DNA of 64,000 nucleotides from an uncultured Rickettsiales bacterium (GTDB taxonomy: Bacteria > Pseudomonadota > Alphaproteobacteria > Rickettsiales > Deianiraeaceae), in NCBI GenBank assembly GCA_946413485.1, contig CAMKKS010000001.1:4749-68748 (forward strand). The letters run 5' to 3'. Under the pieces are notes generated by a model. That model saw nothing but the letters and a program-made list of their open reading frames with translations. It was not told the origin of the DNA and searched no databases. The position numbers and the translations under genes are program-made. This document shows positions 1 to 64,000 of the stretch, piece after piece. Every line of letters begins with the position of its first letter. Positions within the stretch are counted from its first letter, which is position 1.

Positions 1-226
1 ATGTGCTTGGTTTATTATTAACATTATCCCAATCAACAGAGTTTGCGGTTATTGTTATATTTCCGGTACCAACTAAAGAATTATTATTGATTGTTTTTAA
101 ATTATTTGAATCAATAAAATCAGAATCATTAGTTAAATCTGATGTTTTTGTTGGTATAGCGGAAGATATATATATTTTCATCTTATTAAAAAAATAAGAT
201 AATCCAGAATTTGTTAAATATTTCAT
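1..226 (-). CDS. tail-fibre-like protein, N-terminal fragment (continues beyond left edge)
   Basis: Minus frame open from ATG 226-224 (AAGGGG SD upstream) to nt 1: MKYLTNSGLSYFFNKMKIYISSAIPTKTSDLTNDSDFI...; same N-terminal pattern as fibre 22891-24873 (FWKNVKEYIDSRI..PTKVSDLQNDAGYY). Absent from ORF track (no stop in window); supersedes antisense ORF 3-197. Confidence 0.55.
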   Translation of the reverse strand, partial: MKYLTNSGLSYFFNKMKIYISSAIPTKTSDLTNDSDFIDSNNLKTINNNSLVGTGNITITANSVDWDNVNNKPST

Positions 227-245
227 AAAAACCCCTTAAAATTTT

Positions 246-530
246 TTAAGAAGGTGCTCCAACATAAGCGTTAACAGCATTTAAATTAGTAAGTTCAACT
301 TTGTTTCTAGGTGCGGTAGGATCTTTGATGTAAATTCCTTTCTTTTCAAAAGTTACTGTTTCTTTTTCTGCTGGATTAACAATCCATGTGCCTTTCTGAT
401 ATGTTAATTTTTGACAGAAAAATTTATTATCCTTTTTAGATAAAATAACATAAGGAATTCCGTCATATTCGTCATACCATGAAACTAAACAATCAACAGC
501 TTCATTTAAAAAATAATTTGTAAAATTCAT
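246..530 (-). CDS. hypothetical protein with capsid-targeting-like (CTS-like) N-terminus
   Basis: 94-aa ORF; N-terminus MNFTNYFLNE/AVD fits leader M-x-F-x-x-[FY]-[FL]-x-E ending in L-x-E; TATAAATA box 33 nt upstream. Confidence 0.55.
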   Translation of the reverse strand: MNFTNYFLNEAVDCLVSWYDEYDGIPYVILSKKDNKFFCQKLTYQKGTWIVNPAEKETVTFEKKGIYIKDPTAPRNKVELTNLNAVNAYVGAPS

Positions 531-562
531 TTAAAAATCTCCATTTAAAATTCTTTTTTAAT

Positions 563-574
563 TATTTATAAATA
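563..574. promoter_or_regulatory. divergent T4-type late promoter pair (palindromic TATTTATAAATA)
   Basis: TATAAATA on + strand 567-574, 26 nt before ATG 600; its complement 563-570 lies 33 nt before ATG 530 on the minus strand. T4 late promoter consensus is TATAAATA. Confidence 0.5.
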
Positions 575-599
575 TCTTTAAATAAATAAGAGATTTAAA

Positions 600-1556
600 A
601 TGTTTTTACATAACACAATTAGAAAATATACTCTAGCACTTTTAGATTTTTTTAACGAGGTTGAAGTTCAACACAAAGACTCGGACGGCGCTTTAATAAC
701 TCAGAAAATTCCTATATCTTATAGGAACAAAGAAAAAGAGCAGCTGATGGATAAAACCTGGCTTCAGCAGATTAAAGGGGATATGAATATTTTACCTTTA
801 GGGTCGTTATGTTTAAATTCAATTTCAAAAGCTCAAGATAGAGCAACCTCAAAATATAATCGTTTTACTAAATTAAGAGAAGATAGAACGATTGAATATA
901 TGTATAATCCAGTTCCTTATGATTTTTCTTTTGAAGTTTCATATTTTTGTAGGGGAATGAACGAAGCCTGCCAGATTATTGAAGAGATCTGTCCAAAATT
1001 TAATCCGAATGTCGCGATTGATATCTATGACTCGGAAAATCAAGACGAACCGTCAAGAATTCCTGTTCAGCTTTCTGATGTTTCTTATGAATTTTTAGGA
1101 TTTGAAGAATATTCTTTAAACCTAATAAAAGTAACTTTTTCAATAAATCTTTCAGGCTGGATGTTTCCACCGATTAAAGAATATTCTAAAATTAAAGAAT
1201 TTAACATAAATCTTTTAACACCTCAAAGAGAATCTGAGCTTCTTCATTTTGACGTGATTGACGGTTATCCGAGAATTCCACCTGATATTTTGAGAGATCC
1301 AAATCTTGAAACAAGATTGTACGTAAAAGCTTATGCTTTAACTTTAGAGAATAATATTTTAAGAGTTTCGTACGAATCAAATTCAAAAGAAAAACCTGAA
1401 ATTTCGTTTGTTTCTGATGATTGTGAAATAATTCACAAATCAAAATTTGAAAGTTTTTGTGAGATAAAAAATCCTAAAGAGAATTTTACAGTTTGTGCGA
1501 TTGTAAAAATTCAGAATGAAAGGTCAAGTATTTTAAAAACTTTTAAAAATTCTTAA
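600..1556 (+). CDS. tail sheath stabiliser / tail completion protein (T4 gp15-like)
   Basis: RKYTLALLDFFNEVEVQ..ITQKIPISYRNKEKE, YNPVPYDFSFEVSYFCRGMNEACQIIEEICPKFNP and INLSGWMFPP match my recollection of T4 gp15 (RRYATLMGDLFSNIQI..IRVPITYASKEH; YNPSPIKMIYELSIFTR..QIVEQILPYFQP; FEVNGWMYPP). Confidence 0.8.
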   Translation: MFLHNTIRKYTLALLDFFNEVEVQHKDSDGALITQKIPISYRNKEKEQLMDKTWLQQIKGDMNILPLGSLCLNSISKAQDRATSKYNRFTKLREDRTIEYMYNPVPYDFSFEVSYFCRGMNEACQIIEEICPKFNPNVAIDIYDSENQDEPSRIPVQLSDVSYEFLGFEEYSLNLIKVTFSINLSGWMFPPIKEYSKIKEFNINLLTPQRESELLHFDVIDGYPRIPPDILRDPNLETRLYVKAYALTLENNILRVSYESNSKEKPEISFVSDDCEIIHKSKFESFCEIKNPKENFTVCAIVKIQNERSSILKTFKNS

Positions 1557-1576
1557 GTTCTTTATATAAAGAATAT

Positions 1577-1612
1577 AAAAAAACACTGTAAAATCCGTTT
1601 CACAGTGTTTTT
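1577..1612 (+). terminator. rho-independent terminator after gp15-like gene
   Basis: AAACACTGT (1581-1589) / ACAGTGTTT (1602-1610) stem, A-run before and T-run after (bidirectional shape). Confidence 0.55.
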
Positions 1613-1649
1613 AAGATAATTATAAAATCCATTTTATAATTTTTAATTT

Positions 1650-1841
1650 TCAATCCCGCCCAGAAGAAGCGGTTAATCTAACTCGATCTTCGTGTTCTTC
1701 TATCCAAAACACATCTTCTTCAGTAATTTCATATTTGTCGTAATAATCTTCACCCCAATATTGAAATCCGTCAATTGTGATTTTCTTATTTTTATCAATT
1801 TTCTTTAAAGCTTTTATCAATTCACCTACTGTATATTTCAT
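1650..1841 (-). CDS. hypothetical small protein
   Basis: 63-aa ORF abutting 1842-2102, same early-type transcription unit; TGA stop. Confidence 0.5.
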   Translation of the reverse strand: MKYTVGELIKALKKIDKNKKITIDGFQYWGEDYYDKYEITEEDVFWIEEHEDRVRLTASSGRD

Positions 1842-2102
1842 TTAAATATCCTCGATGTAGTAAAGCTTGTAACCGTTCTTGAGATAATCGTCCAAAGCTG
1901 AGTATAAACAGAATTTTTCGCAAGTTTCTTCGTGTTCTTTAGACCAGCAATATTGTTCGTCTGAAGCAAATTTATATGATATAATCAATTTTCCTTCTAA
2001 TGTTGTTTTGAGCACAACAAATTCAACTAAATTGTGTAACGAATTTCCCTTTAAAGGGGTTGTTTTGCTTAATTCAATTCTAACCATTTTTACGTTCCTC
2101 AA
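1842..2102 (-). CDS. hypothetical small protein
   Basis: 86-aa ORF; GAGGAACG SD and TTTACA-N16-TATAAT promoter directly upstream. Confidence 0.55.
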   Translation of the reverse strand: MRNVKMVRIELSKTTPLKGNSLHNLVEFVVLKTTLEGKLIISYKFASDEQYCWSKEHEETCEKFCLYSALDDYLKNGYKLYYIEDI

Positions 2103-2123
2103 TCATTGCTTGACTATGATTAT

Positions 2124-2151
2124 ATTATAACGTATTTTAAAGATTTGTAAA
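2124..2151 (-). promoter_or_regulatory. sigma70-type (early) promoter TTTACA-N16-TATAAT
   Basis: Minus strand reads TTTACA (2151-2146), 16-nt spacer, TATAAT (2129-2124); followed by conserved leader ATAATCATAGTCAAGCAATGATTGAGGAACG. Same cassette recurs at least 9 times in the window. Confidence 0.6.
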
Positions 2152-2230
2152 CAGTTATTTTAAGATTTTTTATCAAAAATCCTATTTAATTGTATTAAAA
2201 TTGATAAAATTCTCAAAAATAGTTTAAAAT

Positions 2231-2280
2231 ATACAGTATACAGTATTGTTTATCTGTATTTAGATACTGTATATAGTATC
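2231..2280. repeat. ACTGTATA-type palindromes (second copy of family at 26986-27040)
   Basis: ATACAGTATACAGTAT ... GATACTGTATATAGTATC followed by TTTTGAGATTTTT; related to GATACTGTATACAGTAC...TTTTGAGATTTTTG at 26983-27100. Confidence 0.5.
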
Positions 2281-2327
2281 TTTTGAGATTTTTAAAATTT
2301 TTTAAAGCTTTTTGAAGGTCAAAAATA

Positions 2328-2360
2328 ACGTATTGAGCTTCGCTCAAAAGTCTATTACGT
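2328..2360. repeat. ACGTAAT hairpin family member
   Basis: ACGTATTGAGC..loop..AAAAGTCTATTACGT flanked by A-run and T-run. Confidence 0.6.
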
Positions 2361-2416
2361 ATTATTTAAAAATTTTTGATTTTCTTATATAAAGATATCT
2401 TTAAAAACACTTTAAA

Positions 2417-2452
2417 TGAGTTCTAGTTTTCGGATTGAAAGTTCTAGTTTTG
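2417..2452. repeat. GTTCTAG box pair
   Basis: GAGTTCTAGTTTT and AAGTTCTAGTTTT 22 nt apart, followed by AAAAATTCGATATTAAGGTATTTTTATATAAAG as in other islands. Confidence 0.5.
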
Positions 2453-2510
2453 AGTAAAAATTCGATATTAAGGTATTTTTATATAAAGAAAAATAAATAA
2501 TTTAAAAACT

Positions 2511-2990
2511 ATGAAATATAAATCGTATAAAGGTTGGTATAAGATAATCAACACTCAAAAATTTATCAAACCGCTTGACGAATATATGGAATCAACTGTC
2601 TTTAAAGACGGGAATCTTTTTATTCAATACAAGTCAAAACTCGAATATATCGCTTTCAGATTTGCTGATTTAAATCCTAAAATTGTTAAATTCTCTGTTG
2701 AACCTTTTAATATAAAATATATAAAACCGCTTGATAACAAAGAGCACAGATATTATATTGATTTATTTTTAGAATTTCAAACAGGTGAAAAATTTTTAGT
2801 TGAAGTAAAATCTAAAGCTGAAACACATCCACCTAAAAAACCTAAATCATTTAACGCAAGAACAGCGAATAATTACAAAACCGCGTTAGAAACATATATT
2901 GTGAATACCGCAAAATGGAAAGCTGCGAAGAGTTTCGCTGAATTGAATAATATGAATTTTTTGATTTTAACTGAAGACGAATTGAAATGA
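2511..2990 (+). CDS. PD-(D/E)XK-type nuclease (TnsA-N / T4 gp4 head-completion-nuclease-like)
   Basis: 159 aa; ..HRYYIDLFLEF..GEKFLVEVKSKAE.. gives D-x(n)-E-V-K catalytic-type motif preceded by SKLEYIAFRFAD; family assignment by eye only. Confidence 0.45.
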   Translation: MKYKSYKGWYKIINTQKFIKPLDEYMESTVFKDGNLFIQYKSKLEYIAFRFADLNPKIVKFSVEPFNIKYIKPLDNKEHRYYIDLFLEFQTGEKFLVEVKSKAETHPPKKPKSFNARTANNYKTALETYIVNTAKWKAAKSFAELNNMNFLILTEDELK

Positions 2991-3061
2991 TATTAAAAGC
3001 TTTTATTTAAAATATTTTTAAAGTATTTTATATATAAGGAAATTGAAAAAATTTTTTTATT

Positions 3062-3150
3062 ACGTTATTCAAAATAACAAAAAGGTCATTACGTAATAAT
3101 TCATTTAATGAAAAATAACGTAATGACCTTTTCAAAAAAGCTTATAACGT
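3062..3150. repeat. two ACGTAAT-family hairpins
   Basis: ACGTTATTCAAAATAACAAAAAGGTCATTACGT (3062-3094) and ACGTAATGACCTTTTCAAAAAAGCTTATAACGT (3118-3150). Confidence 0.6.
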
Positions 3151-3151
3151 A

Positions 3152-3709
3152 TTATTTAATATTTTTTAAAATATCTTTAAGAGCTTTAAACAAATGTTTA
3201 AATTTAACAACTTCTGTTTCAAGATTGATGTTTGAAACTTCAGAACCGATTTTAATAAACTGATAAAATCTTTCAAAACATTTAATCAAAGAGAGTTTTC
3301 TATAAATCAACTCATTTAAACAGTTTTCGTTTGTTTTTTGAACTTCTTGAGCGTAAGCAAATGTTTTGTTAACGTCATACTCATCAAGATTTATATCCAT
3401 CTCAAAAAATTTATCGTCTCTTAAATCCCACTCGGGAACATTCAGCCCTAATCTTGAAGCTGCATCCTTAAAAAGATTTGAACAAGGTTCTAAAAGCTCG
3501 TAAAAATTATCAATTTTAGCTTTATTTCGTAAAAGCTGAAGATCGTACTCATGATTAAAGAAAATATCGTCTCTGAAAGCTTTAGCATATTTTAAAGTAT
3601 CAAGAGTTATCTTTTCGGCACCGCCAACAAAATCCTTAAATTTAACAATTTTAGGTAGCTTATGATTATCAGCTTCGTTTATATTTTTTAAATATTCTTT
3701 AAATAACAT
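3152..3709 (-). CDS. hypothetical protein with CTS-like N-terminus
   Basis: 185 aa; MLFKEYLKNINE/ADN (I-N-E site). Confidence 0.6.
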   Translation of the reverse strand: MLFKEYLKNINEADNHKLPKIVKFKDFVGGAEKITLDTLKYAKAFRDDIFFNHEYDLQLLRNKAKIDNFYELLEPCSNLFKDAASRLGLNVPEWDLRDDKFFEMDINLDEYDVNKTFAYAQEVQKTNENCLNELIYRKLSLIKCFERFYQFIKIGSEVSNINLETEVVKFKHLFKALKDILKNIK

Positions 3710-3736
3710 TTTAAAATTCCTTTGAAATATTTAAAA

Positions 3737-3744
3737 TATTTATA
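3737..3744 (-). promoter_or_regulatory. T4-type late promoter box TATAAATA
   Basis: Complement of tatttata, 28 nt upstream of ATG 3709. Confidence 0.45.
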
Positions 3745-3825
3745 TTATCAAAGCTCTTTTAACGTCTTTTTAAACTAACGTAATGAACTTTTATGATTGT
3801 CTTATTTTACGTTATAAAAATTTAA

Positions 3826-4200
3826 TTAAATAATTTTATTTTCAGAACAGATAACGATAAACAGACAGGCTGAATCTTCGTCTTTCTTTAAATCTTCAAT
3901 CATATCTTTTAAAAAGATCTTTAAATCTTCTTCAAAATTTTCTGAAGGTTCAGAGTCGGCAAATCTGAAGGAATTTCCATCTTTTTTAAGAATTAAACCA
4001 TATTTGTTTTCAGAACCGTATTGATTTAAAATTTTGGCTACAATCTGAATTCTCTTTGCTTTAATCAGTTGATTAAAAACATTTAAGATAATTCCTAATT
4101 CTTTTGTGAGCTCAGCTTTTGAAGGTGCATCAGAATTACCTGAAATAAACTCGGAAGCTTTTGAAATAATATCAGCTTCTACTAAAAAATCTTTAAACAT
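3826..4200 (-). CDS. hypothetical protein with CTS-like N-terminus
   Basis: 124 aa; MFKDFLVE/ADI (L-V-E site). Confidence 0.55.
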   Translation of the reverse strand: MFKDFLVEADIISKASEFISGNSDAPSKAELTKELGIILNVFNQLIKAKRIQIVAKILNQYGSENKYGLILKKDGNSFRFADSEPSENFEEDLKIFLKDMIEDLKKDEDSACLFIVICSENKII

Positions 4201-4290
4201 TTAAATTTCCTTTTAAAAAATTTTAATATTCTTATATTATAATATAATAAAAAACTTTTAAATGAGTTCTAGAACTCTCAAACAGGGAAA

Positions 4291-4316
4291 GGGTCTATTA
4301 GAATTCTAATAAACCC
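4291..4316. terminator. hairpin GGGTCTATTAGA-ATTC-TAATAAACCC
   Basis: 12-bp stem with one mismatch, T-rich on both sides; bounds the GC-rich element 4321-4470. Confidence 0.4.
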
Positions 4317-4320
4317 TTTT

Positions 4321-4470
4321 AAAAGGCCTTTAACTGGTCCGCTATCACGCAGAGGAAGCGCATAAAGGCTCTATTTTTAGAGGTGCATCTGTGGCACCAT
4401 CTGCTGGCTGGCACGTGGCCAGTCGTGGCAATCTAAGCCCGCTTACACAGATGCACAAAAGGCTCTATCT
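4321..4470. ncRNA. GC-rich structured element of unknown class (candidate ncRNA)
   Basis: About 52% G+C over 4331-4460 (my count) in a <30% background; no ORF; 11-bp closing stem GTGCATCTGTG (4383-4393) / CACAGATGCAC (4446-4456), inner stem CTGGC-ACGTG-GCCAG, flanking direct repeat AAAGGCTCTAT (4365, 4459). Strand not determined. Confidence 0.35.
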
Positions 4471-4472
4471 TT

Positions 4473-4724
4473 CTAGGAATCCATCGGTGGATTTAAAACA
4501 TAATCTAAATTTACACTCTCAATAACAGCACGTTCTTCGAGAATACTCAAATATGCTTTCATTGTATTATACTGTGCAGACAAAAGACTTCTACTACATT
4601 TAGGTACAAAATTCAAAGTTTCCCAATTATTTAACATGTTACCTAATTTAACTGTTTTTGACAACAGTTCTTTATATTCAATAACAAATCTTTGCTGCCA
4701 ATCTGGCAATTCTTCAAACTTCAT
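4473..4724 (-). CDS. hypothetical protein
   Basis: 83-aa ORF, TAG stop, immediately downstream of tRNA-Gln in the minus direction. Confidence 0.5.
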   Translation of the reverse strand: MKFEELPDWQQRFVIEYKELLSKTVKLGNMLNNWETLNFVPKCSRSLLSAQYNTMKAYLSILEERAVIESVNLDYVLNPPMDS

Positions 4725-4758
4725 TTTTTATCCTTCAAATTTCAAACAAAACAAATAG

Positions 4759-4833
4759 TGGCTGGGGTAGCAAGATTCAAACTTGCGAATGGCGGGATCA
4801 AAACCCGCTGCCTTATCACTTGGCTATACCCCA
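4759..4833 (-). tRNA. tRNA-Gln (anticodon UUG)
   Basis: TGGGGTA TA GCCAAGTGATAAGGC A GCGGG TTTTGAT CCCGC CATTC GCAAG TTTGAAT CTTGC TACCCCA G CCA; 75 nt cloverleaf, CCA encoded. Confidence 0.85.
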
Positions 4834-4838
4834 ATTTT

Positions 4839-4912
4839 TGGCAGGAACTAAAGGATTTGAACCCTTACAAAATGATTTGGAATCATTTGTGCTACCATTA
4901 CACCAAGTCCCT
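4839..4912 (-). tRNA. tRNA-Trp (anticodon CCA)
   Basis: AGGGACT TG GTGTAATGGTAGCAC A AATGA TTCCAAA TCATT TTGT AAGGG TTCAAAT CCTTT AGTTCCT G CCA; 74 nt. Confidence 0.85.
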
Positions 4913-5011
4913 AAAATTTTAACAATCATTATCCTTTTTAAAGGTCCTTCGATTGTTTTAAGGCTATTCACAAACTTAACCTTAAAGATATTTTAAAACA
5001 TCTTTAAAAAA

Positions 5012-5098
5012 TGGAGCGGGCCTCACGAGAATTGAACTCGGGCTTGATAAATCCTTTAACTAGTATATCTAAATACCAAGTAAACCATTCACCCGCAC
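5012..5098 (-). tRNA. long (type II-like) tRNA-like gene, non-canonical
   Basis: Ends ..CGAG TTCAATT CTCG TGA GGCCCGC T CCA with 5' GCGGGTG; about 85 nt. Only stem-loop in the anticodon region is GGTAT-TTAGAT-ATACT (6-nt loop, UAG centre). I could not fold a standard D arm or a 7-bp acceptor. Confidence 0.4.
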
Positions 5099-5106
5099 TT
5101 TAAAAG

Positions 5107-5124
5107 AGGTTCTTTCGAACCTCG
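5107..5124 (-). terminator. GAGGTTC-GAAA-GAACCTC hairpin upstream of tRNA-like gene
   Basis: 7-bp stem, GAAA tetraloop, TTTT after it on the minus strand; copies at 6012-6029 and 6135-6151. Confidence 0.5.
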
Positions 5125-5238
5125 AACAAAGGAAATAATTTACAATTCTATACTTTTCAGGGGGAAATCTTATGATATATCAAATTCAGTTAAATCTTTT
5201 TATTACTTTCTTTAAAATTCATTTTTCTTATCTTAAAG

Positions 5239-5317
5239 TGGCGGGAATGGCAAGACTCGAACTTGCGACACGCAGATTAACAATCTGCCGTTATCTAACC
5301 AACTGAACTACATTCCC
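5239..5317 (-). tRNA. tRNA-Asn (anticodon GUU)
   Basis: GGGAATG TA GTT..AAC G GCAGA TTGTTAA TCTGC GTGTC GCAAG TTCGAGT CTTGC CATTCCC G CCA; 79 nt with a large D loop. Confidence 0.8.
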
Positions 5318-5556
5318 GTTTCAAAATCGTAATAATACAAAGTTATTTTAAATATATTTATATAAAAACCTCGAGAATTTGATTTTCTAACTTTTAAAGT
5401 TTTATTTAAAATTGAATTTTTAAAAATTATTTCAACTTCAACTTCTTCGTTAGGTGTATCAAACCAACCGTATAAAAATAAATCTTCTACATCTTTAAAT
5501 TTTTCAGATTTATTTTTTATGTGTTTTAAAATATTTTTCTTTAATACAAACTTCAT
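5308..5556 (-). CDS. hypothetical protein (doubtful)
   Basis: 82-aa ORF whose 3' end overlaps the 5' end of tRNA-Asn by 10 nt; no homology recognised. Confidence 0.3.
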   Translation of the reverse strand: MKFVLKKNILKHIKNKSEKFKDVEDLFLYGWFDTPNEEVEVEIIFKNSILNKTLKVRKSNSRGFYINIFKITLYYYDFETGM

Positions 5557-5694
5557 AATACATAAATTATTTATCTGAATTTAAAACTCATTATAAAGGA
5601 TTTTAACCCTTAATCAATAATGACCGAAAAAAGAGAGACTTTAAAAATCCTTTTAAAAATTTAACAATCCATTGTTAAAAGTCTCTCAAAATTT

Positions 5695-5763
5695 TAAGAA
5701 CTTCGGGAATTAAACCCGATCCTTCCATCAACGATGACATGCTACCAATAACACCAAGTTCCT
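5695..5763 (-). pseudogene. tRNA-like gene with truncated anticodon arm
   Basis: AGGAACT TG GTGTTATTGGTAGCAT G TCATC-GTT-GATGG AAGGA TCGGG TTTAATT CCCGA AGTTCTT; good acceptor, D and T arms but a 3-nt loop (GTT); about 68 nt; no CCA. Confidence 0.35.
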
Positions 5764-5905
5764 AAAAATCGTGAAACATTTTAAAAATTCTCAAAATTGA
5801 TTGCCTGACCTAATTTAATAGGTAAACTTCAATCAGGCAGCGATGGTTAAACCCAAAAATTACACAGCAGCAAGAGCATTCCAACTAGACCGCTAGTTCT
5901 TAAAA

Positions 5906-5980
5906 TGGTGCTGGTGGAAGGAATTGAACCATCAACCTACTGATTACAAGGCAGTTGCTCTACCTTTGAGCTACACCAGC
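5906..5980 (-). tRNA. tRNA-Thr (anticodon UGU)
   Basis: GCTGGTG TA GCTCAAAGGTAGAGC A ACTGC CTTGTAA TCAGT AGGTT GATGG TTCAATT CCTTC CACCAGC A CCA; 75 nt, one mismatch each in the anticodon and T stems. Confidence 0.8.
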
Positions 5981-6011
5981 ATTTTTTAAATATTTATAAT
6001 CTTTCTCGAAA

Positions 6012-6029
6012 GAGGTTCTTTCGAACCTC
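6012..6029 (-). terminator. GAGGTTC-GAAA-GAACCTC hairpin upstream of tRNA-Thr
   Basis: Identical to the 5107-5124 copy. Confidence 0.5.
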
Positions 6030-6051
6030 AAAGGAGAACGTAATATGAAAC

Positions 6052-6130
6052 TGGTGGGCGGTAAGGGATTCGAACCCTTGACCTACGGATTAAAAGTCCG
6101 TTGCTACTAAACCGACTGAGCTAACCGCCC
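6052..6130 (-). tRNA. tRNA-Lys (anticodon UUU)
   Basis: GGGCGGT TA GCT..AGC A ACGGA CTTTTAA TCCGT AGGTC AAGGG TTCGAAT CCCTT ACCGCCC A CCA; 79 nt. Confidence 0.9.
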
Positions 6131-6134
6131 GAAA

Positions 6135-6151
6135 GAGGTCCAAAGGACCTC
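6135..6151 (-). terminator. GAGGTCC-TTT-GGACCTC hairpin upstream of tRNA-Lys
   Basis: 7-bp stem flanked by T-runs on the minus strand; variant of the 5107/6012 hairpin. Confidence 0.5.
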
Positions 6152-6218
6152 AAAAAAGATAAAATATCTATTAAGTTAATTCTAATTAATACTGTTTTTT
6201 AAGAGAACAATAAAACTC

Positions 6219-6512
6219 TTAAATTTTTCTAATTTCCTTTTCAAGGTTTTTTAAAACTTCACCAAAATTTATAAGCATTTCAGGTTTGAAGTTCATATTA
6301 TCCTCGAGAGAAACTTTTAAAATCTCAAAAATTCCACCCTTAAACATATAAGTAATGAACGAGGTCATTTGTGACCCTGGAACATAAAAATGCCTAGTAA
6401 CAGTGAAATCAGAATCTTTAGATTTTATTTCCGCAAACTTTAAAGGTGTTAATCCGTTTCTTTTACAGATTTTAATAAATTCTAAATCTTTCTCTTCAAA
6501 ATTCATTTTCAT
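6219..6512 (-). CDS. hypothetical protein
   Basis: 97-aa ORF inside the tRNA region. Confidence 0.5.
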   Translation of the reverse strand: MKMNFEEKDLEFIKICKRNGLTPLKFAEIKSKDSDFTVTRHFYVPGSQMTSFITYMFKGGIFEILKVSLEDNMNFKPEMLINFGEVLKNLEKEIRKI

Positions 6513-6924
6513 TCCTTAATTTAACGTTTTATAATCCAGTTTTAAAAACTGAATTTAATCGAATAAATAAGGTTTTTACAGAACCTTTTAACTGTTATCT
6601 ATTAAGACTCTTCTAGTCAAATTTGTATATGAACTGTTTTTTCGGAACAATAAAACCGTGTAATTTTTTACGGAAAACTACAAAACCGCTTTTTTGCAAC
6701 ATAAATCGTTGCGATTTTTACAGAACCGCAAAACTGTCATAGGTCTGTTATATCCCTTATGAATTTTGTTTTGAAATCGTTGTAGTTTTTAATGGAAAAC
6801 TACAAAACCTTCTCTTATGGTATGAATACTGTTTTTTTAACGGAACAATAAAACCGTTTTGTTTCTTTTAAAAGTTATACTTATCTTCACAATGCTATGT
6901 TAACTCTTAAAAAGAATTCGTTAA

Positions 6925-6995
6925 AGCCCCTTGACGGACTCGAACCGTCTTCTCCGGCTTGAACGCCGGTATCATAACCCATATACCAAAGGAAC
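6925..6995 (-). tRNA. non-canonical tRNA-like gene, anticodon region UUCAA (possible UCA)
   Basis: GTTCCTT TG GTAT ATGGGTTATG ATAC(C)GGC GTTCAA GCCGG AGAA GACGG TTCGAGT CCGTC AAGGGGC T; good acceptor (2 G-U) and T arm; anticodon stem CCGGC/GCCGG encloses only 6 nt; no CCA; 4 nt from tRNA-Glu. Confidence 0.45.
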
Positions 6996-6999
6996 ATAG

Positions 7000-7075
7000 T
7001 GGCGTTCCCAACGAGATTCGAACTCGTGTTACCGCCGTGAAAGGGCGATGTCCTAAACCACTAGACGATGGGAAC
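7000..7075 (-). tRNA. tRNA-Glu (anticodon UUC)
   Basis: GTTCCCA TC GTCTAGTGGTTTAGGAC A TCGCC CTTTCAC GGCGG TAAC ACGAG TTCGAAT CTCGT TGGGAAC G CCA; 76 nt. Confidence 0.9.
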
Positions 7076-7109
7076 AATCTTTTTAAATCAATTTTTAATT
7101 TATGTATTT

Positions 7110-7137
7110 ATTATATCATAATTTTATGATTTGTAAA
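7110..7137 (-). promoter_or_regulatory. sigma70-type promoter TTTACA-N16-TATAAT in front of tRNA-Glu
   Basis: Minus strand TTTACA (7137-7132), TATAAT (7115-7110); part of a roughly 60-bp repeat also at 7400-7440 and 7495-7540. Confidence 0.6.
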
Positions 7138-7169
7138 TACTTTTTTAATCAATCTTTCAAAAAGATTTT

Positions 7170-7350
7170 AAAAACACCCATAAAGACTCGAACTTTAATC
7201 TACTTCTTTTAATCTCCATCCTTGGAGGAACTTAAAGCACTTTTGCCTTGGCATTATTCTGAACAGACCCAACCATGGGGAAAATGGACTCGAACCAAAT
7301 CTACCCAAAAGCTTTAAGCATTTTCGACGTTAACCCAACTAGGTGTTTTT
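7170..7350 (-). other. two degenerate tRNA-like modules (interrupted or duplicated tRNA?)
   Basis: Two GTAGATT-x-GTTCGAGTC T-arm motifs (7185-7200, 7286-7300). 5' AACACCTA (about 7350-7343) pairs 8/8 (one G-U) with TATGGGTGTT after the distal T arm (about 7180-7171). Inner loop CTTAAAG (UAA). No single canonical cloverleaf found. Confidence 0.3.
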
Positions 7351-7408
7351 AAAATCTCTTTTAAGATTTTTTAATCAATTTTTAAAGAACTTTTTAATTT
7401 ATGTATTT

Positions 7409-7436
7409 ATTATATCATAATTTTATGATTTGTAAA
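7409..7436 (-). promoter_or_regulatory. sigma70-type promoter copy 2 upstream of tRNA array
   Basis: TTTACA (7436-7431)-N16-TATAAT (7414-7409) on the minus strand. Confidence 0.55.
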
Positions 7437-7505
7437 TACTTTTTTAAAAATTTTTTTTAATCAATTTTTAAAAGATTTTTAAATCAATTTTTAATTTATG
7501 TATTT

Positions 7506-7533
7506 ATTATATCATAATTTAATGATTTGTAAA
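7506..7533 (-). promoter_or_regulatory. sigma70-type promoter copy 3 upstream of tRNA array
   Basis: TTTACA (7533-7528)-N16-TATAAT (7511-7506) on the minus strand. Confidence 0.55.
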
Positions 7534-7633
7534 TACCTTTTTAAAAATTTTTTAAAGATTTTTAAAGAACCTAAAATAAAAAAATCTCTAAAATAATTTT
7601 AGAGATTTTTAAAAAATTTTAAAATTCTAAAAA

Positions 7634-8296
7634 TTATTTAAAATTTACAGGCTTCTTTGTTTTTGAACCTGTGAACATTCCTTTAGTGGATTTTGTCTTA
7701 AGATCAGGCGACTTAACCCATTTATCAAGATCTTGTTTAAAGTTTGCTGCATCCATAAACATTTCAGCCATATTCCAAGCGCCTGAAACATCCCAGCCTG
7801 AAATATCGGAATTAAATTTAACCGCTAGATTAAACATATTTGAGAAGCCTCTAGCTTTCTTTGTCACATTCCACTTTGATAAATCACCGCTAAAAACAGC
7901 ATTATTATAAAACATATAATCAAACAGCTGTACATTTGAAACGTTCCATTTTGAAATATCGCCGTTGAATTTTGACTCAGCAAACATCCACGACATATCT
8001 GTCACATTTTTAGTATTCCACTTTGAGATATCACCGTTGAATTTTGAAAGATGGAACATTCCTCTCATGCTTGTAACATTTGAAACATCCCACTTTGAGA
8101 TATCACCGTTGAAGTCTTTAAATTCTTGAAACAAATATGACATATCTTTAACATTTGAAACATCAATAAAGTTTAAGTCACAATTGTTTCCTTCCTTTTC
8201 GATTGTATCTCTTATAATGATTTCCAATTTAAAACGATTTTTTGGTTTTACAGTTTCAGCTTCATTTAATGAGCTTAAAAATTCTTTAAATAACAT
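7634..8296 (-). CDS. DUF285 / BspA-type leucine-rich repeat protein with CTS-like N-terminus
   Basis: Six roughly 24-aa repeats FNGDISKW(D/N)VSNVTxMxxMF; N-terminus MLFKEFLSSLNE/AET. Confidence 0.75.
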   Translation of the reverse strand: MLFKEFLSSLNEAETVKPKNRFKLEIIIRDTIEKEGNNCDLNFIDVSNVKDMSYLFQEFKDFNGDISKWDVSNVTSMRGMFHLSKFNGDISKWNTKNVTDMSWMFAESKFNGDISKWNVSNVQLFDYMFYNNAVFSGDLSKWNVTKKARGFSNMFNLAVKFNSDISGWDVSGAWNMAEMFMDAANFKQDLDKWVKSPDLKTKSTKGMFTGSKTKKPVNFK

Positions 8297-8469
8297 ATTT
8301 CACCTTTTTTGAAAATTTTAAATATAGCTATAGATTGAAGAAAATCTTGACCGATATAATCTATGAAAATTAAATCACTGTCTTTTAAATAAATGAAATT
8401 CGCAGCTTTAAAACCATCTTTAAACCCGCGACAAATATAATATTTTATACCGTCAATTTCAAAATCCAT
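8275..8469 (-). CDS. hypothetical small protein
   Basis: 64-aa ORF overlapping the start of 7634-8296 by 22 nt. Confidence 0.35.
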   Translation of the reverse strand: MDFEIDGIKYYICRGFKDGFKAANFIYLKDSDLIFIDYIGQDFLQSIAIFKIFKKGEICYLKNF

Positions 8470-8515
8470 GATTTTTTTAAATATTTATAAAAAATCACAG
8501 ATATTTTGAATATAT

Positions 8516-8719
8516 TTATTCTTCTGAATCAAGCTTATTTCCTAAACTTATGAAAATTAAGCTTGAGAATGATACGAAAGTTAAACAAAACATTCTACAG
8601 CAGATTGTGCTCGTAATTCCTAAAAGATTAAGATAGGAATCTGGAGCAACGATCAAAAATACTGAAAAAATTGAAGTAAAAACTAAAATTGCTAAAAAGC
8701 TTATTAAACAAATTTTCAT
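8516..8719 (-). CDS. small membrane protein
   Basis: 67 aa, two or three hydrophobic helices (ISFLAILVFTSIFSVFLIV; MFCLTFVSFSSLIFISL). Confidence 0.45.
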   Translation of the reverse strand: MKICLISFLAILVFTSIFSVFLIVAPDSYLNLLGITSTICCRMFCLTFVSFSSLIFISLGNKLDSEE

Positions 8720-8723
8720 TTTA

Positions 8724-9002
8724 TTAACCTACATACTCAAAAGGAACAAATCTTAAATACATATAGCCGTCACGATATTCAGCTTCAAATCCGCCTGTAG
8801 CAACTGATCCCATGTTTGGATAAATTTTAGCTCTTTCCATCACGAATCTCGCAGTATCTTTGATCATTTCAAGAGTAACTTCTTCACCTTGATAACGCCA
8901 GCCGACAGCTTTCATAATCTTAAGAGTACCGTCAAAATCAAACTTGTTCATTACAATGTTTATTCTTTCATTTATATTTTCCATTTTCGTTTCCTCAATC
9001 AT
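8724..9002 (-). CDS. hypothetical protein, paralogue of 20621-20911
   Basis: Shares FDF..LKI.K..GW.Y......I..LK....R......GGF..EY with 20621-20911; same early promoter and leader. Confidence 0.6.
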   Translation of the reverse strand: MIEETKMENINERINIVMNKFDFDGTLKIMKAVGWRYQGEEVTLEMIKDTARFVMERAKIYPNMGSVATGGFEAEYRDGYMYLRFVPFEYVG

Positions 9003-9019
9003 TGCTTGATTATGATTAT

Positions 9020-9047
9020 ATTATAACGTATTTTAAAGATTTGTAAA
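9020..9047 (-). promoter_or_regulatory. sigma70-type promoter TTTACA-N16-TATAAT
   Basis: TTTACA 9047-9042, TATAAT 9025-9020 on the minus strand; leader identical to the 2102 cassette. Confidence 0.6.
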
Positions 9048-9082
9048 TAGCTTTTTTAAAAAATTTTAAAATATTTTAAACT

Positions 9083-9210
9083 CTCATAGATACTTCTATT
9101 TTGATCATATCTCACGTTAAACGCTCTATTTCGCGTTTTAATCGATTTGGTATAGGGATAATAAGGTTTAGTTTAAAGCTCTTAAAACAAGCGTTTAACA
9201 CGAAATATGA
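9083..9210. repeat. about 130-bp inverted-repeat element, copy 1 (inverted copy at 54388-54521)
   Basis: Arms TCATATCTCACGTTAAACGCTCTATTTCGCG / AACAAGCGTTTAACACGAAATATGA around a roughly 55-nt centre; arms and flank CTCTCATAGATACTTCTATTTTG recur reverse-complemented at 54388-54521 with an unrelated centre. Confidence 0.6.
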
Positions 9211-9227
9211 AAGCTTTATTAAAAACA

Positions 9228-9260
9228 ACGTATTGAGCTTTTATAAAAAGTCTATTACGT
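9228..9260. repeat. ACGTAAT hairpin
   Basis: ACGTATTGAGCTTTTATAAAAAGTCTATTACGT. Confidence 0.6.
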
Positions 9261-9329
9261 TATAAAAAATTTTTTGATATTCTTTATATAAAGATATTTA
9301 AAAATATTTTAAATTAAAAGCTTTTAATA

Positions 9330-9385
9330 GAGTTCTAGAACTCAGTCAAAACTAGAACTCTCAATTTTAAAACTAGAACTCTCTC
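9330..9385. repeat. GTTCTAGAAC box array (3 boxes)
   Basis: GAGTTCTAGAACTC, AACTAGAACTCTC, AACTAGAACTCTC. Confidence 0.55.
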
Positions 9386-9438
9386 TAAAGTGTTTTTAAA
9401 GATATCTTTATATAAGGAAATTAAAAAAATAAAAAACA

Positions 9439-9514
9439 ACGTAATGACCTTTTCATAAAAGTGTATTACGTTGTTTTTATAACGTAATGAACAATCACAA
9501 AAAGCTCATTACGT
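9439..9514. repeat. two ACGTAAT hairpins preceded by TATATAAGGAAATTAAAAAAA box
   Basis: 9439-9471 and 9482-9514. Confidence 0.6.
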
Positions 9515-9578
9515 AATATTCGGAGAATGAAATTAAAAAATTTTTGATTTTCTATATATAGAATATTATAAAAATATT

Positions 9579-11432
9579 TTAATAATTATTATAATAATTA
9601 TCAAAACCATCTTCTAATTGTGAAAAATCTCCAAAATCGGAATCATCATATTCAGATATTTTATTTGAAAGCTCGTAAGAATCATCGTCAAAAGAATCAA
9701 AATTTCCGATAACAAAATGCTCATAAAATTTAGATGTATCTTTACAAGCTTTTTCAGGGTCATAAAGATATGAGATAACCCATTCGATATCATCAAAATT
9801 TTTAATATCACAGAAAGGCGCAAAAATTAAAGCTAAAGACATAACCAAATCATCGTGACATCCGTCATCCGCCTGGTATTTGTCATTTTTAAGGATAAAA
9901 GTTGAAAGCTCGGAAACAGTCTCAACATCGTGTAAAATCAAAATTTCGTCGTCTAAAAATGATTTTAAAATATCTAAAATCTGCGGTCTTGTTTTTTGTG
10001 TTGTTCTAAATCCTGGTTCTAAATCTGCCATTTTTCCTTTTTTCTTTTCGTAAAAAAGATTTGGATAATCATAGCTTAATTTAAGAACGCTCGAGATATA
10101 AGTTCCTGCACCTTCGTTATTCTCAACTATGATAAAAGCATTGTTGTAAATCTCACCCCATTCAACTATAAAAACAGGCATTTTTTGGAAATTACACTTA
10201 AAAAGCTGAGCTGTCGCTACCTGTTCAAACGGTTTTGAAGTCAAATCAACAATTTGAATGGCGAAAGCATCCTCACCGGATTTTGCTGGGTCAACAGCTA
10301 AAAAATAGATATGATCTTTTTGAGGTTCTTTGTAGATTTTTAATCTTGAATCTCTTAAGTATTCAGGCTCTTTTGTTGAATTAGAAAGTTTATCCAAAGT
10401 TTCTGCTGACGGCAAAGTCAAAGAAGAACCCAAAAACGAGCATTGGTAATTTTGTAAAAAAAATTTTTCACCGTGCTTCTTAATTGTTTTTTCTTTAAAC
10501 TGTTCAGGGGTTAAAAGATTTCCTTTAGAATCGTATCTCGGTACATCTCGCCAGTTCACAAAGTGATATTTAAAACCGTTTGTTTTATTCTTTGCACCGT
10601 CAACGATTTTCTTAAAATGATTAACTCCGTTTGGTGTACTTATAATTATATTCTTTTTCCAGCCTAAAGCAGATTGTGAAGGGAAAACGGAATCTTCCAT
10701 CTCTTTCCAAACGTTCGATCTGATAAAAGCACACTCATCAATAACGAGAATCGCACAAGTAAAACCTCTGAAAGCATTCTGTCCGGGAACATCAGTCAGA
10801 ATTCTCATTTTTGATTCTGATTCTATTGAGCCTTTATTCCAAACAGTTACACCGACTCTTAACCACATCGGAAGAGCTTCAAAGATATTTTTAACATTAT
10901 TTAAAAATTCTCTTGCTAAAGGTCCTTTGTTTGCGCAAATACCTATATTCATATCACTGCCGAAATTGAATTTGTGCGCAAGGTATATTGAAACAGTTAT
11001 CGATTTTCCCGATTGACGACCTTGGAGAGAGACAATATTCTCGTCGTCACCGTCCATATCTTTTAGGAATTCCACCTGATAAGGTCTTGTTTCAGGAAAA
11101 GTATAACCGGATTTTGTGAGAATTTTAACATAGTTATCTTTAAAATACATTAAATCATTTTTACATCTTTCAATCTCTTCAAGGTGGATTTTTGAAAGCT
11201 TCATTTGAGTAAATGCTTTCTTTTGATCTCTGTTTCCGTTGTTTGAAATTTTTTCACCGAAAGCATCGAGATAAAAGTTATCTTCTGATTTTTCTGTATC
11301 TAAAATCTCTAAAGCAATATCCTTTCCTTCATTTCCGTGAGATCTCAGCTCAGCTAAAAGCTCTGATGTAATTAAATTCTTGTTTGTTTTATAATGTTGA
11401 ATAACTTCAGGTGTAAAAATATCCTTTAACAT
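9579..11432 (-). CDS. terminase large subunit (T4 gp17-like)
   Basis: 617 aa; Walker A LQGRQSGKS (T4: SRQLGKT), Walker B AILVIDECAF, C-terminal nuclease acidic motifs FLAVDPA..GED and DGCHDDLVMS. Confidence 0.9.
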   Translation of the reverse strand: MLKDIFTPEVIQHYKTNKNLITSELLAELRSHGNEGKDIALEILDTEKSEDNFYLDAFGEKISNNGNRDQKKAFTQMKLSKIHLEEIERCKNDLMYFKDNYVKILTKSGYTFPETRPYQVEFLKDMDGDDENIVSLQGRQSGKSITVSIYLAHKFNFGSDMNIGICANKGPLAREFLNNVKNIFEALPMWLRVGVTVWNKGSIESESKMRILTDVPGQNAFRGFTCAILVIDECAFIRSNVWKEMEDSVFPSQSALGWKKNIIISTPNGVNHFKKIVDGAKNKTNGFKYHFVNWRDVPRYDSKGNLLTPEQFKEKTIKKHGEKFFLQNYQCSFLGSSLTLPSAETLDKLSNSTKEPEYLRDSRLKIYKEPQKDHIYFLAVDPAKSGEDAFAIQIVDLTSKPFEQVATAQLFKCNFQKMPVFIVEWGEIYNNAFIIVENNEGAGTYISSVLKLSYDYPNLFYEKKKGKMADLEPGFRTTQKTRPQILDILKSFLDDEILILHDVETVSELSTFILKNDKYQADDGCHDDLVMSLALIFAPFCDIKNFDDIEWVISYLYDPEKACKDTSKFYEHFVIGNFDSFDDDSYELSNKISEYDDSDFGDFSQLEDGFDNYYNNY

Positions 11433-11449
11433 TTTAATATCCTAAAAAT

Positions 11450-11720
11450 ACGTAATGAGCTTTTGAGAAAAGTCTATTACGTTGAAATTCTATATTTTAA
11501 AATTTTTTATTTTATTATATAATATACAGATATAAAAAATTTTTTGTTCTTTAAAAAATACGTTATGAGTTTTTATGAAAAGTCTATTACGTTATTTTTA
11601 AACTGATCATTTTTCGATCAATAAAAAATACGTTATGAGCTTTTATAAAAAGTCTATTACGTTATTTTTGAATGCTCTTAAAAAAATACGTAATGAGTTT
11701 TCGAGAAAAGTTCATTACGT
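11450..11720. repeat. four ACGTAAT hairpins between spike gene and terminase
   Basis: 11450-11482, 11560-11592, 11630-11662, 11688-11720; TATCTGTATATTATATAATAAAA element at about 11515-11545 (inverted copy at about 57125-57150). Confidence 0.65.
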
Positions 11721-11783
11721 TGTTTTTAAAAAATTTCAATTTCCTTATATAAAGATATTATAAAAATATTTAATAAAATACCT

Positions 11784-13763
11784 TTAAACAGTTTTTTCAA
11801 CTCCGTTTGGATTTGGTAGAACTTTTTCAGTTACATTATCATTATCACCAAAAAATTCTTTCGCTTTATCTTCTGTTTTGCTTACAAATTCATCCACTTT
11901 ATCCTGGCAGCACGAACATGAGCACTGATTAACATTACACCAGTTTGGAACGGCACCGCCATCAGGAAGTGACGGGAATTCAAACAACGGAACTTTAATC
12001 ATATTCGCAAAATCAAGATTTATTGTGATTTTTGGTGGAATCTGATTGATAATTCCTATGATACTGTTTATCATATCTAAAATCGGTCTTAAAAACTTCA
12101 TTATCATGCGTCTGAAAACACTCATCAGCTTGATAACCTTTTTAGCAACAATCTTTGCGATAACTCCAACAACAGCGCTTAAAGACACTTTAGGAACCAT
12201 CGGTAAAAGCTTCGTTAAATCTGGCCATGTGATGTTGAAAGTGAGCATATTCTCAAAATCTTCCCATTGCGGCCAGTGAATTTCGTCAATTTCAAACCAC
12301 GAATCAGGGCTTGTCCAGTCACACTTACACTTATGTTGAGATTTATTCTTTGCTTCGCCGTTCGGGTTTCGAGGTTCAACAGTTATTGGTCCGTTAATGC
12401 TTTCAGTTAAAAACTCAATTTCAGACTCATCAATATCACCAAACGAATCAATATGCTCTTTTACGAAATCATTTAAAAGTGATTTTTTAATTTCTTTAGT
12501 TTTATTATATAAAAAACCATTAAATTCGTTTACTTTTTTCTGAACTGCTTCGAACTCTGTTTTTCTCTCTTCTGTGTTTTCTATACTTTTTAATCTGCTA
12601 AAATCAGATTGAAGCTCAGAAACGAATTCTTTGCCTGTTTCGTTTAGAGACTCATTTAAGCTTGATGTTACAGAACCGGCAGAATAAGAATTGACAAAAT
12701 CTTTAGCCATCATAAAGTTCGAACACATAGTTAAACCGTTTAAAGCGGCAATTCCGTTAACATCTAACCTTGTGTTAACATTACACGAGTTTCCGTGAAT
12801 TGAAACATCGCCTGTTCTTGAAGCTAAAACAGCAGAATTTCCTAATTCCAACGAACCATTGTTACACTGAGCAACCAGCTTGTCTTTAGCTTCAATTAAA
12901 CCGCCGCCTGAAGCTAAAATATTAAGTTCTTTCTTACATTCAGCTTTAAAACAGCCTTTATTAGCATGAATAAGAAAATCACCGTCTTGAGACTGTAAGA
13001 CATTAGAATCTTTTGAAGACATTTCAATCTTTTTATCCGAAAGAACTCCGAAATTCCCTTGTGATTTAAAGGAAATATCTTTTTCAGAATTGACTGTTAT
13101 TTGATCTTTTGCGGATAAGTCGATATGACCTGTTCTTGCTCTGAATGTGATATTTTCAAACGCGTCAAAATTGATATTATCAGCTGCGATTGTTATTCCA
13201 CCGAACCGGTCAAATTTTATCGTTGAATGACCTGTGCTGTGAGTGATTGTTATCTCGTTAGAGCCTAAAGAATCATCAAACATTATCTTGTGACCAGAAG
13301 GGGTTTCAATCACAGAAGATGTAAGATATTTCCCTTCGTGAATCTCTTTATCAATTCCTTTAACTTTATGTTTTAAATGAGAGCCTGATGTTTGAAAAAC
13401 ATTCTCTTTAGGAATTGCTTCTGTTGAAACATCAGAAGATCCTTTACGTTTTTCAAACGGTGGTTTTGAATCGAAAAAATCTGTATGCTCTTCAGTTCCG
13501 CCGACCATTACGCCTAAAACTATCGGATGCCAGAAGTCAGAATCAAATTTAACCCATACCCCAGTTCCTTTCTGTAGAACAGCAAAGCTTCCGGTCCCAC
13601 CGAAAAGACCGAACATCGACGGATAAATCACTTCTGCCCATGGCAGAGTATCATCAGAAAAATTATCGTGAACACCGTCAACTCTGATTTTAACTCTACC
13701 ACGACGAAATTCGTCATTATTGTCAACGACGATGCCTGAATAAAACTTATCTTCAAACTGCAT
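11784..13763 (-). CDS. baseplate central spike (T4 gp5-like OB fold + beta-helix, no lysozyme domain) with long C-terminal extension
   Basis: SGIVVDNNDEFRRGRVKIRVDGVH..LPWAEVIYP..GVWVKF..IVLGV parallels T4 gp5 VGVVEDRMDPLKLGRVRVRVVGLH..LPWMSVIQP; then repetitive beta-strand segment; last 300 aa = coiled coil, KCKCDW, hydrophobic 60-aa stretch, CSCSCC. Confidence 0.75.
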   Translation of the reverse strand: MQFEDKFYSGIVVDNNDEFRRGRVKIRVDGVHDNFSDDTLPWAEVIYPSMFGLFGGTGSFAVLQKGTGVWVKFDSDFWHPIVLGVMVGGTEEHTDFFDSKPPFEKRKGSSDVSTEAIPKENVFQTSGSHLKHKVKGIDKEIHEGKYLTSSVIETPSGHKIMFDDSLGSNEITITHSTGHSTIKFDRFGGITIAADNINFDAFENITFRARTGHIDLSAKDQITVNSEKDISFKSQGNFGVLSDKKIEMSSKDSNVLQSQDGDFLIHANKGCFKAECKKELNILASGGGLIEAKDKLVAQCNNGSLELGNSAVLASRTGDVSIHGNSCNVNTRLDVNGIAALNGLTMCSNFMMAKDFVNSYSAGSVTSSLNESLNETGKEFVSELQSDFSRLKSIENTEERKTEFEAVQKKVNEFNGFLYNKTKEIKKSLLNDFVKEHIDSFGDIDESEIEFLTESINGPITVEPRNPNGEAKNKSQHKCKCDWTSPDSWFEIDEIHWPQWEDFENMLTFNITWPDLTKLLPMVPKVSLSAVVGVIAKIVAKKVIKLMSVFRRMIMKFLRPILDMINSIIGIINQIPPKITINLDFANMIKVPLFEFPSLPDGGAVPNWCNVNQCSCSCCQDKVDEFVSKTEDKAKEFFGDNDNVTEKVLPNPNGVEKTV

Positions 13764-13764
13764 T

Positions 13765-15645
13765 TTAGGAATTCCTTAAGTCTTCTCTGATTTTCTTTAA
13801 CTGTTCTTCTTTATAATGTTTTTTATTTTCTAAGTTTTCTATATTAGAAACAAAGATAGAATTAGAAGAAACAAACGAATAATCAGGTTTATTGAAATTT
13901 TTTATTGCGTTATTGATGTTTTCAATATCGATATTAATTTGAGTTATCTGATTTTTAATTCTTTGAACTTCTCTGTCTTTTTCTTCAGAATCAAAAAATG
14001 TTATTGTATCTTTTAAAGAATCTAAAAATTCATTAAAAGCATATTCATAAATCATTTTATCAAATTTTAAAATGTTTCTTAATTGAGTATAATTATTTTT
14101 AACAATTAAAATTGAATCTCTAACGTTTCTTAAAGCATTATGAACATTCGATAATGTTTCTCTGAAATTATTTAATCCCTGTGAAATAAAAGATACTAAA
14201 GAATTACATTCAAAAATACTGTTATTACAGAATTTTATAGAATTCTTAAGATTATTAAATGTAGTTTTAAATTCTTTTGAAATTGATTTAACAGGATTTG
14301 AAATATCAAAAGAATTGAAATTTTCAGGATTTGTATTTTTTGATGTAATAATATCAGGGTCCTTCTTAACTGAAACATCTTTAGGATTATCGAATCTTGT
14401 TAAAAATAATCTTGTAATAATATTTTGCGGCGCTCTGTAATTAAAAGTACAGTTCGAGACAAACCACAAACCAGATAAGTTTTTATCACCTTCTGTCTGT
14501 TTTTCAGCCGATGCTGTGTTGTAAGAAAAATCGGTTTTAACAATCATTCCAGGTTTAAATTCTAATCCGCCTGAAAGATAAACACAAATACTTTTAGAGT
14601 TTATTAAACCTATTCCTTTTCCGAAGATTTTTTCATAATATATTGAAGATAAAAGTCTGTTTGAAGTTCCTGAAATATTTTCGTATTTTTCAGAAAGAAA
14701 ATTTTTATAATCTTCAGGATTATTATTTAATAAAACACAAGAATATAAAGTATTTTCATTTAGTTTAACAACTTTTTTATTTTTACCTACAACATAACTG
14801 ATTTGATAGTTGTTTCTGTCTAAAAGATTAGAATTATCCTTGCCGATTATATAATCGGCAATATAGTATCTTGAAGAGTTAGGAATTCTGTCACTTAAAA
14901 GACTGTCGAATTTATCGAATCTCGATAAAACCGGATGCTGAATCACATGAAAACCTTCAAAATCCTGATAAATCTTAATGTTAAATTTTTTACAATATTC
15001 TTTTAACATAAAGATGGGTGTTTCGTTAATAAATTTAAAATTATTAAATTCATTTTGAACAGTTGAAATTTTAAGATCTTCTGAAATTTCAGATAAACCG
15101 TATTTTTCAGTGTCGTTTTCAACTTTGATATCATCAGGATATTTTGAACATTTTATAATATCTTTTAAAAATTCGCAGACATTTTCAACGGGTGAAAAAT
15201 CATAAACTTTGTTATAAATTTCAGCATAAGATTTTTTAGAAGCTTCTAAAAATTCAAAACCATGAATATCACAGCAGAAAACATTATAAAAAATACCGTC
15301 GTTACTTTGAACTTCAGATTTTTTTAATTCTGTTATAAAGAATTTTCTCGAAATTTTTTTATTTGTTATGTTTTCTATTAAAGATATTTCAAGAATTAAA
15401 TCTTTATAATTATTCTCAGGATTTTTATAACCTAATTTTTCAAATAATGAATTGTGAGCTTTAAAAGCACAAAGAATAAAAGGCTGAACATAACTTTGAG
15501 TAAAATCGATAGAAGGGATAATCTCACCGGTATTGATAAACTGATTATCAACTTGCAGTGGCTGTGTTTGTGATTTTGTTATTAAGGAAATACTTAAAGT
15601 TCCCTTTCTACCTGAATTTTTTAAAAGTTCGTTAAAACTACTCAT
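13765..15645 (-). CDS. virion structural protein, possibly baseplate hub (gp27-like by position)
   Basis: 626 aa, 1 nt from spike gene and overlapping upstream gene; assignment by synteny only. Confidence 0.35.
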   Translation of the reverse strand: MSSFNELLKNSGRKGTLSISLITKSQTQPLQVDNQFINTGEIIPSIDFTQSYVQPFILCAFKAHNSLFEKLGYKNPENNYKDLILEISLIENITNKKISRKFFITELKKSEVQSNDGIFYNVFCCDIHGFEFLEASKKSYAEIYNKVYDFSPVENVCEFLKDIIKCSKYPDDIKVENDTEKYGLSEISEDLKISTVQNEFNNFKFINETPIFMLKEYCKKFNIKIYQDFEGFHVIQHPVLSRFDKFDSLLSDRIPNSSRYYIADYIIGKDNSNLLDRNNYQISYVVGKNKKVVKLNENTLYSCVLLNNNPEDYKNFLSEKYENISGTSNRLLSSIYYEKIFGKGIGLINSKSICVYLSGGLEFKPGMIVKTDFSYNTASAEKQTEGDKNLSGLWFVSNCTFNYRAPQNIITRLFLTRFDNPKDVSVKKDPDIITSKNTNPENFNSFDISNPVKSISKEFKTTFNNLKNSIKFCNNSIFECNSLVSFISQGLNNFRETLSNVHNALRNVRDSILIVKNNYTQLRNILKFDKMIYEYAFNEFLDSLKDTITFFDSEEKDREVQRIKNQITQINIDIENINNAIKNFNKPDYSFVSSNSIFVSNIENLENKKHYKEEQLKKIREDLRNS

Positions 15646-16153
15646 CTAAAATCTCTATATTATTTTGATACTTTTCAACAATTTCATTTATATCGGAAAT
15701 TACTTCAGGTATTAAGTTAACATCAATTACTTTTAAATATTGAAATTTAAGGTTTTTTGAATTATAAAAAATATCTAATTTATTATAAAGATCTTTATAA
15801 GAACGATCTGATAATTTTTTATAAGGGTCATTAAAGACTTTCTGTTTATAATTTTCGATATCGGCATCAATTGCATCTAAAATGATATCGTTTTCATAAG
15901 GCATATCATAAATCATATCTCGATTATTTAAGATTAAAATAATATCGTAATAATTAGTGTTTTTATAATAATCAAAACATAATTTTTCAATTTTAGCGCC
16001 TTGCTCAACTTTGAGATATTTAAAATAATTTGACGGTAAAGAATTTAAATATACTTTTATTTTATTTTTACAAATAGAATTGTAGTCGAAAATTTTTAAA
16101 ATTTTCAACCCGTTGTAAATTTCAAAATTGAGGTAATTTAAAGTTTTGTCCAT
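15638..16153 (-). CDS. hypothetical (structural operon)
   Basis: 171-aa ORF overlapping the next gene by 8 nt. Confidence 0.45.
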   Translation of the reverse strand: MDKTLNYLNFEIYNGLKILKIFDYNSICKNKIKVYLNSLPSNYFKYLKVEQGAKIEKLCFDYYKNTNYYDIILILNNRDMIYDMPYENDIILDAIDADIENYKQKVFNDPYKKLSDRSYKDLYNKLDIFYNSKNLKFQYLKVIDVNLIPEVISDINEIVEKYQNNIEILDE

Positions 16154-16175
16154 TTTATCTATAATAACTTACATT

Positions 16176-17561
16176 TTATCTATGAAGATTTGGAATCCCT
16201 TGTGAGTTTGTTGTAGGAATGCTTGTTGTAGGAATCCCTTGTGAGTTTGTTGTAGGAATGCTTGTTGTTTTTCCATTACCCATGAGCGTTCCGGCAACAG
16301 CTCCAAAACCTTTAAAGAGAGCAGACTTGTTTTTTATCGATGCTTCAAGAGCTTGTTGAGCTTGCTTAGCTAGATCTTCCAGTCTCTTTCTGTTCTTTTC
16401 TGCTTGCTCCTTTTGTTTTTGTTTTTCTTCTGCTTCTTTTTGTTCTTTTTGTTTTTGAGCTTTAATGGCGTTGTCGTGATTTTCTACAATATTGTTATAC
16501 TCATCAGAATTTGCTTTATCGTTAGTAGTAAACGGTGTTTCAAAATCATTTTCATATTTTAATTTTATTTCCGCAAATGACAAAGACAATTCCATGATTT
16601 TAGGAATACCGTCAGAAAAAACTTCCATCTTTGAGGATCCGAAGGAAATACCAACTTTATTGCAGACAAGTTCTGTCATTTTCGTAAGATTATTTAAATG
16701 ATTATTTCCTAAAACAATTTTCCAATAATGCGGTTGTTTTATTGCACCTACGAATGATTGAGCTAATGAAAGACTTTGTAAAGTATTCTTTTGTTTATCT
16801 TCTAAAAAATCTTTTAATTTACCTCCAAAATTACCTATTTGTTCTGTAGCGTCTTTCCTACCTATAATTTCCTCACTTCCTGTAGATGTACTATTATTGT
16901 TCTTATCGTCACCGAAAATACTGTTAATTGAGCTTGAAAAAGAACCGGTTTCAGAAACATTTTCTAATCTAGGTGAAGAGAGCATTTTAAAAACTCTCAA
17001 AATATTTAAAACTTCAGTTGCTTCTTCTCTTGATCGTGGTTGAAAAACGTACTTAAATTCAAAGGTTCTCGGTTCTGACCCTGTGTAATTCTGCCAATAA
17101 TCAGGATTAACAAGTGTTTTTCTTGCTCCTGAGAACATCGACATCAAACCTACTGATGGAGACTTACCAGCATTTAAAAATCCGGTTACAACTTTTGACA
17201 AACTCAAAGTTCCGATTAACGGTGCAGCAATTCCTTGAATTGATTTAAAAATTGAGCTTAAAGCAGCAACACCAATCATTGCGTCAGTTGCAGACTGTGC
17301 GCCGGCATCTAAAGATTCTAAAGTATCTTTCTTTTCCCAAGTATGAACAAGATCATCACCGAATTGTTCAGGCATCGGTAATGTAATAATCGCTTTTAAA
17401 TTAGAGACGGTATCTGTCGTATTTAATAATCCAGCGTTTTTCTTTTCAGCTGTGCTTGCTTTCATACCACCGAAATCACGGTTTAATGTTTCGTAAGCAA
17501 GAAAATAGATTTTCTTAAATTCTTCAGATAAATCTCTAGGGAATTGATATTTACTAATCAT
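16176..17561 (-). CDS. virion structural protein (possibly gp48/gp54-like tube-baseplate junction)
   Basis: 461 aa; ..YTGSEPRTFEFKYVFQPRSREEATEVLNILRVFK.. reminiscent of T4 tail-tube cap family; lysine/glutamate coiled coil; C-terminal 13-aa tandem repeat TTSIPTTNSQGIP x2. Confidence 0.3.
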   Translation of the reverse strand: MISKYQFPRDLSEEFKKIYFLAYETLNRDFGGMKASTAEKKNAGLLNTTDTVSNLKAIITLPMPEQFGDDLVHTWEKKDTLESLDAGAQSATDAMIGVAALSSIFKSIQGIAAPLIGTLSLSKVVTGFLNAGKSPSVGLMSMFSGARKTLVNPDYWQNYTGSEPRTFEFKYVFQPRSREEATEVLNILRVFKMLSSPRLENVSETGSFSSSINSIFGDDKNNNSTSTGSEEIIGRKDATEQIGNFGGKLKDFLEDKQKNTLQSLSLAQSFVGAIKQPHYWKIVLGNNHLNNLTKMTELVCNKVGISFGSSKMEVFSDGIPKIMELSLSFAEIKLKYENDFETPFTTNDKANSDEYNNIVENHDNAIKAQKQKEQKEAEEKQKQKEQAEKNRKRLEDLAKQAQQALEASIKNKSALFKGFGAVAGTLMGNGKTTSIPTTNSQGIPTTSIPTTNSQGIPNLHR

Positions 17562-17923
17562 AAAAACATCTGATCAATTTCGGGTTCTGAAATAGGTTCA
17601 GAATCGAAAATTTCCACTCTTTCTATTAGCTCTTCAATAGCTGTTTTATTTTCATTAACTAAACTAAGAATTTCAGAAACATCATAACCGCCTTGACCAG
17701 GTTGAATATTATTTATTCTCGCTGTGAGCTGTTGAATTGTTTCTTTATTTTCATTAGCAATCTGTAAAATTTCGGATATCGCTTGTGATTTTTCAACTTT
17801 ATCAGCATCTTCACCATCGGAAAAATTTTGAAGCTGCTTTTTGATTAATTCCCAAGCTTTTTTCCTTCCGATGGAATTAAAGAACCCATCTAAAATTATA
17901 AGTTGAGCAGAATCAAGAGCCAT
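17558..17923 (-). CDS. hypothetical protein with internal duplication
   Basis: 121 aa; ISEILQIANENKETIQQLTARINNI / VSEILSLVNENKTAIEELIERVEIF; ATGA-type overlap with the downstream gene. Confidence 0.5.
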   Translation of the reverse strand: MALDSAQLIILDGFFNSIGRKKAWELIKKQLQNFSDGEDADKVEKSQAISEILQIANENKETIQQLTARINNIQPGQGGYDVSEILSLVNENKTAIEELIERVEIFDSEPISEPEIDQMFL

Positions 17924-17944
17924 TTTTAAAAATCCTTTTTATTA

Positions 17945-17952
17945 TATTTATA
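17945..17952 (-). promoter_or_regulatory. T4-type late promoter box TATAAATA
   Basis: 22 nt upstream of ATG 17923. Confidence 0.4.
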
Positions 17953-18868
17953 TATTATTTAAAAGATTTTTAAAATTTTCTTTTAAATAAGAAGGAATAT
18001 AAACTTTATTCGGACCGTAAGTTGAAACAGGTTTTGAACCTGCTGAAAAATCATTTTCGTTATATAATTCTAAACCTAAAATAATCCAAAATAAACCATA
18101 ATATTGAGTAAGATAAATCATCGCAGCAATTGACTCAATAGAATTTTCTTCTGAAATAAAATCATATTCATTGTCTGAATTTTGAACAGTTTCAACCCTG
18201 TCTCCGTTGATTGTTCTTACTAAAACTTTCTTAACTGGTTTAGGAACTTTCGTTATTAACGGGTCTGTTCCTATCACTTCACCGCGATTTTCAAAAATAT
18301 CTAACATATCATCAATTTCAGAATAGTTGTTTTCCATGTAATCAATAGCATCTTTAATATTCTGAAGTTCTTTCTCTCTTTTTAAATTTATTTGAGTAAT
18401 CCAAGCTTCAATTAAATGATTTTTTAAAACAGGGATTTGTTGAGCACCTGAATTTGTTGTTGAAGCTATATACCAGTTTCTTAAAAATGTTTCGTTTGAT
18501 GTGTTCATAATTGTAGCAAAATCAAAACACCCGTTTGTGGTTATTAAAGACCAGTTCTGCATCCAGTAAAGCTCGGGAACATCGGAAATATAAATCCCTA
18601 AATAATCATCATTCTCACATTTTTGATATCTTGCGTCTTTAAACCACATGTAAGTTTTTAAAAGCTCATGAATCTGTTTAGCGATTTTACCTTTATCTTT
18701 GTTTATATAATTATAAAAAGCTGTTTTAACAGATTGAACTTCATAATTCATTGTACTAGAAGTACTATATCCAAAAGTATTATAAGAAACAGGTAAAATA
18801 TAATTATTTTTAGAATATTCTAAAAGAGAATTTAATTTATTAAAAATTTGAGATCTTGAATAAAGCAT
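17948..18868 (-). CDS. hypothetical protein
   Basis: 306-aa ORF; cATAAATA box upstream. Confidence 0.55.
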   Translation of the reverse strand: MLYSRSQIFNKLNSLLEYSKNNYILPVSYNTFGYSTSSTMNYEVQSVKTAFYNYINKDKGKIAKQIHELLKTYMWFKDARYQKCENDDYLGIYISDVPELYWMQNWSLITTNGCFDFATIMNTSNETFLRNWYIASTTNSGAQQIPVLKNHLIEAWITQINLKREKELQNIKDAIDYMENNYSEIDDMLDIFENRGEVIGTDPLITKVPKPVKKVLVRTINGDRVETVQNSDNEYDFISEENSIESIAAMIYLTQYYGLFWIILGLELYNENDFSAGSKPVSTYGPNKVYIPSYLKENFKNLLNNI

Positions 18869-18925
18869 TTTAAAAATTCCATTTTTTAAACTATTTATGA
18901 TAAATAATTTTTAAGGGGAACAAAA

Positions 18926-19150
18926 ATGAAAACAATTAAAGATGCTTTAAAAGATACTGTAAAATCAGTTAAATTGATAAAGATAGATTTTCAAGGGAAT
19001 TTTAAAATAATCAAAACCTTTGAAAATCTAAATGATTATGAAATTTTTATTAAAACAACTAAAAAATATTTAGATAAAAAATTCATAATAGAAAAATATT
19101 TTTATGAAAACGATAATTTAGTTTGTCAAATATTTTTTAAAGATGTTTAA
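18926..19150 (+). CDS. hypothetical small protein
   Basis: 74 aa, AAGGGG SD 7 nt upstream. Confidence 0.5.
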   Translation: MKTIKDALKDTVKSVKLIKIDFQGNFKIIKTFENLNDYEIFIKTTKKYLDKKFIIEKYFYENDNLVCQIFFKDV

Positions 19151-19341
19151 GTTGCCCAGACATTTAAAATCGGTTGTATTCGTCCTTTTACTGCTTCTAA
19201 AGTCATTTGAATTTTAACAATATTTAAATATTCTAAAATATTTGAATTTTTTAATTGTTTAACTTCAGCATCACAACCAGGAACGAAAACTCTTACATTT
19301 TGATTTTCGTCAAGAGTTTCCTTTAAATCTTTAAAAATCAT
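19147..19341 (-). CDS. hypothetical small protein, translationally coupled to clamp loader
   Basis: Start moved to MIFKDLKETLDE..; ATGA overlap (19341-19338) with the stop of 19338-20243. Confidence 0.45.
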   Translation of the reverse strand: MIFKDLKETLDENQNVRVFVPGCDAEVKQLKNSNILEYLNIVKIQMTLEAVKGRIQPILNVWAT

Positions 19342-20243
19342 AAACACCCCATTAATTCGACAAGACAAGCTGATAGATTAAGATTTTTATCTCTCACAGT
19401 TTCCGCTTTAAACTGATAATCAGCCAACTTAATAATCGCATTTGGAATATTTTTAAAATCTTCTATATTATTATATAAAAACTCAAACATTCCATCAGGA
19501 TTATTTAAAGTATTTACTTTTTTAACAACATCAAGATACTTCTTTTGTTTTAAAGTTTCAAAAATATCTCCAAAATCCGAATATTCCTGTCTGAATTCAA
19601 AATTTCCGTTTGAAACACATTTTTGAAGATCTCGAACCATCGAACGAATACATGGAAAATAAAATTTAATCATATTCGCTAACGAGATTTTTGTTTCGTT
19701 TGTTACTTCAACTTTTTCAGACTCTAAAATATAAATAAGCCTGTCAAAGATAGGTTTAATCATTTCGGTTTTATCAAAATCACAAAAATCGTAATTTTCT
19801 AATCTATCTAAAAGAGGTTCGATAATTTTAGATTTATAATTTCCTGTGAAAATAAAAGAACAGTTACATGAGAATTCGTCCAAAAATCCACGTGCTGCTT
19901 GCTGAAAATCCTTCCCTAAATTATCACATTCATCAAGTACAACAATTTTTGTCCTATCATCAAAAGATTCTTGAGAAGCAAAATTAAAAATTTTCGTTCT
20001 TAAAACGTCAATTCCTTTTTCTAACGAAGCATTCAAAAACATTGCGTCTGCATCTAAAGATTTGATTAAAGCTCTTGCTGTCGAGGTTTTTCCTAACCCT
20101 GGTTTTGCTGACCAAAATCCAAAATTAGGAAGTTTTTGATTTTTAACACATTCTAAAAGTCGATTTTTAAATTTTGACGGCAAAATAACGTCTTCGACAA
20201 CTTTAGGGGCATATTTTTCAAACCAAATTGAATTCTCAATCAT
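19338..20243 (-). CDS. sliding-clamp loader large subunit (T4 gp44 / RFC-like AAA+)
   Basis: WFEKYAPKVVEDVILP, P-loop KPGLGKTSTARAL, Walker B VVLDECDNL, FIFTGNY..IIEPLLDR; parallels T4 gp44 (EQKYRPSTIDECILP; SPGTGKTTVAKAL; IVIDEFD). Confidence 0.85.
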   Translation of the reverse strand: MIENSIWFEKYAPKVVEDVILPSKFKNRLLECVKNQKLPNFGFWSAKPGLGKTSTARALIKSLDADAMFLNASLEKGIDVLRTKIFNFASQESFDDRTKIVVLDECDNLGKDFQQAARGFLDEFSCNCSFIFTGNYKSKIIEPLLDRLENYDFCDFDKTEMIKPIFDRLIYILESEKVEVTNETKISLANMIKFYFPCIRSMVRDLQKCVSNGNFEFRQEYSDFGDIFETLKQKKYLDVVKKVNTLNNPDGMFEFLYNNIEDFKNIPNAIIKLADYQFKAETVRDKNLNLSACLVELMGCL

Positions 20244-20262
20244 TTTTAATCCTTAAAAATTT

Positions 20263-20284
20263 AAAAAAGGCACCGAAGTGCCTT
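20263..20284 (-). terminator. rho-independent terminator
   Basis: GGCAC-TTCG-GTGCC followed by TTTTTT on the minus strand, after the stop of 20311-20520. Confidence 0.65.
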
Positions 20285-20310
20285 AAAAGGAGGAACAACA
20301 TGAATAAAAC

Positions 20311-20520
20311 TTAAATCTTTATAGTGAAATCTACAATATAACCGCAATCTTTAGCTTCTGTAAATTTTACATCTACAATCTCTTTCTTTCCGTAAATCTC
20401 TTTTAAGAGTTTTAAAGAATAATCTCTTGACATTAACGGATAACCGTATTCGTCTCTTACAATCCATTTAACAAAAGAATTATTGTCTTTGTTATCTTTA
20501 ATCCATTTATTGATATTCAT
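20311..20520 (-). CDS. hypothetical small protein
   Basis: 69-aa ORF behind an early promoter cassette. Confidence 0.55.
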   Translation of the reverse strand: MNINKWIKDNKDNNSFVKWIVRDEYGYPLMSRDYSLKLLKEIYGKKEIVDVKFTEAKDCGYIVDFTIKI

Positions 20521-20565
20521 AATCTTTTCCTTACATTTCGTTAAATCATTCTTGACTATGATTAT

Positions 20566-20593
20566 ATTATACCATAATTTAAAGATTTGTAAA
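20566..20593 (-). promoter_or_regulatory. sigma70-type promoter TTTACA-N16-TATAAT
   Basis: TTTACA 20593-20588, TATAAT 20571-20566; leader ATAATCATAGTCAAGAATGATT. Confidence 0.6.
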
Positions 20594-20620
20594 TAGTTTT
20601 TTTAAAATTTTTTAATTTTT

Positions 20621-20911
20621 TTAAAGATCGGATTTTCTAGTTCCTATCCAACCTTCAACAGCTACAAAGAGAATTCTTAAATCCTTCTCCTCTTTGTTAT
20701 ACTCAACTCTAAATCCGCCACTCTCAATAAATTCGTGTTTTTCTTCTAAAAGAGTTTTAATTAAAGACCTTACAAATTTTTTAAGATTATCAATAGTTAA
20801 AGAAAAATTAGCATATTTCCAACCTAAAAGTTTTTGAATTTTTAAAACTTTTTTAAAATCAAACTCTTCAAGAGCTTTATCTGTGATTTTTTCAATTTTT
20901 TCCTTTTTCAT
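20621..20911 (-). CDS. hypothetical protein, paralogue of 8724-9002
   Basis: See 8724-9002. Confidence 0.55.
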   Translation of the reverse strand: MKKEKIEKITDKALEEFDFKKVLKIQKLLGWKYANFSLTIDNLKKFVRSLIKTLLEEKHEFIESGGFRVEYNKEEKDLRILFVAVEGWIGTRKSDL

Positions 20912-20975
20912 TTTAAAATCCTTTAAATTTTAAAAATTATTAAAAGTAACAAAAGAAGTTCTAAAATAAATAACA

Positions 20976-21134
20976 TCATTTTTTAATAAAATAACATTCT
21001 GTTGTAGTTAAAACTTTACACTCAACTTTATAATCTTCAATAACTGAGATTTTACCTTCGGAAAATCCGAATTTAAAGAAAATTATAAAGAGTATTACTA
21101 TAATAACATATAAAATATAATCGTTAATTTTCAT
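20976..21134 (-). CDS. small single-pass membrane protein (not in ORF track)
   Basis: ATG 21134; MKINDYILYVIIVILFIIFFKFGFSEGKISVIEDYKVECKVLTTTECYFIKK (52 aa); overlaps the stop of 21124-21426 by 11 nt. Confidence 0.4.
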   Translation of the reverse strand: MKINDYILYVIIVILFIIFFKFGFSEGKISVIEDYKVECKVLTTTECYFIKK

Positions 21135-21426
21135 AAGTTAATGAACCCATCTCTTCTTCGAGATATTTTAAAATCTCTTCAACTTTTGAATTTTTATTTA
21201 TTTTATCATTTGAAGTGATTTTCATATCACCAATTCCAGCAAAAATCTCTTCACATCTAGCAATTCTATTAAAATCGCTAAAAGTCTTTTTCTTCTTTGA
21301 AATGAGATTTTGATGTTTCTCTCTCAAAACCCCTAAAACATCATCAAGCTTATAATCTTTAAGCCCAAAAAGATAGTTATATGTTTCGTACCATCTTTGA
21401 AATAAGTGTCTATCTACGTTATTCAT
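21124..21426 (-). CDS. hypothetical protein
   Basis: 100-aa ORF abutting 21427-21729. Confidence 0.55.
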   Translation of the reverse strand: MNNVDRHLFQRWYETYNYLFGLKDYKLDDVLGVLREKHQNLISKKKKTFSDFNRIARCEEIFAGIGDMKITSNDKINKNSKVEEILKYLEEEMGSLTYEN

Positions 21427-21729
21427 TTAATCATCCTTTAAAGTATCAAGTTCTTCTAAAGCTTTTTGAGGACGAACTGAAATGAATTTCCAATACCAAC
21501 CATATTCGTCTTCATATCTCATCAAAACATCATGATCTTTAAAGATTATTTCAAAATCCAAACATCCTGAGCAAAAATCAGATATTTCACCAAAATCTTT
21601 AACACACTTTAAGAAAGATTCTGCAGTAACACATCTTCCATCAACTCTCACAAAATCGATATCAGATTCTTTTTTATCGTAAGTTTTTAAAACATTTAAT
21701 AACTGGCTGTAAAAGCTAACTTTTTTCAT
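21427..21729 (-). CDS. hypothetical protein
   Basis: 100-aa ORF, AGAGGAACG SD. Confidence 0.55.
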   Translation of the reverse strand: MKKVSFYSQLLNVLKTYDKKESDIDFVRVDGRCVTAESFLKCVKDFGEISDFCSGCLDFEIIFKDHDVLMRYEDEYGWYWKFISVRPQKALEELDTLKDD

Positions 21730-21767
21730 TTTTCGTTCCTCTTTTGTTTCTCAACGTTTATGATTAT

Positions 21768-21795
21768 ATTATAACGTATTTTTTAAGTTTGTAAA
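21768..21795 (-). promoter_or_regulatory. sigma70-type promoter TTTACA-N16-TATAAT
   Basis: TTTACA 21795-21790, TATAAT 21773-21768. Confidence 0.6.
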
Positions 21796-21878
21796 CGATT
21801 TTTTTAAATTTTTTAAGAATTTTTAAATTCAGTTTCAAATCAAACTCTTTGTTTACGTCATTCTTAACTTATGATTAT

Positions 21879-21907
21879 ATTATAACGTATTTTTTTAAGT
21901 TTGTAAA
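21879..21907 (-). promoter_or_regulatory. orphan copy of the early promoter cassette
   Basis: TTTACA 21907-21902, N17, TATAAT 21884-21879; followed only by a remnant (AATTCAGTTTCAAATCAAACTCTTTGT) resembling the 3' end of 21927-22142, no ORF. Confidence 0.5.
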
Positions 21908-21926
21908 CGATTTTTTTTAAAAATTT

Positions 21927-22142
21927 TTAAAAATTAAATTCAGTTTCAAACCAAGACTCTTCGTCTACTTCTTTAGCTTCGTGAAGTTCGTCTTTCATTT
22001 CCTCTTTTAAAGAATTTAAATAATTTTTTAAATCATCTAATTTTAAAAGAGCAAATTCAATATCCGCGAGAGAATAGTCATCTCTATTTACTTTGTCTAA
22101 AACTCTCAAAATGAGTTTTATATCTTTTTCAGATTTTTTCAT
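21927..22142 (-). CDS. hypothetical small acidic protein
   Basis: 71-aa ORF. Confidence 0.55.
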   Translation of the reverse strand: MKKSEKDIKLILRVLDKVNRDDYSLADIEFALLKLDDLKNYLNSLKEEMKDELHEAKEVDEESWFETEFNF

Positions 22143-22174
22143 TATTTAAACTCCGTTTCAAATTTATGATTATA

Positions 22175-22202
22175 TTATAACGTATTTTTAAAAGTTGTAA
22201 AT
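22175..22202 (-). promoter_or_regulatory. sigma70-type promoter TTTACA-N16-TATAAT
   Basis: TTTACA 22202-22197, TATAAT 22180-22175; back-to-back with the + strand promoter 22235-22262. Confidence 0.6.
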
Positions 22203-22234
22203 ATCTTTTTAATAAATATTTTTAAAAATTTTTA

Positions 22235-22262
22235 TTTACTTTCTTTAAAAATACGTTATAAT
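22235..22262 (+). promoter_or_regulatory. sigma70-type promoter TTTACT-N16-TATAAT
   Basis: TTTACT 22235-22240, TATAAT 22257-22262; AAGAGGA SD then ATG 22294. Confidence 0.6.
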
Positions 22263-22293
22263 AAGAATATAAAATAATTAAGAGGATCGAAAA

Positions 22294-22449
22294 ATGACTG
22301 AAGAAGAGAAAATTGAAGTTTTAAAAGCTATTGATTATTATTCTAATAATAAAGGTTCGAATAAGATTTTAATTAAAATTAAGAATGATATTTTTGAATC
22401 TCTTAAAGATAAAGAAAGATATTATAAGATAGTTCACAAAGGAGAATAA
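22294..22449 (+). CDS. hypothetical small protein (51 aa, not in ORF track)
   Basis: MTEEEKIEVLKAIDYYSNNKGSNKILIKIKNDIFESLKDKERYYKIVHKGE; strong SD. Confidence 0.55.
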   Translation: MTEEEKIEVLKAIDYYSNNKGSNKILIKIKNDIFESLKDKERYYKIVHKGE

Positions 22450-22451
22450 AA

Positions 22452-22625
22452 ATGAGTTTAGATAAAGCTATTCTACACGGAAAAGAACATAGAAAGGCTT
22501 ATAAAGGTGCTAAAGCTTGTGATAAATCTTGTAGGAATCATGGCGATTGTCCTTGGTGTTTAGAAAATCGTCTTTATAAAAATAAAAAGAAAATGTTTGA
22601 TTTTTTAAAAGATTTAGATTATTAA
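22452..22625 (+). CDS. small Cys-rich (zinc-finger-like) protein (57 aa, not in ORF track)
   Basis: MSLDKAILHGKEHRKAYKGAKACDKSCRNHGDCPWCLENRLYKNKKKMFDFLKDLDY; C-x3-C-x5-C-x2-C; starts 2 nt after the previous stop. Confidence 0.55.
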   Translation: MSLDKAILHGKEHRKAYKGAKACDKSCRNHGDCPWCLENRLYKNKKKMFDFLKDLDY

Positions 22626-22629
22626 AAAT

Positions 22630-22821
22630 ACGTTATAAGAAAATCGTAAAAGTTCATTACGTTATTTTTAGTTGAGATTAAAAAATACGTAATGAGCTTT
22701 TATTAAATCTTCAATACGTTGTTTTTAGTTTGAATTAAAAAATACGTTATAAGAAAATCGCAAAAGTTCATTACGTTGTTTTAAAAATACGTAATGAACT
22801 TTTAATAATTTTGAATAACGT
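22630..22821. repeat. four ACGTAAT-family hairpins in tandem
   Basis: 22630-22662, 22687-22719, 22744-22776, 22789-22821; followed by AAAAAATTTCAATTCTCTATATATAAAATATT box. Confidence 0.65.
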
Positions 22822-22890
22822 ATTATTTAAAAAATTTCAATTCTCTATATATAAAATATTATAAAAATATTTTAAATAAAAAACTTTAAA

Positions 22891-24873
22891 TTATTCTATC
22901 GTTACTGTCCAACCATTTATAGTAATATTTGTAAATGACGGTGTATTTGAAACATTTAATGTTGTACCACTTAAGGATAAGTTAGATCCAGCATGTATAT
23001 TACATGAAGTCATATAGGATTTTTCATCAAAATATACAAACGATTTTCCAGTATTTTCATTATATATTCTTGAATAATCCGCAACCTCGTCAGATACTTT
23101 TCTGTTTGTTAAATACCATGAATTATTATTTGAATCATAAGCATAAATAACATTATTTAATGTATCATATATATCATTTGAATCAAATAAACCATCAAAA
23201 CGCTCAAGATACATAAAACCGTTTTGTGATAATAGCGATACACCCACACTACTTTTATTTAAGAGCATTTTTCTTATATTGTTATAGGTATCTATATCTA
23301 AATTATCAGGCACGTCTGATGCGGTATACGTAAACGATATGCTAAAATTTTCTTCATTTATCTGTGAACCACGAATATTTAAAGTAGAGCCTTCTCTTTG
23401 AACTTCCATGTGAGCGTATTTCATATACCAACCATCATCGGTATCATTTGATTCACCATCGGTATCATTTGATTCACCATCGGTACCACTTGACTCATCA
23501 TCGGTATCATTTGATTCACCATCGGTATCATTTGATTCACCATCTTCTTTATGAATAACTGTTACTTGTGAAAGGGCATTATATAACATAACAGAAGTGG
23601 ATTTTCCATAATCGTAGTATAAACCGCAAATGGTTGCCACGGCATCTCTAATAAAAGATAAAGTATGTTCATTGCCTTGATCGTCTTTCATATAACCGCA
23701 GACAATACCAAACATACCATCATCTTTTAAATACCCGGCAGTACCAAATAATTGCTCAAATTCTTCGTCTGGTCCACAGACTTTAATACCTAATGTATAT
23801 TTTTTATACTTTCTGTTTGAAATAAAACCTGTGTAAGTAGCTGTGTTTATATTATTTGCAATACGCATTTTGTTTTCATCAAACTGCCATCCTTGAAGAT
23901 CTGTAAGTACCTGCCCCGTGGCATTTGATAAATTATATTGTGTATTGCCTGTATGTGAAAATCTATACCATGTTTCAAAAACATCTTTTAATGTAGGCGG
24001 TTTGGTATTTAAAGCATTTTCCAAATCCTCGGCAGTATCTACCATATTTAAAAAATATTGATCTCCAGTTGGAATTGTCGCTGTGACATTCCTATCAACA
24101 ATATTAGTTATTCTTCCTTTTGAATCAACCGTTATTTCAGGTATTTTAATATCTAAAGATTTAGTATCTAAAACATCTGTTAATTGTCCATAAACACCTT
24201 CAGAAACACCTGAAGGAGCTAACGCTGTTGTAAGTGCCCAATCTCCTTTTGAATAAGCTGAACCTGTTACATCTCCCGAAAGAACAATATATTTTTCTGA
24301 TTTAAATTCAGTTGCTGTTTCCGCGTTTCCTGTTACTGAACCTTTAATCGGTAAAACAAACTCTTTTTCACCTGGAATTGTTTCGGTACCTGATTTATGA
24401 ACTACAGCGGAATCATCAGCTTTTGAAGCTATTTGAGTAGCTATAGTTGAAGCAAAATCAGGGTCGTTTCCGAGAGCATCGGCAAGCTCTTTTAAAGTAT
24501 CTAAAGTTGTCGGAGCAGAATCAATCAGATTTGAAATATCCTGTTTCGTCGCAAAATCGGATAAATCCTGATGCTCGGTTAAAAATCCAGAATCGTTTTG
24601 AAGCTCAGAAACTTTAGTAGGAACTTGAATATTTGCGGTTGCGTTTGAACTTTGATTTGCGGAAAATGTTGAAACATTTTGACCATTCTTTTGAATTGTT
24701 AAAATACCGTTATTTATCGGCGGTAAAGTGCTCTGATTGTAATATCCAGCATCATTTTGAAGATCAGATACTTTTGTTGGAAAAGTATTCTGTGAAGCTA
24801 AAATCCGTGAATCAATATATTCTTTAACATTTTTCCAAAATCGTTTAACGCCTGGTAAAGTCAAAACTGCCAT
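22891..24873 (-). CDS. tail fibre protein
   Basis: 660 aa; repeated PTKVS(D/E)LQND(A/S)G(Y/F) phage-fibre motifs near the N-terminus, SGxxTGNAETAT.., Asn/Ser/Thr-rich C-terminal domain; TATAAATA box upstream. Confidence 0.8.
   Translation of the reverse strand: MAVLTLPGVKRFWKNVKEYIDSRILASQNTFPTKVSDLQNDAGYYNQSTLPPINNGILTIQKNGQNVSTFSANQSSNATANIQVPTKVSELQNDSGFLTEHQDLSDFATKQDISNLIDSAPTTLDTLKELADALGNDPDFASTIATQIASKADDSAVVHKSGTETIPGEKEFVLPIKGSVTGNAETATEFKSEKYIVLSGDVTGSAYSKGDWALTTALAPSGVSEGVYGQLTDVLDTKSLDIKIPEITVDSKGRITNIVDRNVTATIPTGDQYFLNMVDTAEDLENALNTKPPTLKDVFETWYRFSHTGNTQYNLSNATGQVLTDLQGWQFDENKMRIANNINTATYTGFISNRKYKKYTLGIKVCGPDEEFEQLFGTAGYLKDDGMFGIVCGYMKDDQGNEHTLSFIRDAVATICGLYYDYGKSTSVMLYNALSQVTVIHKEDGESNDTDGESNDTDDESSGTDGESNDTDGESNDTDDGWYMKYAHMEVQREGSTLNIRGSQINEENFSISFTYTASDVPDNLDIDTYNNIRKMLLNKSSVGVSLLSQNGFMYLERFDGLFDSNDIYDTLNNVIYAYDSNNNSWYLTNRKVSDEVADYSRIYNENTGKSFVYFDEKSYMTSCNIHAGSNLSLSGTTLNVSNTPSFTNITINGWTVTIE
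23437..23541. repeat. 5 x 21-nt in-frame tandem repeat inside the fibre gene
   Basis: ATCGGTATCATTTGATTCACC x5 (third copy diverged) encoding (DGESNDT)n. Confidence 0.9.
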
Positions 24874-24895
24874 TTTAAAAATCCTTTTTTAATTT

Positions 24896-24903
24896 TATTT
24901 ATA
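24896..24903 (-). promoter_or_regulatory. T4-type late promoter box TATAAATA
   Basis: 23 nt upstream of fibre ATG 24873. Confidence 0.5.
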
Positions 24904-24962
24904 GATTTTTTAAATATTTTTAATAATATCTTTATATAGAAAACTGAAATTTTTTAAAAATA

Positions 24963-25202
24963 ACGTAATGAACTTTTATGAAAAGTCTATTACGTTATAA
25001 TTTTTTAAAGAGAGTTCTAGAACTCGTTCAAAACCAGAACTCTCGAATTCAGTTCCAGAACTAGAAAAACTAGAACCTTCAAAATGAAAACTAGAACTCT
25101 ATTAAAAGTTTTTATTTAAAATATTTTTAAATATCATTATATAAGGAAATTGAAAAAATAAAAAAAAATACGTAATAAGCTTTTACGAAAAGTCCATTAC
25201 GT
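24963..25202. repeat. complete composite non-coding module
   Basis: Hairpin 24963-24995; five GTTCTAG/CTAGAAC boxes 25003-25093; TATATAAGGAAATTGAAAAAATAAAAAAAAA; hairpin 25170-25202. Confidence 0.65.
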
Positions 25203-25238
25203 ATAAAAAGTGTGTTGGATAGTAACTTATAGAATTCT

Positions 25239-25997
25239 TTATAAAAAGTCTTTAAATGATTTTATCTCTTCTTTTGATTTTTCTAATTTATCTTTGATCT
25301 TTTCAAATCTGTCTTCAATTTTCTTTTCTACTGTATCTAGGTTCTTTAATTTAATTTTTTCAGTTGTTTCAGATCGTTTCTGCTCAATCTGATTTATTGC
25401 GTTTTGATAATTATCTTCTACTTCTTTATCTTTTTCTGCATAGTCTTTAATCAGTTCTTTAATTCTTTCTCTTAATTGATCAACATATTTTTTGACAAAT
25501 TCTTCGTCTTCAAGATTTTTTAAAAAATCATCAACTGCGAACTGCTGTTGTGGATTTTCTTTGTTAACCAGCTGTGCTAAAATCTTTAAAGTTGTTTTAA
25601 AGTTTTTATCTGAATAAACGTTTCGTTTTAAACCTGCTTTCTTTAGATTTGCTATGATTTTGTCTTTATTTTCGATATCGTCAAGCTTGTGAGCAAATTC
25701 GATAGTGCTCTGTTCAGTTGCTTTTAAACCGACATCAATTCCCATGATTTTATTATAAAGAGCAATAGCAGAAGGAATCGCTTTTCCCGTTGTTACATCG
25801 GCTTTACTTCTTAAAAATCCTAAGAGTTTGTTATAATTGAAAAGAGTCGGCTGAAGTCTGGACGCATCAAAAACCTGATTGTGCGATTTAGCAAAAGAAA
25901 CACGATACCTTAAAAGAACAGGGAATTGTTTCAGCTGCTCATCAGAGAGTTCGTCTGAAAGCTCTTCAATTAAAAGTTTAAAATTTTTTATTGACAT
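25239..25997 (-). CDS. hypothetical protein (charged, coiled-coil C-terminus)
   Basis: 252-aa ORF; MSIKNFKLLIEE.. is a weak variant of the leader motif. Confidence 0.5.
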   Translation of the reverse strand: MSIKNFKLLIEELSDELSDEQLKQFPVLLRYRVSFAKSHNQVFDASRLQPTLFNYNKLLGFLRSKADVTTGKAIPSAIALYNKIMGIDVGLKATEQSTIEFAHKLDDIENKDKIIANLKKAGLKRNVYSDKNFKTTLKILAQLVNKENPQQQFAVDDFLKNLEDEEFVKKYVDQLRERIKELIKDYAEKDKEVEDNYQNAINQIEQKRSETTEKIKLKNLDTVEKKIEDRFEKIKDKLEKSKEEIKSFKDFL

Positions 25998-26228
25998 TTA
26001 CTTTTTTCTTTTTACTGTCTTTTCGATTTCAGCAATTTCCTGAGATATCTTTGAGATTGACTCTTGAAAAATGGTCATTTGATTTTGAATATCATTTATC
26101 CTGTTATCACAAAGATAGATATTTGATTTTGCTGTTTCAATTTCAGAAACAATCTTTTTAAATTTGATTTTGTAAAAAATCAAAACTATTAAAATCAAAG
26201 CTAAAAAGCTTAAAATAACCCAGTACAT
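25998..26228 (-). CDS. N-terminal TM + coiled-coil protein (lysis-associated?)
   Basis: MYWVILSFLALILIVLIFY then heptad-like helix; adjacent to the spanin pair. Confidence 0.45.
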   Translation of the reverse strand: MYWVILSFLALILIVLIFYKIKFKKIVSEIETAKSNIYLCDNRINDIQNQMTIFQESISKISQEIAEIEKTVKRKK

Positions 26229-26251
26229 AATTTTTTAACCTCTTTTATCTA

Positions 26252-26548
26252 TTATTTATAATTTTCGTAATATTCTTTATAAGCGTTTATGATTTCGTTC
26301 TGTTGAACAATAAAACGCTTTAATTCCTGAAAATTTTTTGAAAGGTTTGAATATCCTTTAGGGTTTAAACATATTTTAGCTTCATCAGTTATGTTATAAA
26401 CTTCAAAATTATACGGAAGGAGCTCTAAAGGTTCAGGATTTTGAATATTTAACCTAGGTTTTGTTATTGATGTTGAACATCCGATTAAAAAGAGAAAACT
26501 CAGAAAGCTTAATCGCACGGTAAATTCTTTGAAATATTTTCTAAACAT
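26252..26548 (-). CDS. outer-membrane spanin (o-spanin lipoprotein)
   Basis: Signal peptide with lipobox LSFLFLIG/C; 98 aa; 5' end overlaps the i-spanin candidate by 40 nt. Confidence 0.6.
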   Translation of the reverse strand: MFRKYFKEFTVRLSFLSFLFLIGCSTSITKPRLNIQNPEPLELLPYNFEVYNITDEAKICLNPKGYSNLSKNFQELKRFIVQQNEIINAYKEYYENYK

Positions 26549-26862
26549 TTATTGACCTCGTTTGAAGCATTGTTAATTCGTTTTTCAAGCATTTTAGGGT
26601 GCTTAGAAGATATCTTGTTTGCTTGAATTTCGAATTTTGAAAGTTTATTTAAAAGAGTTTTCTGTTCTTTTTGAAGCTTTGAATTTGTCTTTTGAATCTT
26701 TATATTTATATCCGCAATTTGTTTATTCGATAATTCTAACATTTCAATCTGTTCTTTTTGAAGAGTATTCTCTTCCGCTAATCTCTGACATTTTGAATAC
26801 AGATATTGAATTGCTATTAAAAGAACCAGGAATACGATTATGATATAATATTTAATGCTCAT
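26509..26862 (-). CDS. inner-membrane spanin (i-spanin)
   Basis: N-terminal TM YYIIIVFLVLLIAIQYL followed by a coiled-coil periplasmic domain; overlapped architecture with 26252-26548. Confidence 0.55.
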   Translation of the reverse strand: MSIKYYIIIVFLVLLIAIQYLYSKCQRLAEENTLQKEQIEMLELSNKQIADINIKIQKTNSKLQKEQKTLLNKLSKFEIQANKISSKHPKMLEKRINNASNEVNKCLENISKNLPCD

Positions 26863-26889
26863 TTTTTGACCTCTTTAATTATTTATTTT

Positions 26890-26988
26890 TTGTGAAATAT
26901 CGACACTTTTGGCTTAAAAAAATTGTGAAATATTGATACTTTTAGCTTAAAAAAATTGTGAAATTTCGATATTTCGTCGAAAAGATAC
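26890..26988. repeat. three 33-bp direct repeats (iteron-like)
   Basis: TTGTGAAATATCGACACTTTTGGCTTAAAAAAA at 26890, 26923 and 26956 (third diverged). Confidence 0.75.
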
Positions 26989-26999
26989 TGTATACAGTA
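26986..26999. repeat. perfect 14-bp palindrome TACTGTATACAGTA
   Basis: Read directly; related palindromes at 2231-2280. Confidence 0.8.
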
Positions 27000-27119
27000 C
27001 TATATATCGGTATTTAGGTACTGCATATTGTATATTTTTGATATTTGAATTTTGTCTAATATAGCTGTATTAGGCAGAATGCCAATTTTTGAGATTTTTG
27101 ATATTTTGGCTTAAAAACA

Positions 27120-27407
27120 ACGTATTGAACTTTTATGAAAAGTCTATTACGTAATAAAATTTTTTTCAATTTCCTATATAATAATATTATTAAAAATATT
27201 TTAAATAAAAGCTTTAATAGAATTTGAGAGTGCTCTCAAATTCGATACTAAAAGTATTTTTATTATATTCTTTATATAAAGAACCTTGAAAATTGTTTTT
27301 GAAGTGAAAGAGAGTTCTGGAACTAGAGAAAAACTAGAACATTTAAATGTTTTATGAAAATTGAAAAAAAAAATACGTAATGACCTTTTCGCAAAAGTCT
27401 ATTACGT
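27120..27407. repeat. composite non-coding module
   Basis: Hairpin 27120-27152; TTTCAATTTCCTATATAATAATATT box; GAGAGTGCTCTC palindrome; TTCTTTATATAAAGAA; boxes 27311-27341; hairpin 27375-27407. Confidence 0.6.
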
Positions 27408-27428
27408 ATTATTGAGATGTTTTATTTT

Positions 27429-27896
27429 TTAACCAGCTGTGATATAATCTGAAGGTTTGCTCTTTGCGATGTAATTATTAACATTTTCGAGAGTTTGAGC
27501 AAAAGCTGAAAGACAATTTGCTACTTTAATAAAGTGATTGCCGGTTGCTTCACCATTACAGTTAAAACCGAGCTCAAAATAATCTTTCTTTGTTTTTCCT
27601 ACTTCGTAAATCTCGTTTCTGTCCATGATTGTTACAAAGTAAGGTCTTGTTGAGCCTTTATAATTAAAATCAAGGTCAACCCATAAATGATTATTTAAAA
27701 TATAAACATTTAACTTTTTAATTGTAGCAAAACCGTTTAAACCGTCTAAAAGAATTTTCAAAAGACTTTTATAACCTTTAGAATCTTCCATCTCTTTAAG
27801 ATCAACTTTTGTTTCATAATCTTTTGATAAATCTACTTCGTTGATCTGTTCTTCAGTTTTTTCTTCAGGTTTAAAATAATATTCTTTAAAATTCAT
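27429..27896 (-). CDS. CTS-leader protein (internal-protein candidate)
   Basis: 155 aa; MNFKEYYFKPEEKTEEQINE/VDL. Confidence 0.6.
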   Translation of the reverse strand: MNFKEYYFKPEEKTEEQINEVDLSKDYETKVDLKEMEDSKGYKSLLKILLDGLNGFATIKKLNVYILNNHLWVDLDFNYKGSTRPYFVTIMDRNEIYEVGKTKKDYFELGFNCNGEATGNHFIKVANCLSAFAQTLENVNNYIAKSKPSDYITAG

Positions 27897-27907
27897 TTTA
27901 AAAATCC

Positions 27908-28405
27908 TTAAATATATTTTTCAAAATCTTTTACAGAAGCAATGTTAAATTTATCTGAAGGATTTTTAACGATTGTTAAACCCATATTTTTCTTTGGATC
28001 GAATACTTTCTTGAGCTGTCTAAGAGCTTCTTCAAGGCATTCTTCAGCGTTTACCTTGTCCATTACGTGACCTTTAGCTGAAGTATCAATTTTGTTGATA
28101 TAATCAATAGCTTCTTTAAGGGTTAAATGAACATTTGCGTTGTTATTTTCTCTATCCCAAGTAGTAACACTGAATGAAACGGCAGCTGAATGGTCCTTTG
28201 AATTATAATCAATTCTGATTTTTGGAGCTACGTGCTCATAATAGGAATCTTCTTCCTCGTAGTGGACAACCAGTGTCTGAGGGGTTAACATTGTACCATA
28301 CTTGTTACAAAATCTTGAACGGGTCAAGGTCTTTTTAAGCAATTCAAGAACTGGTTCTGAAGCTTCTTTAATAATTTGTTCGTTTAAAAATTCTTTAAAA
28401 CTCAT
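27908..28405 (-). CDS. CTS-leader protein (internal-protein candidate)
   Basis: Start moved to MSFKEFLNE/QIIKE/A (AAGGAT SD); the track start 28459 would overlap the upstream gene. Confidence 0.6.
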   Translation of the reverse strand: MSFKEFLNEQIIKEASEPVLELLKKTLTRSRFCNKYGTMLTPQTLVVHYEEEDSYYEHVAPKIRIDYNSKDHSAAVSFSVTTWDRENNNANVHLTLKEAIDYINKIDTSAKGHVMDKVNAEECLEEALRQLKKVFDPKKNMGLTIVKNPSDKFNIASVKDFEKYI

Positions 28406-28415
28406 TTTAAAATCC

Positions 28416-28751
28416 TTACATATCGAAAGCGATATATGCTTTAACACCAAATTTAGCAAACGGATAACCGTGGGCTAAAATATTGTTTAATTCCATTTCC
28501 CTTGTTATCCACTCAGAAAATTCAGGAATCCAAATTTTTCTTACAAAGCCTTCGAAAAAGCTTGCTGCCGGCGCTTTACCACCGTTTTCTTTATAAGACA
28601 GTTTCTTTTTATTTTTTTCAATAAATGCTTTTGATTTAGGTAAATCGTTGTTATCAACAGTTACCGCGTAAATTTCCCAGAAAAACTGCTCAAAATCAAC
28701 TTTTACTTTTTCATTTAATGGGCATTCATTTAAATACTCTTTAAAATTCAT
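28416..28751 (-). CDS. CTS-leader protein (internal-protein candidate)
   Basis: 111 aa; MNFKEYLNE/CPLNE/K. Confidence 0.6.
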   Translation of the reverse strand: MNFKEYLNECPLNEKVKVDFEQFFWEIYAVTVDNNDLPKSKAFIEKNKKKLSYKENGGKAPAASFFEGFVRKIWIPEFSEWITREMELNNILAHGYPFAKFGVKAYIAFDM

Positions 28752-28762
28752 TTTAATATCCT

Positions 28763-29095
28763 TTAAAGTTTATAATATAAATCTTTTAACCAGGAATCAA
28801 CATATTTTATATTCATAGAATTTTTAAATTTTTCTAATTTTCCTAAAGATTTTTTAACATCTTTAGAACTTTCAAATTCATTTAAAAATTCTTTACAAAG
28901 TAAACATATTGAAACTGCTTTTAAAAGGTTCTCAGAAACATTTAAAAGAGGATAATCATTTTCGGAAATATCTTTAATAGAATTAAATTTTTTAGATTGT
29001 TTCTTAACTTCTGAATTATAAAAATCATAATCAGATTTAATCTTTGAAATTAAATTTTCTTCATTTTCTATTATAAAGATATCTTTAAAATTCAT
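28763..29095 (-). CDS. CTS-leader protein (internal-protein candidate)
   Basis: 110 aa; MNFKDIFIIE/NEE. Confidence 0.6.
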   Translation of the reverse strand: MNFKDIFIIENEENLISKIKSDYDFYNSEVKKQSKKFNSIKDISENDYPLLNVSENLLKAVSICLLCKEFLNEFESSKDVKKSLGKLEKFKNSMNIKYVDSWLKDLYYKL

Positions 29096-29104
29096 TATAA
29101 ATCC

Positions 29105-29410
29105 TTACTTAAAAATAATTTTCTTTAAATCTTCTTCATGTTTTGTTGTAAATTCTAAAAACTTTTCGAGAACCTTTAAATTGTTAACGAGGTCATAAGA
29201 AGGATAGCCATATTCTTCAGAAAACGAATAAAAAACAGGATTTTGAAAATTTATTGTAATACCAAACATAGCAGCAGAGTTGCCAGCTTCAAGACTTAAA
29301 ATATTTTTATTTAAATTTAAAACTTTTACTTTAAATTTATTTTCTTTAAAATAATTTTCAATCTCTTTTATAGCTTCGTTTCCTTCAGTTAAATAATCTT
29401 TAAAATTCAT
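29105..29410 (-). CDS. CTS-leader protein (internal-protein candidate)
   Basis: 101 aa; MNFKDYLTE/GNE. Confidence 0.6.
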   Translation of the reverse strand: MNFKDYLTEGNEAIKEIENYFKENKFKVKVLNLNKNILSLEAGNSAAMFGITINFQNPVFYSFSEEYGYPSYDLVNNLKVLEKFLEFTTKHEEDLKKIIFK

Positions 29411-29691
29411 TATAAATCCTCGTAGTATGCTATAAATTCGTTTTCCTCGTCATAAACCTTTAAATATTCTCGGTTTTTCTCAATTTTAATGTTTATGACC
29501 AATTCTTGACCTTTGTTAAAATATTTATGAAAAGGGTTTAAAACAGTGACATATAAACCGATGTCGTCTTCTCCAATTTTTCCTTGAAAAGCCGGCGAAC
29601 CGTCTAATCTTTTAAATCTTAAGATTTTTCCTACATACTTTTCTTTATACTCTCGGTTAACACTTTCTAAAATATAGTCTTTAAAATTCAT
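29410..29691 (-). CDS. CTS-leader protein (internal-protein candidate)
   Basis: 93 aa; MNFKDYILE/SVN. Confidence 0.6.
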   Translation of the reverse strand: MNFKDYILESVNREYKEKYVGKILRFKRLDGSPAFQGKIGEDDIGLYVTVLNPFHKYFNKGQELVINIKIEKNREYLKVYDEENEFIAYYEDL

Positions 29692-29704
29692 TTTATAAAT
29701 CCTT

Positions 29705-29729
29705 AAAAGGCACTTTTAAAGTGCCTTTA
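29705..29729 (-). terminator. rho-independent terminator after sheath gene
   Basis: AAAGGCAC-TTTAAAA-GTGCCTTTT on the minus strand. Confidence 0.6.
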
Positions 29730-29734
29730 AAAAA

Positions 29735-32203
29735 TTATTCAGTTACAACAACATTAAAGTTATTAACACCTACGTTGATAAATGTTAAATGAATAAATTC
29801 AGCAACATAAGTAGGCTTGATGTAAATATCCACATTCAGTTTATTTTCAGCAATAATCTGAGGAGTATTATTCGAAGTATCGCAAACAACTTTGAATTCT
29901 GTTATACCTCGTCCTGCCTGAACCTGTGCTAAATATGGTTTAATTGTTGAAATAACTTTGTTTCTTGTGAAAGCGTCATTAAATTCAAATACTGAATATC
30001 TGGACATTCTCGCTAAAGTTCTTTCGATTGTATTAAACAAGCATCTGATATTCACACGGTTAAACGATGAGTTGCGGTTCAACATTGTTTTCTGACCCCA
30101 AAGAACAGTGCCCTCACCTGGGAATGTGATAACAGGGTTAATTCCGTTAGTGTACAAAGTTCCACGTTGAGTCTGATTTGGAGCGTAAGCTAATTTTGTA
30201 ACATTCTTTAACTGACCACGATCTAAACCGGCAGCTGCCCACCACGAATCGTTTTCAGTTGAACATTTTGCTCTTAAACCTGCACAGTCACCGGCAATAT
30301 TCAACCATCTATAAACATCGTTATAACGGTCATACTGATATTTATAATTAGCACAAAGATTTATCCACATCGAATTGTAGTTTATAGAGTTTCTGAATTT
30401 TACAATGTTTGATGTTGCTGTGGACGCTTTTTGACCAACACAGATATTTGAACCGGCATACTCTAAAGGAATTCCACAATAAGCGATACAATCTTGACGC
30501 GTTTCAGCCAGATTTAACGCGCTTCGACCGTTGTCAAGTTCGTTTGCGATAATAATATCAACATCAATATCTTCTTTGTTATCGAAAACTTCGAAAGCTT
30601 CCATCAAATCGTCTTCTTGAATTTCAGAATCAGAAGCACATTCTAATGTTAAAGAACGTCCATAATATTGATTATTGATTGAATCATAGATAAAACAATA
30701 TGACGAAATGTTAGGAACTGTCATAGTTTGAGTTCTGTAAACAGGATTTCCTAAATAATCCAAAACTTGAACTAAATTGCCGTTTGGATCTTTAGCGGTT
30801 TTAACAATTTTATTACCGTAAACATCGAGAATATACTGCTCAACCTGAACGGAATAATCTTTTGCAACATTATCTTTAACATAAACAAGGTTTGACTGAC
30901 GGTTAATAATATCTTCTATATACATAGAATTATTATAGGCATCAACTTCTTTAGGGTCTAAAGAACATAACCATGTTTCTTTGATTTCAAGTTCAATCGG
31001 GTCGTAAATTACAACTGCGATCTGAGCAGAACCTAATTTAGGAGCATATTCGAACAATCCATCAATTGTTATTCCTTCGCAGACATATTTTGTACAATGA
31101 TTTCCTACAAATCTTGTGTCGTTAACAGCAAAATCCTGAGGAGTACAGATACAAATTCTGTATTTCGCGTCTTCAGTTCCTGGAGTTTTTGAGAAGAATT
31201 TTAATTTAGCAGAAACATTTGAAAATGCTAAAGAATCTTTTATTAAAGAAAAATGATCATCATTTTTAATCTGACGATTGAGCTTGAATAAAAATCCTGC
31301 ATCTTCTACAGTCGGGGTATTTTTCTCGTAAACTTCATAATTTTCGGTATACCACTCACCTGTGTTAATATCTTCTTTATCAACAGTCTTTGTTTTCTTT
31401 TGAGGATTATAATAAGCTGTTCTGTCAAGATATTCAGGAATTCTGAAAGGAATTGAGTATGTTGCCTTCTTTGTTTTCTTCCAATCAATCTGAAGCTCTT
31501 GAGCGGACTCATAATCTAAAGCTTCTGTTGAACCATTAACGGCAATATCAATTTTGAATAAAGGGGTGTTCGGAACAGCTGTAACTTCGCGATTATCAAC
31601 AATCATTGTCGGCGCTCTGTCTAATTTGATAGCATAAATTTTTTCCCGAACTTGAACTTGTGTTACAATTCCGTTTGCGTCAACCTGATCAATAATTCTT
31701 GTGATAGTGTCTTCAAGATAAGCTAAAACTTTGAATTTAGGATATGAGGCGTCTACAACATCAACTTCAGAATTTCCGAATGAAACAATATCACCGGTTT
31801 GAACATCAACATGTTTATCAACAAACGCCCATGAAACATCTGAAGTAATACCGTAAGTTGAAGTTCCGAATTCCTGAATACCCCAACCTTCTAAAGAGTT
31901 AAACTCTAAGAAAGCAGTATCTAAATTTTCAGCAGCGCCGTTAACATTACAGGCTCTTGAAATAAGAAGATTGTCAGCATACTGTAAAAAATTGTAACAC
32001 TGGAACCAGTCATTATAATTTGAGTTATTTGGTTTTCCGTAAAAACTGATTAACTCATCAACATTTGTAATTTGAGTGTATTTTTCCAACGGACCTTTCG
32101 TGAATTTGCCGGCAAAAACAGTTGTGCACTGTGAGTTATTTGTGGCAACAGTTGAAAGGTCTTTCTCGGTTAAATAAACACCTGGACTAACCATTTCAGT
32201 CAT
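29735..32203 (-). CDS. tail sheath protein (T4 gp18-like)
   Basis: 822 aa; MTEMVSPGVYLTEKDLSTVATNN..VFAGKFTKGP..ITNVDELISFYGKP..CYNFLQYADNLLISRA parallels T4 gp18 MTLLSPGIELKETTVQSTVVNN..ALAGKFQWGP..NFLQYGNDLRVVRA. Confidence 0.9.
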   Translation of the reverse strand: MTEMVSPGVYLTEKDLSTVATNNSQCTTVFAGKFTKGPLEKYTQITNVDELISFYGKPNNSNYNDWFQCYNFLQYADNLLISRACNVNGAAENLDTAFLEFNSLEGWGIQEFGTSTYGITSDVSWAFVDKHVDVQTGDIVSFGNSEVDVVDASYPKFKVLAYLEDTITRIIDQVDANGIVTQVQVREKIYAIKLDRAPTMIVDNREVTAVPNTPLFKIDIAVNGSTEALDYESAQELQIDWKKTKKATYSIPFRIPEYLDRTAYYNPQKKTKTVDKEDINTGEWYTENYEVYEKNTPTVEDAGFLFKLNRQIKNDDHFSLIKDSLAFSNVSAKLKFFSKTPGTEDAKYRICICTPQDFAVNDTRFVGNHCTKYVCEGITIDGLFEYAPKLGSAQIAVVIYDPIELEIKETWLCSLDPKEVDAYNNSMYIEDIINRQSNLVYVKDNVAKDYSVQVEQYILDVYGNKIVKTAKDPNGNLVQVLDYLGNPVYRTQTMTVPNISSYCFIYDSINNQYYGRSLTLECASDSEIQEDDLMEAFEVFDNKEDIDVDIIIANELDNGRSALNLAETRQDCIAYCGIPLEYAGSNICVGQKASTATSNIVKFRNSINYNSMWINLCANYKYQYDRYNDVYRWLNIAGDCAGLRAKCSTENDSWWAAAGLDRGQLKNVTKLAYAPNQTQRGTLYTNGINPVITFPGEGTVLWGQKTMLNRNSSFNRVNIRCLFNTIERTLARMSRYSVFEFNDAFTRNKVISTIKPYLAQVQAGRGITEFKVVCDTSNNTPQIIAENKLNVDIYIKPTYVAEFIHLTFINVGVNNFNVVVTE

Positions 32204-32237
32204 TTTAATCTCCGATTTTTAAAAGCATTTTTAATTA

Positions 32238-32245
32238 TATTTATA
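32238..32245 (-). promoter_or_regulatory. T4-type late promoter box TATAAATA
   Basis: 35 nt upstream of sheath ATG 32203. Confidence 0.5.
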
Positions 32246-32250
32246 ATATA

Positions 32251-32280
32251 AACACTGAAAACTTCAAGATTTTCAGTGTT
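32251..32280. terminator. hairpin terminator between portal and sheath genes
   Basis: AACACTGAAAA / TTTTCAGTGTT 11-bp stem, T-rich on both sides. Confidence 0.55.
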
Positions 32281-32304
32281 TTTTAAAATTTTATAAATAT
32301 GCTT

Positions 32305-33927
32305 TTAAACATTTTTCAAAAGATCGGCGTATTCTGAATCTTCTAAATCTTCCTCAGAATCTTCTTCTTTATCTTTTGTTATTTTGTTTAAATCATCAGC
32401 TTGAGTTGTGTACTCTTCAATTTCGTCACCGATAATAAATCCTGCATCTTCATAGAGTTTTCTGAAAGCTGGATCTTTGATTTCATGTTTGATATCAATC
32501 AGGTTCTGTTGAATTTCCTGCTCGGTGAATCCAAAAGTCTGTCTCATTAAGTTTGAAAATGACATCACGGTTCCACCGATATCTTTAGCCGAGGACCAGG
32601 AATCAATTTTTCCCTGTAAAACAACAGATTTCATTTTTTCTATAAATAAATTTTCATTAGAAAAAACAATTTCGATATCTGAATCTCTTCTGTTCCATTC
32701 AGACTCTTTTAAAACACCTGTTGAAATTACTTCACGTTTTAAAAGATCTTTAAAGAATTCACAATAAACTTTTCGAACTCTCGAGATAAAGTTCATAAAT
32801 TTAACATCTTCTGTTGTTGTATCGGTAGGGTCAGAAGAGAATGTGTGGTCAGCATCAGGGTCAATATCAAGATGTGAAGATGGAATGTGTAAAGAACGAT
32901 AAAGTTTTTTACAAAAATAGATAATATCTGTCAACTCACCTAAATTTCCGGACTCATCAATAGTTGTAACTTCAGTTCCTCTTGAGCCTGAACGGTTCGC
33001 AAACCAGTAATCTTCCACCATCGATGTGATGTGCTGCTGATTTGTTACTTCACCTGTTTCATTATTATAAAACTTTTTATATCTGAACTGCTTTTGAATA
33101 TCCTTCATGTACTCTTCTGCTCGTTTTGTAGGCAGATCTCCGACGTCAACGTTAAAAACTCGTCTTGACATCGACCGTGAAAATCTTAAAGGAATTAAAA
33201 GATCTTCTAAAGTTTTTAACATATTTGCGGATTTGATAGCATACTCAAGATATGAAAGACACAAATGGTCATGCCAGATACCGAAATCCGTTCTCACAAT
33301 CTCTTCAATCTGATATTCTTCGTCTTCTTTCTTGTTGAAATAAAGATTGCTCAAACCGACATTGTTATCTGCGTATTTCCATGTTTGAGTTTCAGCATCA
33401 AAATAAAACCCTACAGGGTCAATCATTCTGATAGCTTGAATTCCTTTTTTAATTCGTTTAGGGTCATACTCGCAGTGAACAATCATTTGACCATCAATAT
33501 ATGAACGTCTGATAAAATCAAAAAGGTTCTTATTAAAATTACCTAATTTAATAATCTTTTTCCATGCTTTTTCAAAACCTTTTTGAAGCTTTTGATTTTT
33601 ATCATTAAGATTGAACTTTAAAGGAAAACCATCATAGCTGAAAATAATTTCGTCAACAATGATATCAATAGCGTTTGTCACTTCTGCCTGCATCGCTACT
33701 TGACGATATGACATTATTTTTTCCATCTGTTTTAAGATTAAATCTGTTCTGTCAACCGATGTAAAATACGATGCTGCTTTAGCGTCATAATCGAAAAAGT
33801 CATTAAATCTCCCTGGACCTGTATCATCAGAAAGGTTGTTTATAACCTTCTCAGGATTTACAGTTGAAGATGCTTTAGTTTTTTTATGAGGGGTGAAAAA
33901 ATTTTTAAATTGTTCAAGTAATAACAT
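32305..33927 (-). CDS. portal protein (T4 gp20-like)
   Basis: 540 aa; DPKRIKKGIQAIRMIDP, LEDLLIPLRFSRS..RRVFNVDVGDLP..AEEYMKDIQ, NQQHITSMVEDYWFANRSG..TEVTTI parallel T4 gp20 ([72 protein letters not shown]). Confidence 0.9.
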   Translation of the reverse strand: MLLLEQFKNFFTPHKKTKASSTVNPEKVINNLSDDTGPGRFNDFFDYDAKAASYFTSVDRTDLILKQMEKIMSYRQVAMQAEVTNAIDIIVDEIIFSYDGFPLKFNLNDKNQKLQKGFEKAWKKIIKLGNFNKNLFDFIRRSYIDGQMIVHCEYDPKRIKKGIQAIRMIDPVGFYFDAETQTWKYADNNVGLSNLYFNKKEDEEYQIEEIVRTDFGIWHDHLCLSYLEYAIKSANMLKTLEDLLIPLRFSRSMSRRVFNVDVGDLPTKRAEEYMKDIQKQFRYKKFYNNETGEVTNQQHITSMVEDYWFANRSGSRGTEVTTIDESGNLGELTDIIYFCKKLYRSLHIPSSHLDIDPDADHTFSSDPTDTTTEDVKFMNFISRVRKVYCEFFKDLLKREVISTGVLKESEWNRRDSDIEIVFSNENLFIEKMKSVVLQGKIDSWSSAKDIGGTVMSFSNLMRQTFGFTEQEIQQNLIDIKHEIKDPAFRKLYEDAGFIIGDEIEEYTTQADDLNKITKDKEEDSEEDLEDSEYADLLKNV

Positions 33928-33955
33928 ATTTTAAATCTCTTAAAATGTTTTAAAT

Positions 33956-33963
33956 TATTTATA
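33956..33963 (-). promoter_or_regulatory. T4-type late promoter box TATAAATA
   Basis: 29 nt upstream of portal ATG 33927; the motif is palindromic here (TTATTTATAAATAA). Confidence 0.5.
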
Positions 33964-33996
33964 AATAATTTCAGAACTTAAATGAATTTAAAAAAT

Positions 33997-34029
33997 ACGT
34001 AATAGACTTTTCATAAAAGCTCATTACGT
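33997..34029. repeat. ACGTAAT hairpin (reverse orientation)
   Basis: ACGTAATAGACTTTTCATAAAAGCTCATTACGT; followed by TTGATA..TTCTTTATATAAAGAA..TATAAA in front of + strand gene 34099. Confidence 0.6.
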
Positions 34030-34098
34030 TATAAAAAAATTTTTTTTTGATATTCTTTATATAAAGAATATATAAAAATATTTTAAAGGAATCTTAAA

Positions 34099-34839
34099 AT
34101 GAATTTTAATTTCACTCACTCAAATGAGTATTCTTTAAATAACTCACTTATTTGTGAGTGTATTAAACTTTACGGAATAGAAGCAAAACTGTTAAAAACA
34201 GAAAAAATCAACCTTGATAAAGAAGTTTTTGGAGACTGGTCTTCGATAAAGACAAATTCTTCTGATGTTTTCACAATTCATTTGCTGCCTGATAATGCTG
34301 AAAATTTTGATTTTTCTAACTATCAGTTTGGAGATTTTGGATTTTTAAACACTGAACAAACATCAGTTTACTGCTCTGCTCAAGAATGTTTAAAACTCGG
34401 ATTTGATACGAATTCGTTAATGAGTTCTTTAGTTGTTTTACCGTCAAACAAAGTGATGGAAATAACAAATATTGAGATTTTAAATCCTGGGGTTAATAAT
34501 CTCTGGGCATATTCCGACGCCAAGTGTGTTTTTAAACTTTCGTTGAATACTTACAATTTTAAGCTTCATGATGAGATTAAAAATTCTGATATCACAGCAA
34601 CTTTAGACATTCCTGAAAGCAACGAATGTATCAAAGATAAAATAGAAGATGAGATTGACTCTATTGATGCTTTAGATAATTACTTTGAAAAATTGATTAA
34701 AACAAAGAAAGAACAGGATTTTGAAGCTGAAGTTAATGACACTGTTTCAACTGTCGAACCTTTAAAACCGTCTTTAGATAAACGAGTAATGAAACCGGTT
34801 GTTAATAAGGACGAAATTGACCCGTTCGGATGGAATTAA
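34099..34839 (+). CDS. hypothetical protein, possibly neck/head-completion (position only)
   Basis: 246-aa ORF divergent from the portal gene; no motif I can name with confidence. Confidence 0.4.
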   Translation: MNFNFTHSNEYSLNNSLICECIKLYGIEAKLLKTEKINLDKEVFGDWSSIKTNSSDVFTIHLLPDNAENFDFSNYQFGDFGFLNTEQTSVYCSAQECLKLGFDTNSLMSSLVVLPSNKVMEITNIEILNPGVNNLWAYSDAKCVFKLSLNTYNFKLHDEIKNSDITATLDIPESNECIKDKIEDEIDSIDALDNYFEKLIKTKKEQDFEAEVNDTVSTVEPLKPSLDKRVMKPVVNKDEIDPFGWN

Positions 34840-34921
34840 ATCTTTTTCTGCTTAAATGTGATAAAATAAGAATAACAAAAAGTGGAAACGATAAAATAAA
34901 GAATAAAATAATAAATTCCAT
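34802..34921 (-). CDS. small hydrophobic peptide (39 aa, not in ORF track)
   Basis: AAGAGG SD, ATG 34921; MEFIILFFILSFPLFVILILSHLSRKRFNSIRTGQFRPY; overlaps the 3' end of 34099-34839. Confidence 0.35.
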   Translation of the reverse strand: MEFIILFFILSFPLFVILILSHLSRKRFNSIRTGQFRPY

Positions 34922-35000
34922 TTTGACCTCTTTTAAGAGTATTTATTTGAAATATTTTTAAATATTCTTTATATAAGGAAATTGAATTTTTTTAAAAATA

Positions 35001-35033
35001 ACGTAATGAGCTTTTATGAAAAGTCTATTACGT
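35001..35033. repeat. ACGTAAT hairpin preceded by TATATAAGGAAATTGAATTTTTTT box
   Basis: ACGTAATGAGCTTTTATGAAAAGTCTATTACGT. Confidence 0.6.
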
Positions 35034-35046
35034 TGTATTTTAAGTG

Positions 35047-35074
35047 TTTACAAAAAATTATTTTGTAGTATAAT
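35047..35074 (+). promoter_or_regulatory. sigma70-type promoter TTTACA-N16-TATAAT
   Basis: TTTACA 35047-35052, TATAAT 35069-35074, GGAAGGAG SD, ATG 35100. Confidence 0.65.
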
Positions 35075-35099
35075 AAAATTTTACTGGAAGGAGTTTATT

Positions 35100-35267
35100 A
35101 TGAAAATTAAGATTAAAGTTCCTAAGGAACGAAATTTTGTCGCCAAGTATGATTGTTTAATCAATAAAGCAAAAACTTTTAAGGACAGAAAGAAAGCTCT
35201 AAAGAAAGGCTATGCTAAACATAAAAAAGCCATTTTTGATGGCTTTTCAAAATTTTTTAAAAAGTAA
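35100..35267 (+). CDS. small lysine-rich basic protein (55 aa)
   Basis: MKIKIKVPKERNFVAKYDCLINKAKTFKDRKKALKKGYAKHKKAIFDGFSKFFKK; the track start 35016 would lie upstream of the promoter and inside the hairpin. Confidence 0.55.
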   Translation: MKIKIKVPKERNFVAKYDCLINKAKTFKDRKKALKKGYAKHKKAIFDGFSKFFKK

Positions 35268-35321
35268 ATTTTTTTTTGAGTTTATTTTTTAAAGTGTTTT
35301 GAAGTTCATTCTACAATAATA

Positions 35322-35354
35322 ACGTAATGAAGATTTTATAAAAGCTCATTACGT
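35322..35354. repeat. ACGTAAT hairpin
   Basis: ACGTAATGAAGATTTTATAAAAGCTCATTACGT. Confidence 0.55.
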
Positions 35355-35398
35355 TATTTTTGAAGGTTCTTAAAAATGTTTTTATATATTATTATATA

Positions 35399-35968
35399 TT
35401 AAATAACTAAAATTTTTTTAATTCGTTGAAGGTTTGCTAAACGGTCTTCATAACCATTTAAACCACCGTTTATTTTCTTTGTTAATGTTTTAAAATCTGA
35501 GATTTCATAAAGTTTGTTTGTTTCCCAGAACCAAATAGCGGATTCGACAGCGCCTTTTAATGTTTCCAAATATTCAGGGTCGTTTTCGTGGCCGAATTTA
35601 GCATAATTCGTTTTTCCTGTGATTTGAATTAAACCGCGTCCTTTGTATCGTGAGCCGTCGTGGGAAATAACAGAACCGTTTCCTAATCTGTTAGCGTAAA
35701 CAATATCAGCAATCTCATCAGGTTTTCTTGCGTATTTCAAGGCAGATTCTTTGTTAAAATATTTAGGAAAAACTTTTAACAATCCATCTGCGGAATAATT
35801 AAGATTTTCTTTTAAAACAGCAAATCCAGCGGATTCGTGAGCACACTGAGCTAAAAACTGATATTTAGATTCTGTCGACCAGTCTTTAAAATTCAATTCT
35901 CTTTCGAGAACATCAAAAATTCCTTCTTTAGCTTTAGGAAAAACTGTTTTTAATTTAGATAAATTCAT
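35399..35968 (-). CDS. endolysin, glycoside hydrolase family 19 (chitinase-like)
   Basis: QFLAQCAHESAGF, YKGRGLIQITGKTNY, SAIWFWETNKL, INGGLNGYEDR; start placed at MNLSKLK (AAGGTG SD); the track start 36025 is an alternative. Confidence 0.85.
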   Translation of the reverse strand: MNLSKLKTVFPKAKEGIFDVLERELNFKDWSTESKYQFLAQCAHESAGFAVLKENLNYSADGLLKVFPKYFNKESALKYARKPDEIADIVYANRLGNGSVISHDGSRYKGRGLIQITGKTNYAKFGHENDPEYLETLKGAVESAIWFWETNKLYEISDFKTLTKKINGGLNGYEDRLANLQRIKKILVI

Positions 35969-36014
35969 TTTAGCACCTTTTGAAAGAACTCTTTTGAGCC
36001 TTTTTAAAACATCA

Positions 36015-37115
36015 TTAAAAATCATAACTTAAGAACTTATAATCACCCATTAAATGAGTAGGGAAAACAGTACCATCTTTAGAGCGGATATTTAATTTTA
36101 TTTCAAGAATTCCATCAAGATTTAAAAGAACATCAACTCGCTTCGCTGCACCTTCTTTAGGATAAAGAACTTGAGCTTTTGAGATGTTTGAAGATAATTT
36201 TTTAGCTTTTTCTGGAGTCATTTCAAGAACATGAACTTTGCTTCCCATATCATGTAAAAGAACGTAATTATATCCGATTAAATTATATAAAAAGTTTTTA
36301 AAATCTTTATTATTTAAATTAACATCTACATATTGTTTTTCTTTTACTTTTGAAGATCCCTGATCAAGCCCTTTATATTCAGTGAAAATCTTACAAAATC
36401 TTACTGGTTCAATTCCTAAAAAGTTCAGAAGCTGTAAAGCACCATTAGAAAGTTCTTTAGGATTTCCTGTTTCAGCACATTTTGTCATTTCGGATATTTT
36501 AAGAATTTTCTTTAAACCTAAATTTACGAATGTTACTGAAGGCCCAGCTTTGATAGATAAATACAATTCTCTTTCTCTTCCGCCTGCATCAGTAAAAACT
36601 AAAGTACAGTCAGTGAGAATAGAGCCATCTCCTTCAATTGTTAAAATACCGTTTTGAACATTTGTTTTTCTTGATTTATTTAAAGAACCTTCCTCTCTTA
36701 CGGCAACTAAAGTGCATTCAGGCCATTTTTCTTCGGCAATATCTAAAACTTTTCTCATATAATCTCTTGAGATAAAACCGGTTTTTTGATATTCTTTCCA
36801 TTCAGCTCCGATTTGAGATTCAACTTTAAATCCGCGGTTTTGATAGTTTGAATAAACACCTTTAAAAATCTTATTCCATTTAAGACCGTTAGAGAAAACA
36901 AAATCTGAAATTGCTTCAGGATTGTTATTGTAAATATCCTCAAGCTTGTCGGCATCTTCCTGGGGCAGAATATAACGGTTTTTATCTAAAACTTCTTTTT
37001 CACCAAATCCAATTTCCTTTCCATCTCGGATATCTTTAATAACAAGCTTTCCGTATTTCAAAAAGCGGTTATTCTGCATGTAAGCTTCCGCTAATTCTTT
37101 AAAATTCTTAAACAT
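36015..37115 (-). CDS. nuclease-like protein (possible PD-(D/E)XK), paralogue of 55907-57004, CTS-like N-terminus
   Basis: 366 aa; MFKNFKELAE/A; ILTDCTLVF..RELYLSIKAG; C-terminal blocks LQLLNFLGIEPVRFCKIF, IGYNYVLLHDMGSKVHVLEMT, KLNIRSKDGTVFP shared with 55907-57004. Confidence 0.4.
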   Translation of the reverse strand: MFKNFKELAEAYMQNNRFLKYGKLVIKDIRDGKEIGFGEKEVLDKNRYILPQEDADKLEDIYNNNPEAISDFVFSNGLKWNKIFKGVYSNYQNRGFKVESQIGAEWKEYQKTGFISRDYMRKVLDIAEEKWPECTLVAVREEGSLNKSRKTNVQNGILTIEGDGSILTDCTLVFTDAGGRERELYLSIKAGPSVTFVNLGLKKILKISEMTKCAETGNPKELSNGALQLLNFLGIEPVRFCKIFTEYKGLDQGSSKVKEKQYVDVNLNNKDFKNFLYNLIGYNYVLLHDMGSKVHVLEMTPEKAKKLSSNISKAQVLYPKEGAAKRVDVLLNLDGILEIKLNIRSKDGTVFPTHLMGDYKFLSYDF

Positions 37116-37136
37116 AAAAAATTCCTTTTTTATCTT

Positions 37137-37144
37137 TATTTATA
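37137..37144 (-). promoter_or_regulatory. T4-type late promoter box TATAAATA
   Basis: 22 nt upstream of ATG 37115. Confidence 0.45.
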
Positions 37145-37149
37145 ATAAA

Positions 37150-37180
37150 AGACACTTTAAAATTCTTTAAAGTGCCTTTA
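37150..37180 (-). terminator. terminator after Hsp20 gene
   Basis: GGCACTTTAAA / TTTAAAGTGTC stem then TTTT on the minus strand. Confidence 0.55.
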
Positions 37181-37196
37181 AAATTATTTTAAAATA

Positions 37197-37796
37197 TTAT
37201 GGTTGATATTCTGGTTCTTCTTCTGGTTCTTGAACTGGAGTTTCTGGTTCTGAATTTTCCTGTTCTGGTTCTTCAGAATTACATTTACATTTGCAGTCAC
37301 ATTTTTCTAAAAGATCTGTGTCTTCAGTTGAAATTTCAATCTGTGAAGGATCTTCCTCTTTTGGAGTAACCACAATTGTCAGCAAACCGTTCACATATTT
37401 TGAAGATATGTCACAATCCATATAAGTATCAGGAAGTCTGAAAATTCTCTCTGCATCTTTAAAGGATATATTCTGTTGAACCCATGTAATATTCGGATTG
37501 CAGCATGAGCATTTACAGTTTCGGCTGTCTAAACTCTTATGCGAATCTTCGATGGTTGCGACAACTTTTATCACATTTCCAACATAGGTTAATTTGATAT
37601 TTTCCGGCTTAAATCCAGCTAAAGCAATGGTAAATACAAGCTTTTTACCGGCATAACCGATGTTTGTTAACGGATATCTCTGAACTTCAGATTTTTCATT
37701 AAAAGGATCCTTGAGAAGTTTCTCTGCTTCAGAAAGGATAGTGTGAAGTGGGAATTTAGTTAAATTGTTGTCATTATAGTTTCTTACGTAGTACAT
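37197..37796 (-). CDS. small heat-shock protein (Hsp20 / alpha-crystallin domain) with Cys-cluster inserts
   Basis: ..YPLTNIGYAGKKLVFTIALAGFKPENIKLTYVGNVIKVVATIE..FRLPDTY..SSKYVNGLLTIVVTPKE; CKCSCCNP insert and CDCKCKC plus an acidic/Pro tail. Confidence 0.75.
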   Translation of the reverse strand: MYYVRNYNDNNLTKFPLHTILSEAEKLLKDPFNEKSEVQRYPLTNIGYAGKKLVFTIALAGFKPENIKLTYVGNVIKVVATIEDSHKSLDSRNCKCSCCNPNITWVQQNISFKDAERIFRLPDTYMDCDISSKYVNGLLTIVVTPKEEDPSQIEISTEDTDLLEKCDCKCKCNSEEPEQENSEPETPVQEPEEEPEYQP

Positions 37797-37934
37797 ATTT
37801 TGCCTCTTTCGACGACGGTTAAAAAATTAAGCAACTTGCTTTAAAAAATTGTATTTAAAAGCTTTTTAAATACTTAATATTTATATATTATAAATAAAAA
37901 TTGTAAATATTATTATAATAAAAAGAAACACATA

Positions 37935-38318
37935 ATGTTAGATTTAAACGAAATTTTAGCTAATGACTCAATTTCCATGGGCGGAGTAATAACATTACTT
38001 CTGTCTGCTTGTCTATATCTTTGGAAAAAGTACGAAAAACATCTTTTAGATACGATTAAAAAATCAAATGAACAGTCTGAACTTGTGAGCAACGTCAACG
38101 ATTTAATAAACCAAACAAATAATATTTTTGTTTTATTAAATAAAACCACTGAAGATCTTCAATCGCAGATTGATAATCTTGAAAATCGTTTAAAAGATCT
38201 TTCTAACCTTGATATCAGAACACAAAATAATTTAGCATTATTATTAAAAGACATTGAAAATATTAAAGCTTATATTCAAGCTTATAATTCAGTGTTAATT
38301 TCAAAAAATAAAGGGTAA
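37935..38318 (+). CDS. N-terminal TM + coiled-coil protein
   Basis: 127 aa; GGVITLLLSACLYLW helix; TATAAATA at 37889-37896. Confidence 0.45.
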   Translation: MLDLNEILANDSISMGGVITLLLSACLYLWKKYEKHLLDTIKKSNEQSELVSNVNDLINQTNNIFVLLNKTTEDLQSQIDNLENRLKDLSNLDIRTQNNLALLLKDIENIKAYIQAYNSVLISKNKG

Positions 38319-38319
38319 A

Positions 38320-38553
38320 ATGGAATTTTTAGAATATTTAGAGCTTAAAACATATAATAAGCCAATGTGTTTAAATACCTATAAAGGCATTAAAAAGAAA
38401 AAATATCCTAAATGGCAAGGCTGGAAAGTTTTAAAAAGATTAAAGGCAGAGAAAAAACCGTTTGAATCAGATTATTTAGATCTTCTGGTTTACAATTTTT
38501 ATCTCTGCCAGTTTATTAAAGAAAACTTTCTGAGTACAGACTCAGAAAGTTGA
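38320..38553 (+). CDS. hypothetical small protein
   Basis: 77-aa ORF starting 2 nt after the previous stop. Confidence 0.45.
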   Translation: MEFLEYLELKTYNKPMCLNTYKGIKKKKYPKWQGWKVLKRLKAEKKPFESDYLDLLVYNFYLCQFIKENFLSTDSES

Positions 38554-38556
38554 TTT

Positions 38557-39594
38557 TTAAATATCCTGCTTAACAATCGGAGCGGTTGCTACCGGTTCTT
38601 CGTCATTCTGAAGTCTTGTAATGAATGAAAAAGCTGTTTTTGAAGCTTTTTCAGCTGGAGATTTTTCTTCAGCTTCAGGATCAATTGACGGAACAAAATC
38701 TTGAATCTGTTCTCTGTGTTCAGGTTCCTGAATATCACCCTCATAAATATCATCATTTGTTATAACAACATTTTTAGGTTTAATTCTTCTTGTAAAATAC
38801 TTTGAAAAAATTCTATCTTCAACTGGAGCAATATCACGAGTTTCGGTTCCTAAAGAACTACCAGGTGGAACTGGGGCAGGAGTGTCAGCTGAGGTTGAAC
38901 CGTCAGGAATATTTTCAGCACCGGTCACATATTCAGTATCAGCTAATCCGTTAACCATTGCGTCAGTAGCAATTACGGAATCATCTTCACAGCATTCTTT
39001 GTCTTCAAAATCTTCAATATCAGTGTATTCACAATCAACACCGGCAAATTCAACATCTTCGATCTCGTCGTCAACTTCATTTTCATTTACCATGTAGAAC
39101 TGCTTAAGATTTTCATAATAAGGCCAAATCTCTTTTGGAGTGTTTGCTCTAAAGTAAGCTTCGTCGTTGATGTTAGCGATAACTTTTGAAGCGGATAAAT
39201 CTTCTTCAGTTCTCGTTGTTTCAATTACTTCAATTCCTAAATCATACTTTTGAACCATCTTTGTGTAACCAAAAGATCTGTCTGAACCGCAGAAAAGAGC
39301 AACTGGTTTAAAATTACAAAGTGGTTTGATTGCTACTAAATCAGCATTTTTAAATTCGATAACTTCAACTTTATCTCTAAATCTCTGATTTAAAAGAGCG
39401 TTTAACATCATTCTTCTAAGTTCTTTTGATTGAAGAGTATTCTTGCCGGTTACAAGAACTACAGAAGCATGACCAAATTTATTGATAGCGTGCTGAATCA
39501 GCTTAACATGAGAATTCGTCAAAATTCTGAATTTACCGATAACTAAGCCAGACTCGTTAGCTTCGTTTATAATTCTTTCTGTTAAAAATTTCAT
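38557..39594 (-). CDS. HIGH-motif nucleotidyltransferase (NMN/cytidylyl-transferase-like) with acidic C-terminal tail and CTS-like N-terminus
   Basis: MKFLTERIINE/AN; VIGKFRILTNSHVKLIQHA (G-x-F-x-x-x-T-x-x-H) and LSASKV resemble the (H/T)xGH and ISSTxxR motifs; C-terminal half is low-complexity acidic. Confidence 0.5.
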   Translation of the reverse strand: MKFLTERIINEANESGLVIGKFRILTNSHVKLIQHAINKFGHASVVLVTGKNTLQSKELRRMMLNALLNQRFRDKVEVIEFKNADLVAIKPLCNFKPVALFCGSDRSFGYTKMVQKYDLGIEVIETTRTEEDLSASKVIANINDEAYFRANTPKEIWPYYENLKQFYMVNENEVDDEIEDVEFAGVDCEYTDIEDFEDKECCEDDSVIATDAMVNGLADTEYVTGAENIPDGSTSADTPAPVPPGSSLGTETRDIAPVEDRIFSKYFTRRIKPKNVVITNDDIYEGDIQEPEHREQIQDFVPSIDPEAEEKSPAEKASKTAFSFITRLQNDEEPVATAPIVKQDI

Positions 39595-39614
39595 TTTTAA
39601 TCCTTTTTTAAATG

Positions 39615-39622
39615 TATTTATA
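39615..39622 (-). promoter_or_regulatory. T4-type late promoter box TATAAATA
   Basis: 21 nt upstream of ATG 39594. Confidence 0.45.
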
Positions 39623-39625
39623 ATT

Positions 39626-41023
39626 TTAAAAATCTTTTAAAATATCTTCAGGTATTTTTTCTGAAAATTCTTTTGTTTCTATCCCTGGGATTTTATCTGT
39701 TACTTTTTTAAAATCATTATAATTATCTTTAGAACATAAAACACAATTTATATTCAAATCTAAAGATATTTTATTTAACATTGTTATTAAAGAAGCTGAA
39801 GTAAATTTAAAAATCTTTATATCTTTAAATATATCTTTGATATTTTTTTCTTTTAAAGAAAAATCATCACCTTTAGGATTTAAAACACCCAAAACAACAA
39901 AATCATAATTTTTTAAAGCTTCTTTAATAATACTTTTATGATAATCTGTAATATTTAAAAATCTTCCTGGAATTAAACAACCGTTATTTCCTTCTAAGCT
40001 TTTAATTATTAACTTTTTAGCAACTTCCTGAATATCATCACAGATTTGAACAACATTCTTTTTAGCATTTTTAAAATCAGGATTGAATTTTTTAATTGCT
40101 TTTGAGAGCTCTTTTAATCTTTCATTTAAAGAACCTGAATTTATGTTTTTAATGATTTTTAAAGCTGCATTTTTAACATTCTTTTTATATTCAATTTCGT
40201 CGTCAAAATCTAAAGTAAATTTTTCTTTGATTTTAGCTCGAGCTTCCTGATCAAGCTGGTAAACCTGTTGAACTTTTAAGATTTTATCATTATATTTAAT
40301 TACAACGCCCTCTTCTTTTCCACCATACTTTGACTCAACGTTTAAAAATAATTCCTGTAATTGTTTCCACAAAACTTCAGGATCAGTCCAATCAAGGTTC
40401 ATTTTTAAATATTCTTTTTTAATATTATTATTTAAAATTCCAGCTTCAAAATCCTTTTTAGTTCCTAAAATTCCTTTGAATAATTTATTAGGAATATCGA
40501 TTTTTAAAATTTCCGCATATTTTTCACGGTCTTTAAATTCCATTTCACCAGGTGAAGTTTTTAATAATCCGAATTTTTCAGTATAAGATGTTTTTGAATA
40601 ACCAACTAAAACCATCTTATGCGGATTTTTATAATTAGAGCTTAAAGTCGGTTTACGCTGTAAAAACTCAATAGCAAATTCATAATTTAACGGTAAATCA
40701 CATTTCCCTAGATTTTTAAAGTGATCAATAACAATCTTATATTGTGAAATACCGATAGAAGATTTTTTAATAGCTAAAGTTGACTGAGACGAAAATTCGT
40801 CTTCAAAAAAGACAGAACCTTTATAAGCAATAATCCAATCATTAAAATCACCGTTATTTGCTTTATGAATAACGGTCAGTTTGGTTCCATCTGTTTTGTG
40901 TTCAATCTCAACTTCTGATTTTAAAAATTCTTCTATTTTAGATTTAGAATTTAAAAATTTTTCAGCAGATAAAATTGAAATATCAAGCTGTTTTGCTTCT
41001 TTTAAATATTTTATAAAATCCAT
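39626..41023 (-). CDS. ATP-dependent ligase (RNA/DNA ligase nucleotidyltransferase) fused to a second HIGH-motif nucleotidyltransferase domain
   Basis: Motif I HKTDGTKL (KxDG), motif IV EGVVIK, motif V KILKVQ; C-terminal CLIPGRFLNITDYHKSIIKEAL; N-terminus MDFIKYLKE/A. Confidence 0.6.
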   Translation of the reverse strand: MDFIKYLKEAKQLDISILSAEKFLNSKSKIEEFLKSEVEIEHKTDGTKLTVIHKANNGDFNDWIIAYKGSVFFEDEFSSQSTLAIKKSSIGISQYKIVIDHFKNLGKCDLPLNYEFAIEFLQRKPTLSSNYKNPHKMVLVGYSKTSYTEKFGLLKTSPGEMEFKDREKYAEILKIDIPNKLFKGILGTKKDFEAGILNNNIKKEYLKMNLDWTDPEVLWKQLQELFLNVESKYGGKEEGVVIKYNDKILKVQQVYQLDQEARAKIKEKFTLDFDDEIEYKKNVKNAALKIIKNINSGSLNERLKELSKAIKKFNPDFKNAKKNVVQICDDIQEVAKKLIIKSLEGNNGCLIPGRFLNITDYHKSIIKEALKNYDFVVLGVLNPKGDDFSLKEKNIKDIFKDIKIFKFTSASLITMLNKISLDLNINCVLCSKDNYNDFKKVTDKIPGIETKEFSEKIPEDILKDF

Positions 41024-42256
41024 TTAATAATATTCCTGAACATAATTTTTTAAATTAACAAAATTTAAAAAACTTTCTTTCATAGAAGCTTTAGGAGTTC
41101 TACCGAAATTTTTATAATATTTTTCAGTGTATTCTTTAGATAAATCTTTAAGATTAAAAAATTCAATAAATTTTTTATATCCAGCGTATTTTACATCATA
41201 ATCTAAAACTTTATCACCAGGTTCAATTTCCTGTGATTTAGGCGATGATTTCCACAAATAATCTAAATATCTTTTATGAACAATATCGATCGTTTTTTGA
41301 TCAGCATATTTTTTGATCAATTCTAGCAATCCTAAAAATGACCACAATTTTCTGTCATCACCTGATTTTTCAGCTTTTAAAAGATCTTCAGGTTTTAAAA
41401 CAATTTTAAAGATTTCCTTTAAAGACTGTTCAAATTTTGAATTTGAAGTAGGAATTTCCTTATAAACATACTTTCCTTCAAACTGAACAACGGAACCGTC
41501 AGGATTTAAAATCGGTTCATAAGCTGTTCTTAATCCGCGGATAACTGAGAATTTTAAAAGATGTGGAAAATCCGGCTGTTCTTTAGGGAATCTTAACTTA
41601 TTGTAAGTTGATGCTTGAGTAGCGATAATGATATCGTCTCTCACTGAAACAGAACTAACTAACGCCTGTAAAAGTAATTTGTGGTGAACAGCTTTAATTC
41701 CTTCTTTACAATCTTCAAACGAACTTGAATGAGAGAATTTTGACCATTCCGTCGGAGTGTCTTCCTCAAATTTTAAAAATTCAAAATCAATCTGAACAGC
41801 AACTCTTCCAACATTCTCAAATTTAATAATAAAAATAGAATTTATCTGATCACCGATTGAGTTAACTGAAGGTTTGTTTGAGCCCATGTAAGTACAGTTC
41901 TTTGAGATTTCAAGCTCTTCATATCTGCTTAAAAAATTCCATAATGTTTCTTTATCTTCTTCAGGAACCTGAATATCTAAATCGCCGGCAAATTCTTTGT
42001 ACTGTAAAATATCTTCGTCTGAAATAGCAGGGTTCATAATAAAAGACGAAGATCCGTTAAACATAAAACCGTTTAAAATTAAATCTTCTTTAATCCAAAG
42101 TGAATGACCTGAGTATTTTTTAAATTTTATATTAATATCTTTTAATAATTGACGAATAACCTTCAAAAAGGCCGGTCTTCCTATCTGCTTCAAAGGAATT
42201 TTCTGTGCTTTAGTCTGAATTCCTGTTTTTGTTAGCGCTATAATATTTCCGCCCAT
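41024..42256 (-). CDS. Pol-beta-superfamily nucleotidyltransferase-like protein
   Basis: FNGSSSF..(20)..AGDLDIQV..(about 60)..VQIDFEF gives a GS / DxD / third-acidic pattern; start placed at MGGNIIA (AAGGAT SD); track start 42277 overlaps the upstream gene. Confidence 0.4.
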   Translation of the reverse strand: MGGNIIALTKTGIQTKAQKIPLKQIGRPAFLKVIRQLLKDINIKFKKYSGHSLWIKEDLILNGFMFNGSSSFIMNPAISDEDILQYKEFAGDLDIQVPEEDKETLWNFLSRYEELEISKNCTYMGSNKPSVNSIGDQINSIFIIKFENVGRVAVQIDFEFLKFEEDTPTEWSKFSHSSSFEDCKEGIKAVHHKLLLQALVSSVSVRDDIIIATQASTYNKLRFPKEQPDFPHLLKFSVIRGLRTAYEPILNPDGSVVQFEGKYVYKEIPTSNSKFEQSLKEIFKIVLKPEDLLKAEKSGDDRKLWSFLGLLELIKKYADQKTIDIVHKRYLDYLWKSSPKSQEIEPGDKVLDYDVKYAGYKKFIEFFNLKDLSKEYTEKYYKNFGRTPKASMKESFLNFVNLKNYVQEYY

Positions 42257-42257
42257 T

Positions 42258-42863
42258 TTAAAATCCTTTTTTAACAATATTTATACTATTCAAATATTTT
42301 TCAGTGTACTTTTTAAAATCTTTATCTGAAATTTCAACAGGATAAAAATCATTTTCGGGGTTGTCAACGCAAACGTTTATTCTTGGAACTTCATTATCCG
42401 TAGGGGATTTTTCATGTGTATGGCCGTGGAAAATCATCAAACAATTTGACTCATCAAAAATCTGTCTTAATCCTTTCATTTTAGGATCCATTATCTGATT
42501 TTCATTTAACGGATAATGGCAAAGAAAATAATCCCCTAAAATGATATAATCTTCAACAGCTAAAAATCCGCACTCTAAATAAAAAGAGTCAGGAAATTTA
42601 TCGTGATTTCCTCGGATTAAAATCTTTTTCCCTTTAAGATTTTTAAGAATTGTTTTAAACATATCTTTATTTGTTTTATTTAAAAAAGCAATATCCCCTA
42701 GGTGAAAAACAATATCGTCGTCAGATACTTTTTCGTTATATCTTTCAAAGATTGTTTTAATACAGTCAATAACGCCTTCTGAAGAAAAATCAAACGGACG
42801 GTTACAGTATTTAATAATATTTTGATGGCCAAAATGCTGGTCGGAAGTTAAAAATATTTTCAT
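42258..42863 (-). CDS. calcineurin-like metallophosphoesterase
   Basis: SDQHFGH, LGDIAF, RGNHDK, CHYP, FHGHTH: the full MPP motif set. Confidence 0.8.
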   Translation of the reverse strand: MKIFLTSDQHFGHQNIIKYCNRPFDFSSEGVIDCIKTIFERYNEKVSDDDIVFHLGDIAFLNKTNKDMFKTILKNLKGKKILIRGNHDKFPDSFYLECGFLAVEDYIILGDYFLCHYPLNENQIMDPKMKGLRQIFDESNCLMIFHGHTHEKSPTDNEVPRINVCVDNPENDFYPVEISDKDFKKYTEKYLNSINIVKKGF

Positions 42864-42929
42864 TTAAAATCCTTTTTTAATTTTAATAATTATATATCAA
42901 AATTTTAAAAATGTGAATTTTTAAAAAAT

Positions 42930-43450
42930 ACGTAATGAACTTTTAGTAAAAGTCTATTACGTTATAAAAAAATTTTTTCAATTTCCTTATATAAAGATAT
43001 TTAAAAATATTTTAAATAAAAAGCTTTTAATAAAGTTCTAGTTTTTCTAGTTCTAGAACTTTTGAGAGAGTTCTGGTTTTGATTTGAAAGTTCTAGTTTT
43101 GAGTAAAAATTCGATATTAAAAGTATTTTTATATATTCTTTATATAAAGAATATCAAAAAATTTTTTATAACGTTATTCAAAATCACGAAAAGCTCATTA
43201 CGTTGTTTTTATAACGTAATAGACTTTTACGAAAAGGTCAATACGTTGTATTAAAAAAATTTCAATTTCCTATATAATAATATCTTTAAAATAAAAACCT
43301 TTAAATTAAGTTCTAGAACTCGAATTTAACTCGAACTCTCAAATTGAAAACTAGAACTTATTCAAAAATGTTTTAAAAGATATCTTTATATAAGGAAATT
43401 GAAAAAATAAAATTATTACGTAATGACCTTTTGCGAAAAGTCTAATACGT
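42930..43450. repeat. double composite non-coding module (archetype)
   Basis: Hairpins 42930-42962, 43171-43203, 43214-43246, 43418-43450; box arrays 43034-43101 and 43308-43357; CAATTTCC(T)TATATAA boxes; TTCTTTATATAAAGAA palindrome at about 43137-43152. Confidence 0.7.
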
Positions 43451-43465
43451 TGTTTTTAGGTAATA

Positions 43466-43492
43466 AAAAAGGACCTTTTAAAGGTCCTTTAA
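43466..43492 (-). terminator. strong rho-independent terminator after MCP gene
   Basis: GGACC-TTTAAAA-GGTCC then TTTTTT on the minus strand. Confidence 0.75.
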
Positions 43493-43517
43493 AATTATTT
43501 TAAAATTTTTTTAAAAA

Positions 43518-45020
43518 TTAGTACTTTCTTGATGGTTTAGCAAGTACACTTGGTGCCTGCCTTGCGAGAACAGTATTCGCAAAGCTTACGCCAAATGAAC
43601 GAGCGTAGGTCTTTGCACGGTCATTGCTCTTAGGATCAGAAACACCTGGAGTTGTAGCCAAAGCGTAACGAGTTTTAGCAATGATAACAGGCTGACCGGT
43701 AACGTAATCTGTAACCTTTGTGAAGGACAGAGGAACATACGGACAGAAGAAGCCCATAGCATCACGGCTGTTAGCGCCCTTGTAAAGAACGGTGCAGAAG
43801 TCGTCCTTAGCATACTGATCGATAACAACCTTGTAGCGGTTATCGAATACACCAGCAACACCACCGGAAACAGGAGCGATAATATCGGAATTAGTAGGAG
43901 CCAGCTGGAATGAACCAACCTGTTCTAACATGGTAGCAACCATTGGAGAAACCAGAAGGATATTACCTTGTCCACGCTTTGTATCTAAACCGATAATTGC
44001 GGATTCTTTAGCAATACGAATTGCTTGAGCACGATATCTTTCAATTTCCCAACGACCATCAGGAACCTGAACATTAGTCTGAGCACCGAATACAGTATCA
44101 GGTAACCAGGTAGAATTATCCTTAACAAAATCAACGATTTCACGGTCAATTTCAGCCTGAATTTCGTACTGCATCAAGCTCATCAGTTCTTCATCAGCGG
44201 TTAAACCGTGCTGAGCTTTTAAGTCCTGATAAAGTTCAACAGTGTACTTACCTTTCAGAGCACGAGAATCAGCGGCAATTGGTTTTCTTGAAATACTGAA
44301 ACCAACTTCACGCATTTCGTCGCCAAGGTGTTCAGCTTCAACTGTCTTATAAGGACCAGTGAAGTTCTTCAGAATGTGACCGAAAGAAGATTCGTTAGTG
44401 TACACTGCGGTTACTGTCAGATTAGTAACAGCTGTGCCGATATCAAATTTATCGCCAACATTCAGATTTTGATTTACATGATTTGTAGTATTGTCTACAT
44501 CAACAGTAGCAAGGATCTTGTCGTCTTCGATGTACAGAACATAACCTTTATCAGCACCGGCAGAATTCTTGATCTTTGAAGTAGAAGTTTGAACGGTACC
44601 AGCCTGAACAGCAGCCTTAATTAAATCTGCATCAGTCAAAGAAACCTGATAGATAACACCAGCTGGTTTTGGACGATCGTCAACTTTCTTAAGACCATCA
44701 CCAAGATACTGATTAACGAGAGCATAGATAAAGCCGGTAGGCATGCTCATTGGCTGAACACCAAGTAATTCGTTAGCAATCAGATTTGGATAGATACGTC
44801 TAATCATAGGGATTATGATTGGGGTGAATTGAGCAACGTCACCGGTTAAAGTACCTTCACTCAAAGTTTTCTGAATATCAATCTGAGTGTTTTCAATAAG
44901 TTGAATAATTGTTTCTTTTTGAGAATCTGTCATCGGACCGAATTTTTCAGATTCCAAAACACTTTTTGCAAATTCATTAGAGGTTGCCTTCTGAACTGCT
45001 TCGCTTAATAACATATCCAT
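43518..45020 (-). CDS. major capsid protein (T4 gp23-like)
   Basis: 500 aa; IIPMIRRIYPNLIANELLGVQPMSMPTGFIYAL parallels T4 gp23 MGMVRRAIPNLIAFDICGVQPMNSPTGQVFAL; several L-x-E sites in the first 60 residues; visibly higher G+C than neighbours. Confidence 0.9.
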   Translation of the reverse strand: MDMLLSEAVQKATSNEFAKSVLESEKFGPMTDSQKETIIQLIENTQIDIQKTLSEGTLTGDVAQFTPIIIPMIRRIYPNLIANELLGVQPMSMPTGFIYALVNQYLGDGLKKVDDRPKPAGVIYQVSLTDADLIKAAVQAGTVQTSTSKIKNSAGADKGYVLYIEDDKILATVDVDNTTNHVNQNLNVGDKFDIGTAVTNLTVTAVYTNESSFGHILKNFTGPYKTVEAEHLGDEMREVGFSISRKPIAADSRALKGKYTVELYQDLKAQHGLTADEELMSLMQYEIQAEIDREIVDFVKDNSTWLPDTVFGAQTNVQVPDGRWEIERYRAQAIRIAKESAIIGLDTKRGQGNILLVSPMVATMLEQVGSFQLAPTNSDIIAPVSGGVAGVFDNRYKVVIDQYAKDDFCTVLYKGANSRDAMGFFCPYVPLSFTKVTDYVTGQPVIIAKTRYALATTPGVSDPKSNDRAKTYARSFGVSFANTVLARQAPSVLAKPSRKY

Positions 45021-45057
45021 TAATGGATTCTCCTTAAAAATATATTTTTAAATTTTA

Positions 45058-45906
45058 TTAATATAATCTACTTAAACGTTTTTCTAAATCGCTTTGTTCT
45101 CTTGACTCGTTTAAAGTCTCAGGACGTGAAACTTTTACGTAATCATTCTTAACAGGGGATTTAGTTGGAACTCTTACATATTCTTCTGAAACTGCTTCTT
45201 CTTCAGGCTCTTCTGGTTCTTCGTGGCATTTTTCAGCAAGCTTTGCTTCGTCAATAATTGCTTGTTTCAGATTTTCTAATTTATTTATGTATCTTGAAGA
45301 TTTTTCAAAAACAACATTGTTAGCGCAACGTTCGAATTTAACAGCAGCTTCGCCTTCTAAACCTTCCTTAAGTTCTGCGATAATACCCATCTTAATGAGC
45401 TTCTGATTTTCCTTAAGAAGATTTGATTTTTCTTCTTCAAGCTTCTGCATAGCGGCTAAAGTCTTTAACATCTTATTATTTTCTGAAATTGTCTTTTCAG
45501 GATTTTGATTTTCAACAGACTCAGCAATCTTCTGAGCAGAAACACCAGCCATGGTACAGGCATTAGCTAAAGAGTCAAGAATGAAGTTATTTTTATAATC
45601 AGCTTCAGTTACTGCAAAAATATCTTCGTGTTCGGAAATAAAACTGTTAACAGTTTTATCAATATATTTTTCAATAATTGAATTCAGGCTTTCCAATCTA
45701 CCGTCAACGAATTTGATTGCGTCTTCTTTGATTTCATTTTTATATGATTCGCAAAGGTCATTTAAACGCAAAGTTTCTTCTTCAATTTTCTGGTCGGCTA
45801 AAATTGAAGCTTTTGATTCGATTAAGCTTTCAATTTTGCTTTCCAACTCTTCTTGAAGATCGTCGGTAAATGCTTCACCTAAAACTTCCTTAAATTGTTC
45901 AAGCAT
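45058..45906 (-). CDS. prohead scaffolding core protein (gp22-like by position and composition)
   Basis: Acidic coiled-coil protein between protease and MCP; start placed at ATG 45906 (GGAG SD). Track start 45921 is a TTG inside that SD. Confidence 0.6.
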   Translation of the reverse strand: MLEQFKEVLGEAFTDDLQEELESKIESLIESKASILADQKIEEETLRLNDLCESYKNEIKEDAIKFVDGRLESLNSIIEKYIDKTVNSFISEHEDIFAVTEADYKNNFILDSLANACTMAGVSAQKIAESVENQNPEKTISENNKMLKTLAAMQKLEEEKSNLLKENQKLIKMGIIAELKEGLEGEAAVKFERCANNVVFEKSSRYINKLENLKQAIIDEAKLAEKCHEEPEEPEEEAVSEEYVRVPTKSPVKNDYVKVSRPETLNESREQSDLEKRLSRLY

Positions 45907-45932
45907 TTTAAAATTCTCCAAATGTTTTTAAT

Positions 45933-45940
45933 TATTTATA
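45933..45940 (-). promoter_or_regulatory. T4-type late promoter box TATAAATA
   Basis: 27 nt upstream of ATG 45906. Confidence 0.5.
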
Positions 45941-45978
45941 TTTTAAAAAAGTAATTTTTTTACACAATTCACAATATT

Positions 45979-46953
45979 TTAAATTTTTTGAAGGAAATTT
46001 TCAAATAATTCTCTAATTGCGTCTTGTTTTTGTGCTAATGTGATTGATTCTTTAATCTCTTCAGGTTCTTGAACAGGTTCTGGTTCTTGAACTTGTTCTT
46101 GAACAGGTTCTGGTTCTTCAGGTTGAACTTCTGGAACTGGTTCTGGTTTTAAAGACTCTTTGATTTCGTTTAAAGAATTTTTTAAATCTTCTTTTAAAGA
46201 ATCTTTAAAAGATTTTAAAGAATTTTCGATTTGTTCTTGAATATTTACATCGGAAATTTCGGGTTCAGTTTTAATTTCCGCTTCAACATTATTTACATTT
46301 CCTTCGTCAATATTTTCGACAGAATTTTCAGGTTCTTTTAATTTTTCGATAATATTTCCGAATTTATCAATTTCATAAGTTTTATCTTGAACAATTCCCT
46401 CACAAAGTCTGTGAGCTTCACACATACCGTTCATTGTTGCGTTATAATCTGAAGGATTAGGAACAACATCATAAGTGATTAACTTAAAGCTTTCAACAAT
46501 ACCGTTTTTAACAGAACCTACACCTCTTGAAGATACTGAAATTTTAACATCATTATCAACTAAAGATTTTAACTGATTAGCTTGAGGATTATCTAAAAGA
46601 ACAGCTTCACCCATAACGTATTGGCCTTCAATCCATAATTTTGTTATTTTTGAAACTGCTTTCATAGGGTCGACTTCAGTTCTTGCCGGGTGTTCGTATT
46701 CCATCAAAGTGTTGATAGAACCTGACTTAATTTCATTCTGATATTCGGCGACATTACGTTCCCACAAAGGTCTTGGATAAGTTCTACCATTACGGTTTTT
46801 CTCACCTATAGTAGAGAAAACACCTCTGATTTTATATTTTTTCTCAGATTTACCAGTTGCTTCGTTGATTTCCTCTTCTTTAACAACTGACAAACCTTGA
46901 GTATCTGAATCAAATATTAAAGAGCTCATGTACATCTCCTTAAATTCCGTCAA
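45979..46953 (-). CDS. prohead core protease (T4 gp21-like)
   Basis: RNGRTYPRPLWERNV, MEYEHPARTEVDPMKAV, VSSRGVGSV parallel T4 gp21 NKRLYPKRILEKAV, ELNHPPRANVDPMQAA, VSSRGLGSL; C-terminal acidic/Pro repeat EPEPVQE. Confidence 0.85.
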   Translation of the reverse strand: MTEFKEMYMSSLIFDSDTQGLSVVKEEEINEATGKSEKKYKIRGVFSTIGEKNRNGRTYPRPLWERNVAEYQNEIKSGSINTLMEYEHPARTEVDPMKAVSKITKLWIEGQYVMGEAVLLDNPQANQLKSLVDNDVKISVSSRGVGSVKNGIVESFKLITYDVVPNPSDYNATMNGMCEAHRLCEGIVQDKTYEIDKFGNIIEKLKEPENSVENIDEGNVNNVEAEIKTEPEISDVNIQEQIENSLKSFKDSLKEDLKNSLNEIKESLKPEPVPEVQPEEPEPVQEQVQEPEPVQEPEEIKESITLAQKQDAIRELFENFLQKI

Positions 46954-47488
46954 AAACTTTTACCTGCTCAACATTATCATTTGTTGAATCTGTACCGATC
47001 TCTTTTTCTAAACGAACTTCGTGAGGATCTGTTTCGCCTAAACCGTTTGTTTCGTCTTTGAGTTCGGCATCGTCAGTGATGTTTGTTTCGTCTTCTTCAG
47101 GATTATATTCTTCTTTAAAAATATCATTCCATTCGGACTCAGGAATAGGGGTAACATCAGGAACTGCGTTAGGATCATCAACACCTAAAAGATTTGTCAT
47201 AGAATCTACTTCGGTATATTCTACATTATCGTTTTCTGGGTCAATTCCAATAGAATCTGAATCATCGTCAAACGCATCTGACCCTTCAGCTTCAACTAAT
47301 TTTGCTTCTCTTAAAAGATCTTTAATTTCAGCGTTTAAAGAGTTAATCTTTTCATAAATTTTTGAAAGCTTTGCGGCTTTTAAAATTTTAGGGTGGTTTT
47401 CTAAAGCTTCTTTAAGCTCTGAAGCAAATTGTTTTTGAAATTCGCTGGTTCTATTATTTAAAACCTGCTTTAAAAGTTCTTTTTCCAT
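46940..47488 (-). CDS. acidic prohead-core-like protein (gp67/68 position)
   Basis: 182 aa, strongly acidic; overlaps the protease start by 14 nt. Confidence 0.4.
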   Translation of the reverse strand: MEKELLKQVLNNRTSEFQKQFASELKEALENHPKILKAAKLSKIYEKINSLNAEIKDLLREAKLVEAEGSDAFDDDSDSIGIDPENDNVEYTEVDSMTNLLGVDDPNAVPDVTPIPESEWNDIFKEEYNPEEDETNITDDAELKDETNGLGETDPHEVRLEKEIGTDSTNDNVEQVKVFDGI

Positions 47489-47491
47489 TTT

Positions 47492-47980
47492 TTATCCTTT
47501 TGAAAATACTGCTAAATCTAATTTTGCTGCTTCTAATAAATAACTTGATTTTAAAGAAACACCATAACCCATTCGATTTCGAATATACACATGAACACAT
47601 CTGTTAAATTCGGGAGCGCTTAAAAACGGTTTTAACTGTGTGTACGTAAAAGTTAACGGTGTTTTTAATTTTTCATTTTGAATATTTAGTTTTAAAATAA
47701 ATTTAATTAACTCTACTCTTTTCTGTGTTCTTATCCAGTGGAAATTTAAACCCAAAACATAATTTTTTGACTGGTCCAAAACTAGAATTAACGGTTTTCT
47801 ATCCCATAAATGTTTTTTATCTTTTGGAGCATAATCAAAGAAACAAATTTTTCCAACATCTGTTTCCTTTTTGATATTATGTTTTTGCTTAATTAAATCT
47901 TTTAAAACTAATTTCAATTCGGATCTTGTAAAGGGGTTTATTTTATTTAAAAACTTATCTAAACTGTTTAGTAAACCCAT
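47492..47980 (-). CDS. hypothetical protein (head-gene cluster)
   Basis: 162-aa ORF between the tube paralogues and the core genes. Confidence 0.45.
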   Translation of the reverse strand: MGLLNSLDKFLNKINPFTRSELKLVLKDLIKQKHNIKKETDVGKICFFDYAPKDKKHLWDRKPLILVLDQSKNYVLGLNFHWIRTQKRVELIKFILKLNIQNEKLKTPLTFTYTQLKPFLSAPEFNRCVHVYIRNRMGYGVSLKSSYLLEAAKLDLAVFSKG

Positions 47981-47998
47981 TTTATATCCTTATTTATC

Positions 47999-48595
47999 TT
48001 AATTATTTAAAGAAACAGTATTTAATGTTGCGCCGTTAAATTTACCTGGCTGGTCATTATCTTCGTCGTCGCCAACTACCCAATCAGTGTAGGTAAATGT
48101 TACGGAATAATCTTCTAACGCGTTTGTTCCTGACTGTTCCATAGAAAGTTCAGAAACATCTGACGGCCAAACATTGTGAAGTTCATAAGTAACTGTCTCA
48201 TTTTCAGCGGAGTCAAGCTGTGCTATTCTCATTGTTACTTGAAGAGCTGACGGATTGCCGGTATGTGTTCCGGTTTGAGCATGGTCAATAGCTTTCTGCC
48301 AAGCCAAAAACGCTCTTCTTAAATTATGCTCTTCAGTGTTGTAGAATGAGCAAGACCAGGTTCCACCAAATTCTGTATCGCCAGGCAAAATATATTTTCG
48401 TCCCTGGTTCCAAACTTCAATTGAGCCAACCGCTCTACCAGGAATTGCAGAAGCATGACACAAAATAGCAGCATCATTTTCTAACCCTGTTGAAGACACA
48501 TCTAAACCTTGAGGAAATGAAAAATATACCATGAATTTATTCGATCTTGCGCCAGCGCCAATCTTTGCTTTAATCTCGGAAATTCGATTTGTCAT
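47999..48595 (-). CDS. tail tube protein (T4 gp19-like), paralogue 1
   Basis: ARSNKFMVYFSFP..ILCHASAIPGRAVGSIEV..GRKYILPGD..GTWSCSFYNTEEHNLRRAFLAWQ..HNVWPSDVSELSMEQ..EDYSVTFTYTDW parallels T4 gp19 ARPNLFQVEISY..FQCKATALPAG..NRKINVAGD..DDWTVTVMNDEAHDARQKFVDWQ..KGLWPTNVGELQLDW..QTFEVTLALDYW. Confidence 0.8.
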   Translation of the reverse strand: MTNRISEIKAKIGAGARSNKFMVYFSFPQGLDVSSTGLENDAAILCHASAIPGRAVGSIEVWNQGRKYILPGDTEFGGTWSCSFYNTEEHNLRRAFLAWQKAIDHAQTGTHTGNPSALQVTMRIAQLDSAENETVTYELHNVWPSDVSELSMEQSGTNALEDYSVTFTYTDWVVGDDEDNDQPGKFNGATLNTVSLNN

Positions 48596-48615
48596 TTTAA
48601 ATCCTTTTTTAAATG

Positions 48616-48623
48616 TATTTATA
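48616..48623 (-). promoter_or_regulatory. T4-type late promoter box TATAAATA
   Basis: 21 nt upstream of ATG 48595. Confidence 0.5.
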
Positions 48624-48676
48624 CTTTTTTAAAAATATTTTTATATATTCTTTATAATAGAAAATCTAAAATTTTT

Positions 48677-49213
48677 TTAATCTATTAATTCAGATTGAGG
48701 AATAATTGAACATTTTGAATATGAAAATGTTATTGTTAATTTAACAGCATCCGCTTTTTCGTCGGAAAAATCAACACCTGAAATGTTTGAAACAAACGCG
48801 TTTGACAAAAGATATCCAAAAACAGGAAAACCTTCAGGGCTTAACTGAATAACTTTCATATCTGTTTGATAATTCGTCCAGATTGTCTGTCTTTCCTGTG
48901 AGTCGGTTCCTGTCAGCCAGTTTTCAAATAATCTTCGGATATTTGAATTATAATCATCAACAAAAGTACATGACCATGTTTCGTCAAACTCTTCTAAAGA
49001 TCTTAAAACAACTTTTCTACCCCTGAAGAAAACAGAATTAGTTGAGATTTTTCTAACAGGAAAAGAAGTACTTTGACATAAAATATTTAAAATTGTGTTT
49101 GAAGAGCCGTTTATTTGAGATTTGTCTTCTGTCGGAACATTTAAAATAATTCTGTAATTATTGGTTTTTAAGCCACCTTGAAGAGCGTCTTTAATTTCAG
49201 TATATTTATTCAT
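48677..49213 (-). CDS. tail-tube-fold protein, paralogue 2
   Basis: Aligns with paralogue 1: ..ILCQSTSFPVRKIST..FRGRKVVL..ETWSCTFVDDYNSNIRRLFENW.. Confidence 0.65.
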   Translation of the reverse strand: MNKYTEIKDALQGGLKTNNYRIILNVPTEDKSQINGSSNTILNILCQSTSFPVRKISTNSVFFRGRKVVLRSLEEFDETWSCTFVDDYNSNIRRLFENWLTGTDSQERQTIWTNYQTDMKVIQLSPEGFPVFGYLLSNAFVSNISGVDFSDEKADAVKLTITFSYSKCSIIPQSELID

Positions 49214-49803
49214 GATATTTCGAAATATGTATAATTAAAAGTCACTTGAAATGTTTCTATTGAATCAGACTCGGATGTCGCTTCGACCTGAGCAATATTG
49301 GTAGGGAAAACACCGTACAAAGTGTAAGTGACATCAGGGTCAACTGGATTAGCACCAATCTGAGCTTCAAAAGGAAACTGAAATATTTTTACATCGTCTA
49401 AAATAAAATTTTCAGGGATTAAATCTTCTACTAAATTAGAATTATTTTGAAGATTTAAAAAATCTGCGCCTTTCTTTGAAGCATTTACAGCATTTGACCA
49501 ATTTTCAAACAGTTTTCTTAAACCGTGTGTTTCGTCAGAATAAAATTCACAGGTCCAGTCACCGGAAAAATTAGACTGCATCGGAATTCGAATTGTCTGA
49601 CCTCTGAAAACAATATCTTGAGTAGAGACGGTTTTTCCAGGAAAAGAAGAAGATTTACAAAGAATAGACAACGCGGTTGTATAATCTTTATCTTTTAAAT
49701 TTGAAAATTTTTTTAAAAATCCAGGGAGTTCCATAGTAAGGTCGAATTTTGAAGACCTTGCGCCATCTCCCAAATAAGCTTGAACTAATGCTTGATAATT
49801 CAT
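49210..49803 (-). CDS. tail-tube-fold protein, paralogue 3
   Basis: GARSSKFDLTMELP..ILCKSSSFPGKTVST..FRGQTIRIP..GDWTCEFYSDETHGLRKLFENW.. Confidence 0.65.
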   Translation of the reverse strand: MNYQALVQAYLGDGARSSKFDLTMELPGFLKKFSNLKDKDYTTALSILCKSSSFPGKTVSTQDIVFRGQTIRIPMQSNFSGDWTCEFYSDETHGLRKLFENWSNAVNASKKGADFLNLQNNSNLVEDLIPENFILDDVKIFQFPFEAQIGANPVDPDVTYTLYGVFPTNIAQVEATSESDSIETFQVTFNYTYFEIS

Positions 49804-49823
49804 TTAAAATCCTATTTTTATCT

Positions 49824-49835
49824 TATTTATAAATA
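49824..49835. promoter_or_regulatory. divergent palindromic late promoter pair
   Basis: TATTTATAAATA: minus-strand TATAAATA 21 nt before ATG 49803, plus-strand TATAAATA 24 nt before ATG 49859. Confidence 0.55.
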
Positions 49836-49858
49836 AATAAAAAATTTGAGTATTAAAA

Positions 49859-50443
49859 ATGAGTATTGAAACTTTACAAGACGCTTATAATAAAATTAAA
49901 ACCACCAAATGGTCATTTGTTAATAATTTTAGAGCAATGATTTCATTTGATAACGGGAACATTTGTTCTGAACTCGGTTTAGACAAAGACGAGAAGGTAA
50001 GAATTGAAAGCGGCGATGAGGAGGTTTATCTTCAAGATATAAATATTCCTGCGCTGTCTCAAACACCGATTTCAAATTTTATAAACTTTCAGAATTTTAT
50101 TACGCCATCGGCTGCTTTTGATGCTTATGAGTTAAAAGCTCATTTTTTAGACCATGACCAAATGAGAATATGGAAATTCTGGTCAGCTCTCTTTTTTGCT
50201 CAAAAGAATTCTTACCCTGATCAGTGTAAATTCACTGTTTCAATTTTTAAACTGCCGGATTATCCAGGTGAAGAAGAGCACGTTGTCGCAAAATTCTATG
50301 ACTGTGTGCTCAAAGGCGTTTCCCAGGTGGATTTTAAAAATTCAACAAAAGACACACAGGTTATTCTTGAAGTTGATATAGATATAATATCACCAAAATG
50401 TGAAATTTTTTGTAATAACCTTGATTTTTCAAATTTTCAATAA
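49859..50443 (+). CDS. distant tail-tube-fold protein (gp19/gp54/gp48-like), paralogue 4
   Basis: ..LQDINIPALS..YELKAHFLDHDQMRIWKFW..VLKGVSQVDFKN..VILEVDIDI follows the block order of paralogues 1-3; weak. Confidence 0.4.
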   Translation: MSIETLQDAYNKIKTTKWSFVNNFRAMISFDNGNICSELGLDKDEKVRIESGDEEVYLQDINIPALSQTPISNFINFQNFITPSAAFDAYELKAHFLDHDQMRIWKFWSALFFAQKNSYPDQCKFTVSIFKLPDYPGEEEHVVAKFYDCVLKGVSQVDFKNSTKDTQVILEVDIDIISPKCEIFCNNLDFSNFQ

Positions 50444-50456
50444 AGGATTTTAAAAA

Positions 50457-51341
50457 ATGATTGTAGAAGAATTAGATAAAGATATTGAAGTTGTCGATTT
50501 AGAAAAGGATAATTTACTTGACGGCCTTCCTGAGGATTTAAAGAAAAAGCTTCAGGAAGCAGATTTGAGCAAAAAGGAAGAAAATCTTTCTGAAATTTTA
50601 GAAGATAAAATTGAAACCGTTGTTAAAGAAGAATATAAAATTGACAGAACTTTGATATCTCAATCTGAAGACGAAACAGAAGTTAGACTGCCAGATAATC
50701 GTATTGTTCATATAAGAAAGTGGAAAATTAAGGATAAAAAGAATTTTGATAATTCAAAAAACTGGCTTGAAGCTAAAACAGCGCTTGTTTATAACTGTGT
50801 TGCTGAGGATATTGCTTTAGATCAGGAGGAATTTAATTTTCTTTTATTCAAAATAAGAGAATTGTCTGTACATGATAAAATGAAATTTACTTTTATCTGT
50901 CCTGAGTGTAATTCTGAAGAAAAACTAGAGCTTGACCTTTCAAAACTTGTAACAACTAAAGGTGGCGAATACTCTGATATTGTTTCTGGTGAAAACACTT
51001 TTAAGATGGGAGCAATCACAAACAAAGATCTTTACGAAGCGTTTAATAATTCAGATGTTTCTGAATTTAATCTCTTTATAAATGATTTTATATTTCATAT
51101 TAAAGAATTAAACGGTAGAAAAATTGAATCTGATAAAGATTATGCCGAAGTTGCCGATTTTATCGCGAATTTAGACGCCGACTTTGCTAATGATATTTTT
51201 AGTCAGTGGTTAAAAATGAGATTTACTTTAGTTTTCGATAATGTTATTGAATGTAAAAAGTGCGGGGCTAAAAATGTTGAAAACTTTTCAACTTTGCCTG
51301 AATTTTTCCCTGAATCATGGCGTGTAGTTGAAAATATTTAA
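50457..51341 (+). CDS. hypothetical protein with two CxxC pairs (zinc-ribbon-like)
   Basis: 294 aa; FICPECNS .. ECKKCGAKN. Confidence 0.45.
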   Translation: MIVEELDKDIEVVDLEKDNLLDGLPEDLKKKLQEADLSKKEENLSEILEDKIETVVKEEYKIDRTLISQSEDETEVRLPDNRIVHIRKWKIKDKKNFDNSKNWLEAKTALVYNCVAEDIALDQEEFNFLLFKIRELSVHDKMKFTFICPECNSEEKLELDLSKLVTTKGGEYSDIVSGENTFKMGAITNKDLYEAFNNSDVSEFNLFINDFIFHIKELNGRKIESDKDYAEVADFIANLDADFANDIFSQWLKMRFTLVFDNVIECKKCGAKNVENFSTLPEFFPESWRVVENI

Positions 51342-51368
51342 AGATATTTTTATATAAAATCGAATAAT

Positions 51369-51678
51369 ACGTAATGAGAAAATCATAAAAACTCATTACG
51401 TATTTTTTTTATTTAAAAATAACGTAATAGACTTTTCATAAAAGGTCATTACGTTATAAAAAATTTTTTTTTGATATTCTTTATATAAAGAATTATAAAA
51501 ATACTTTTAATATCGAATTTTTAACAGTTCTGGAACTCTCTCAAAAAGTTCTAGAACTAGAAAAAACTAGAACTTAATTAAAAGCTTTTTATTTAAAATA
51601 TTTTTAAATATCTTTATATAAGGAAATTGAAAAATAAAAAAAAATACGTAACAAGCTTTTCATAAAAGCTCATTACGT
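51369..51678. repeat. composite non-coding module
   Basis: Hairpins 51369-51401, 51422-51454, 51646-51678; TTCTTTATATAAAGAA; boxes 51527-51575; TATATAAGGAAATTGAAAAATAAAAAAAAA. Confidence 0.65.
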
Positions 51679-51701
51679 ATTATTTTAATAAGATTTAAAA
51701 A

Positions 51702-53210
51702 TTACATGTATGCAGAAAGTTCTTCCCAGTCTGGGAATCCGCCGGCATCAATCATTTTTAAAGCAAGAACAGCAGATCTTACGGTCAACTGTTTGTTACG
51801 TTTTTGTGCGCTTACAACAATTTCCTTTCCTTCGATAATATCGTTAAAATCAACACCTAAAGATTGAGCATAAGATTTTAACGCATTTTCAGAAAATGCA
51901 CCTTTCTTAAGCTGAGCTTTCAGAATATCAAAAATTCTGTTATAAACCTGTCTTTCTGTCAGCCAAACATCAACGAATGCGGATCTTGAAATAATGGCTT
52001 GGTCAATCTTTGAAGCCGGTTTATTTGTGATAAAAATCATAGAACCTTCAAAGAAGAACTTGTTAGGACACCAAACTTGCTCTTCATTCTTAGGTGGAAC
52101 TCGAGAGAACCAGGTTACGCCACCAGCTTTAAACTGAGCATCACACTGAGCTGAGTATTCTTTAATTTCATTATCTGACATTTCACGAGTAGGCATGAAA
52201 CCGTTCAGATATTCCATTGTGTTCTTGCCGGTTGTATCAAGAATAGGTTTTAACATAACAACGATATCGTCATTTGATAAAATATCATCAGCTTCATCAA
52301 AAACATTAACAGCTTCACGGCCTCTGAAGCATTCAACATAGAATGACTGAGGTGAAACTTTCATACCTGCATGGTAGTCATATTTAATTCCGCTTTTCTT
52401 TACTTCCTCTTCCATAACCTTCGTTACATGATAGGTTTTTCCAACACCACCCATACCGCAGCAGATAAAGGATTTTGTAATTCCTTTACAAACAGCATAG
52501 GTTAATCTTTCAATTACATTAAAAATTCTTTTAGGGTCACAGGTTGGGTGGTTTTCAAATTCTTTTTCAGCCTGCTTTAAAGTCTGCTCTGTTTCATTTT
52601 CTTCAGGACGACCGTTTTCAACTTCAACAAGGAACTTGTTCCAATCTTCTTCAGCATTGTTCATTTTAACATACTGCTCAAAAGCTTCTTTTGAAACTCT
52701 TGATTTTGTCGGCCAACCTTTAGCTCTGGTGAATTCATGACGCTGTTTTAAATTACCAACATTAAAAGGCGCTTCGTCAAGCTCTTCAACAGATTCTTTA
52801 ATTCCTAAAAGATCGTTAATTGTATACTTTCCTGATTTTCCAGCTCTGATGAGATTTGAAAGGGTTTTCCAAATTTTTACAACATTTATTGACTCTTCAA
52901 AATAGCAAGAAGTAGTAGGGCATGTGAAATTAGTGTTACCTGGAGCCCAGTAATCGATTGAACTTAAAGTAACGAAATCTTTAGGAGCATCAGCAAAATT
53001 GCTCATTCTGTTTGAAAAATTCAAACGCATCATAGCACCTGATGAGTTCAGCATTCTCACACCTGAACCTGTTTCTTTAGCTTTCTTAAACCACTCAACA
53101 CAAAGTGGTCTGAAAGTTCCGCCAAATTCCTTTCCAAAAAGAGAGCCATAAGCTTTAGCAACTTTTAAAGCATCTTTTGGATTAAAATTTGCTTCAAATA
53201 ATTTTTCCAT
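51702..53210 (-). CDS. AAA+ / P-loop ATPase with unknown 230-aa N-terminal domain
   Basis: Walker A CCGMGGVGKTYHV, Walker B VNVFDEADD, FITNKP sensor-like, AIISRSAF. Confidence 0.6.
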   Translation of the reverse strand: MEKLFEANFNPKDALKVAKAYGSLFGKEFGGTFRPLCVEWFKKAKETGSGVRMLNSSGAMMRLNFSNRMSNFADAPKDFVTLSSIDYWAPGNTNFTCPTTSCYFEESINVVKIWKTLSNLIRAGKSGKYTINDLLGIKESVEELDEAPFNVGNLKQRHEFTRAKGWPTKSRVSKEAFEQYVKMNNAEEDWNKFLVEVENGRPEENETEQTLKQAEKEFENHPTCDPKRIFNVIERLTYAVCKGITKSFICCGMGGVGKTYHVTKVMEEEVKKSGIKYDYHAGMKVSPQSFYVECFRGREAVNVFDEADDILSNDDIVVMLKPILDTTGKNTMEYLNGFMPTREMSDNEIKEYSAQCDAQFKAGGVTWFSRVPPKNEEQVWCPNKFFFEGSMIFITNKPASKIDQAIISRSAFVDVWLTERQVYNRIFDILKAQLKKGAFSENALKSYAQSLGVDFNDIIEGKEIVVSAQKRNKQLTVRSAVLALKMIDAGGFPDWEELSAYM

Positions 53211-53242
53211 TTAAAATAATCTCCAATAACAAGTATTTTATT

Positions 53243-53250
53243 TATTTATA
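53243..53250 (-). promoter_or_regulatory. T4-type late promoter box TATAAATA
   Basis: 33 nt upstream of ATG 53210. Confidence 0.45.
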
Positions 53251-53280
53251 AAATCATAAATATTTATAAAAGAGGTTTAT

Positions 53281-53676
53281 ATGAATTTTAAAGATTTTTT
53301 CAACTTAAACGAGAGTTATGACAATAAGATAATGAAGAACTCAGAGGCTTATAAAAATATTTTAAAAATTTTTAGCAAACACAAAATTAAAGTTAAAAAT
53401 TTAATGACGATTGCTCTTAAGAGCCAAAATTATATTTCCGTCGTTCCTGATTTGGATTTAGACAATTTTTCATTTGAATGTAGAATAAATAAAATCTCTT
53501 CTTTAAAGAAAGAAGATTTTTTCAATCTTTCTGTTGATTTTGGAAAGGTTTTTTCAGTTGAGTCAGCTTTGATTTTATCTGAAAAATTAAAATCTGTAGC
53601 TCTTTGCCTTAAAGAGCTTAACGATTATTTAAAAAATGTTGATATTTTAGAATTTTACGATCCCGACGATCTATAA
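53281..53676 (+). CDS. hypothetical protein with CTS-like N-terminus
   Basis: 131 aa; MNFKDFFNLNE/SYD. Confidence 0.55.
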   Translation: MNFKDFFNLNESYDNKIMKNSEAYKNILKIFSKHKIKVKNLMTIALKSQNYISVVPDLDLDNFSFECRINKISSLKKEDFFNLSVDFGKVFSVESALILSEKLKSVALCLKELNDYLKNVDILEFYDPDDL

Positions 53677-53871
53677 AACTTCTTCATCCTCGTCTCTAAA
53701 TCTTGGTATTAACGCAATAGATTTAATCTCAAGATTTTCAAAATCAATTTCAGGTTCTTGATAAAAATCATAAGAATTTATCTTTGGTTCTAAAAAAGAA
53801 TCTTTAAGAAAAAATTCTTTTAATCCTAGTTTTTCATATAAAGAATCTTCTAAATTTTCTTCATATTTCAT
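53671..53871 (-). CDS. hypothetical small acidic protein
   Basis: 66-aa ORF. Confidence 0.45.
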   Translation of the reverse strand: MKYEENLEDSLYEKLGLKEFFLKDSFLEPKINSYDFYQEPEIDFENLEIKSIALIPRFRDEDEEVL

Positions 53872-53910
53872 AATCCCTCCAAAATCACTCTTTATAAAAG
53901 AGATTTATGA

Positions 53911-54126
53911 TTATTCCTCAATTTTATAAAAAATAAATTCAGCACAAGTTTTTCCTTTAAAACCATTATCAACCCACTTTGAACATTTAGCAACGTATTC
54001 AGCTTTTCCTAAAGGAATTTGTGGAACTGTGTTTTCTACAGGATTTGAAGATCCCATAATAATAAAACCAAACCATGCTATTGTTAAAGTAAATAAAACA
54101 GCAATCATTATTATAAATTCTTTCAT
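53911..54126 (-). CDS. small single-pass membrane protein
   Basis: MKEFIIMIAVLFTLTIAWFGFIIMG then a Cys-containing soluble tail. Confidence 0.5.
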   Translation of the reverse strand: MKEFIIMIAVLFTLTIAWFGFIIMGSSNPVENTVPQIPLGKAEYVAKCSKWVDNGFKGKTCAEFIFYKIEE

Positions 54127-54127
54127 T

Positions 54128-54325
54128 TCAATTACCTTCTAAAATATTTTTAACTAACTTTGAAACATAATCTTTATAAGAACCTTCAAACTCTTTAAAA
54201 TCACAACTCTCAGAAGATTGATAAAGAACATTGTAACCTGTTAATGTTTTTGTGATTATCATTTTCTTATCTTTGAGATTTATCTCAGTTCGTCCAAGGT
54301 CAAGATTTATTTCGACTTTCTTCAT
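54128..54325 (-). CDS. hypothetical small protein
   Basis: Start moved to MKKVEINL (AAAGGAT SD); track start 54358 lies inside the -10 box of its own promoter. Confidence 0.5.
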   Translation of the reverse strand: MKKVEINLDLGRTEINLKDKKMIITKTLTGYNVLYQSSESCDFKEFEGSYKDYVSKLVKNILEGN

Positions 54326-54346
54326 TTCAAAATCCTTTTTGTTGTT

Positions 54347-54375
54347 ATTATAACACATTTTAAATCATTTGTAAA
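54347..54375 (-). promoter_or_regulatory. sigma70-type promoter TTTACA-N17-TATAAT
   Basis: TTTACA 54375-54370, TATAAT 54352-54347. Confidence 0.55.
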
Positions 54376-54387
54376 CGATTTTTTAAC

Positions 54388-54521
54388 GCTCATATCTCTC
54401 ATTAAACGCTTGTTTTTCGCTTTCCATAGCTATTCTAATAGGAACGTATAGCTATAGCTTAAAATATGTGAAATAGAGCGTTTAACACGAGATATGAGCA
54501 AAATAGAAGCATCTGTGAGAG
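54388..54521. repeat. about 130-bp inverted-repeat element, copy 2
   Basis: GCTCATATCTCTCATTAAACGCTTGTTT .. AAATAGAGCGTTTAACACGAGATATGAGC + CAAAATAGAAGCATCTGTGAGAG; reverse-complement counterpart of 9083-9210. Confidence 0.6.
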
Positions 54522-54777
54522 TTCTAGTTCTAGTTTGGGTTCTGGTTTTTCTAGTTCTAGAACTCGGTTTAAAAGTTCTAGTTTTTCTGGTAAAGTTCTG
54601 GTTTTGAAAAAAAAATTCGATATTAAAAGTTTTTATATATTCTTTATATAAAGAACTTTGAATTTTTGTTTTTGAACTGATTTTAAGATAGTTCTAGCTT
54701 TTCTGGTAAAAGTTCTAGTTTTTAAGAGTTCTAGAACTGAATTCGAGAGTTCTAGTTTTAGAGAGTTCTAGAACTGT
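54519..54777. repeat. largest GTTCTAG box field (about 12 boxes in two blocks)
   Basis: Blocks 54519-54606 and 54690-54777 separated by AAAAATTCGATATTAAAAG..TTCTTTATATAAAGAA; boxes read (A/G)AGTTCTAG(A/T)(A/T)(C/T)T, several as the palindrome AGTTCTAGAACT. Confidence 0.7.
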
Positions 54778-54865
54778 TAAAAATTTGATATTAAAGTTTT
54801 TATTTAAAATATTTTTATAATATTATTATATAAGGAAATTGAAAAAAATTTTTTAAGAGAAAATA

Positions 54866-54894
54866 AAAAAGGTACTTTTAAAAGTACCTTTTAT
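54866..54894 (-). terminator. rho-independent terminator after flagellin gene
   Basis: AAAAGGTAC-TTTTAAAA-GTACCTTTTTT on the minus strand. Confidence 0.7.
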
Positions 54895-54912
54895 CAGTTT
54901 GATTGATTTAAA

Positions 54913-55728
54913 TTAGCCTAAAAGGCTCAAAGCGATTGAATTTTTCTGATTAGCTTGAGCTAAAATTGATGTGCTCATTTGCTGTAAAATCTGTTGAGCT
55001 GTGTAGTTTGCCGTTTCCTCGGCATAATCTACATCTCTAATTCTGGATCTCGCATCTGTGATGTTTGAAATTACATTTTCTTGATTTTCGATTGTTGATT
55101 CTAAACGATTTTGAACAGCACCTAAAGATCCTCGATAAGAGTCGACGTTTGCTATCATTTCGTCAAGCCTTGTAATTGCACCTTGAGAAGCATCAGCTGA
55201 AGTTAAATCCAAAGCTGTTGAAAAATCTGCGATTGATGACATACTTTTCAATCCAAAGTCGATTGTTTGATTAGCGTCAGCACCAACCTGGAATTTGACG
55301 GTTTTATCTTCAGTGAAAAGTTTTTGACCGCCGAATGATGTATCGGTCCCTATTCGAGTAATTTCAGAAGAAAGAGCGTTTATCTCTTCTTGTATAGCCG
55401 TTCTTTGAGAAGTTGAATTTGTTCCGTTTGAAGATTGTAAAGCTAAAACACGCATTCGTTGAAGCATCTCAGTAACTTGATCAAGAGCTCCTTCAGTAGC
55501 TTGTGTCATAGATATTGCATCATTCGCGTTTCTGTTTCCTTGTTTCAAACCGTCAATCTGTGAGGTCATTTTATTTGAAATTTGAAGGCCTGCTGCATCA
55601 TCTTTAGCCGAGTTAATTCTAAAGCCTGAAGACAATTTGTCATAAGATTTGTTCAGAGACTTTGTAGATTTGTTTAATCTGATTTGAGCAGTTAAAGAGG
55701 AAACATTTGTGTTAACATATAAAGCCAT
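54913..55728 (-). CDS. flagellin (short D0-D1 type, 271 aa)
   Basis: N-terminal NTNVSSLTAQ..LSSGFRINSAKDDAAGLQISNKM..GLKQGNRNANDAISMTQATEGAL..MLQRMRVLALQS and C-terminal LGAVQNRLESTIENQ..ARSRIRDVDYAEETANYTAQQILQQ..SILAQANQ..LSLLG are the canonical flagellin termini; AGGAG SD. Confidence 0.9.
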   Translation of the reverse strand: MALYVNTNVSSLTAQIRLNKSTKSLNKSYDKLSSGFRINSAKDDAAGLQISNKMTSQIDGLKQGNRNANDAISMTQATEGALDQVTEMLQRMRVLALQSSNGTNSTSQRTAIQEEINALSSEITRIGTDTSFGGQKLFTEDKTVKFQVGADANQTIDFGLKSMSSIADFSTALDLTSADASQGAITRLDEMIANVDSYRGSLGAVQNRLESTIENQENVISNITDARSRIRDVDYAEETANYTAQQILQQMSTSILAQANQKNSIALSLLG

Positions 55729-55769
55729 TTTGATTCTCCTATCAAGTTATTTTAGAAGTTCTATTTTTA

Positions 55770-64000: not shown

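Follow-up and report, generated by a model that had tools for sequence, protein, structure and literature searches.

The GTTCTAG boxes in the non-coding DNA of an uncultivated T4-like myovirus of 178.7 kb are, as judged from sequence, candidate DNA-level operator arrays for a dimeric protein that would gate a third class of promoter, apparently within terminator-promoter cassettes resembling the promoter-early stem-loops (PeSLs) of T4-type phages; to this reading a probability of about 0.5 is given. The window, that is, the whole stretch of 64,000 nucleotides that was analysed, is the structural region of this phage, whose host is probably a gammaproteobacterium of the gut or rumen, with Succinivibrionaceae or Aeromonadales as candidates. 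Ten box arrays are present in the window and more in both flanks, and they are located at operon boundaries (Table 1).

When both strands of the window were searched, 35 strand-wise matches to GTTCTAG were obtained; dinucleotide shuffles gave an expectation of 5.4 ± 2.2 and a maximum of 10. These matches correspond to 9 palindromic and 17 asymmetric sites, hence to 26 distinct exact ones, and seven more sites within the arrays are one-base variants (GTTCTGG or GTTCCAG), which gives a total of 33. The original prediction had spoken of more than 35 copies; the enrichment stands, and the number of sites was slightly overstated because the nine palindromes count on both strands. The 12-bp palindrome AGTTCTAGAACT occurs in 9 copies, compared with 0.01 expected. 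An extended consensus that had been proposed for all boxes, RAGTTCTAGWWCT, has 14 strand-wise matches and holds for the palindromic class only, the asymmetric class reading gaGTTCTAGTTTT.

All 35 matches fall in non-coding DNA, which makes up 9,996 bp (~16%) of the window, and none in the ~54 kb of coding DNA, so the boxes are indeed confined to the non-coding islands. All ten intervals in which they had been placed contain them, and the fourth is better bounded as 25012-25099. The comparison of coding and non-coding DNA with Markov expectation, which had been proposed as a check, revealed in the window an excess over every order from 1 to 3, the expectation for non-coding DNA alone being 0.3-0.7 (orders 1-2) and 4.8 (order 3). 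The tetranucleotide CTAG, which had been said to be generally avoided, shows an observed/expected ratio of 0.51 in coding DNA, in agreement with avoidance, and of 4.55 in non-coding DNA. A non-coding share of ~16% is unusually large for a T4-like genome.

The spacing of the boxes, which had been described as a loose 10-25 bp, was found to be 15-21 bp from centre to centre and to depend on the types of box that are neighbours. In the window, 11 neighbour pairs are 20-21 bp apart and 9 are 15-17 bp apart; in nine relatives the corresponding counts are 24 (20-21 bp) and 18 (15-18 bp). The distance is 15-18 bp in 25 of 25 asymmetric-to-palindromic pairs, 20-21 bp in 14 of 14 palindromic-to-asymmetric pairs, 21 bp in 5 of 5 palindromic-to-palindromic pairs and 20-21 bp in 13 of 16 asymmetric-to-asymmetric pairs, and the asymmetric boxes of any one array share a common orientation. 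The rule thus corresponds to ~2 and ~1.5 helical turns in an orientation-dependent manner, and it is also kept in diverged relatives. Concatenation of repeat units of fixed length cannot generate this dependence on the type of pair. No single shift of the binding register was found that turns all the observed spacings into whole helical turns.

The arrays belong to a cassette with the order hairpin H, fixed 18-19 nt A/T runs, element P (TTTCCTTATATAAAGATAT), AT-rich leader of 20-45 nt and box array, and two H-P units often converge upon a single array. The TATATAA-type boxes that had been noted beside the arrays could be sharpened to one conserved 18-bp element, TTCCTTATATAAAGATAT, which has 18 matches at ≤3 mismatches compared with 0.5 expected. 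Every array has at least one P element 20-45 bp off and pointing at it, with two degenerate P elements (at 4.2 and 43.27 kb); the direction of P is read from context alone, because the core of the element is almost a palindrome. Measured from this core, the centre of the first box tends to lie at ~26, 38 or 50 nt, a phasing that rests on few independent events because the leader-variant copies share descent. The boxes seem to lie downstream, not upstream, of P.

P is a third promoter-like class, apart from the 12 early sigma70-type promoters (TTTACAAATC..GTTATAAT) and the late promoters (TATAAATA). An acceptable -35/-10 pair was not found in P in either direction, nor was a MotA box (TGCTT motif) within conserved P and its flanks, and P matched none of the promoter consensuses already described; on its sequence, P was rejected as a sigma54 or MotA-box promoter. 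The genomic context favours P as a promoter that fires toward the boxes: in L228 the order is H-P-SD-ATG with no other promoter, and the ORF at that locus has homologues at other T4-like loci, while in L229 P is followed by an early promoter. In the window, P-AAGAGG-ATG precedes a 39-aa peptide, and the order H-P-TATAAATA-tail fibre gene is present. Against this reading, several P copies run antisense into gene 3' ends (1556, 11741, 51344). The hairpin H occurs in 35 copies, all of them intergenic, with 15-bp arms, a 3-nt loop and, in many cases, A and T runs at the flanks; it looks like a putative terminator. Three further leads were discarded. The G-U versus A-C asymmetry in H, considered as a clue to the transcribed strand, was inconsistent in its orientation relative to P. 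The Q element TTCGATAT was considered as a sigma28 (FliA) promoter, as suggested by the neighbouring flagellin gene, and its distance from the TAAAGTTT-like word is 16 nt, not 11. The inverted repeat TTTGAGAGTGCTCTCAAA (27.2 kb), considered as a second operator type, is a single-copy site.

Table 1. Box arrays and associated elements in the window, in order of position (P>, direction of P; strands of neighbouring elements in brackets).
Feature	Position	Strand	Details
Two asymmetric boxes	2417..2452	+	21 bp apart; between P> 2381-2398(+) and Q/P 2458-2490(-); upstream of gp4-like gene 2511-2990(+)
Single palindromic box GAGTTCTAGAACTC	4264..4279	.	20 nt downstream of degenerate P-like element TTATATTATAATAT
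Box array	9330..9385	-	3 sites; flanked by convergent P 9280-9297(+) and 9402-9419(-), and by H 9228-9260 and 9439-9471; downstream of large terminase gene; upstream of S (9106-9209) and early promoter 9020-9047(-)
Box-less P element	11741..11758	+	preceded by five-H hairpin run (11450-11720)
Further box-less P copies	1556-1573, 24926-24943, 34963-34980, 51344-51359	-	
Box array	25012..25099	-	5 sites; downstream of P> 25131-25148(-); followed by H 24963-24995, P> 24926-24943(-), late promoter TATAAATA 24896-24903(-) and tail-fibre gene from 24873
Box array	27311..27341	-	2 sites, variant palindrome GTTCTGGAAC and GTTCTAG; 28 nt downstream of P 27267-27285(+)
Box array	43033..43100	+	4 sites; between P> 42983-43000(+) and Q/P 43107-43153(-); downstream of capsid gene; ~120-210 bp upstream of early promoter 42889-42917(-)
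Box array	43308..43359	-	1 palindromic and 1 asymmetric site, plus degenerate CTCGAAC words
Convergent P pair	~43265-43283, 43380-43397	+, -	around array 43308..43359
Box array	51525..51575	-	3 sites; within module H H-P>-Q-boxes-<P-H (51369-51678)
Early sigma70-type promoter	54347..54375	-	TTTACA-N17-TATAAT, TG before; drives small ORFs 54358 to 53671
S element	54391..54496	-	long inverted repeat, arms CATATCTCGTGTTAAACGC, variable interior; long hairpin fold, z = -5.5; between array 1 and early promoter
Box array 1, focal island	54519..54606	+	6 sites; GTTCTGG variants at 54539 and 54595; palindrome 54553-54564
Q plus P' AAATTCGATATTAAA ... TTCTTTATATAAAGAACT	54613..54657	-	between both focal arrays; - strand reading is P pointing at array 1
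Box array 2, focal island	54690..54777	+	5 sites, centres 54695, 54716, 54732, 54753, 54769; asymmetric, asymmetric, palindromic, asymmetric, palindromic; spacings 21, 16, 21, 16 bp
P element TTCCTTATATAATAATAT	54820..54837	-	points at array 2; after flagellin-gene terminator 54867-54892

Comparison of strains separates the boxes from the DNA around them. In orthologous alignments, box cores differ at 4.9% of positions and array spacers at 13.0%, a 2.6-fold difference (Fisher p = 4.5e-4), and the cores thus appear to be under purifying selection relative to the spacers. The H-P skeleton persists at orthologous positions and the number of boxes alone changes: upstream of gp25, one degenerate box in one strain corresponds to six in another, and the ~170-bp unit of array, Q and P is present in two copies in the focal island (the one holding arrays 1 and 2) and in three in strain L186. 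The same cassette is carried by L193 and L194 (~77% DNA identity) and by other metagenome relatives, and L237 has arrays in its replication-gene region as well. At 70-77% identity, the relatives differ in how their arrays are arranged, and the core 7-mer GTTCTAG is identical.

Outside these relatives the arrangement was not encountered. The cassette is absent from Va1, the closest cultured phage, and a DNA similarity search of positions 50001-58000 against 50,697 phage records gave zero matches. A stringent three-box pattern returned 3 unrelated matches among 185,579 cellular species genomes, and thus pointed neither to an operator array in a host nor to a prophage copy. In viral contigs, GTTCTAG-N8-20 repeated three times gave >120 unspecific matches, mostly repeats foreign to the phage, and the palindrome plus one box gave 28, all of them chance pairs or an unrelated repeat. 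Applied to metagenomes, the stringent pattern recovered the true relatives together with unrelated contigs that carry tandem GTTCTAGAAC repeats. These contigs were set aside as a lead to the family of the binder, their genes being eukaryote-type (P-type ATPase, COR domain) or almost none, and the literature search on GTTCTAGAAC returned eukaryotic heat-shock elements only. Neither the box-array arrangement in T4-type phages nor work on this phage group was found in the literature.

In the operator reading, the boxes would be double-stranded-DNA sites at which a protein, probably dimeric and in all likelihood a product of the phage itself, binds in a sequence-specific manner, and would form cooperative, helically phased arrays as the variable part of a lineage-specific cassette. 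Since the arrays begin downstream of P, at a distance of ~25-50 bp, an operator or roadblock complex is the most likely role of the protein bound there, and through it a particular stage of infection may bring the onset or the arrest of transcription initiated at P. If a pair of P elements converges, a bound array could block both at once and so insulate the neighbouring operons. We infer that P is active and fires toward the boxes, that a protein binds them and that repression or activation follows; positions from +25 to +130 are unusual for operators of classical repression. That the boxes are sites of a dimeric regulator, as had been supposed, agrees with the nine palindromes, the spacing rule, the conservation of the cores, the phasing with P and the lack of a common RNA fold; against it, the ORFs of the window offer no binder candidate. 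The supposed control of flanking promoters is favoured by the conserved P class, yet it has to accommodate boxes that seem to lie downstream of P and at least one module situated between convergent gene ends. This module (51342-51701) lies between the ends of 50457-51341(+) and 51702-53210(-), and it cannot control any flanking gene because the gene ends there converge.

The binder was sought among 40 ORFs of the window, in which Pfam and PHROGs scans gave no match to helix-turn-helix or ribbon-helix-helix domains. A ParB-like lead was not supported: the gene at 57221-58039, two positions from the focal island, matches ParBc_2 with 18.1 bits against a cut-off of 23.6 (E = 0.003), has no PDB sequence match and belongs to an unannotated PHROG.

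The closest described relatives of the cassette are the PeSLs of T4-type phages, repeated units between genes in which a stem-loop resembling a terminator is combined with A/T-rich DNA and a conserved promoter, and which are associated with small ORFans (PMC2839356, Arbiol et al., 2010; PMC4122927, Comeau et al., 2014). They mark replacement breakpoints between close phages, with crossovers reported in the variable loops (PMC2839356; PMC4122927). The phage studied here shares with them the repeated intergenic composites, the ORFans, the breakpoints and the variability of the loops, and the layout of terminator followed by promoter is common to the H-P units. However, PeSLs have no box arrays, the box-adjacent promoter P (TTTCCTTATATAAAGATAT) is not a sigma70 consensus as the PeSL early promoter is, the H stems are AT-rich (ACGTAAT...ATTACGT) instead of GGGG...CCCC, and many units here are convergent pairs around an array.

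This likeness brings up the view that the cassettes are recombination or selfish elements, i.e., PeSL-type or MITE-like repeats that spread and are homogenised by phage recombination, with the boxes as hitch-hikers or recombination sites devoid of a regulatory function. Units of H, TTTACAAATC..GTTATAAT and an ORFan, which are separate from the box-bearing ones, do fit the PeSL definition. A difference in gene content between strains falls exactly at an H element: to the left of the H upstream of gp25 the genes of L186 differ from those of L187, L188 and L190, and to the right the strains are collinear (a single case). H loops diverge between strains at 23% compared with 4% for the arms, as expected if crossovers fall in loops; the arrays grow and shrink, and the modules are inverted-repeat structures. 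This explanation is nevertheless unlikely. Conservation is higher in the box cores than in the intervening spacers, relatives at 70-77% identity keep both the spacing rule and the exact 7-mer despite rearranged arrays, and a fixed skeleton with a changing number of boxes is unlike the presence or absence of a mobile element. Inverted P/H ends exist, but no transposase, target-site duplication or empty site was seen.

A role in replication, which had been offered as the alternative of an iteron or origin-binding site, can be weighed against the origins of T4. There, oriE contains 12-nt iterons, the role of which is still undefined, and oriF and oriG combine a middle promoter with an AT-rich downstream unwinding element (PMC3016281), so that promoter, AT-rich DNA and evenly spaced short repeats have a parallel in a T4-type genome. 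P, the AT-rich leader and the array might accordingly be read as a transcription-primed origin, with an R-loop from P in the AT-rich unwinding region as at oriF/oriG and the boxes as iterons for an initiator or accessory protein as proposed for oriE. The position of the arrays at operon boundaries and their presence in the replication-gene region of L237 would suit such a function, and convergent P pairs could start two opposed leading strands. Even so, an origin function is improbable and is disfavoured by how many arrays there are: the 64 kb contain 10 or more, by extrapolation ~25-30 per genome, compared with about 5 origins in T4. T4 has one such repeat array, against tens of arrays per genome by this extrapolation, and P has no MotA box. 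In addition, palindromic and asymmetric boxes are mixed instead of being uniform direct repeats. Their spacing comprises a regular class of 21 bp and a second one of 15-18 bp. No replication-initiator-like gene was found beside any array of the window, and the cumulative GC skew runs steadily across the window with a turning point at no array. An AT-rich unwinding element is not distinctive here, because the intergenic DNA of the window as a whole has only 22% GC.

It is still less probable that the boxes act in RNA, whether as a protein sponge transcribed from P, as a cis antiterminator by which polymerase would pass the H hairpins, or in the form of complementary RNAs from convergent P. The arrays lie within the predicted transcribed leader of P with their asymmetric boxes co-oriented, the H hairpins downstream would need read-through, and pairing is possible between an asymmetric box and the distal half of the palindromic box that follows, a possible reason for the short spacing of such pairs. 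However, the predicted folds differ between arrays (z from +0.7 to -3.4, low ensemble frequencies, differing partners) and an all-asymmetric array does not fold; the RNA-hairpin account of the spacing rule was abandoned for this inconsistency. The perfect 12-bp palindromes and the two-turn spacing of 21 bp are features of duplex DNA, the orientation of the arrays relative to P is variable, and in an Rfam search of the window tRNAs alone passed the threshold, the arrays matching no family.

Least probable is a role in genome organisation, in which the boxes would anchor or load a ParB/KorB-like, nucleoid-associated or packaging protein with a part in compacting, placing or marking the phage chromosome and not in the control of particular promoters: palindromic sites dispersed genome-wide in clusters, the weak ParB-like nuclease match two genes from the focal island and the one module that can serve no flanking gene would suit it, but that match is below the Pfam threshold and lacks PDB-sequence and PHROGs support, purely architectural sites would not be expected to be coupled so tightly and in phase to P, as every array is, and T4-type packaging, which is headful, requires no specific site.

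For the operator reading, the nearest functional counterparts are the dispersed operator networks of global repressors, exemplified by the C1 operators of phage P1, the KorB OB sites of IncP plasmids and the omega heptad arrays of pSM19035. As in those systems, many promoter regions across the genome carry the same short site, either palindromic or asymmetric, in clusters with both orientations that would be bound cooperatively. The differences are that the sites described here lie downstream of the promoter element, that the sequence of the box and the 21 / ~16 bp rule are their own, and that the genome is that of a virulent-type T4-like phage.

A comparison can also be made with the middle promoters of T4. 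These consist of a MotA box, (a/t)(a/t)(a/t)TGCTT(t/c)A, centred at -30, and a sigma70 -10 element, TAnnnT. P resembles them in being a third class and in that a conserved element precedes an A/T-rich -10-like sequence, whereas it lacks a TGCTT-type MotA box, its core is an 18-bp near-palindrome and it is followed by box arrays that T4 middle promoters do not have. It may tentatively be proposed that a hitherto undescribed transcription programme of the whole clade is involved, in which P would be governed by a global regulator that assembles on the phased arrays downstream of it according to the spacing rule, and not by sigma appropriation of the MotA/AsiA type; the convergent pairs would serve as protein-gated insulators between operons or would give rise to antisense "anti-late" RNA.

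Timed phage transcription has its reference model in T4, and to our knowledge no middle-mode mechanism is known for most T4-like phages outside the T-even group. In the phage described here, three promoter-like classes can be read from sequence alone, and to one of these classes belong arrays in which a conserved palindromic site is repeated under a spacing rule so strict that the geometry of the bound complex could be predicted from it. If the binder is found, it would represent a new global regulator with its operator network in a virulent-type phage and would account for the unusually large non-coding fraction of a T4-like genome, while providing compact, portable promoter, operator and terminator parts. 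In that event, the PeSL idea would be extended from gene-shuffling cassettes to tunable operator arrays, the copy number of which varies between strains.

The GTTCTAG sites, here termed boxes, appear to be selected, DNA-level elements and candidate protein sites. Over its two strands the window holds 35 matches, where 5.4 ± 2.2 would be expected; these correspond to 26 distinct exact sites: nine copies of the perfect palindrome AGTTCTAGAACT (0.01 expected) and 17 asymmetric boxes of the form gaGTTCTAGTTTT. Seven further sites with the variants GTTCTGG or GTTCCAG lie within the same clusters. The original prediction placed the boxes in ten intervals inside non-coding islands; these intervals are correct with small shifts only, and all 26 exact sites fall in non-coding DNA (9,996 bp); the coding DNA, about 54 kb, contains none. 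The Markov comparison that it proposed, with models of orders 1-3 trained on non-coding DNA, gives 0.3-4.8 matches against the 35 observed. Its statement that CTAG is avoided holds in coding DNA (observed/expected 0.51) and is reversed in non-coding DNA, where the tetranucleotide is 4.6-fold enriched. Three other palindromic tetranucleotides likewise occur about half as often as expected in coding DNA (ACGT 0.55, GATC 0.51, TGCA 0.50), a depletion that suggests restriction-site avoidance. CTAG is concentrated in the boxes, and ACGT in hairpin elements (H).

Within arrays, box centres lie 20-21 bp (n = 11) or 15-17 bp (n = 9) apart in the window, and 20-21 bp (n = 24) or 15-18 bp (n = 18) apart in nine relatives. 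When arrays are oriented so that asymmetric boxes read GTTCTAGTTTT, the distance follows the pair type: 15-18 bp from asymmetric to palindromic neighbours (25 of 25 pairs), 20-21 bp from palindromic to asymmetric (14 of 14), 21 bp between palindromic boxes (5 of 5) and 20-21 bp between asymmetric ones (13 of 16). Fixed-length repeat units, whether the spacer moves with the upstream or the downstream box, cannot yield this pattern, and the spacing itself therefore appears to be under constraint. In orthologous alignments, strain divergence is 4.9% in box cores and 13.0% in array spacers (p = 4.5e-4), and 2.5% in other intergenic DNA; the arrays turn over fast and the motif is retained.

A few recurring parts make up the islands: H, a promoter-like element (P), an AT-rich leader and a box array. 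H is an imperfect palindrome of 33 bp, ACGTAAT-N19-ATTACGT, whose 15-bp arms enclose a loop of 3 nt; its 35 copies include tandem runs at 11450-11720 and 22630-22821. The arms are of two conserved kinds, ..TGAGCTTTT and ..TAGACTTTT, which pair imperfectly, and between strains 23% of loop positions and 4% of arm positions diverge. P is the 18-bp near-palindrome TTCCTTATATAAAGATAT (18 matches, 0.5 expected), found at a fixed 18-19 nt from H and directly followed by the leader of 20-45 nt, of which one variant (Q) carries the word ATATCGAA; the boxes come after it. The most frequent layout, H-P>-boxes-<P-H, comprises two units converging on one array, while the focal island, which holds two arrays, has two tandem units, each of boxes, then Q, then P (three in strain L186). 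At least one P, 20-45 nt away, points at each array, the copies at 4.2 and 43.27 kb being degenerate, and several P copies are without boxes. First box centres lie about 26 (10 copies), 38 (19) or 50 nt (5) past the end of the P core, with a minor class at 31-33 nt (4), a phasing that rests on few independent events because the leader variants are related by descent. Another element (S), a predicted long hairpin (z = -5.5 and -3.4) with no Rfam match, lies between box module and early promoter at two islands. The inverted repeat in the usual box position is single-copy in the window and is kept with one mismatch in relative L193.

P is a third promoter-like class, recognised from sequence and predicted to fire, beside the early and late ones. 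Canonical T4 late promoters, TATAAATA, stand directly upstream of most late genes. The 12 sigma70-consensus promoters, TTTACAAATC..GTTATAAT, are near-identical, spacer included; the tRNA region contains three, and most are located upstream of small ORFans beside H, and are therefore taken as PeSL-like early cassettes. Their H and early-promoter units fit PeSLs as defined in the literature, where ORFans are flanked by a stem-loop terminator, A/T-rich DNA and a strong early promoter (PMC2839356, PMC4122927), and are a new instance of this known kind. Upstream of gp25, a strain gene replacement (L186:600-1120 versus L187, L188, L190:640-1080) has its breakpoint at H: to the left, a 169-aa ORF is replaced by a radical SAM gene of opposite strand, and the right side is collinear. 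Also upstream of gp25, three strains have one degenerate box (GTTATAG) versus six in L186, and the flanking H-P and Q-P-H are unchanged. An acceptable -35/-10 pair, TATAAATA and a MotA box are all absent from P.

The direction of P was read from context, since its core is almost palindromic. In the related locus L228, AAGGAGG lies 17 nt past H-P and leads into the ATG of a 98-aa membrane protein, with no other promoter between; two further T4-like loci encode homologues of this protein. Within the window, the P at 34963-34980(-) precedes AAGAGG-N7-ATG and a 39-aa hydrophobic peptide, whose ORF overlaps the 3' end of a neck-protein-like gene, 34099-34839(+), and the P at 24926-24943(-) lies ahead of a late promoter and a tail-fibre gene. 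P also lies ahead of an early promoter in L229, and tandem P-box units in L194 and the focal island are oriented toward downstream genes. The H-P order, terminator then promoter, is that of PeSLs too. From these gene contexts and this order, P is taken to fire toward the boxes, and the centre of the first box would then be some 25-50 bp downstream. Some P copies run antisense into the 3' ends of genes, and the module at 51342-51701, between two convergent genes, is able to serve neither.

Coordinates of genes and elements in the window
Feature	Position	Strand	Remarks
gp23 capsid protein	43518-45020	-	
gp20 portal	32305-33927	-	
Tail sheath	29735-32203	-	
Large terminase	9579-11432	-	
Flagellin-like protein, 271 aa	54913-55728	-	Flagellin_N and Flagellin_C domains
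crAss001_48/Sequestin-family protein	4473-4724	-	accessory gene in structural region
DUF285 protein	7634-8296	-	accessory gene in structural region
Hsp20-family protein	37197-37796	-	accessory gene in structural region
Metallophosphoesterase	42258-42863	-	accessory gene in structural region
39-aa hydrophobic peptide ORF, unannotated	about 34804-34923	-	MEFIILFFILSFPLFVILILSHLSRKRFNSIRTGQFRPY; behind P and AAGAGG ribosome-binding site
tRNA-like gene	6925-6995	-	no clean anticodon in ARAGORN; Rfam tRNA 31 bits
Early sigma70 promoters, ~28 bp each	2124, 7110, 7409, 7506, 9020, 20566, 21768, 21879, 22174, 42889, 54347	-	
Early sigma70 promoter, ~28 bp	35047	+	
S element	9106-9209 and 54391-54496		19-bp inverted arms CATATCTCGTGTTAAACGC, variable 60-70 nt interior
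Inverted repeat TTTGAGAGTGCTCTCAAA	27223-27240		between P-like element and Q, usual box position

The window (GC about 29%) carries the genes of a T4-type virion module, those for baseplate hub, tail tube and baseplate proteins included, and seven tRNA genes; the tRNA-like gene adjoins tRNA-Glu in this cluster, its Rfam score just over threshold. No DNA match was found among 50,697 phage records. The gp23 protein shares 60% identity with its counterpart in Vibrio phage Va1 and 43% with the capsid proteins of Campylobacter CP220-like phages. By exact-protein look-up, the window belongs to a 178,656-bp metagenome contig (ENA ERZ12289774 NODE_41); locus L189 is 99.85% identical, and strains of about 97% identity occur in many assemblies. 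The flagellin-like gene, right-hand neighbour of the focal island, is kept in all strains. Its product, which T4-like phages do not usually carry, hints at the host: the nearest named relatives are Succinivibrionaceae and Aeromonas flagellins (61-62% identity), which makes a gut or rumen gammaproteobacterium with an E. coli-type sigma70 the probable host.

The cassette recurs in relatives of about 77% DNA identity (L193, L194), with one or two boxes per site, and in the metagenome relatives L209, L212 and L228-L231. In L237 it lies outside the structural region, beside genes for thymidylate synthase, a radical SAM protein and DNA polymerase. A 41-kb stretch of Va1 lacks the cassette, and a stringent three-box pattern retrieved no such arrays from 185,579 cellular species genomes. 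Five unrelated contigs (L200, L201, L224, L234, L216) carry 24-34 bp tandem repeats around the same GTTCTAGAAC palindrome, with low coding density or eukaryote-type genes (P-type ATPase, COR domain); these repeats are probably eukaryotic satellite or heat-shock-element-like DNA picked by the search pattern.

The best-supported reading, taken as a working model, is that P is protein-gated through the arrays. A sequence-specific protein, probably a dimer, would assemble cooperatively on the boxes and gate transcription from P by occlusion or by a roadblock just past the start. At convergent modules, it would close off both directions together and thereby insulate operons. A scan of 40 window ORFs gave no DNA-binding candidate; a ParB-like match was sub-threshold and failed on further comparison. 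It is unlikely that the islands are origin-like elements: their layout fits the promoter, AT-rich unwinding element and iterons of T4 oriF/oriG and oriE (PMC3016281), but the number of arrays does not, and no initiator gene lies beside any array. Purely recombinational or selfish cassettes, with which the PeSL-like behaviour of H agrees, are improbable too, as they leave the conserved cores and the spacing rule unexplained. An RNA-level element would suit the predicted transcribed position of the arrays, yet it is very unlikely given the palindromes, the two-turn spacing and the inconsistent folds: the arrays have no Rfam match, the folds predicted for eight array strands have no architecture in common, and the all-asymmetric array has no predicted fold. 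Chromosome-organisation sites, which leave the tight coupling of arrays to P unexplained, are hardly likely at all.

In the searchable literature and the cultured relatives examined, no description was found of PeSL-like cassettes with arrays of a conserved palindromic site and a strict spacing rule, or of a promoter-like element, neither sigma70 nor late in type, linked to arrays of this kind. The box arrays would gain in significance if a regulator of their own and a middle programme independent of MotA were demonstrated.
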